From positions 1-31,143 of IMG/VR virus record IMGVR_UViG_3300031949_000132: DNA of 31,143 nt; one strand, given 5' to 3'. The stretch comes from a virus. Lineage: Duplodnaviria > Caudoviricetes. The position numbers and the translations under genes were made by a program. Positions 1-31,143 of this stretch are shown piece by piece. Each line of letters opens with the position of its first letter. The stretch's first letter is position 1. Under the pieces are notes generated by a model that searched no databases, was not told the origin of the DNA, and saw only the letters and a list, made by a program, of their open reading frames with translations.

Positions 1-438
1 CAGAGCATTCTGGCCTACGGCGTCTGCCGGCCAAATGTACAGGTAATTGAGACCCTCTGTCCCCCACAATTGGGGTGTGGAAGGCGCCCCCGGAGTTGCG
101 GTGGTATGAATCTGCCACTTTGGTATCCCAGCGTCCATGTCGTTGATCGCGCAGAAGTCCAGAGGTTTCGTATTGAAAGCAACACGAAGCGGCATGAGGA
201 TGCGCGGCCTATTGTTCGAGTCTAAAGTTCCATTCAGGGTAGTGAGGTCATAAAAGACCCTACCGGCGCTGGTCGCGGCCACCATGCGAGCTTTCCAGTA
301 CAGGCTTCCGACCTGCCAGACCCGAATCGCCTCGTTGATATTTTCGCGGAGTTCTACGGCACCGTAGAAGGCGGAGTTTTGAAGCCTTCCGAGAAGAAGC
401 GTGACGAGCGTGCCAAGAGAGACCTGCTGGAAGGGCAT
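1..438 (-). CDS. Head-tail adaptor / tail tubular protein-like (paralogue 2), truncated by the window edge
   Basis: Not in the ORF track. ATG at 438 abuts the TAG of 439..702 and the frame is open to base 1: MPFQQVSLGTLVTLLLGRLQNSAFYGAVELRENINEAIRVW...YDL...DMDAGIPKWQ...PQLW...LYIWPAD. The 'INEA...W', 'YDL', 'xDxxxPxW' and 'IWP' pattern resembles podovirus adaptor proteins. No signal peptide. Confidence 0.65.
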   Translation of the reverse strand, partial: MPFQQVSLGTLVTLLLGRLQNSAFYGAVELRENINEAIRVWQVGSLYWKARMVAATSAGRVFYDLTTLNGTLDSNNRPRILMPLRVAFNTKPLDFCAINDMDAGIPKWQIHTTATPGAPSTPQLWGTEGLNYLYIWPADAVGQNAL

Positions 439-702
439 CTAATTTGTGTTCCCTTTACGCTGAGGGTTGCCCTTGAGCTTTGCCGTGTCGCGACCCAGCT
501 TCTTGAGCTTATCCTTGGCAACGTCGCAGGGGATGGCCTTGCGGTTGCCCCGCTTTGACACCTGATAACACTTCTCCATGCCATCGGGCCGGACGTAGAC
601 GAACACCACGTTATCGTCAGCGTCGGGCTTCGACCGCTCAATCTTTTGTGCCGATGCCATAGCCGCGACTAAGAACATAAGTGTCAGCACTGCTATCCTC
701 AT
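439..702 (-). CDS. Small exported basic protein (87 aa) with Sec signal peptide and one Cys pair
   Basis: SD GAGGT upstream; MRIAVLTLMFLVAAMASA|Q has n-, h- and AxA c-regions; two Cys; K/R-rich tail. Confidence 0.8.
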   Translation of the reverse strand: MRIAVLTLMFLVAAMASAQKIERSKPDADDNVVFVYVRPDGMEKCYQVSKRGNRKAIPCDVAKDKLKKLGRDTAKLKGNPQRKGNTN

Positions 703-711
703 AACCTCACC

Positions 712-3012
712 TCATTGGTCCTTCTGCATCGGGCCAGTCGCCCACCAATTTGTACCGTCGAACCAGAAGGGTTGAAGATTACATCTATTAGCAACTACAC
801 CTATAGTGTCCGCACCCTTGAAAGCGGCATTGAAAGCGAAGGTGAATGGGCCTCCAGCAGCAGGCTGACAGACCATCCATGTTGCCCTCGCGCCGGGAAA
901 TTGCCCAGCGATTGTTCCCATCACGGCGTTGATGTTTAGGGTCAATTTCTGCACGACTCCTCGAGTGATTGCAAAGTTAGGGGTGGCCCCAGGAGTGGTC
1001 CCTAAATCATAGAGGAGCGACCCTGGATTCTGCACCAGATGGATGCCAAGCATTCCCTCTGGCCCTGAGTCCCCTGGCGGGCCTGTGACTGGAGCAGTCA
1101 GAAAAGTAGCTGAGTCGTATGGCAGGTCAGCATAGCCGCCGGACCCTCTACTGAACTGAACGCCGAACGTCGAGTCTGTAACGCTGTAGTTCCCACCCGA
1201 CCAGTTCGCGCCACTGACTTTTCCGCTGTTGATGTTAATGGCCTTCGCGTTGGCTTGGCTCTGACCGTCATAATCGAAGGTCTTAAGCATCAAGGTGCCG
1301 TCCTCGATGTAGACGTTAGAGCGTTCTGAGTATAAGGGCTGGCGAAAGGTTGCGTCCCCACCCTGCAAGCGGATGCACTCTCCGACACCCTTGTTGTCGA
1401 TGGCATTCCAGTAGCAGGACACCGAGGCGAAGTTTAGCGGTTCTTCCTTATTTCCGTCATCGCAGAAGTCCGTGACAAAGCCTCTCGGCATGATAATGAA
1501 GCCGTAACCGCCTGTGAGCGCTCCGGCTGCCGTGCGATTGAAGCTCACGAGGTCAAGCCCCGCATTGTCAACGCTGTAATAGGGGTCGAGGAAGATTCTC
1601 CCATCCGGGCCGATCATGATGTTCGCTTGGTTGTCTTTGAAGATGATGCCGCGCAGCGTCACGAAGGAGCTGGAGACGATGAGGCCATACGCGCCGCCTT
1701 GGATTTGCACGCCTTGGAGCGTGAGGTAAGCTCCATCGGCTGCGAGCACCACTGGGTTACCGGTATTGAGGACATAATTCTCTGACGCCGCCGTGTTACC
1801 AACAATGTAGACCTGCGAGCAGGGCGTGGTGATTTGGCATTCGGTGTAGTCGAGGCTGCCCCCCAGGAACGTCCGGTGCTCTAGCGCAATGCCGGCAGCC
1901 GATGTATACGTTCCTGCCGCAAGGTAGATGAAATACTTGCCGTCCACGACGTTCGGAACTTTGGCGTCGATGGCCTTCTGAACCGTCGCGTAAGGATTGC
2001 CAATAGTGCCGTCCCCAGTTATGTCGCTCCCGGTTGTTGCGACGTAAGTGTTCACAACTTTGGTGGGGTCACAGATCAAAGAAAGGTTCCCGGTGGCGTT
2101 TATCGTGACGTCCACACTGTTATTCCCAGGATTGTCGGCAAAGTTCATCGTAATGTTCGGACCTTCAATGAAGTTTATCTCGTGCTCGCAGCCGATCTCG
2201 ACTCCGTTGTCTTGAACGCTCGTACAAGTCGAAATGGTCAGGTTGGCGCGCGTCGCTGCTGGCTCGTCTGAGGCGGTAAGCGTTACCCCTGTCCCCTCGA
2301 TAAAATTGAAGATTGGTTCCGTCCCAACAAATGTCCCGTTCTTCTGCATGGTCTCGCCAGCGAACGGAGTCCCCCCGCTGCCGCACAGTAGGTCCGCATT
2401 TGGACCGATCGGATCGCAAAGGAGATAATCTGCTCGCGAGTATGGCGTCGCGATGTCAGAAAGGGAAAATCGTACGTCGTACCGGCCGGCGACCGCGTAA
2501 AATCGCCAGTAAGAATCTGTCGAGGCTACGAATGGGTTCGAGAGCACCGTCGGCGTTGGCGTGTTGTTGTCAGCAAAGATGCGTGGCAGGAACGCCGCTT
2601 GCCCGCCAGTCGAGGAGGCATCGACACCCGCCTGAGCCCACGAAAGGCTTGTTGTCCCTGGCGCCGACGAAACTGTAAAGGTTCCGTTGAACGTAGTATC
2701 GGTCACTCCCGTAACCGTGACGCTCGAGTTTAGACCATAGGTCGGATAGGTCGCCGTCAAAGTCGCCGTGACTGTCCCCGAGGACCGCGTGATCGACGTG
2801 ATCCCCGCGCTCGTCAAGCCGGAAAGATACACCGTCACGGTACAACTCTTGAAGGACCGCATCCAGCTCGTAGTCGTCGCCGGGAGGCCGCCAACCTGAA
2901 CGCTAAATCCTCCCTCTTCGCATGACCCGAAGGCTCTCTCCATCGCGTGTGCAGGACTGCACAAGAAGAAGGCTATTAGAAAAACTGTTAGCTTTCCTAT
3001 TAGACTTTTCAT
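712..3012 (-). CDS. Tailspike-like protein (766 aa): signal peptide, virion-attachment-type N-domain, two NFIEG repeats, DUF1565-like motif, beta-helix, C-terminal fibre-tip-like domain
   Basis: Start moved from 3087 to ATG 3012 (ATGA overlap with the upstream stop): MKSLIGKLTVFLIAFFLCSPAHA|M. N-domain 'IFADN...NPFVA...FYAVAGRYDVRFS'; 'YVATTGSDITGDGTIGNPYATVQKAID...IYLAAGTY' is the usual entry to pectin-lyase-like beta-helices. Confidence 0.75.
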   Translation of the reverse strand: MKSLIGKLTVFLIAFFLCSPAHAMERAFGSCEEGGFSVQVGGLPATTTSWMRSFKSCTVTVYLSGLTSAGITSITRSSGTVTATLTATYPTYGLNSSVTVTGVTDTTFNGTFTVSSAPGTTSLSWAQAGVDASSTGGQAAFLPRIFADNNTPTPTVLSNPFVASTDSYWRFYAVAGRYDVRFSLSDIATPYSRADYLLCDPIGPNADLLCGSGGTPFAGETMQKNGTFVGTEPIFNFIEGTGVTLTASDEPAATRANLTISTCTSVQDNGVEIGCEHEINFIEGPNITMNFADNPGNNSVDVTINATGNLSLICDPTKVVNTYVATTGSDITGDGTIGNPYATVQKAIDAKVPNVVDGKYFIYLAAGTYTSAAGIALEHRTFLGGSLDYTECQITTPCSQVYIVGNTAASENYVLNTGNPVVLAADGAYLTLQGVQIQGGAYGLIVSSSFVTLRGIIFKDNQANIMIGPDGRIFLDPYYSVDNAGLDLVSFNRTAAGALTGGYGFIIMPRGFVTDFCDDGNKEEPLNFASVSCYWNAIDNKGVGECIRLQGGDATFRQPLYSERSNVYIEDGTLMLKTFDYDGQSQANAKAININSGKVSGANWSGGNYSVTDSTFGVQFSRGSGGYADLPYDSATFLTAPVTGPPGDSGPEGMLGIHLVQNPGSLLYDLGTTPGATPNFAITRGVVQKLTLNINAVMGTIAGQFPGARATWMVCQPAAGGPFTFAFNAAFKGADTIGVVANRCNLQPFWFDGTNWWATGPMQKDQ
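2949..2964 (+). promoter_or_regulatory. Quasi-palindromic motif copy 1, GTGCAGGACTGCACAA
   Basis: One of seven GTGCAG-N3/4-TGCACAA sites; lies in the signal-peptide codons LCSPAH. Confidence 0.5.
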
Positions 3013-3764
3013 CGGCACCCAACCCCCATAAGAGCGATCGACTGAGCACAACTGGACGCAGGTTCCGGCTTCAACGCCATGAGCCATGCCCCCCAGCCAA
3101 TCGGCACGGCAGTATCAAAGTCCACCGACACGGTCCCCGTGGCGCCTGCCGTCACCCGCTCAAACTCCGAATTACAGTTCATCGCGTCCGCTCCAGTTCC
3201 GGTTTCTTGGTAATGCTCGGTATAGGCTGCGGGGTCGGTGCCAGTTGCTATACATCCCGCGTTATTATTGTCCTCTCCGGAGAGCGCAATCACGATAAGG
3301 GAATTGTCCGTGAGGCTTGAGATGGTGGCCAGCGATGCGGGGTCAGCCGTACCCGTAGTGGCCGTGCCGATGACTTCCCACGGAGTCTCCGTGGTGATCG
3401 CCCCACGATAGACCGTACAAACTCCGTAGGCATCCCCCGTCGTCCCGCTGAAATCCACCACAGGGTCGGTCTCCGACGCGGAGGCCGCACGCTTCCACCA
3501 AGCCCAATAACGTGCGGTCGTTCCCCTATCCACCGGACTGCCAGTGACAACTGTCCACCCAGTTACGGTCGCCGTTTCGTCCACGTCACGGTTCCACGCT
3601 TGGAGAAGAAAGATGTCATTGGTAAGGTGTGCCCCGCAATTCACCGCAAGGTCAACATGCGGAGTAGCGTCAGCCGCAATCACACTGATGTTGACAAATG
3701 TGGGCACAGCAGCCTGCGCCAGACTACAAATCAATAATGCTAGAAACAGCCTAATAAATCGCAT
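3009..3764 (-). CDS. Exported beta-rich protein (251 aa), putative virion appendage
   Basis: MRFIRLFLALLICSLAQA|A signal peptide; 'AWWKRAASASE', 'VYRG' and 'W..ALKP' patterns typical of Ala/Thr-rich phage fibre-associated beta-sandwich domains; C-terminal SCAQSIALMGVGCR. Confidence 0.75.
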   Translation of the reverse strand: MRFIRLFLALLICSLAQAAVPTFVNISVIAADATPHVDLAVNCGAHLTNDIFLLQAWNRDVDETATVTGWTVVTGSPVDRGTTARYWAWWKRAASASETDPVVDFSGTTGDAYGVCTVYRGAITTETPWEVIGTATTGTADPASLATISSLTDNSLIVIALSGEDNNNAGCIATGTDPAAYTEHYQETGTGADAMNCNSEFERVTAGATGTVSVDFDTAVPIGWGAWLMALKPEPASSCAQSIALMGVGCR

Positions 3765-5412
3765 AACTTATTGCCCCGGAAAGCTGTGTAGCGGCCGAAG
3801 TTACGATGCAAACTGAATCCCCCGCAGTCTCAGTCCGATTGATCGCCCCCAGGCCCGAGCCTTGAGTGATCCCACCATTGTCAGCGAAATTGTATCCGGA
3901 TGCCGCGGTCGTCCCGCCTGTAATTCCGGCTGTCGAGGTCCCACAGGTCGCTCCAGTCCCGGAGATCAGCGCCACATTGTTCGCCGCTGCCGTCACCAGG
4001 CTGATCCCGCAGATGTAGACGTGTCGCCCTGAGACTCCAGTGATGGCGAGCGTGGTTGTAGTGGTCGCAATGTTCACAGAAAAGAACGAGTCGCAGACCG
4101 GGATGCCAGTCAAAAAACCGCCCGTCGCTCCGCTGGCCAGCCCGCCAATGAAATCCGCGCGCGCCGGCGGCGCCGCACCAGTCGCTCCGCTGGTGTCTTG
4201 GCGCACATTGAGGTTAGCCGCGGTCGCCTGCGTTGCGGCCGTGGTCGATCCAGAGTCAATCACAGCATGAAGATTTGTCCCCGTCGCCTGTTCTGCCGTG
4301 ACCGTTCCACTGACCGGCTGTGTGGCCTGCCAAAAGGTGCCCGAAACGGGTTGCGTCGCCTGCCAGAAGGTCCCCGACACTGGTTGAGTCGCTTGCCAGA
4401 AAGTTCCTGTTACAGCTACCGAATCCGTCCCACTCGAAAGCGCGCGGATTGAACGCGCATCGTAAAGTGTCCCACCCGTCGCGAGGTTTACGACTGGGGA
4501 CCCGTTGCGCAATGACCAGAGACGCACGATGTCGGTGTCTGCGTCTACATCGGCCGGCGCCGCCGCGGAAGCGAACCCTCCGACCGCTACCGGGTTCGTG
4601 GTTCCCCCGGCCGCATCATGCGCCGTAAACCCGCTGACCAGGGGGTCTGCCCAAGCCGCGGCTGTCGCGCTCGACGCGATTGGAATTTGACCAAGGACAG
4701 GAGTTCCAGTAACCGCCACACTCTGAATCTTCGTGGCGTCAATCACTCCGCTGCCAGTCGCCCCTAGACTCGCGCCGGTGCCGACGACCATTGCCGCTGT
4801 GATATTTGTCCCAGAGGTTACGGCATCAAATGAAGGGGCCCCACCACTTAGTGGAGTGCTGAACACCCCTGTCCCGTCGTAGTATTTGCTCGCATCGCTG
4901 GGCAACGTCCCTTGCAGTGCCCCCATCGTCCCGACGCCCAAAAGCATCAGATCGTATGTCCCAGCAATGGCGTTCGTCTCGAGAAGTCGTCCAATAAGCC
5001 TTCCAGTTGCGGGTCGCGTCGGACCTAAATCTGTACACTTACCCGCAACGCTCGAGCTGATCCCCACCCAATTGGCAGAGGTTACCGCTCCGTCGAACTG
5101 GCACTGGACGATTCCTCCCGTAACAATCGTAGCCTCTCCAGAGGTCCCACAACCGGAGATGCAGATACCCACAGAAGCCTGTGATCCTGCGGCTACTTTT
5201 TGGGCTTTGGCAGGGTCTATTGCAAGGAGCGTCGTGAGGGTATATTGCTCCGTTCCAGTGACGGTATCGTTTGCATATTTTATGGTTGCCGTAGCACCAG
5301 ACCACTGCGGCAAGCGCCCGGTCTTCGAATCATACTGGGCGATGCCCACCGTCGTAAGAATGCCAAAACAAAGCCATAAGAATGGCAAAACAATCGAGAG
5401 GCGCTTTTTCAT
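3751..5412 (-). CDS. Exported fibre-like protein (553 aa) with capsid-cement-like N-domain and GTFWQATQPVS repeats
   Basis: Start moved to ATG 5412 (ATGA overlap): MKKRLSIVLPFLWLCFGILTTVGIA|Q. Ala/Gly/Thr-rich, three tandem 11-aa repeats, Cys clusters in the N- and C-domains. Confidence 0.75.
   Translation of the reverse strand: MKKRLSIVLPFLWLCFGILTTVGIAQYDSKTGRLPQWSGATATIKYANDTVTGTEQYTLTTLLAIDPAKAQKVAAGSQASVGICISGCGTSGEATIVTGGIVQCQFDGAVTSANWVGISSSVAGKCTDLGPTRPATGRLIGRLLETNAIAGTYDLMLLGVGTMGALQGTLPSDASKYYDGTGVFSTPLSGGAPSFDAVTSGTNITAAMVVGTGASLGATGSGVIDATKIQSVAVTGTPVLGQIPIASSATAAAWADPLVSGFTAHDAAGGTTNPVAVGGFASAAAPADVDADTDIVRLWSLRNGSPVVNLATGGTLYDARSIRALSSGTDSVAVTGTFWQATQPVSGTFWQATQPVSGTFWQATQPVSGTVTAEQATGTNLHAVIDSGSTTAATQATAANLNVRQDTSGATGAAPPARADFIGGLASGATGGFLTGIPVCDSFFSVNIATTTTTLAITGVSGRHVYICGISLVTAAANNVALISGTGATCGTSTAGITGGTTAASGYNFADNGGITQGSGLGAINRTETAGDSVCIVTSAATQLSGAISYAIY
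4309..4407 (-). repeat. Three tandem 33-bp units each encoding GTFWQATQPVS
   Basis: Units are identical in protein but differ at synonymous codon positions. Confidence 0.95.
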
Positions 5413-7895
5413 ATTCCCATCCCAACACACGAAAATGTGTATGTCTTAGTGTCTACCGGCGTCCCTAGCCAGGTCAATGTCAGTACGGTCGCCGACTCGC
5501 TTTGCGTGATATCGGAAATCGCATCACTCCCGGCCGACTGTTTACACACAAAAACGGGAACTGTCGTCCAGGTCCCATCCGTAAAGGTCAAATCTAAAGT
5601 CGGGTTCAGCGCCGGCGCGGTTCCGGCGGTTACTGTAACCGAGAATGCTTGGTCTGCCCCACGGATAGCGCTCAACGCGGCGCCGGCTCCCCACCCTGTC
5701 GCTACAAAATCTCCTGAGACCAGCGCTGTCCCGGAAGAGTGGAATCGGGGGGCCTGTGTCTTTCCCCCAAAGTCGACGAGCTGAGCCCCGGTCTTAATCG
5801 CTGCAGTGCCGATTGTCGCGGCCGACAGGTCTATCCCATAGGTGTATCCCCCGCCGGCATCGCTCAGATAGAGTCCGTTGGTTACCGCCTGAGTCGCACT
5901 TTCGTTGTAACCCCAGAAGGCGTGAAAGTTCGTGACATTCGGGAGACTCCCTCCGGTAAACCCGGGGGCCATGTAAGAGCGGATTCCGACAAATGCCGTA
6001 CCAGGAGCTGCAACGACCGATCCGCTCGCGCGCGCCGACCCATCGAGACCTACGGAAGTAATGGCTGTCCCCCCAAGTGTGTCATCGACATAGGTCCGGA
6101 AGTGTCCGCCGCGGATCGTGAGATTGACGCCACTCGAACGCGATCGCGTTACCGCCTCGATCCCAGTCACAGTCGCTTGATCGTCGATCGCTGCCGTGCG
6201 GTTGTTTTCGATGAAGAGCCCCACTCCCTCATTCCCGACTGTCGGCCCCGTGGTCGTTGCCTTCGTGAGGGTCAATCCGTCCCAAGCATTTGCCCCCGAT
6301 TTCTTCAACGTCATCGCATTGCTGAACTGGAACTCATTCGTCAGGGTCGCACCATTGAAATTGAGGCCGTTGGTATACCCTCCGCCTGCGTCACTCACAA
6401 AGATGGCGTTTGTCACAGCATTTGTCGCGTGCTCGTTGTAGACCCAGAGGCCGTGGAAGTTGTTGATGTTGCCAAGCGAGCCCCCGGTAAAGTCTGGCGC
6501 CATCCAGATCCTAGCCCCCACGAAAGCTGTGCCAGCCTCAGCGACGGTACCCGTGCCGGCGCGCGCCGAAGCTTCCAAACCGACTGAGGTCCTCGCTGTT
6601 GCAGTGAAAGTCGGGTCGATGTAGGTCCGGAAGAGCCCCCCGCGGAAGGTTCCCGCCTCGTCTGCTCCCCGACTGCGAGCTACACCCTCAATCCCGTTGA
6701 TTGTGAACACTCCGTTCGTCGTGGCTGTTCGGTTGGCCGCAACGCTCAAGGCCGTAAACTCGCTTACGGGGTCAACTGTTACCACCGTCGAGAAAGCGGC
6801 TCCTGTGTCGTCGGCAAGGTTGTTTATTTCATCAAGCCTCGGCTGTGGGTTATTTACCCAATTTGACCCGTTCCAGCGCAGCGTATCTTTGAGTGCTATC
6901 CCAGCCAAAGTCACCCCGAGGATCGTCGTCCCCGTCCCGCTCTTATTGGCGAAGTCTGTCAGATCCGACGAGGCCCAAACCTCTTGACCTTGGGCCGCAT
7001 TGAGACGAGCTGCCGCAGTCAGGCCAGCATAACCGCTGATGGCATTCTTGTTTGAGGAGATCTCGCAGGTAGGACAACTAATAGCCGGCGTCACCCCGCC
7101 ACTGGAAACGATTGGCGACGTGCCGGTTACGCTTGCCACTCCTCCCATTGAGGCCGGGGCGCTTCCATCGTATGAGAAGCACGGCAGCCCTGTCGTGGGG
7201 TCGAATCCGAACAATCCAACATTCGCCTCGGACGTCCCGCACGCCTCGCCGGTAATCTCGATCGGATGGTCGGTTGAGAACAGGCCAGTCACGTACAGCG
7301 ACCCGTCCATCAGGGTGTCACCGAAGAATGTCTTGTTGCCCCCGAACACCTGCGCGCCCGTCGTCACCACGCCCCGCGCCGTCGCGCTCGCGTCGGGGAA
7401 GTTGTATGTGTGGGTGTCTACATCGGATTGAATGTTTACATCTGTCCCTGATGAACCCACAGTAAATAGCTGCTCGAATGCTCCTAGACCGTTGAGTGAG
7501 AATATCCCCGTCCCGCTTATCGTCTGGTCGACAAGCTTAATGTCAGCCAGGGTAAAAGGTGTTGGAATCCCTCCGCCTGACAGACGGACATCATACCGGC
7601 CGTCGTCGGCGTAGAAAAACCAAAATCCTGTCGTCGTATCAGCTACAAAGGGATTAGATTTTACACTACCGAGGTTGTCTGAGTAGATTTGTGCCGGGGT
7701 GAGAGTCCCGGTGAGGTAAACAGTTGTCGTGCATCCTGGGTATGACCCTTGAGCCTTCGGGCTTCCTACTCCTCCACCTCCAAAAATGATCGAGACCCCA
7801 CCCTGCGAACAGTAGCCCCATACCCTCTCGCGAGCGTGTGCAGGAATGCACAACGCCAGAAGTAACGGCAGAATCGCTGCAAGTCGAAGCCTCAT
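5409..7895 (-). CDS. Tail fibre/spike-like protein (828 aa) with signal peptide, virion-attachment-type N-domain and a 131-aa internal duplication
   Basis: MRLRLAAILPLLLALCIPAHA|R; N-domain 'AQIYSDN...NPFVAD...FFYADDGRYDVRLSG' paralogous to that of 712..3012; fibre motifs 'VASVTGTSPIVSSGG.TPAIS' and 'LRWNGSNWVN'. Confidence 0.8.
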   Translation of the reverse strand: MRLRLAAILPLLLALCIPAHARERVWGYCSQGGVSIIFGGGGVGSPKAQGSYPGCTTTVYLTGTLTPAQIYSDNLGSVKSNPFVADTTTGFWFFYADDGRYDVRLSGGGIPTPFTLADIKLVDQTISGTGIFSLNGLGAFEQLFTVGSSGTDVNIQSDVDTHTYNFPDASATARGVVTTGAQVFGGNKTFFGDTLMDGSLYVTGLFSTDHPIEITGEACGTSEANVGLFGFDPTTGLPCFSYDGSAPASMGGVASVTGTSPIVSSGGVTPAISCPTCEISSNKNAISGYAGLTAAARLNAAQGQEVWASSDLTDFANKSGTGTTILGVTLAGIALKDTLRWNGSNWVNNPQPRLDEINNLADDTGAAFSTVVTVDPVSEFTALSVAANRTATTNGVFTINGIEGVARSRGADEAGTFRGGLFRTYIDPTFTATARTSVGLEASARAGTGTVAEAGTAFVGARIWMAPDFTGGSLGNINNFHGLWVYNEHATNAVTNAIFVSDAGGGYTNGLNFNGATLTNEFQFSNAMTLKKSGANAWDGLTLTKATTTGPTVGNEGVGLFIENNRTAAIDDQATVTGIEAVTRSRSSGVNLTIRGGHFRTYVDDTLGGTAITSVGLDGSARASGSVVAAPGTAFVGIRSYMAPGFTGGSLPNVTNFHAFWGYNESATQAVTNGLYLSDAGGGYTYGIDLSAATIGTAAIKTGAQLVDFGGKTQAPRFHSSGTALVSGDFVATGWGAGAALSAIRGADQAFSVTVTAGTAPALNPTLDLTFTDGTWTTVPVFVCKQSAGSDAISDITQSESATVLTLTWLGTPVDTKTYTFSCVGMGI
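5811..6734 (-). repeat. Diverged intragenic duplication, 393 bp x2 (6342..6734 and 5811..6203)
   Basis: Both copies read NRTA...GIE.V.RSR...RGG.FRTY.D...TSVGL..SARA...GTAFVG.R..MAP.FTGGSL.N..NFH..W.YNE.AT.AVTN....SDAGGGYT.G. Confidence 0.9.
7838..7853 (+). promoter_or_regulatory. Quasi-palindromic motif copy 2, GTGCAGGAATGCACAA
   Basis: One of seven sites; lies in the signal-peptide codons LCIPAH. Confidence 0.5.
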
Positions 7896-7943
7896 TGCAT
7901 TCCATGTCTGTCTACGGCTTTGGCAGGGCGCCCATTGCTCACC

Positions 7944-8282
7944 TCAAGGCTTTTGCTCAGGAGTACCGCCATTTGTCTTGCGCAAGATGTTCTCTCCTGT
8001 GCGCTTCGCGCGGTCGAGAAATGACTCGATCATCACGTCCGCCGAGAGTCCAACCGAGAAAGCTACGAATCGGTTCGTGACCCATCCTTCACCTAGAACC
8101 ACATAGAAAATGTAGCAGGTCACAAGACCGCGAATGACGAGCCGACCCCAATTGCTCTTCAGATATCCAGAGAAACTTCGTTCCTGGGTCTCGGAGATCA
8201 CAAACTGAATACGGTCTCCCCAGCGCGCGAGCACACCCATAGCAAAACCAAGCCAGAGTTGCCAGATCATACTTCCTACCAT
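7944..8282 (-). CDS. Small multi-pass membrane protein, holin-like (112 aa)
   Basis: GAGGAGG SD 5-6 nt before ATG 8282 (preferred to GTG 8306); about three hydrophobic segments and a charged C-terminal tail. Confidence 0.6.
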   Translation of the reverse strand: MVGSMIWQLWLGFAMGVLARWGDRIQFVISETQERSFSGYLKSNWGRLVIRGLVTCYIFYVVLGEGWVTNRFVAFSVGLSADVMIESFLDRAKRTGENILRKTNGGTPEQKP

Positions 8283-8302
8283 TGGACCCTCCTCAATAGA
8301 AT

Positions 8303-8692
8303 TCACTTCTCCAAATCTTCAGGTGTTGAGTCGTACTTCGGCGGATAAATATCTACCCTGGCACCGGTACTATGACGATGCAGAGGAAAACCCCGAAGGT
8401 CCTGACGCAGCATGATATCGTGAGTCTCCACACGCAGGAGCCTTCTATTCGTGGCATTCTGCTGCCCCACCAGTTGCTCCACCTGCTTGTTCAGCACTTC
8501 CACCTGGGCGTGCAACCGGTCCATAGTAAGAAAACCAGCCACGACAAGTAGAATCAGCCCGATCAGCGTCCACGCATTCACAGAAAGGTCGAGACGCACC
8601 CGGCCCCCTCCGGAAGGAGGAGGAGAACCGAGCCTCTCCATGCCCTCGATGAGGGGCTTGGGAACTGCGGCGTATTCCAAGGGGTCACTCAT
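8303..8692 (-). CDS. Single-pass membrane protein with coiled coil (129 aa)
   Basis: TM segment AWTLIGLILLVVAGFLT followed by heptads LHAQVEVLNKQVEQLVGQQ. Confidence 0.7.
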   Translation of the reverse strand: MSDPLEYAAVPKPLIEGMERLGSPPPSGGGRVRLDLSVNAWTLIGLILLVVAGFLTMDRLHAQVEVLNKQVEQLVGQQNATNRRLLRVETHDIMLRQDLRGFPLHRHSTGARVDIYPPKYDSTPEDLEK

Positions 8693-8694
8693 GA

Positions 8695-10077
8695 TCAGGG
8701 TCCAATCGGCCCGGTCGTGCTGATGACGATGTTCTTCCAGTAGCGATACTCATCTACATTAAGATAGTTGAAGCGGTCTACTTGGGTCCCCACAGCAATG
8801 CGGTTGATTCCCGTCGTGCAGGTGCCGCGAAGGTTGACGTTGAGGCTTTGCAGGTCAGTCAACTCTGTGCCGTTGACATAGACGCGCAGCTCGCCGTCGC
8901 TCAAGCCGGGAGTGTTGGGCTTTACATAGACTTCTACTGAGTACCAAGTGTCAAAAGCCCACGTTGTCGCGCTGGTCTTACTTGTGGGTGCGGGGCCGCC
9001 CGAGCATTCTGGGGCATCGTAGCCTATCCCAAAGTGTGCCCAATCGGACGCCGGTCTGCCGTTGACGACGACGGCCCAGTGGTAATCGTGCGTTGTACCG
9101 TAAGGGTCTTTCAAGTAGAAGAGTTTGCGCTGGATTTCATTGCTGCCCCCGGCGTTTTGGTGGAAGCGCACGTAGCCGCGCAGGTAGAAGGCTGGAAGCC
9201 CGTTCGGGTAGCCATTCGTGGAATTGAAGTTCTTCTGCACATAGCGGTTTGCCTCGCCGTGGGCAGAGCCGCAAGCGGGATTGGTTGAGTCTCCACACAC
9301 GACGTAATGAAACTGCGCACAATTCCCCCCATCTGGGCAGGCAACTATAGTGTCATCCGTGGTCGTCCACACCTGCGTCCACGCCGCAAAGCTGCTCAAG
9401 GCATCGGAGAAGATCGGTGCGCCAGGAGACGCCGCAATCGTGACCGCAAACGCCTTCGAGTAAGTCTGCGGCGTAGCGCTGGAATCGGTTACGGTGAACG
9501 TCACGCTATAAGTGCCGCTGGCTGTCGGCGTGCCCGCCACAACGCCTGTCGCTCCGGTCAGTGCGATGCCGGGCGGAAGTCCGCAGGATGGCGCAACACA
9601 CGTCGCTGGAATCGACCACGTGTAAGGAGCTGTTCCGCCCGTGGCTTGCAGCGTCGTGGTGTAGGCAACACTGACTTGACCGGAAGGCAAACTGCCCGTT
9701 GAGATCGACGCGGCCGGCGTGGGCGCCGGGGCCGCGCCAGTGATGGTGATGAAAAGCCCCTGATCATCGGTTTTCGGCGGACCTTCGGAGTCCGTAACGC
9801 GCACCGTGAAAGCGAAAGTATTGTTGACCGTCGGCGTGCCGGAGATGATGCCGGTGGCTGCGGCAATGCTTAGGCCGTCGGGAAGCGCCCCACTCGAGAT
9901 CGACCACGAGTAAGGCTTGGTTCCAAACTTCGCCTTGACCGTCGCGGAGTAGGCCACGCCGTTCTGACCGGCCGCGAGCTTGGTCGTGAATATCGCCGGG
10001 GGCTTCACCGCGAGGGCTGATCCACAGATGACGCAGATTAGAAAGATGAGAGCGAAACCACGAAGAATGCTTTTCAT
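8695..10077 (-). CDS. Exported protein (460 aa): two putative Ig (He_PIG-like) domains plus a polysaccharide-lyase/ConA-like jelly-roll
   Basis: Start moved to ATG 10077: MKSILRGFALIFLICVICGSALA|V. Two copies of 'Y...x.A.GGT.PY.WSI..G.LP.G.....TG.I.GTPT..GT..FTV.VTDS'; C-domain 'WYSVEVYVKPNTPGLSDGELRVYVNG'. Confidence 0.8.
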   Translation of the reverse strand: MKSILRGFALIFLICVICGSALAVKPPAIFTTKLAAGQNGVAYSATVKAKFGTKPYSWSISSGALPDGLSIAAATGIISGTPTVNNTFAFTVRVTDSEGPPKTDDQGLFITITGAAPAPTPAASISTGSLPSGQVSVAYTTTLQATGGTAPYTWSIPATCVAPSCGLPPGIALTGATGVVAGTPTASGTYSVTFTVTDSSATPQTYSKAFAVTIAASPGAPIFSDALSSFAAWTQVWTTTDDTIVACPDGGNCAQFHYVVCGDSTNPACGSAHGEANRYVQKNFNSTNGYPNGLPAFYLRGYVRFHQNAGGSNEIQRKLFYLKDPYGTTHDYHWAVVVNGRPASDWAHFGIGYDAPECSGGPAPTSKTSATTWAFDTWYSVEVYVKPNTPGLSDGELRVYVNGTELTDLQSLNVNLRGTCTTGINRIAVGTQVDRFNYLNVDEYRYWKNIVISTTGPIGP

Positions 10078-10108
10078 GCTGACTCCCGGCTCCTGACTCC
10101 TGCTTTTC

Positions 10109-11005
10109 TCACATCGCCACAAACACGTTGGTCTTTTTCCGGCCCCCACCGCCAAAGAAATAGCGCCTCGTCGGGGACTGCGGCACCAGCATCCCATAAG
10201 GCTCGGCAAACCACCAGGAAATCAAATCGTCTGGCCACTGCTCTTTAGCTACAGCGAAGAAGTAGAACTCTTGCAAGTCGCCGCTGACTCCAAACGTGCT
10301 ATTCAATCTGACTTCCCCAGAAGCCGCCCTGGAGATTGCCGTCGTCTGGTTCGCAAGTTTCTCACCATTCTTCCAGATAGAAGACCCCTTGCCCCCAGCG
10401 GCAAATGCCCACATCTCAGGAACGGCTGTCCAGCTCAAGCCTGCAAGGGTTAAGCGATTGGGAGCTGTATTTCCACCAAAGTCCCAATACACGGTTCCGT
10501 CGTTAAAGGGGACAAGCCCCTGAAATCCCCCGCCAGCAATAGGCTCTCCGAAGGCTGCGGAGACCCTAGTTGTAGTATCTGTTTTACGCCTGATGAGCAA
10601 CACCGTCCCGCCTTTTGTTACTTCGTCGAGGACGCCAAGGGCCTGCATGAAGTCGCCCGTATTATTGATGTTGATGCCCGTCCCCGGCGTGTTCCAGACC
10701 CATGAAGGAGTGCCCGCGAGAGTGCCGAATGGCCCGTTAATGACGCAATTTGCCCTGTTTGCAGCGTTATGTGAGACAATATTCGTAGCTGCAACGATCC
10801 CGCCACCCTCATTAAAAGGAATCACGGCCACCATGCCCATTGCGAGAGGATGGCCCCAGTTCACGCAGAGCCCACCTACGGGCTTCTCGACCTGCCTTTT
10901 GGGTCGCGTAATAATGGACGCGGAGAGCCGTACCACGGGGTCGGCGGCGATTGCCGCTGCTACCGATGCCTGCGCCGCGAGTTTGATGAAGTTTCTGCGT
11001 TTCAT
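10109..11005 (-). CDS. LamG/ConA-like lectin protein with Tat (twin-arginine) signal peptide (298 aa)
   Basis: MKRRNFIKLAAQASVAAAIAA matches the RRxFLK Tat consensus; 'NWGHPLAMGMVAVIPFNEGGG', 'SIWKNG' and 'EPYGML' resemble phage LamG-like proteins; TAATG coupling with the upstream gene. Confidence 0.75.
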   Translation of the reverse strand: MKRRNFIKLAAQASVAAAIAADPVVRLSASIITRPKRQVEKPVGGLCVNWGHPLAMGMVAVIPFNEGGGIVAATNIVSHNAANRANCVINGPFGTLAGTPSWVWNTPGTGININNTGDFMQALGVLDEVTKGGTVLLIRRKTDTTTRVSAAFGEPIAGGGFQGLVPFNDGTVYWDFGGNTAPNRLTLAGLSWTAVPEMWAFAAGGKGSSIWKNGEKLANQTTAISRAASGEVRLNSTFGVSGDLQEFYFFAVAKEQWPDDLISWWFAEPYGMLVPQSPTRRYFFGGGGRKKTNVFVAM

Positions 11006-11544
11006 TATGGACTCTGTGCGAGTGCTCCTTGATAGAGTTTTAGGTGACTACCCTCAGTCCCGTCGAGTGTTCCACCGCTCTGGTTCTCGATGATGATTCC
11101 CCACTTCTGAGGCAGCACGCCGCCGAAAGCCGCTGCAACAGAGAAAGGCTCACTCTTGTAGGTCGTTGCGTTGGCGACGACGTTGAGCCTTCCAATCAGC
11201 TTGACGTTCGCGGGACTCGTCAGAGTGATTGCCGCATCGGTTCCTGCTCCCTCAGCGTATGTCGTCCCACCATCGGCTGTGCCGTAGGCGTACACGTTGA
11301 CGTAGCCGGTGGTCGAAGTCGCTGCGGCTCCCGACTTGATTTGTACCTGCACCAAAACGTCGAGGTACAGAGTCGAGGTGTTGTCCACTGCAAGGCAGGA
11401 GCGCGCGGCCGTTGTCACGAGACTCGCAAGCGTGCAGGTGATAGTCGCGGGCGACCCGTACTTTGATTTGATGTCGGCGGTGTGGACCGGCGACGCCATG
11501 CACAGCGCCAAGACAACGAGAAGTCCGCAGATTCTTTTTCGCAT
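11005..11544 (-). CDS. Exported beta-sandwich protein (179 aa), probable partner of the LamG-like protein
   Basis: AGGAG 6 nt before ATG 11544 (the ATG at 11550 directly abuts the SD); MRKRICGLLVVLALCMASPVHTA signal; 'DGGTTY', 'FSVAAAFGGVLPQKWGIIIENQSG'. Confidence 0.75.
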   Translation of the reverse strand: MRKRICGLLVVLALCMASPVHTADIKSKYGSPATITCTLASLVTTAARSCLAVDNTSTLYLDVLVQVQIKSGAAATSTTGYVNVYAYGTADGGTTYAEGAGTDAAITLTSPANVKLIGRLNVVANATTYKSEPFSVAAAFGGVLPQKWGIIIENQSGGTLDGTEGSHLKLYQGALAQSP

Positions 11545-11553
11545 ATTCATCTC

Positions 11554-13353
11554 CTACCTTGTTCCCGCCAGAGTAATTGCAATGTCGGCAAGGGTCGCGT
11601 CGGCGCTTCCCGGCCCGACTACGGTGAGCACGTCACCAGCCGAGAACAGCGCCCCAACGGTCGAGGCGAAGGTGCAAGTGGTCCCCGCAATGGCGAATGT
11701 GCAGGTGCCAAACGCTGCGCCATTCTTGTTGGTGCTCACGATAGTTTCCGCTGTAGCTGCTATACCTGCACTCGCGTAGCTTCCCGCCAGCGCAATCGGG
11801 AATGCCACTTGCCGGGTGAACACCACGCGGCTCAAGACTTCGGAAGCTCCTGGCACACCTGAGAAGAATGTCACCACGTCGTAAGGATTGACGACGGGCT
11901 GCGCCGAGCCGGTCTGCGTCTGCAAAAAGATATTGTCGAGGTAGAAGCCAATCGAGCCTCCGCCGCCGCTCACCTGGATCTTGAGCGTAGTAACAAGGTT
12001 GCCGCCTGTTCCCCACAGCGATGTTGGAATGACAATCTGCTGGTAAGTAGCAGTCTGCGAGCTGGAAAACCCGAATAGACCATCGTCGAGCGTAACTGCC
12101 GTGCCCACTGGCGTTGAGCCATTCAGCCATGAAAGCAGCAGTGATTTGGGGTTTGGCCAAGCTGCCTTGCTGCGGATATAGAGTGTCTTAGTGACGTAAG
12201 CTGACAAATTCTCCGTGCCCGCGGCAGGCTTGACCAGCGTGACGTTGTTGCCAGCTACGGCAGTGGTCGCCTCAATGTCCTTTGTTCCGGCATAGGGATT
12301 CGAAGTCGAGGCGCAGTTGAAGTTGGCCGACGCCGTACACGTCCACTCGGTGTTCTCCAAGTAGAGATTCGTCGTACTGAAATTGCCGGGTGTTGTAGCG
12401 AGAGCGGCAATATAGATTAGACCCCCGCTCAGGTCAACTTGGGTCGTGGGGTCAATGCTGGGAGCGGCAGGAGGCGTCGCAGCCGTGCCCGTAATCTTGA
12501 CAGCAGCCCCGGTATTGTCTACGACAATCCTATCAATGCGGGGGTCTACGGCATCTGCAGCGTCGAGAGTGATTGCAGTCAGCGGCGAAGAGTAGGACGT
12601 GCCGCCAATCAAGTAGGTCGCCGGCGACACGGAGAAATCCAAGTCGCCGGTCCAGACGACTCCACCGCCGGTCAGCAGCCCGGTCCCAATAGATTGAACG
12701 CTCCCCGTAGCAGGCGGGGCAATGACCGTAGGTGTGCCGCCATCAACCGAATACCAGAAAAGTCCGGTCGTCGGGTCGCACCCGAACAGTCCCACGTTCG
12801 CTTCGGCAATGGTAGGGTCCACGCAGGTCGTCTCGATGGGATTGTCGGTCGAGAAGAAATCCGTCACGTACAGGTCGCCATTCATCAACGTGTCGCCGGT
12901 GAAGGTTTTGTTTCCGGCGAGGACTTGCGGACCTGTCGTGATGAGTCCGCGCGCCGTGGCGCTGGCGTCAGGAATGCAAAAGAAATGAGTATCAACACTC
13001 GGCTCGATGTTGAAATCAATCCCGGTTGTGCAAGTCTGAAAATACTGAGTGGTGGTACTCAGAGTTGACTCTGATGTTCCAAGGTTTATGATGCCGGTGC
13101 CAGCGATCCCCGGAGTCGTCCCCCCTCCGGTTCGTGTCTGCCCAACTCTTGGAGGCGCCCAAGGCCAGGGCCACGCTTTTTTCATAGCCGACGCGGTTGT
13201 CATTAGATGGAAAGGAGGAAGCTTTGCCCAATTTGTGGCAATTAGCTTTGTTTCTGGTTGAAGTGAAGTTTTCCTGAGGGTCTGCGCGTGCACCGACCCT
13301 ATTGAGAATAGCGTAGCAAGCGCGAGTAGGAACGAACGAACTATGAGGTTCAT
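11554..13353 (-). CDS. Exported fibre-like protein (599 aa) with a carbohydrate-binding-like domain and a fibre-type C-terminal domain
   Basis: GGGAGG SD before ATG 13353: MNLIVRSFLLALATLFSIGSVHA|Q. 'DPRIDRIVVD...GTAA.PPAAP' fibre motif; 'YQQIVIP...FYLDNI.L' CBM-like; C-terminal 'PYDV..F.GVP...KNG...F.AGDVLTV..P...DATLADIAITLAG'. Confidence 0.75.
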   Translation of the reverse strand: MNLIVRSFLLALATLFSIGSVHAQTLRKTSLQPETKLIATNWAKLPPFHLMTTASAMKKAWPWPWAPPRVGQTRTGGGTTPGIAGTGIINLGTSESTLSTTTQYFQTCTTGIDFNIEPSVDTHFFCIPDASATARGLITTGPQVLAGNKTFTGDTLMNGDLYVTDFFSTDNPIETTCVDPTIAEANVGLFGCDPTTGLFWYSVDGGTPTVIAPPATGSVQSIGTGLLTGGGVVWTGDLDFSVSPATYLIGGTSYSSPLTAITLDAADAVDPRIDRIVVDNTGAAVKITGTAATPPAAPSIDPTTQVDLSGGLIYIAALATTPGNFSTTNLYLENTEWTCTASANFNCASTSNPYAGTKDIEATTAVAGNNVTLVKPAAGTENLSAYVTKTLYIRSKAAWPNPKSLLLSWLNGSTPVGTAVTLDDGLFGFSSSQTATYQQIVIPTSLWGTGGNLVTTLKIQVSGGGGSIGFYLDNIFLQTQTGSAQPVVNPYDVVTFFSGVPGASEVLSRVVFTRQVAFPIALAGSYASAGIAATAETIVSTNKNGAAFGTCTFAIAGTTCTFASTVGALFSAGDVLTVVGPGSADATLADIAITLAGTR

Positions 13354-13372
13354 CACTCTAGCCTCCCGACGC

Positions 13373-13921
13373 TTACGTCTGAACGATCGAAGGGAGATAA
13401 ACATCGTTGATGGTTCCGACCACCCAATACTCTGACGAACTCCCTGGATTCGCGCCAAAGATATTCGAGTTGAAGACCTCGACTGGCTGGCCAGCGGCTA
13501 CGGTCTCGAGCCGCACCATAAGATGGAGACCGGTTCCTAGAGCGGCATCTCTTTTGGTTCCAACCCCCAGGGCGCCCGCGTCGCCTGCGCGCCTCTGAAT
13601 GTACAGCGACGCCATGTTGACGTTCAGAATGACCCGCGCGCCGGAAGCATGGGTAAACTTCAGGGCAGTGACAGTCAAGCTTCCAGCCCCGATCGAGACA
13701 ATCCTGGCATTCTCTGACTTCGTTCCGTCAGTCTCTACCACGATAATCTCGTCGTTTTTCTCCCAAGGCAGGGCATCGTCCACAACAGGGATGACTTGAG
13801 TTGGCATGGGCTGTCCAAGGCCATCGGTGGTCGGCACGAAGGCCGCGGAGAGTGTTGTGCCAAAGACCGGCTGCGCGACGTCAGTCGCGACAATGGTCAA
13901 GTATTTGAATGCTCGGTTCGT
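13373..13921 (-). CDS. Virion-region hypothetical protein without signal peptide; probable ACG start at 13921 (TTG 13900 is the alternative)
   Basis: GGAGGTGA SD precedes an in-frame ACG (6 nt after GGAGG), giving (M)NRAFKYLTIVATDVAQPVFGTTL; an in-frame TGA lies just upstream. Confidence 0.7.
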   Translation of the reverse strand, partial: TNRAFKYLTIVATDVAQPVFGTTLSAAFVPTTDGLGQPMPTQVIPVVDDALPWEKNDEIIVVETDGTKSENARIVSIGAGSLTVTALKFTHASGARVILNVNMASLYIQRRAGDAGALGVGTKRDAALGTGLHLMVRLETVAAGQPVEVFNSNIFGANPGSSSEYWVVGTINDVYLPSIVQT

Positions 13922-13934
13922 AAGTCACCTCCGA

Positions 13935-13950
13935 GTGCAGAACTGCACAA
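13935..13950 (+). promoter_or_regulatory. Quasi-palindromic motif copy 3, GTGCAGAACTGCACAA
   Basis: Intergenic, 2 nt from the SD of the downstream (13921) gene. Confidence 0.65.
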
Positions 13951-13953
13951 CGC

Positions 13954-15216
13954 TTAGTCAGCCGCAGTTGTGGTTACTCGTTCCCAATCGGTGTCGGCCC
14001 CGCCCGTGGCGACTTTCAGGTAAGCCTTGCCAGCACTGGAAAAGTAGTAAGAACCAATGGCGCCCGCTGTGCCCACTTCCGAACGGACAGCATTACGTGT
14101 GGTCTGTACCCCAACTGAGATGATCGCCCCGTTTGAAAAGCGGATCTGCCCGCCTGTTACGACGATCGTGGCCCCATTCATGTCGAGGCCCACATTCCAT
14201 CCGGTCGTATTCCCTGCGTTCGTAGGAATGAGAATCGCAGCGTCAGGAACTCCAACGTTCGACTGGTCGATGTTGCGAACTCGGATACCGTATTGCGTGG
14301 TCGCCTTGGCACCCTCATTCTTAATCGCCACATCGAGCCCACCATGCTCTGTGGCGTTCGTACCGAAGTTCTCAGTTTGTACTTCAAGACCTCGAACGAC
14401 CGGAGAGGTTGACCCGGACTTCGAAGATGCAGAGGCTAATCCACCAATTAACTGGCCTAAGGTCCCACCACTGCGGTTGTTCACAACGCTGTTCAGGCCG
14501 CGCAAAATGAAGTTTGAATCGTTGGCCCCGTAATTATTGTAGGTCCACTTGGCGATCGCGTCGTTTGAATCCCCGGTCACCGCTGCTGTGCTCGGTCGGT
14601 TGACTTGAATAGTGAAGGCATAGGTTTTGAAGGCCGCGCCGTTAGCCGACATTAGACCAGAGCTTGAACCCCCGCCATCACTCAATCCGAATAGGTAGGT
14701 TTGCGAACCGCTGGGCCGCGCCGAGGGCAAGAAGTTAAGAGCGATATCGCTCTGTGTCTTGATCAAAGCGCCGTTTGGAAACAACAGGCCCGACGTTCCC
14801 ACGGTCGGGGTTCCTCCCGTGATGGCTGGAGCTGCGGCCGAGAGCACAGTGGAAAGGCTCACAGTCGCCGAGGTAATTGTCGTCAGGGCAGTAAAGCACG
14901 TCCCGCCCGCCGAGCAGATCGTAGCCTGCCAGCGAGATCCCCCGCCAAGTATGTCCGTCCGGCCGAGTGTGACGCTTGAAAACGCCCCGCCCGACGTCAA
15001 ACTCCCACTTTTGGGTGTAGTGCTCGCGCCAGTTCCGAAATTGACTCCCTGCGGTCCAGGTACGAACACGAAGGCGTAGGTCCCGTTTGCGTAGACTTGG
15101 CTGCTCGGTCCGGTAATCGTACCGGACACGGTCGCATTTTGTCCAAACGCAACCGAGGTCGCAAAGACCACGGTGAGTAATACCATCGTCAGATAGGCTG
15201 AAAGTTTTCCGAACAT
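13954..15216 (-). CDS. Exported fibre-like protein (420 aa)
   Basis: AGGAGG SD before ATG 15216: MFGKLSAYLTMVLLTVVFATSVAFG|Q; N-domain 'TVSGTIT...NGTY.F...W..TIC'; C-terminal 'GSYYFSSAGKAYLKV...W' fibre-type motif. Confidence 0.78.
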   Translation of the reverse strand: MFGKLSAYLTMVLLTVVFATSVAFGQNATVSGTITGPSSQVYANGTYAFVFVPGPQGVNFGTGASTTPKSGSLTSGGAFSSVTLGRTDILGGGSRWQATICSAGGTCFTALTTITSATVSLSTVLSAAAPAITGGTPTVGTSGLLFPNGALIKTQSDIALNFLPSARPSGSQTYLFGLSDGGGSSSGLMSANGAAFKTYAFTIQVNRPSTAAVTGDSNDAIAKWTYNNYGANDSNFILRGLNSVVNNRSGGTLGQLIGGLASASSKSGSTSPVVRGLEVQTENFGTNATEHGGLDVAIKNEGAKATTQYGIRVRNIDQSNVGVPDAAILIPTNAGNTTGWNVGLDMNGATIVVTGGQIRFSNGAIISVGVQTTRNAVRSEVGTAGAIGSYYFSSAGKAYLKVATGGADTDWERVTTTAAD

Positions 15217-15228
15217 GACATCCTCCTG

Positions 15229-15246
15229 TTTGTGCATTTACTGCAC
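15229..15246 (-). promoter_or_regulatory. Quasi-palindromic motif copy 4, GTGCAGTAAATGCACAAA
   Basis: 18-bp exact match to 20607..20624 and 29281..29298; intergenic, 1 nt before the AGGAGG SD of the 15216 gene. Confidence 0.75.
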
Positions 15247-15250
15247 TTTT

Positions 15251-16093
15251 CTAAATTGCCGATCCTGTTACCAGCCCTGGTGCATCCAAAAGCGGACGCA
15301 CGATGTCAAACTTCCTTTGAAGAAATATGGTTGCGCTTGAGTAGATCAATCGAGCGATTGCAGCCACATCGGACTGTGCAAAGTATGAAAGCCTCCATAC
15401 CTTGGCATTGGGCTTAGGTCGGTCTGGTATCCTTCGCTTACATCCCGTCGCTTGCTCTAGGAAAGCTGAGGCTGAGGTGAGAAAATTCCTCCCGCCCAAG
15501 ATCTCCCATTTCACATTGTGGGATTTTCGTCTCGGATCTCGGTAAAAGCATCCATCGCCGTCCGAATATCCACGAAGGAAATCGCAGTTAAACTCACCCA
15601 ATTCTGGCCACGGCATCGAGTCGTTCCTGTGAGAAACCAGCCCATACTTTTTGACCGATGACACAAGCCGTTCGCTGGAGATGTCTACTTGGCAAGCTAG
15701 AAATCCTCCCCCGAATCCCGTTCCCTTGTACTCGTGTATGGGATAGTCGGAATCTAGAAATCTCATGAAATTCTCAAGTTGGCTTCTGTCTCTGGACGCA
15801 AGTTTTAACTCAAGGACTCTACCCTTTGAGCCGAACGACCCGTCTGCTGCCAAAAAGCCAAGCCAGTACGCCTTTGGCTCGCTGTCGATCACATCGAAGG
15901 CCGCGTCGTCGCAGTGATATTTCCTGCTTATATAGCCAGCCTTACGACAAACGGTATTCGAGGCTTTCAGAACTCGATGGACGGAGGTGCTGGAAAACCC
16001 GAGACTGCTGCCAATTTTACGAACGGCCATCCCTGCGGCGTACAGTTGCCGAAACTTCCATGCGTCAACAGGCGTGACTTTTGGCGCTGGCAT
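15251..16093 (-). CDS. Free-standing LAGLIDADG homing endonuclease with N-terminal HTH (280 aa)
   Basis: Start at ATG 16093 (TAATG overlap). 'LYAAGMAVRKIGSSLGFSSTSVHRVLK' HTH; 'FDVIDSEPKAYWLGFLAADGS' and 'FLRGYSDGDGC' LAGLIDADG motifs; terminal 'FLQRK'. Confidence 0.92.
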   Translation of the reverse strand: MPAPKVTPVDAWKFRQLYAAGMAVRKIGSSLGFSSTSVHRVLKASNTVCRKAGYISRKYHCDDAAFDVIDSEPKAYWLGFLAADGSFGSKGRVLELKLASRDRSQLENFMRFLDSDYPIHEYKGTGFGGGFLACQVDISSERLVSSVKKYGLVSHRNDSMPWPELGEFNCDFLRGYSDGDGCFYRDPRRKSHNVKWEILGGRNFLTSASAFLEQATGCKRRIPDRPKPNAKVWRLSYFAQSDVAAIARLIYSSATIFLQRKFDIVRPLLDAPGLVTGSAI

Positions 16094-17103
16094 TATATGT
16101 AACTCCCGGTGACCAATCCGCTCGGCACATGGGACTGTTGCCACCGAGCTGACCGATAGGGTGGTAGCGGCAGATTCGTAAATCCTGCAACCCAGGTCAA
16201 GGTCCTCTGGGTCACCTGCTCATCCCGGTAGATCATGTCGAGAAGCGCATCCTCGAACCTTTTCTCGTGGACGTTCGCGTTCACCGGGTTGTACTTCGGA
16301 TTTGAAACCGTCGCCGTGCCCGGCCAAGAACAAAGGTCGGCGAGCGCCCCCTCGAGCAACACCCTTCCGCGCATGAACCCTGGCAACGTGTCGCCGTCTC
16401 CCACGAGATCCGCGGTGCGCCGCTTGTAGGCGTAGGGGTAGGGCTTCGCGCCAGTCGTCCGCGGCCAAGTCTCCATGAATGGCTGAGGTGTCGATGTCTT
16501 CGCTTGCCCGTACATATCCACGATGCCGACTGGGAGCTGCGCAAGATACACGTCGTTGAACCCCAACGGAATAAGCCACATTGGAGGCCCAACCGAACTC
16601 CGCTCGGCGTCCACATTGTTCATTTCCTCGAGCGAGACGTTCCGGCGGAACTGCCAGTTGTTATCGCGATCAACCAGGGCAATGAGCTTCTCAAAGTCAT
16701 TTTTCTCCGACATGAAATAGTCCATCACGATTTCTGCCGGCACATCGCTGTCGCTCTCCTCAACACACCCCTGGTCAATAATGATATCCGTCACGTTGGG
16801 GTTACTCACAATGGAATAGTACGGGATCTGGCCGTTAAGCATGAGTTGACGACCAACGATCGTATTATCGGCAGGAAGCCCACCGGCCGGAAAAGTCACG
16901 GTCGTAGATCCCTGGATGACAGTGGCAGACCCGATGATGGGCGCCTTGACGTTCCAGCACCCCTGTCCCCATTGGAAAGACCACATTCTTCTGTCGAGAG
17001 CTTGAGTGAAACGGTCCTTCACCCAGCGCCGGCAGAGTGTTGCCGGTGCGATATAGCAGTATTGCTTGACTGTCCTCCAGACATCGACAAACGTGTCGCT
17101 CAT
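16093..17103 (-). CDS. Head-tail adaptor / tail tubular protein-like (paralogue 1, 336 aa)
   Basis: Position after capsid and decoration genes; helical N-terminus ending 'RRMWSF', beta insert, 'VGPPMW', 'ETWP', 'LLEGALA' and a C-terminal helix as in podovirus adaptors. Confidence 0.65.
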   Translation of the reverse strand: MSDTFVDVWRTVKQYCYIAPATLCRRWVKDRFTQALDRRMWSFQWGQGCWNVKAPIIGSATVIQGSTTVTFPAGGLPADNTIVGRQLMLNGQIPYYSIVSNPNVTDIIIDQGCVEESDSDVPAEIVMDYFMSEKNDFEKLIALVDRDNNWQFRRNVSLEEMNNVDAERSSVGPPMWLIPLGFNDVYLAQLPVGIVDMYGQAKTSTPQPFMETWPRTTGAKPYPYAYKRRTADLVGDGDTLPGFMRGRVLLEGALADLCSWPGTATVSNPKYNPVNANVHEKRFEDALLDMIYRDEQVTQRTLTWVAGFTNLPLPPYRSARWQQSHVPSGLVTGSYI

Positions 17104-17306
17104 CCAACCCTCGTCGCAGGAAAGCTGGGCTTTATGACCCGATGCAAAAAAGCTCCCTTGCTTCCAGACCCCAGGAACTGCTCATAGACATCGCGAGGAA
17201 CCCCCGAGTATTCGTATATCCCGCCGTTCCGGAATTGCACTGTCAGTGTATCCGTCTCAGGGTTATGCTCGATGGCCGCAATGTTCGAGCTTTGAACCGC
17301 TGGCAT
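17100..17306 (-). CDS. KTSC domain protein (68 aa)
   Basis: 'VQSSNIAAIEHN...LTVQFRNGGIYEYSGVP..VY..F..SGSKGAFL...IK' is the KTSC consensus. Confidence 0.93.
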   Translation of the reverse strand: MPAVQSSNIAAIEHNPETDTLTVQFRNGGIYEYSGVPRDVYEQFLGSGSKGAFLHRVIKPSFPATRVG

Positions 17307-17317
17307 TTCTCTCTCCC

Positions 17318-17355
17318 AACAAAAATGCCCTGGCCGGTTTGCGGCCAGCCAGGGC
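17318..17355 (-). terminator. Rho-independent terminator after the capsid and decoration genes
   Basis: GCCCTGGCTGG-CCGCAAA-CCGGCCAGGGC followed by ATTTTTGTT. Confidence 0.75.
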
Positions 17356-17386
17356 TCCCAAACGTCTCAGGCAGCGAGAAACTTCT

Positions 17387-17989
17387 TCAAACCGGCATGC
17401 AAGGCGTCTCGATCCATCCGCCGGCGAGACCGGCACCACCGCCCGCAACGATGTCGGTCAGGATAACCCTCGACTTGACGGACTCAACCACTGTGAGCGT
17501 GGTCGCAGCCGCCACACGGACGAAGGTGTTGTCGGTCGGTGCGTTCGCGGCTACGTTGACCAGCACGAGCTGGTCACCAACCGCCGTTCCAGCCGGGGCA
17601 TTGATCTTGTCGTTGAAGCCGCCCGTCTGAATGAAAATGAACTTCCCGTCCGTCGGATCCACGGCGTTTAAGCCGACCCCCGCAAAGGCACCGATTGCCG
17701 CAAATGAGTTGACGACCCAGGTGATCGCCTCGACGACCACGTTGGTCACGATGGTTCGCGTGCGGTCCTTGTAGTACAGGGGAGCGCCCTGCGCCCAAGC
17801 GACCACAGCGGTCGGGTCGTATTTCACGTACTTGATGATCCTCGGCCGTTGCGAGGAGTCCGGATAGATGAAAATCCCGCCCAACGGGAAGTTGGCTTGG
17901 TCGGTGTCGGCAACAAGCGAAACATCCCCACCGCTCGCATTCACAACGAGAGTCGGCATGATCAGGTGCCCGTAGGCTTTGGTGCTCAT
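17387..17989 (-). CDS. Putative capsid decoration/cement protein (200 aa)
   Basis: Directly after the major capsid gene, strong GGAGG SD; 'PLG...IKYVK', 'FAGV', 'FIFIQTGG', 'VGDQL' pattern typical of post-capsid beta-tulip-like proteins. Confidence 0.6.
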   Translation of the reverse strand: MSTKAYGHLIMPTLVVNASGGDVSLVADTDQANFPLGGIFIYPDSSQRPRIIKYVKYDPTAVVAWAQGAPLYYKDRTRTIVTNVVVEAITWVVNSFAAIGAFAGVGLNAVDPTDGKFIFIQTGGFNDKINAPAGTAVGDQLVLVNVAANAPTDNTFVRVAAATTLTVVESVKSRVILTDIVAGGGAGLAGGWIETPCMPV

Positions 17990-18028
17990 TCTGCCCTCCG
18001 AATTCGAATCTTCGAGTCTGTCTTCCCG

Positions 18029-19024
18029 TTACGACGTGATGAGGACCAAGTAGAACCCTGTCCTCGGGTTCGGATAGACCGAGTTGCCGGCAAACAGGAA
18101 CTGGCCGGCGTAGTCGATCGTTCCCTGGTCTTCCTTGAACCCGGTGAACCCGAATTGGAACAACGGGTTCGTCGAGATGTAGAACATGAAGTACTCGGAG
18201 TTGATCCCGAGTATGGCGCCGGCCGGAGCGTAATTGTCAGCCACGAGATCCGCTCCCAGGTACTGAATCGAGTTCAGCCCCGCCTTCGCCATGTCGGTAT
18301 CCTCGCGAAGGAAGCGCTGACTCCCCTGGAGCCGGTTGTGCACGAACATCCACGTATTCGTGTTCGCGCACATGAGGTCCACGCGATCGGGACCGAACCA
18401 CGTCGCGGCGATCGCCGCGTTCAAGTCGGTCGTCTGGATTGCCCCGCCGATGCTGTCGAAGTAGCCGTTTCCGCCACCTACGACACCGGTCGTGCCAATT
18501 TCGGTCCTGGTGATTCCACCGACAGTGGTGACGTTCGTCCCATCGTCAACCCACTGCGCGAATCCGTCGAGCGACAGCGCGTCAGAGTCCTGGCCGAGGT
18601 TGGTGATCACGTTCGCATTCGACAGACCTGAGAGGTAGAGGTCGATCGCGAGCAGCTCGCCCATCAAGGCCGCGGCATTCGACATCTTCAGCTCAACCTG
18701 CGAGAGCGCCGCGAGGTCGCCCATGTTGAGTACGCCATCGGTTCCGATCAGGACAACCGAGACGTAGTAGAACTTGATGTTGACCTGATAGGCCGTCTCG
18801 GTGTTCACCCACGCAGTCGACAGGGACGAAGCCCGGCCGAATGACGAACCCACCAGCTTGAATGGTACGATGGGCTGCTGGATGAACTTCCCACCCTCAA
18901 ACCGGTAGTTGTGCTTCGTCCTGGCACGGATGAAAAGCGGGGAGTGCTTGTACACCACGTTGAACGCCTTGGGGACGATGTAGGCGTTGGTGTAAGCGTT
19001 CAGTCCAGTGAGTGACAGCGACAT
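18029..19024 (-). CDS. Major capsid protein (HK97-fold, 331 aa)
   Basis: Follows the scaffold gene; 'SPLF', 'GG..I..P', 'LYLSG...LDG', 'VGGITR', 'QRF...AG...I.Y.G...V.D..AP' motifs; strong C/G-ending codon bias. Confidence 0.85.
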   Translation of the reverse strand: MSLSLTGLNAYTNAYIVPKAFNVVYKHSPLFIRARTKHNYRFEGGKFIQQPIVPFKLVGSSFGRASSLSTAWVNTETAYQVNIKFYYVSVVLIGTDGVLNMGDLAALSQVELKMSNAAALMGELLAIDLYLSGLSNANVITNLGQDSDALSLDGFAQWVDDGTNVTTVGGITRTEIGTTGVVGGGNGYFDSIGGAIQTTDLNAAIAATWFGPDRVDLMCANTNTWMFVHNRLQGSQRFLREDTDMAKAGLNSIQYLGADLVADNYAPAGAILGINSEYFMFYISTNPLFQFGFTGFKEDQGTIDYAGQFLFAGNSVYPNPRTGFYLVLITS

Positions 19025-19050
19025 GGTAACCTCTCAATTCGAGATTTTTA

Positions 19051-19941
19051 TTAGACTTGCTTGCCGGCCGCGCGGTCTTTCGCGACTTGCGCCGCCACCG
19101 CGTGGGCGAGCTGGAATCCACCTTTTCGCCCGAGGGAATAGTCCTCGGGAATCTTGTCGAGTTCGACGGGGACAGGGGCCGCGCCAGGAGTCGATGGCAT
19201 TGCGGCGGTACCCGTCATATCGACGGGCAGGGACCTCAAAGCATTCTCGGTTCCCTGTTTCACCATTTGGTCCTTGGTCTCTTTGACGCCTTCGACTTTC
19301 CCTTGCTCTCGAGCCTCGGCGACGGCTTTGTCAAAATACGCCTGCCGGGTGAACTCTTCATACGCCTTGTCGACGTCGGAGTGCCCGCCCTTATCGAGAA
19401 ACTCCCCGAAGGCTTTCCGGTCAAACGGCTTACCGAAGTCGGCCTGGAACTTCCTGCCAACCTCGACCATGCGCTCGACGAGCGGCAGGCCGTGCGTATA
19501 GACTTTCGCCTTCGCATCGGCAGCAGCCGCGATCGCGGCGGTCTGGGCCATCGTTTGCGCCTCGGCAGCCGTCACGAAGCCCTGCGCCTTGATTTGATCC
19601 TGGACGGCTTTCTGCACTGCCGCATTGAACTGCTCGGGAGTCATGTCAGCCACGTCGATATCCTCCGGCGGCGGTGTTCCCGCAGGCGCCTTACCTTTCA
19701 ATTCGTCTTGCAATTTTGTGATGGTTGTCTGCGCATCGGCGAGCTGCGTCTTGAGAATGGGAGCATCCTTGAAGTTCGGCCACTCCTTTTGATACCACTG
19801 AGAGTAGCTTTCACCGTCTTTGGCATGAGCCTCGATCGTGTCCAGGAGCCTCTTGGTCTCCGGATTCTTCGCAATCGCCGCGCGAATGGCAGCCGCTTCC
19901 TGCTCGTTCTGGATCGTCTTCAAAACGTCTTCAAAAACCAT
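19051..19941 (-). CDS. Putative capsid scaffolding protein (296 aa)
   Basis: Helical, A/E/K/Q-rich, 'DVDKAYEEF...EAREQG', Pro-rich tail, immediately upstream of the capsid gene. Confidence 0.7.
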   Translation of the reverse strand: MVFEDVLKTIQNEQEAAAIRAAIAKNPETKRLLDTIEAHAKDGESYSQWYQKEWPNFKDAPILKTQLADAQTTITKLQDELKGKAPAGTPPPEDIDVADMTPEQFNAAVQKAVQDQIKAQGFVTAAEAQTMAQTAAIAAAADAKAKVYTHGLPLVERMVEVGRKFQADFGKPFDRKAFGEFLDKGGHSDVDKAYEEFTRQAYFDKAVAEAREQGKVEGVKETKDQMVKQGTENALRSLPVDMTGTAAMPSTPGAAPVPVELDKIPEDYSLGRKGGFQLAHAVAAQVAKDRAAGKQV

Positions 19942-19953
19942 GCTTCTCCCTCA

Positions 19954-20313
19954 CTACATTCCCGGAACGTATCCGCCGGCAGGTGCCGCGGATTCGGAAG
20001 GAGGTGCTGGCACCTCAGTTGGCGTTGGCGGAGGAGCAGCCAAAGCCGGCGCCCCAGGCCCTTGCTCTGGTCCTGCAACTTCCGATAAGAGCTGCGTCAT
20101 GATTGGGACTGCTGATTTGAGAGTTAAAAGTGCTTGAGGCTTGGATTGACCGAGGATCTTCGCGAGCTTCCTCATGTCCTCGCCGATCCGCATAATAATA
20201 CTGACGGGATTCTCTTGGGGCTGTTGAGGCGTCCCCATCGTCGGCATTGGGCCTTGCTGCGCCCTGATGCCTGGCGGTAGTGGTGGTGTCCTTACTCCTG
20301 CAGGTGCGCCCAT
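19954..20313 (-). CDS. Pro/Gln/Ala-rich hypothetical protein (119 aa)
   Basis: ATG abuts the upstream TAG; short helical core with low-complexity flanks. Confidence 0.7.
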   Translation of the reverse strand: MGAPAGVRTPPLPPGIRAQQGPMPTMGTPQQPQENPVSIIMRIGEDMRKLAKILGQSKPQALLTLKSAVPIMTQLLSEVAGPEQGPGAPALAAPPPTPTEVPAPPSESAAPAGGYVPGM

Positions 20314-20598
20314 CTATTTTTGAAAGGAAGGCGGGTTGGCAGTCGGCCGGTTGCCTCGCGCAACGTCAGCGCCTTTGTTCGGCGCCATCGTCCCCGTCTT
20401 CGCAACATCTTCAGAGCCTTTCTTGGGATGCCCCGCCCAAGCGAGCGGGGTCTTACCTTTCAAGGCCACCGGAGTGGCTTCTTTCTGCTCCATCTTCGGA
20501 CCGAAACTCTTGTGGGAATGCGGCGCTACGGAGTCGCACTTCAGCGGGGCCTCCGTCGCGGCGTCCCAACTGCGGTTGTTCGTCAATTTCTTTGCCAT
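20314..20598 (-). CDS. Small disordered Lys-rich protein (94 aa)
   Basis: Start moved from 20931 to ATG 20598 (AAGGA SD): MAKKLTNNRSWD...; the longer version overlaps two other genes. Confidence 0.65.
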   Translation of the reverse strand: MAKKLTNNRSWDAATEAPLKCDSVAPHSHKSFGPKMEQKEATPVALKGKTPLAWAGHPKKGSEDVAKTGTMAPNKGADVARGNRPTANPPSFQK

Positions 20599-20606
20599 GA
20601 CCGTCC

Positions 20607-20624
20607 TTTGTGCATTTACTGCAC
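20607..20624 (-). promoter_or_regulatory. Quasi-palindromic motif copy 5, GTGCAGTAAATGCACAAA
   Basis: Exact 18-bp repeat; runs into the SD of the 20598 gene. Confidence 0.75.
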
Positions 20625-20719
20625 GAAAGGTAGAGGGAGGCACTCGCCGCACCCCCCTCCCCTGTTGACTCGGTCCTCCCGAGGATCCCACGATGTTCCG
20701 TAGATCGGGGGAGGGAAGA

Positions 20720-20770
20720 TTACCGCTTGCCCTTGCGTCCCTTGCGTTTCTTGCGGTTGCGTTCGAACAT
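20720..20770 (-). CDS. 16-aa protamine-like micro-protein MFERNRKKRKGRKGKR
   Basis: Below the ORF-track cutoff. AAGGAGGT SD 5 nt before ATG, 3 nt after the previous stop; 10 of 16 residues are K/R. Confidence 0.65.
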   Translation of the reverse strand: MFERNRKKRKGRKGKR

Positions 20771-20773
20771 GGA

Positions 20774-20971
20774 CTACCTCCTTCCTCCGCGCCCCGCGCG
20801 TTTCTTCTTGCGTTTGGCGCGTACATAAACTCCGCCTCGGCGGAGCCTTCCCGCCCGTTCCATCCCGAATGCCATCCCCACTGCCTTATCTTGAGGTTCG
20901 CCTTCGTGACGGAGGGCTGAAATCTTTTCACTGACCCTGAGTTGTGATTGGCGGCTGCGCTTCTTGCGCAT
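20774..20971 (-). CDS. Small Arg/Lys-rich protein (65 aa)
   Basis: ATG abuts the upstream TAG; core 'EKISALRHEGEPQDKAVGMAF' resembles the phage 'xxEGxPxxQAVAIA' small-protein motif. Confidence 0.75.
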   Translation of the reverse strand: MRKKRSRQSQLRVSEKISALRHEGEPQDKAVGMAFGMERAGRLRRGGVYVRAKRKKKRAGRGGRR

Positions 20972-21193
20972 CTACCGCGCCATCCTTCCGCGAGCGCCTC
21001 GGCTCTTCCGCGTCTTCCGCGTCTTCCGACTTTTGCGGCCTTTCATGCCGATGCTGCGACTGGCATCCTTGACGTGCTTCCTGACGGCGCCGAACCTTTT
21101 TTTATCTCGCCGGATCTCGTCAGCACGCATGAGCGCATGGACGTCCTCTCCGGGATTGCCGCTTGCGCTGGACATTTTCGGAGAGTCTTCCAC
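20972..21193 (-). CDS. Small protein with protamine-like C-terminal tail (73 aa)
   Basis: GAGGT SD with GTG start; 'ALMRADEIRRDKKRFGAV' core; tail GRKSRKTRKTRKSRGARGRMAR. Confidence 0.7.
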   Translation of the reverse strand: MEDSPKMSSASGNPGEDVHALMRADEIRRDKKRFGAVRKHVKDASRSIGMKGRKSRKTRKTRKSRGARGRMAR

Positions 21194-21196
21194 ACA

Positions 21197-21253
21197 CTAC
21201 CTCGTCGCCCGCAGGTAACTCTTGCGGCTCTTCTTGCTTTTTCTGTTTCTCAC
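21197..21253 (-). CDS. 18-aa basic micro-protein MRNRKSKKSRKSYLRATR
   Basis: Below the ORF-track cutoff. TAGGAG SD before GTG; stop 3 nt before the next start; 9 of 18 residues are K/R. Confidence 0.55.
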   Translation of the reverse strand: MRNRKSKKSRKSYLRATR

Positions 21254-21266
21254 GGTGTTTGCTCCT

Positions 21267-21305
21267 AAAATGAAAAAGCGGCCAAAGCCTTTTGGCTCTG
21301 ACCGC
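21267..21305 (-). terminator. Rho-independent terminator-like hairpin
   Basis: GCGGTCAGAGCC-AAAA-GGCTTTGGCCGC (12 bp with two G-U pairs) then TTTTTCATTTT. Confidence 0.7.
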
Positions 21306-21358
21306 CTTGTCGCCGACTGGTGGTGGCGACCGACCGTCGAAAATCCTAATCCACTTGC

Positions 21359-21388
21359 AAACTACATTCTTGCGTTAGGGCTTGTCAA
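21359..21388 (-). promoter_or_regulatory. Putative sigma70-type promoter TTGACA-N18-TAGTTT
   Basis: Perfect -35, 4/6 -10, in the largest AT-rich intergenic gap of the head module. Confidence 0.5.
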
Positions 21389-21401
21389 GAACAAAATTCA
21401 A

Positions 21402-21641
21402 TCATCTTCCGCCGACTGTTACCCGTACACCGGTGTGACGAAGGACTCTGACCGAAGCATTCACCTTGACGTCTACGATCTGCCCGCCGGCAATCTGGAT
21501 ATTCACCTGCCCGTCAGCTCGAGTCCCGTTCCCGATCATTGCAAAGAGTGCATCGTAAACATCGGGGTGAACCTCAAGCGACGATGCGTCCCCTTGGCTC
21601 ATCAGGAGAAAGTACGGCCTTCCGTCCGAAGTTTGTTTCAC
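21402..21641 (-). CDS. Small hypothetical protein (79 aa), weak DUF2292/YezD-like beta-hairpin
   Basis: GTGA overlap with the portal stop; 'GQVNIQIAGGQIVDVKV'. Confidence 0.6.
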   Translation of the reverse strand: MKQTSDGRPYFLLMSQGDASSLEVHPDVYDALFAMIGNGTRADGQVNIQIAGGQIVDVKVNASVRVLRHTGVRVTVGGR

Positions 21642-23554
21642 TTCGATTTGGCTCCGCCTTTTGTAGGTTTGGGCTGCGGGAACGTCTGGGCCTCTTCCCC
21701 AATCTGCTTCACTTCCTGGTCGTAGTCCGGCGACGGGAATCCTGCATCCGAGAGGAATTTGTAAAGGCTCTTCGTCGAAAGCCGGCCTCTCGTATTCAAT
21801 CCAGTTGCGATATTTGCCTGAGCTTGACGTTGAGCCGGCAACGCAGTCCCTGCCGATACCATGTGGCGGAAATTCTGCACGAATTCCCGGCCGCGGCGAA
21901 ATGGTTCATTCCCTTGCGTGTACTTCACGTAAGTTTCAGGGTCCCAATCAAAGTTCTGCCACGTCACACCATCGAGGCCAAGATGGGCAATGACCTTCTT
22001 CCGGTTATAAAACTGCAGGATGTCGGAAATCTGCATCGTGCCAATCTGCCGCATGTGCTTCACGACAAGCGAAGACATCATACGGAAAAGCGACTGGCGG
22101 ATGTTCTGAATTTGCTCAACGGTCTCCCCGGAAGGAACCTGCTTCTTCCCCATCAGTTGTCCCGTATCGGTGAGCCCGGCCTGCTCGTCAAACAACCGGA
22201 GTAGAAGAGTAATAGCATTCGGAATGATCCCCAAGCCAGCAGACTCAGGTCTTTCAAATTTCAGAACATTTCCGATCTGCTCATTCTGGTTCATGATCCG
22301 GATCTTGGCGCCTGGCATCCCCGGAAAGAATTCCTCGTAGGCATCCGGACTCATCGCGCGGTCACGCACGATGAGAGTCGGGTTGAGAATTTGCTTCAAA
22401 TAATCCTGGAAGTCAGCGAGGAGTTGATTGATCGAGCAGTTTATAGGAAAGAGATCCTGGAAAAGAGAAAGCCCAGTGAACAGCCACACAGCCGGCCGCA
22501 GGCGAAGCACGGGGAATGGAAACATACCGTGCCAGTGGAAGTTCGGCCCGTCATAGAGAATCGCTCTCTGGTTTTCCATCGCCGTGCAGATCAGTCGGCC
22601 GTAGGGATACACCGGCTCACCTGGCTTGACTAGATAGGTGAAATTCCCGTAACCGACTGTCAGCATTTCATTCGACGTGTTGAGGCGGTCATCGTGAAAC
22701 CAAAACTCCTGGTGCATCGCCATTGGGATCCGGCCATACTCGTCAATAGTCCTTCCCTTTCCACCTTCTTCCTGAGTTGCAAAAAAGGTGCGGAGCCCAG
22801 GGTTCATGTTGTTCCAGGTGTAGTCGGGAATGTAATACGGACGTGAAGGGTAGGACTTGTGCCATCCGGTCGCTTCCGGTTTCACCTGCTTTGCGAGGAT
22901 CGAGTACTTATCGAAAAACCATGAGATTGGCTTCCAGGATTTGTAAATCACTCCGCCCGAGTCTTGGAAATCATTGATCGAAGGTAGGATTGGAACAACA
23001 CTGTCTGGACCCGAAGGAAGGAAGGTGACTTCCATGTCCTTTGGGTTGATGCCAACCTTTGTGTAGCCTATTCCAAGCGTAGAGTGCTGGACTGTACCCA
23101 TCAACCGAAGATCTCCATCTTGGTCCTGCCAGTTTGCCGCGGAAAGCTTCGTCAAATTCCTGGCGATATCCTCATAGTCCTTGTTCTCTGAGTGGACGTA
23201 GGTGTTAAGCCGAATATCAGAAATGATGGACTGTAGCTCAAGCCAGTAGCGCAGCACGCGATTGACTACCGGCGTGGCTCGGTAACTCGGCCGGCCTGAC
23301 AGCCAGTGCTCTCCCTGGAGAACTCTAATCCATTTGGGGATGTCTTGCAGGACTGGGTCCTCGGCAAGGGACTGCGCCGAAGATGAGTACACCGCTTCGC
23401 ACCATTCTGACGTCACCTGCTCGTAGAATTTCTCATAGACCAAGGCGCCAGAGAGAGACCGCGCAAATATCGGAGGAGTACCGAACTCGCGCTGGACGGC
23501 GAGCGCTTGGCTCGTTGGCTCTTTCGGCCGAAGCTCTGTAAGAACAGATCCCAT
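21638..23554 (-). CDS. Portal protein (638 aa)
   Basis: Between TerL and scaffold/capsid; 'G.HW...VVNR', 'GIGYTKV', 'ILYDGPN...FPF', 'Q..IN', 'PGAKI', 'SG..VEQIQ' follow the P22-like portal layout. Confidence 0.88.
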   Translation of the reverse strand: MGSVLTELRPKEPTSQALAVQREFGTPPIFARSLSGALVYEKFYEQVTSEWCEAVYSSSAQSLAEDPVLQDIPKWIRVLQGEHWLSGRPSYRATPVVNRVLRYWLELQSIISDIRLNTYVHSENKDYEDIARNLTKLSAANWQDQDGDLRLMGTVQHSTLGIGYTKVGINPKDMEVTFLPSGPDSVVPILPSINDFQDSGGVIYKSWKPISWFFDKYSILAKQVKPEATGWHKSYPSRPYYIPDYTWNNMNPGLRTFFATQEEGGKGRTIDEYGRIPMAMHQEFWFHDDRLNTSNEMLTVGYGNFTYLVKPGEPVYPYGRLICTAMENQRAILYDGPNFHWHGMFPFPVLRLRPAVWLFTGLSLFQDLFPINCSINQLLADFQDYLKQILNPTLIVRDRAMSPDAYEEFFPGMPGAKIRIMNQNEQIGNVLKFERPESAGLGIIPNAITLLLRLFDEQAGLTDTGQLMGKKQVPSGETVEQIQNIRQSLFRMMSSLVVKHMRQIGTMQISDILQFYNRKKVIAHLGLDGVTWQNFDWDPETYVKYTQGNEPFRRGREFVQNFRHMVSAGTALPAQRQAQANIATGLNTRGRLSTKSLYKFLSDAGFPSPDYDQEVKQIGEEAQTFPQPKPTKGGAKSK

Positions 23555-24001
23555 TTACACCCTCACCTCTTCCCGCCGAGTGATCCGTGCCCTTTCCGCA
23601 ATCGGCCGGGCCTGCTCCTCGGTCATGCCCTTCACCTTTTCTTTGAGTTTAGCGTAGCGCTTCGGGAATCGTTTCATGTCTTCTCGAGCGGCGGTTTGAA
23701 ATTCTCGGTAGTCAGCTTTTCCTTCGACGGTATCGTTCAAGGGAGACTCTCGTAAGTGATGCCTACGCATCAATTCCCGCAACTGAGCCCGGTCGCGGAC
23801 GTAAACTCCCTCCCCTTTGGGAAGTATATTTCTTGTGAAAAAGGGTTTGAAACTATTGAACCGTATCAACGGCGCCATCATCGTCAAAAGACTGTGGCAC
23901 CTCGGGCACTCTTGAGGAACCTCTGCCTCTTTATAATTCTGAAAGTACTTGTCTTCGATGATGTGGCCGCATCCGCGGCAAGAAAAGTCGTAGATCGGCA
24001 C
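23555..24001 (-). CDS. FmdB-type zinc-ribbon protein (148 aa)
   Basis: MPIYDFSCRGCGH...CPRC, then 'V.VRDRAQLRELMRRHHL' as in phage members found next to portal genes. Confidence 0.85.
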   Translation of the reverse strand: MPIYDFSCRGCGHIIEDKYFQNYKEAEVPQECPRCHSLLTMMAPLIRFNSFKPFFTRNILPKGEGVYVRDRAQLRELMRRHHLRESPLNDTVEGKADYREFQTAAREDMKRFPKRYAKLKEKVKGMTEEQARPIAERARITRREEVRV

Positions 24002-24011
24002 GTCGGACCTT

Positions 24012-24620
24012 TCAGAAGCTCGGAACTGCCGTCGTCGGCTCTGGAATGACAGGCGCCGAGGCGGTTCCTTCCAACTGCGGCTTGGCGTTAAGCTTCACCG
24101 CTTCTTGCATCTGGGACCAGTCCAGCAACACCTTAACGATAGTTCTCGCATCGGAAGGAAGCTTCCCAAGACAAAGCTTCAAAGCCTTCCACTGCTGCCG
24201 GGTGAACAAAAGGGAGTAGAGGTCCCAAGTCGTTCCAAACCAATTGTTGGCGATCGCCTCCTGGAAACCGTTCTTGACAACTTCCGAGGTGGAGATCCCA
24301 TTTGACCTCGCAACGTCTTCCATGACTTGGGTGACGTTCGGGTCGAGTTGGAGCATGATCGTTCCCGGGCTGACCTTGAATCTTTCCTGGACCGACCGTA
24401 TCAAGTCACGCTCGGAATTGATAGCTCCCGCATCGAGCAATGTGCAGAGTGCCAACATCGTTTGTTTTGAGACCCGTACACTCTCTTCGTCCGGGCCCGC
24501 CGCAGCCTCAATCGCCCGCTCAATTACTTGCGGGATCTCGCCAGGGTACTTCTCGCGGAGCTTCAGGATTGTGCTCCTTGGAATTTCTACCGTCATTTTC
24601 AGGATCGCTTCATCACTCAT
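24012..24620 (-). CDS. Hypothetical protein (202 aa), possible tandem ribbon-helix-helix DNA-binding protein
   Basis: GAGGT SD; 'IMLQLDPNVTQVMEDVARSNGISTSEVVKNGFQEAI' is RHH-like, with three more strand-helix-helix-like segments. Confidence 0.6.
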   Translation of the reverse strand: MSDEAILKMTVEIPRSTILKLREKYPGEIPQVIERAIEAAAGPDEESVRVSKQTMLALCTLLDAGAINSERDLIRSVQERFKVSPGTIMLQLDPNVTQVMEDVARSNGISTSEVVKNGFQEAIANNWFGTTWDLYSLLFTRQQWKALKLCLGKLPSDARTIVKVLLDWSQMQEAVKLNAKPQLEGTASAPVIPEPTTAVPSF

Positions 24621-24647
24621 TGGAACCTCACTGTCGGGATTCTATCA

Positions 24648-27600
24648 TCAAAGCTCGTCAAACTTCCGAATGTCGAAATTCTTTCCCTTCGGTACTTCCT
24701 CCGCAAGAGGAATTATTGAAGCTCCCTTTATCGTCCCAGGAGCCCCTTGGTCCTTGGCAATCTTCTTTTCCGCCTGTTTGATAATGCCATTGCATTTCGG
24801 ACACTTTATACCGCGGGGGTCGTCTGAGTCAAACGTATGCCCTTTTACACAGGTAACAACCCAGAAGCTACTTCGTGGGAGCGCGGTGTACCCGGTTGGG
24901 ATGTCGAACCGGCCGGTCTTGGGGTCAGTGTCACTTTCATGCGCCGCATAGATGGCATAGAGGGCCGCGCTCACGGCGTCGTCGTACTGGCCTTGGAGAG
25001 CCCGAGCCTGAGACTCGTCTTCATCTTTAACGAAGAAAGGAGCTTCCTCGAGGAACCGCGGCGACCGGATCTCCCAAATCCCACGGCGAAGCCAACGAAT
25101 CGCCCATGTAATCATCGTGCGCTTCGTCTTATAGTTTGGCCAGACTCCCGCTTTGATCGACATGGTGTTTCGCACGTTGTCGAGATGCTTCCAGCGGTAG
25201 ATGTTGGGATATTGGAACTGGTTCATCAAGATCGCCTGAGTTCCATATCCAGGCCCGTAGGCGTCGATTGCAGCCAGCGCCTCGTTATAGGCTTTCCCGA
25301 TGATGTAGCAGACTCGCGCAAATTCCACGCCGTCAATGTGGCCGTGCCATTCACAAACCTGGGTGTCTGGGATTTCCCATCCGTGACCAATGCGAATCAG
25401 GTGGATGCAGGAGTAGTCGCCCATTTCCAAACCCTCGGCGACGTCAATGCCCATCACGTACTTCGCGCCGTCCCGAGGTAGTTCCCAGATCTGGCAAGGA
25501 TATTCTTCGAATAGATTCTTGGCGCCCTTTCCGTGCCAGTGGTCATCTTTGCAGATGTCACACCGAATCGCAGAGTGCCACTGGAACGTATCATCGAAGT
25601 ACCCGCGCTTCCCCGGCTTGCAGGTGTGTTTAAGACGCTGCATCACGTCATCCGGAAATACCGAAATTCCCGAATGTTGAAATCCTTCCTCCGGCGTGAT
25701 GCAGTTATGGATCGTCAAACCGTTTCCGCAGAATCTATGGCTCTGGTCAACACTTAAGTCAAATACAGGATGCTCTCCGGCGGGCTCCACTCCCTCTACG
25801 GCATCTGAGTCCGCACGGTAAATGTTCTTCCGAAGCGGTCCTCTAGTACAAGCAGAGGTTCGCTTGCGCTGGCTGATGAAGCCTATTCGCTGGTAAAACT
25901 CCTTTGCACCTTCGCATGTGATGTAAAGATATCGCCCAGTGTATAGCGTCCCGTTTCCAGCTCGTTTGTCGCCTGTCCGAATATCTGAATTGATTCCGAA
26001 TCCGAGGAGAAGGAGCTGAACGTCGCGACAGAATTCTTCATGCTTACTGAAGAAGGCAATTTTGGGAGTATCTCGGTAGGCGTGGGCATCGCACTCAAAC
26101 AGGGCAGAAATAAACTCCTTTACGACGGATTGTGGAGACCTCCAAATGCAGTCTGGGACACAGACTTTTCTTTTCCATCCCCATTGGTTGTTGTGCCACT
26201 GCTCAACTGCGCCTAATTCCCTTAGCAGATGGCGCCATTTCTTGTTGTTGGACACCACCAAAGATAATCCACGCCGAGTCTCGGTGTAGCAATCCGTCCC
26301 TATCGCCATCTTGAGTTTACTGCTTACGTCCTCCACGATATCTTGATCTTGACCGTCACACGCGATATTGATACCGGCCCCCGTAAGACACCCGTCTCCC
26401 ATGAAATACCCGAGTACCCCTCCTACTGTTTCGGTAATTAATACGGAGTGGTGCTCAATGGGAGGGTCATTCCATTCGATTTTTGTGTACTCTGAGGCAA
26501 AACGAGGCGGAGTCAGAAGTAAGCGGTCTCCCTTGCTCAGGGAACCTGCTTCTTTCCACTGTCCGCCTTCAAGTTTAAGAAGTTGATCTGGGGTACATTG
26601 CAGGTGGCGCCCACAGCGTGTCTCCACCCTGAGCGTCGGCCTGACACCCTGCGGAATCCACTTTGTAATGGTCCCGGATTCTGAAAAACTTCCGACGTTC
26701 TCCTTGATGCCTATGGGCAAAATTCCAAACTCAGTGGAAACCCTCGTCCCGCCCACAACGCACATTTCCTGGAAGAACAGTTTGAGTTCCTCGTCGCCAA
26801 TATCCTCCGCGGCCTTCTTCTTGCGCTGGTACCAGTGGAGTTGAGCATCCGTCAACATGATCGGCTCGTGGTTAGTAGACCCGCAGCGGAAGCAACCGTC
26901 GGGCTCTCCCCATCGCATCGGAAGAGGAGTCCCACACTCCTTGCACTCGTGCCACTCCTTTGAAAATTCCTCGCGGATAGCGACCATTTCCTTGTCGGCT
27001 TGCCAGTCAGAAGGCGGAGTCTTTTTACGGTTTTTCTCAAAGAAGGCCGGAACAAAGAACGGGAAGTATTCTGCCTCGTAACCGGCCTTGTCAAAGGTAT
27101 GCCACATATCGTACCAGTAGCCGCCAATGCCCTTCGGTTTCGACTCGAGAGCGGCGAAGCACCCTGGCTGTTCAACAAGAGCGTATTTAGAATCTCCCTC
27201 AAGAATCTCAAGTGCTCGGCCTTCCGGCATCCACGAACTGATCTCCGAACCATGCAGGCCGTGAATCGGCTTGCCTTGCATGAAGGATGAGAGCTTGTTG
27301 CATCCGTTGGCAATGATCCAGTTATTGAGTCCGGGCTTGACGCTACGCTCAAAGGGGTCCCGGTTCTCGAGGATCATTGCCTCCTTAAATTCTCGAGACG
27401 CCTCCATTGGTTTCATCCACCAGGGGACGTGGTCATGGACGTACTGCGTGATCTTGAAAAGGTGCTCAGCCTGTTTTGGGTCTTGAGCGATGATGGCGCA
27501 AATTTGGTTATCGAAGAAAAGGGTCTTCCATGACATCAAGGCGCCTTCGACAACAGTGGAAAGTCCAATCTGGCGAGCCTTGTGACAGATTATCCACGCC

Positions 27601-27935
27601 GGCAAACCTTGCTGCCAAAGGTTAAGAACTACAGATAGGAAAAGTTCTTGAGTGGGCCACAACCGGAATAACGTCGGCTTCGCTTCTTTGGTCTGCCCGA
27701 GCCAGAAGTAGTTGTAGCAGGCATACCGAATGTCGCGCGCACACTTCTCAATTTCTCCGGTTATCCATTGGAGTTCGGAACTCGCGAGGGCTTCCCACGG
27801 GTCAGCGTCGCGGTCCTCGTATAACACCTGCTCGCGGAGATTGTCGAGTTCCGCGATCGCCTCAGAAATCTCCGTTGACCGCGGAATATAGACCGACGTG
27901 TCAGCGTGTTTTGGTACCCAGATTGTTGCGCCCAT
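24648..27935 (-). CDS. terL: Terminase large subunit (1095-aa precursor, 742 aa after intein removal)
   Basis: Walker A 'HKARQIGLST', Walker B 'LHGSEIS', coupling motif 'LESKPKG', nuclease 'YVMGIDVAEG...DYS' and 'YDDAVSA'. Confidence 0.95.
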   Translation of the reverse strand: MGATIWVPKHADTSVYIPRSTEISEAIAELDNLREQVLYEDRDADPWEALASSELQWITGEIEKCARDIRYACYNYFWLGQTKEAKPTLFRLWPTQELFLSVVLNLWQQGLPAWIICHKARQIGLSTVVEGALMSWKTLFFDNQICAIIAQDPKQAEHLFKITQYVHDHVPWWMKPMEASREFKEAMILENRDPFERSVKPGLNNWIIANGCNKLSSFMQGKPIHGLHGSEISSWMPEGRALEILEGDSKYALVEQPGCFAALESKPKGIGGYWYDMWHTFDKAGYEAEYFPFFVPAFFEKNRKKTPPSDWQADKEMVAIREEFSKEWHECKECGTPLPMRWGEPDGCFRCGSTNHEPIMLTDAQLHWYQRKKKAAEDIGDEELKLFFQEMCVVGGTRVSTEFGILPIGIKENVGSFSESGTITKWIPQGVRPTLRVETRCGRHLQCTPDQLLKLEGGQWKEAGSLSKGDRLLLTPPRFASEYTKIEWNDPPIEHHSVLITETVGGVLGYFMGDGCLTGAGINIACDGQDQDIVEDVSSKLKMAIGTDCYTETRRGLSLVVSNNKKWRHLLRELGAVEQWHNNQWGWKRKVCVPDCIWRSPQSVVKEFISALFECDAHAYRDTPKIAFFSKHEEFCRDVQLLLLGFGINSDIRTGDKRAGNGTLYTGRYLYITCEGAKEFYQRIGFISQRKRTSACTRGPLRKNIYRADSDAVEGVEPAGEHPVFDLSVDQSHRFCGNGLTIHNCITPEEGFQHSGISVFPDDVMQRLKHTCKPGKRGYFDDTFQWHSAIRCDICKDDHWHGKGAKNLFEEYPCQIWELPRDGAKYVMGIDVAEGLEMGDYSCIHLIRIGHGWEIPDTQVCEWHGHIDGVEFARVCYIIGKAYNEALAAIDAYGPGYGTQAILMNQFQYPNIYRWKHLDNVRNTMSIKAGVWPNYKTKRTMITWAIRWLRRGIWEIRSPRFLEEAPFFVKDEDESQARALQGQYDDAVSAALYAIYAAHESDTDPKTGRFDIPTGYTALPRSSFWVVTCVKGHTFDSDDPRGIKCPKCNGIIKQAEKKIAKDQGAPGTIKGASIIPLAEEVPKGKNFDIRKFDEL
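25704..26762 (-). mobile_element. Intein (353 aa) with LAGLIDADG endonuclease in TerL
   Basis: Block A CVVGGTRV, block B 'LQCTPDQ', LAGLIDADG blocks 'LGYFMGDG' and 'FISALFECDA', blocks F/G 'VFDLSV...HRF..NGLTIHN|C'. Splicing restores FFQEM-CITPEEGF. Confidence 0.95.
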
Positions 27936-28642
27936 CAGGTCTCAGCTTCAGCATCTTCTTCATTCTCCTCGCTGGTTACAGCCACTTCGACCGTTTGGGA
28001 TTGTTCAGAGTCGATCCGGGCTCGGGAATCGCGCAAAATCTTCTCAAAGTAAGGCGATTGCCGATGTGCGGGCAGGAGCTTCTTCTCTTGGCCGCTTCCA
28101 GGAAAATTGAACTGGGCAGCCAACGCGGGCCCCTTGCCGCCTTGCGGAAGCAGGTGAAACACTTGCGATGAAAGCTTGATCATCTCGGGGTCTCCACTCT
28201 CAACCCCTTCGAGCATTTTCTGTATGGTTGCTGGAACGGCGACCGGAGCGTATATCAGCTTTGCCCGATCTAGCCACTTCACTAATGAGCCGTCGATCGG
28301 TTTCGTGATTGACCTGGCGAGAGCTTTTACCTTTCGAACCAAGGCAGAGGTCGGACGCGAGGCCGGAGACTTCGCGTAAGCCTGTTGCTCTGAAACGATA
28401 TACGGGAACTGTTCCTTGATTTTATCCGGTACTTCTCCGCGGCGAATCGCTGCGCAGACCGCCCGAATCGAGTTCGCGATCGTCGCGATCTTCAACTTGG
28501 GGTAGATCTCTCGTACATCATTCATGCCCCCCCCGCCAAAAGCGATTATCGCGATGTCAATTTGACGGTCGTCGGGCGGGGTCGTCGAGCTGTAATGCTT
28601 CTCGCGTAGAATGTTCGTGCAGAAGTACTGCGGATCTGGCAT
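27935..28642 (-). CDS. Putative terminase small subunit (235 aa)
   Basis: TGATG coupling to TerL, helical with acidic tail; function inferred from position only. Confidence 0.5.
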   Translation of the reverse strand: MPDPQYFCTNILREKHYSSTTPPDDRQIDIAIIAFGGGGMNDVREIYPKLKIATIANSIRAVCAAIRRGEVPDKIKEQFPYIVSEQQAYAKSPASRPTSALVRKVKALARSITKPIDGSLVKWLDRAKLIYAPVAVPATIQKMLEGVESGDPEMIKLSSQVFHLLPQGGKGPALAAQFNFPGSGQEKKLLPAHRQSPYFEKILRDSRARIDSEQSQTVEVAVTSEENEEDAEAET

Positions 28643-29500
28643 CTACACACCGAACTTTGAACCTGGGTCAAGCCTTTCCTGGAGTGAAGTGACCGGGCTC
28701 CCATCGGGAGCGACCAAGAGAGAGTCTGGAGGCGCCATGCCAGCCGGGTTCCTTACATTTTTCAGCATCCCCGGGCACCCACAATCCCCGTCGGAACTAC
28801 CACACTCCCCGCACACCGTCCTTAAACGTGACCGACCACGGTTCATCGTAACCACTGGCGCCACTCGGGTAGGTTTGGGATTGTTGACCTTTAGGTCGGC
28901 ATCGACTGAAATGTAGATAGCGGCAAGGACTTCCTTGGGGTCGGGAAATCCGTTCGTGCAAAAGAAGTTCCTCTCGGCGTAGAAAAACCCAAACTCGCTC
29001 TTCGTCCCAGTGCCCTCTGAGTAGATGAGCTTCACGACTCCCACATTCCCAACCCCTCCGGCGCCGGGGAGTTCAGTGCGTTCGACTTTTCGCTTCAACC
29101 TTTTCCCATCGGCAAGTTGTATTTCTAGCGGGAACTTTTCATTGACGAAAGCATGAAGCTCGTCGGGATCAACCGGCTTCGCCTCGGGCATGATGATCCT
29201 TTGCGGCCGGACCTCCTTCGGCTTCGCCAAAACCTCAGCAGACTCTTCCTCAGTCGGAATGATGACAGCCGGCACCGCCATTTGTGCATTTACTGCACTC
29301 AGCTCAATCTGTACGAGGATGTCCCCAGACTTCCAGCCGCACTGTTTGCAAGTGAAACTGTAGATGGAGTACCCGTCGAGCTTGGAATGAAGGCGCGAGG
29401 ACTTTTCGAGGGGGACGTCGGGACGGTCGGCAACATTTCGACACATGGGGCATTCGAGAGTTCCCGCTACCGCCCACCAGGGCGCTTCTTGAATCGGCAC
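28643..29500 (-). CDS. Cys-rich (Zn-finger) hypothetical protein (285 aa)
   Basis: Start moved to GTG 29500, 1 nt after the upstream stop; CPMC...CKQC near the N-terminus and CGEC...CGC near the C-terminus. Confidence 0.7.
   Translation of the reverse strand: MPIQEAPWWAVAGTLECPMCRNVADRPDVPLEKSSRLHSKLDGYSIYSFTCKQCGWKSGDILVQIELSAVNAQMAVPAVIIPTEEESAEVLAKPKEVRPQRIIMPEAKPVDPDELHAFVNEKFPLEIQLADGKRLKRKVERTELPGAGGVGNVGVVKLIYSEGTGTKSEFGFFYAERNFFCTNGFPDPKEVLAAIYISVDADLKVNNPKPTRVAPVVTMNRGRSRLRTVCGECGSSDGDCGCPGMLKNVRNPAGMAPPDSLLVAPDGSPVTSLQERLDPGSKFGV
29281..29298 (-). promoter_or_regulatory. Quasi-palindromic motif copy 6, GTGCAGTAAATGCACAAA
   Basis: Exact 18-bp repeat inside a CDS (codons SAVNAQM). 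Confidence 0.65.
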
Positions 29501-29501
29501 G

Positions 29502-29963
29502 CTACACCGTCCCCACGTTCTTCCCGACCTCCGCCAGATTCGGCATTTCAGTACTCCCGCCTCTTTCCTTCCGGCGCCGCTCCGCAGCCATCTCTTCAGA
29601 CTCGTTTGTCGGGCTGATCCTCTGAACCCGCTCGCGTGGCTTGACGAGCATCCCCTCAAATTCGTCGATCGTGCCAACTAGGTCCCTGATGGCCTTTTCG
29701 ACGGCCTTGAGAATCTTAATCTCCCCTTCCTGGAGGTCGTGCAGCTCAGAGCTGACGCTCTCAATCTTGGCTAGGGTTTCAGGTAAAGAGGCTATCGCCT
29801 TTCTGGTCAGCTCGAGAGACTCGGCGATCGATGCGACGGACTTCGCGAGCTGCCGTGTCGTCCAGATAGCGGCTCCGGCGACAGCCGCGAGCACAAGAAT
29901 CGAAACGATGTAGGTGATGATGGCACCAACTTGGATAGCGGCATACCAAGGACTCGGGTTCAT
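29502..29963 (-). CDS. Membrane-anchored coiled-coil protein (153 aa)
   Basis: N-terminal hydrophobic helix then heptad repeats; ATGA overlap. Confidence 0.75.
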   Translation of the reverse strand: MNPSPWYAAIQVGAIITYIVSILVLAAVAGAAIWTTRQLAKSVASIAESLELTRKAIASLPETLAKIESVSSELHDLQEGEIKILKAVEKAIRDLVGTIDEFEGMLVKPRERVQRISPTNESEEMAAERRRKERGGSTEMPNLAEVGKNVGTV

Positions 29964-30325
29964 GGGATGAAAGGCTCCTTCGATGGGATTATGGCCTCTT
30001 TTGGAGGGTTGTCAAGCGGCAGGGAGTCTCGCAAGGGGTAGTGCCATCCCGTAAGCAAGTGATGCACCTGCTGCAAAGCTCGATGAGTCGTCCTAGTTAT
30101 GTCAAAGCGTCCGATTTGTCCGAGAAAACTTATAGCCGCCTGAATCCCTGAAATAGCCTCGTGGATGTGGACGAGGTAGTTTAGGATCTCGGCGAAGGCT
30201 TGTGCAGTACTGCACTCGACGCGGATGATGCCGACGACCGGCGCCAGAGGAACTGTCCCCTCGACGCGAACCGTGGCTTCGAGTTTCGTCCTGGATTCGA
30301 GGGTAAGTTTTGAAGGCGTCGGCAT
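29960..30325 (-). CDS. Hypothetical protein (121 aa)
   Basis: Fills the gap co-directionally; stop overlaps the next start. Confidence 0.55.
   Translation of the reverse strand: MPTPSKLTLESRTKLEATVRVEGTVPLAPVVGIIRVECSTAQAFAEILNYLVHIHEAISGIQAAISFLGQIGRFDITRTTHRALQQVHHLLTGWHYPLRDSLPLDNPPKEAIIPSKEPFIP
30200..30215 (-). promoter_or_regulatory. Quasi-palindromic motif copy 7, GTGCAGTACTGCACAA
   Basis: With flanks, 17/18 identical to copy 3 (GAGTGCAGwACTGCACAA). Confidence 0.55.
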
Positions 30326-30406
30326 TATCGGAATTTCGGGGAGCCGCCCGCTCCAAAGGAGACGGTAGGACGCGCTTACGCGCGGCGGAACAGACGGCCC
30401 CCGAAC

Positions 30407-30895
30407 TTATTCGGCGAGGCGCCACTCTTTTTTGTCGCGCTTCACCTTGACCGGTTGCATTTCTTCTTCCTCGCGCTCTCCGGTCTTTACCTGCCTAAGT
30501 TTTACTACAGATACACGATAGAGACCAAAGAAGTGTTCTAGCGTGGGAGCATCGTCATCCTTAATATAGACCCACAGAGATCCCGGCACACATACAATCC
30601 CCGCCTGTTTGTCGGCTTCCTTCAAATGACAGGCATCGTATGGCTTCCCGTTCAGCCAATTCACTGCATCGTCGATGGTGTAGAACCACTTGTGGCGCTC
30701 CTCCAAATTATAAATGTCATTACAAGAAGGATTCTGGGAAGGGCAGTTTATCAGGTGACTTCTGTACGGATCAAGCACTGCCACTTGGTAGATTGCCAGA
30801 AATCCTGGCTTCCGATTCGTGAGTCCCTTGTCCTCTCCGCAAAGCAGTACCGCAGAACATAACATGATGGCGAGAGTAAGTATTGCCCGTTTCAT
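30407..30895 (-). CDS. Exported hypothetical protein (162 aa) with two Cys pairs
   Basis: GGAGGAG SD before ATG 30895: MKRAILTLAIMLCSAVLLCG|E signal-like N-terminus. Confidence 0.72.
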   Translation of the reverse strand: MKRAILTLAIMLCSAVLLCGEDKGLTNRKPGFLAIYQVAVLDPYRSHLINCPSQNPSCNDIYNLEERHKWFYTIDDAVNWLNGKPYDACHLKEADKQAGIVCVPGSLWVYIKDDDAPTLEHFFGLYRVSVVKLRQVKTGEREEEEMQPVKVKRDKKEWRLAE

Positions 30896-30912
30896 CTTCG
30901 CTCCTCCGTTTT

Positions 30913-31143
30913 CTATCGTGACGTTCTGAACAGACGTCCCCCGTCCCGTTGAGCGACCATCGCGTTCCGTCGCTCGATTCTGACGCACTTGCGAATCTTC
31001 GCCATGACGATGCTGCGGACGACGGTAGGCATATGGTTGATGATTGTCTTGCCGGCAAGGTGGTCGAGTTCGTGCTGGACGGCGCGCGCCAGGAGCCCTT
31101 CAATAGTCTCCTCAACCTCTTTCCAGTCACCGTCGAAATATCG
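30913..31143 (-). CDS. def: Peptide deformylase, C-terminal part (5' end outside the window)
   Basis: Not in the ORF track. Frame from 31143 reads RYFDGDWKEVEETIEGLLARAVQHELDHLAGKTIINHM..., containing PDF motif 3 (QHExDHLxG) in its usual context. Confidence 0.88.
   Translation of the reverse strand, partial: RYFDGDWKEVEETIEGLLARAVQHELDHLAGKTIINHMPTVVRSIVMAKIRKCVRIERRNAMVAQRDGGRLFRTSR

Follow-up and report, generated by a model that had tools for sequence, protein, structure and literature searches.

The window, the whole 31,143-bp stretch of phage DNA analyzed here, contains terminase, portal, and capsid genes and, flanked by adaptor 2 (1..438) and a LAGLIDADG gene (15251..16093), a block of 13 genes; all genes are on the minus strand. 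The block genes are tightly packed, several of them overlapping, and their GC content matches that of the other genes. An independent block promoter was unsupported, with 9 promoter-like sites versus 7.6 expected. The block and the structural genes around it are as follows, with cysteines counted in the predicted mature proteins where a leader was called.

1..438, minus strand: adaptor 2, leaderless, cut by the window end; PF24175 (SU10_adaptor) at E = 6e-4, below the cut-off
439..702, minus strand: g702, 87 aa, Sec-type leader, 2 Cys
712..3012, minus strand: g3012, 766 aa, tailspike-like, Sec-type leader, predicted split head-binding domain, 14 Cys
3009..3764, minus strand: g3764, 251 aa, Sec-type leader, 6 Cys
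3751..5412, minus strand: g5412, 553 aa, Sec-type leader, fiber-like repeats (VSGTFWQATQP, three times), 8 Cys
5409..7895, minus strand: g7895, 828 aa, tailspike/fiber with Sec-type leader, predicted head-binding domain, and variable body, 8 Cys
7521..7832, minus strand: predicted head-binding (particle-anchor) domain of g7895, residues 22 to 125, with the C29/C55 pair
7944..8282, minus strand: g8282, 112 aa, leaderless, hydrophobic stretches, possibly holin-like given its position
8303..8692, minus strand: g8692, 129 aa, one predicted transmembrane (TM) helix, weak Rz-like spanin match (phrog_7686, E = 5e-5)
8695..10077, minus strand: g10077, 460 aa, Sec-type leader, two putative Ig domains and a PL14-like domain, 8 Cys
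10109..11005, minus strand: g11005, 298 aa, twin-arginine-like leader (KRRNFIK), 2 Cys, possibly lectin/LamG-like
11005..11544, minus strand: g11544, 179 aa, single jelly-roll protein, Sec-type leader, C37/C50 pair
11554..13353, minus strand: g13353, 599 aa, fiber-like, Sec-type leader, tail-fiber-type C-terminal domain, 8 Cys
13373..13921, minus strand: g13921, 182 aa, no leader or Cys, conserved within the block, possibly a cytoplasmic docking base
13954..15216, minus strand: g15216, 420 aa, Sec-type leader; the N-terminal mature domain is conserved and contains a Cys pair, the C terminus is variable
16093..17103, minus strand: adaptor-1-like neck/tail protein, leaderless, 5 Cys, homolog of Tunturi 1 gp11
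18029..19024, minus strand: major capsid protein, leaderless (phrog_9953, E = 2e-16)
21638..23554, minus strand: portal, leaderless; its sole matches in the phage collection are the Tunturi 1 and 2 portals

Several of these assignments are supported by family matches. g13353 matches a tail fiber family (phrog_7049, E = 2e-11), and its residues 111 to 222 are 60% identical to residues 150 to 256 of g7895. Residues 313 to 370 of g3012 correspond to a phage tail segment (phrog_4577 tail, E = 2e-8), and g10077 matches PF05345 (E = 5e-23) and, below the cut-off, PF21294 (E = 5e-4). An insert in the adaptor-1-like protein matches the N terminus of the 23gd distal tail protein (E = 2e-6). Pfam, PHROG, and NCBIfam searches yielded no useful family for g702, g3764, g5412, g15216, or g13921, and the Atlas had none for g13921; for g11544, its sole lead was Bbp16, on 21% of one cluster. 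Searches did not support our guess that g5412 carries an N-terminal capsid-cement domain. In the closest relative, G001, adaptor 2 compares with the window copy at 61%, and a 790-aa leader-bearing protein is 60% identical to residues 28 to 134 of g15216; the g5412 homolog in locus L040 likewise bears a leader.

We called leaders with our own tripartite heuristic (not SignalP), which looks for a positive n-region, an uncharged h-region, and an AxA-like site. It flagged 10 of the 13 block genes but only one (g30895) of the other 19 in the window (Fisher p = 4e-5), confirming the claim of a preliminary description that signal peptides begin at starts 702, 3012, 3764, 5412, 7895, 10077, 11005, 11544, 13353, and 15216. 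None of 349 internal start codons passed, and 0 to 14 of 1,000 shuffles passed for each of the nine Sec-type proteins. By the same heuristic, these nine fit the pattern of Sec/SPase I substrates (positive n-region, hydrophobic h-region, small residues at −3 and −1). The tenth, g11005, appears to be Tat-type: its KRRNFIK motif compares with S/T-R-R-x-F-L-K-like motifs, it scores 16.5 bits against TIGR01409 (Tat signal; cut-off, 16.7), and 6 of 10 homologs (self included) have an RR leader. The heuristic found no leader on the capsid, portal, decoration, or scaffold protein or on either adaptor, and g13921 also proved leaderless; apart from the scaffold, all this had been anticipated. The two further genes that had been read as membrane proteins fared differently, g8692 having its predicted helix and g8282 falling below the TM threshold.

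Shine-Dalgarno (SD) pairing was −6.9 kcal/mol or better at 7 of the 10 leader-gene starts. Two starts, 11005 and 3764, overlap the upstream gene (−1 and −14, respectively) and are coupled to it, and start 7895, with a weak SD (−3.3), is supported by homologs. Because alternative starts in codons 9 to 36 all pair at −3.5 or weaker, true starts downstream of the hydrophobic segments, the circumstance named earlier as fatal to the signal peptides, are unlikely, and we rejected wrong start codons as the source of the leaders. g13921 most likely starts at an ACG behind GGAGGT.

The ten leader-bearing proteins have no valid lipobox and no mature TM segment, so nothing appears to hold them in the membrane; a loose lipobox match in g3012 (FGSC) is located beyond the AHA site, and its cysteine is the conserved one of the anchor. 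C-terminal LLGVG-like motifs were found in 0 of 1,540 ORFs. The number of cysteines is even in all ten predicted mature proteins, and the combination of leaders and even cysteines therefore makes folding outside the cytoplasm likely.

Among relatives, leaders and cysteines vary together. The g7895 anchor has a homolog set of 51 (self included), of which 45 carry leaders by the heuristic and 1 more by eye, so that such leaders do recur in related phages, where the preliminary description had proposed looking for them. The shared domain starts ∼20 to 25 residues in, and the leaders are 32% identical to that of the window, versus 55% for the mature domain; despite this sequence drift, the n/h/c pattern and AxA-like ends persist. 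Both anchor cysteines occur in 41 of the 46 leader-bearing homologs, and the three truly leaderless ones are without both. In an independent locus set, both are present in 41/48 leader-bearing versus 0/33 leaderless anchor domains. The cysteine pair of g11544 likewise occurs in 10/15 leader-bearing versus 1/105 leaderless homologs, and cysteine counts are even in 87/107 leader-bearing versus 244/575 leaderless ORFs of relatives. On trees, the leader label changes 6 times for the anchor and 7 times for g11544, with at least 3 changes forced in each case.

A leader is not always shared throughout a module; in L025 and L049, the anchor bears one and the g11544 homolog next to it does not. In other phages, g11544 homologs are mostly leaderless. 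We rejected missed upstream leaders in four of them (L005, L006, L007, and L009), since at most 26 bases separate the start from the end of the previous gene; for L008, the match is located at the end of a longer ORF. Three of four anchors from Acidobacteriota bins are leaderless. Homologs of g11005 have a Tat-type leader (window), a Sec-type leader (L015), or none (L005), a switching that fits selection for crossing the membrane.

The domain that follows the leader in g7895 (AF2 pLDDT, 86) and g3012 is predicted to resemble the head-binding domain of podovirus tailspikes. In g3012, it is interrupted by an insert of ∼70 aa, and the two halves (residues 18 to 73 and 144 to 200) are paralogous to the g7895 anchor. 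A phmmer search of the PDB with the anchor gave only four matches at E ≤ 10, all tailspike head-binding domains or tail spikes (best E, 0.022), and a profile from the full-length anchor alignment gave no PDB match. When the predicted anchor was compared with known structures, a step that had been suggested for the mature regions, Foldseek placed head-binding domains at ranks 1 to 3 (best E, 1.6e-3), with Pam1 (7eeq) and Pan3 (9vyg) on top. VIA also placed 7eeq first (Z 8.0, rmsd 4.7, 88 aligned), and the Pan3, P22 (gp9N; 8eb7, 2vky; Z 7.3), and Sf6 (gp14N; 7sg7) anchors ranked near the top of the two comparisons; the VIA margin is small, as secreted pilin/CnaB/transthyretin-like domains score 6.8 to 7.3. 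The predicted structural match is thus modest, and identity to Pam1 and Pan3 in structural alignments is 22 to 29%.

The arrangement of these proteins is also that of Pam1/P22-type tailspikes, with a conserved anchor before a variable body (PF12708, PF13229, PF02839, or PF00150 in anchor homologs) and a gene position among adaptor and nozzle-like genes. Leader-bearing (L021 and L025) and leaderless (L022, L023, and L093) anchors share the slot between the adaptor and nozzle-like genes. The window tailspikes differ in their added cleavable-type leader and cysteine pair. The P22 tailspike is described as having no signal peptide, in agreement with the preliminary description (bioRxiv 2026.09.13.751334), and as joining last and binding finished heads in vitro (bioRxiv 2021.09.20.461090). 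We recognized a particle-anchor domain in only 2 of the 10 leader-bearing proteins.

The window probably represents an uncultured short-tailed phage with an Acidobacteriota host; the nozzle-like and ejection-like genes were seen only in the relative G001 (72% complete). When 401 genomes from the phylum of G002 were sampled, only 2, the seed among them, matched the capsid protein. Among 50,697 records, only Tunturi 1 (PP887698) and Tunturi 2 (PP885685) matched the anchor, the portal, and the G001 nozzle-like protein. Both are cultured podoviruses, by electron microscopy, of Acidobacteriota (Tunturiibacter) (PMC11924767). Like the window, Tunturi 1 has a leader-bearing block (gp12 to gp17), located between the adaptor and the endolysin. 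With 28 of its 106 genes examined, leaders were found on the anchor protein gp12, gp13, gp14 (second start), gp16, and gp17, and gp33, an annotated tail fiber of 124 aa, was leaderless. The Tunturi phages differ from the window in being distant (portal 26% identical), in their 63-kb genomes, and in other cargo proteins. The main text of PMC11924767 mentions no signal peptides and contains no mass spectrometry, and we found no virion proteomics for any member of the group. In G001, the nozzle-like gene is followed by two fiber-like ORFs, of 213 and 832 aa, neither of which has a leader. Given these and gp33, the exported set may be accessory.

To our knowledge, tailed-phage particles are held to be made entirely in the cytoplasm, and our targeted literature searches found no description, for tailed phages, of appendages that are exported and then docked at lysis. 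We nevertheless consider such a route likely here. Nine proteins would be exported by host Sec and one by Tat, then cleaved and disulfide folded in the periplasm, while the particle is built in the cytoplasm. Lysis would mix the two compartments, and the exported parts would bind only then. For g7895 and g3012, the head-binding domains would provide the attachment, much as the P22 tailspike binds finished heads. The remaining eight could hang on either of these two, on the capsid, or on a base that has no leader, for example g13921, and some may be merely released. Of this scheme, already outlined in the preliminary description, export and oxidative folding of the ten proteins are well supported at the sequence level by leader form, leader/cysteine co-variation, and even cysteine counts. 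The presence of these proteins on the virion we infer: the head-binding domain in two of the ten and the relatives in the normal tailspike slot support docking on the particle.

The leaders might instead not serve export, acting as inner-face membrane tethers or being removed by a phage protease, with spikes assembled in the cytoplasm and disulfides formed by air after lysis. This is highly improbable given that the leaders hold their n/h/c pattern and AxA-like ends despite drift, that g11005 homologs switch between Tat, Sec, and none, and that absence of the leader goes with loss of the cysteine pair. A rather unlikely reading, though one with more in its favor, is late export of proteins that act off the particle as free lyases, lectins, or receptor blockers, loosening the envelope or capsule, aiding release, or keeping progeny off debris. 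In the window as in G001 and Tunturi 1, lysis-type genes lie within or adjoin the block, relatives have leaderless fiber-like genes, and in fold comparisons g11544 came closest to XepA (Z 9.7, rmsd 2.8, 108 aligned), with BcsB (9.2) in a tie. XepA is described as a prophage protein that is exported past the cytoplasmic membrane but is not part of mature particles (PMC6834076). PBSX XepA and SPbeta YomS, encoded in a lysis cassette, have a jelly-roll fold resembling that of g11544; they differ in their Gram-positive host and 13% identity, and the Z score is tied with unrelated jelly rolls. The g11544 profile had no match in the PDB. Some of the eight anchor-less proteins may well have an off-particle role, yet a free protein needs no head-binding domain, and the anchor is kept ∼55% identical before unrelated bodies and, with its leader, shares a gene slot with leaderless tailspikes.

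It is also very doubtful that these are prophage-expressed lysogenic-conversion or host-surface proteins derived from fiber genes, an alternative of the preliminary description that is weakened by the packed, overlapping genes with matching GC, the near-expected number of promoter-like sites, and the lack of a membrane anchor. Precedents include lambda Lom, whose gene lies within the tail region of that phage and encodes a leader (PMC12309495), and the Bdellovibrio MAT fibers, 21 of 21 of which have a signal peptide (PMC10769870). The MAT fibers are phage-fiber-like trimers and indicate that such folds can be exported; unlike the proteins proposed here, they are bacterial surface adhesins rather than virion parts (PMC10769870). 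In L096, on an Acidobacteriota contig of 1.18 Mb, an apparently orphan leader-bearing anchor gene sits amid host-type genes, and no capsid gene was seen in its vicinity. PMC11924767 reports lytic cycles, and its section 19 annotates an integrase or recombinase for Tunturi 3 to 5 only, naming none for Tunturi 1 and 2. The scarcity of the capsid protein in the sampled genomes also argues against prophage expression.

Export followed by docking at lysis would be distinct from the use of Sec leaders by the filamentous phage virion proteins pIII and pVIII, which are membrane anchored and assembled during extrusion, in phages that are not Caudoviricetes and do not lyse the cell. We suggest, tentatively and as something short of an even prospect, that the window belongs to a widespread Acidobacteriota-linked podophage family with a two-compartment virion, in which the head and tail core form in the cytoplasm and a branched array of up to ten disulfide-bonded spikes, lectins, and lyases passes through Sec and Tat, matures in the periplasm, and attaches at lysis, the leaders having been repeatedly gained and lost together with cysteine pairs. 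If so, phages can use disulfide-dependent binding and sugar-cutting domains from host secretomes, their infectivity depends on host Sec, Tat, and Dsb functions, and pipelines that read a signal peptide as evidence against a virion protein miss the receptor-binding proteins of a large group of soil phages. Tunturi 1 is a cultured relative in which the question is directly testable.

Signal-peptide-like N-termini (leaders) on appendage genes, here in a block of 13 genes between adaptor 2 and the LAGLIDADG gene, are a genuine feature and occur widely in an uncultured family that has a cultured member. The window is a 31-kb phage piece (the source contig of its proteins is 93,190 bp in the protein collection) with the following gene order:

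24648-27935, minus strand, large terminase, with an intein that carries a LAGLIDADG domain
minus strand, portal
minus strand, scaffold
minus strand, capsid
minus strand, decoration
16093-17103, minus strand, adaptor 1
15251-16093, minus strand, free LAGLIDADG/HTH gene
minus strand, 13-gene block
minus strand, adaptor 2

Scaffold, decoration, adaptor 1 and, in relatives, nozzle are labels based on position, weak matches or the preliminary description, with no strong family match.

Our own tripartite heuristic, used rather than SignalP, flagged leaders in 10 of the 13 block genes (named by start coordinate: g702, g3012, g3764, g5412, g7895, g10077, g11005, g11544, g13353, and g15216) versus 1 of the 19 other window genes (p=4e-5). 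None of 349 internal starts passed, and 0 to 14 per 1,000 composition shuffles did for each Sec-type protein; the heuristic does yield false positives, such as the acetyltransferase gp34 of Tunturi, a cultured podovirus. The leader-containing starts are backed by SD pairing, gene overlaps, and the weakness of downstream alternatives. The preliminary description, that 10 of the 13 genes begin with signal peptides, thus holds under both the heuristic counts and the null tests. No valid lipobox or mature TM segment was found in the ten proteins, and therefore the processed proteins would be soluble. Outside the block, a leader-bearing protein is encoded upstream of the terminase genes (window 30407-30895), and in G001, the closest relative, a leader-bearing gene lies directly before a small-terminase-like gene (L105 5395-5991).

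In exported proteins, a bias toward even cysteine counts is an established indicator of disulfides. Using our own predicted cleavage sites, every mature cysteine count is even (2, 14, 6, 8, 8, 8, 2, 2, 8, and 2, in the order listed), and cysteine content is 1.42% in the ten mature proteins versus 0.52% in seven leaderless virion proteins. Among relatives' cysteine-containing ORFs, counts are even in 87 of 107 with leaders versus 244 of 575 without, the latter set including spurious frames. Specific cysteines also co-vary with leaders, in counts that are not phylogenetically independent: the C29/C55 pair of the anchor, a predicted head-binding domain after the g7895 leader (residues 22 to 125; also in g3012), occurs in 41/46 leader-bearing and 0/3 leaderless homologues, and a g11544 pair occurs in 10/15 leader-bearing homologues versus 1/105 others (best 120 of 907 matches). 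The 9 genome loci and the best 80 of 273 viral matches, 89 loci in all, yielded 96 anchor ORFs, which were reduced to 81 distinct domains; both cysteines were present in 41/48 with a leader versus 0/33 without. Two of these 33 do have leaders and received a corrected label in the tree. The leader label changes six times in the anchor tree (FastTree, cysteines masked), at least three changes being forced by strong branches, and seven times, at least three forced, in the g11544 tree (quick IQ-TREE, best 120 of 907 matches). On these reconstructions, the trees show that leader status switched repeatedly in evolution.

The g7895 N-terminal domain has 51 homologues, itself included, of which 45 pass the heuristic, 1 has a leader that an erroneous start call obscures, 2 are apparently truncated, and 3 are truly leaderless; their identity to the window is 32% in the leader and 55% in the mature domain. 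The G001 block has seven leader-bearing genes whose leader sequences differ from those of the window, and leader type varies within the g11005 family: 6 of 10 homologues have a twin-arginine leader, L015 has a Sec-type one, and L005 lacks a leader. Leaders thus look to be under selection for export. Of the neighbors within 5 kb, 59 of 463 have leaders where the anchor is leader-bearing (48 loci) versus 8 of 247 where it is leaderless (29 loci), and one weak neighbor flag in total appeared across five viral loci whose g11544 homologue lacks a leader; status is mixed in L025 and L049. Because leaders occur on one to four genes around the anchor in most relatives, the window is an extreme case.

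The anchor of g7895, directly after the leader, has a confident predicted fold (pLDDT 86); that of g3012 is split by an insert. In the PDB, the g7895 anchor has sequence matches only to the head-binding domain of the Pam1 tailspike and to the tail spike of Pan3; both also top the Foldseek matches, with XM1 neck and P22 entries next and none reaching E 0.001. VIA-align Z scores are 8.0 for Pam1, 7.3 for P22 gp9N, and 6.9 for Sf6, and 6.8 to 7.3 for pilin-type and transthyretin-like domains, so the predicted assignment combines sequence and fold with domain architecture and gene slot. In homologues, the bodies joined to this anchor are of beta-helix, CBM, or cellulase type. In relatives that have capsid, portal, adaptor, and nozzle-like genes in common, anchors sit between the adaptor and nozzle-like genes (leader-bearing in L021 and L025; leaderless in L022, L023, and L093), and L026 and L049 have a leader-bearing anchor immediately before the adaptor. 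Elsewhere in the block, g13353 ends in a tail-fibre-type domain, g10077 has Ig domains and a PL14-like domain, and g11544, from a family found mostly in viruses, consists of a single jelly roll; no family was assigned to g702, g3764, g5412, or g15216. Ahead of the segment that g13353 has in common with g7895, its N-terminal mature region contains an unusual run rich in Trp, Pro, and Lys (window 13100-13280). The gene g13921 (window 13921, minus strand) has an apparent ACG start behind a very strong SD, GGAGGT, possibly keeping expression low; in the relative, an ATG aligns about one codon further upstream.

We infer the following route: the block would most likely be transcribed together with the late genes, and the proteins it encodes would pass the inner membrane through Sec or Tat, undergo cleavage and oxidation, and remain in the periplasm. 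Lysis genes located within or next to the block would then bring the two compartments together, and anchor domains would bind the tail hub. This binding would be feasible because the P22 tailspike is reported to be the final addition to the particle and to attach to completed heads in vitro (bioRxiv 2021.09.20.461090). Periplasmic folding followed by docking had been proposed for the appendages at large; leader/cysteine co-variation supports its first half, making export with disulfide folding very likely on sequence grounds, and docking is supported for the 2 of 10 proteins with a predicted anchor, g7895 and g3012, whose virion attachment is likely; attachment of the other eight is possible. 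That an anchor is recognised in only these two counts against docking, as do leaderless fibre-like genes in G001 and Tunturi 1. XepA, a PBSX prophage protein, sets a precedent against it, being reported as an exported phage jelly-roll protein off the particle (PMC6834076). A leader-bearing anchor tailspike gene also lies among host-type genes on a 1.18-Mb Acidobacteriota contig (L096 9908-12373), in a genome with no capsid match; this suggests that such genes can persist without a nearby phage, and its domestication is possible. In full-text searches of a literature with few subscription papers, one of them limited to 2021 onward, no listed paper described exported virion appendages in tailed phages.

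Promoter-like sites show no excess in the block. A strong 11-bp GC-rich hairpin with a T-run directly follows the decoration gene (window 17327-17355, minus strand) and likely attenuates downstream expression. In G001, a leaderless Ser/Thr/Ala-rich fibre gene lies directly before putative glycosyltransferase-like and methyltransferase-like genes (L103 15500-16733), suggesting fibre glycosylation.

The G001 capsid protein is 80% identical to that of the window, and its four loci are apparently one phage; past its block lie two adaptors, then a nozzle-like gene of 1,142 aa and genes resembling ejection genes. Tunturi 1 and 2, described as Acidobacteriota podoviruses (PMC11924767), are the only ones of 50,697 annotated phage records to match the portal, the anchor domain, and the nozzle-like protein of G001; capsid and g11544 had no match there. 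The nine genome-collection loci with the anchor fall in bins of Acidobacteriota (4 loci), Pseudomonadota (3), Gemmatimonadales (1), and Saccharibacteria (1). Given the Tunturi matches and these bins, the host is likely a member of the Acidobacteriota.

A beta-domain inserted in adaptor 1 matches the N-termini of a distal tail protein (23gd, E 2e-6) and of an F2-pyocin side fibre (E 0.02). The portal-scaffold gap (window 20314-21196) holds small basic low-complexity ORFs, one very Arg/Lys-rich, and G001 has similar ones. The closest relative's capsid ORF (L002 9947-10999) has an in-frame upstream extension that resembles a signal peptide and is probably untranslated; the window capsid gene has a stop codon there.
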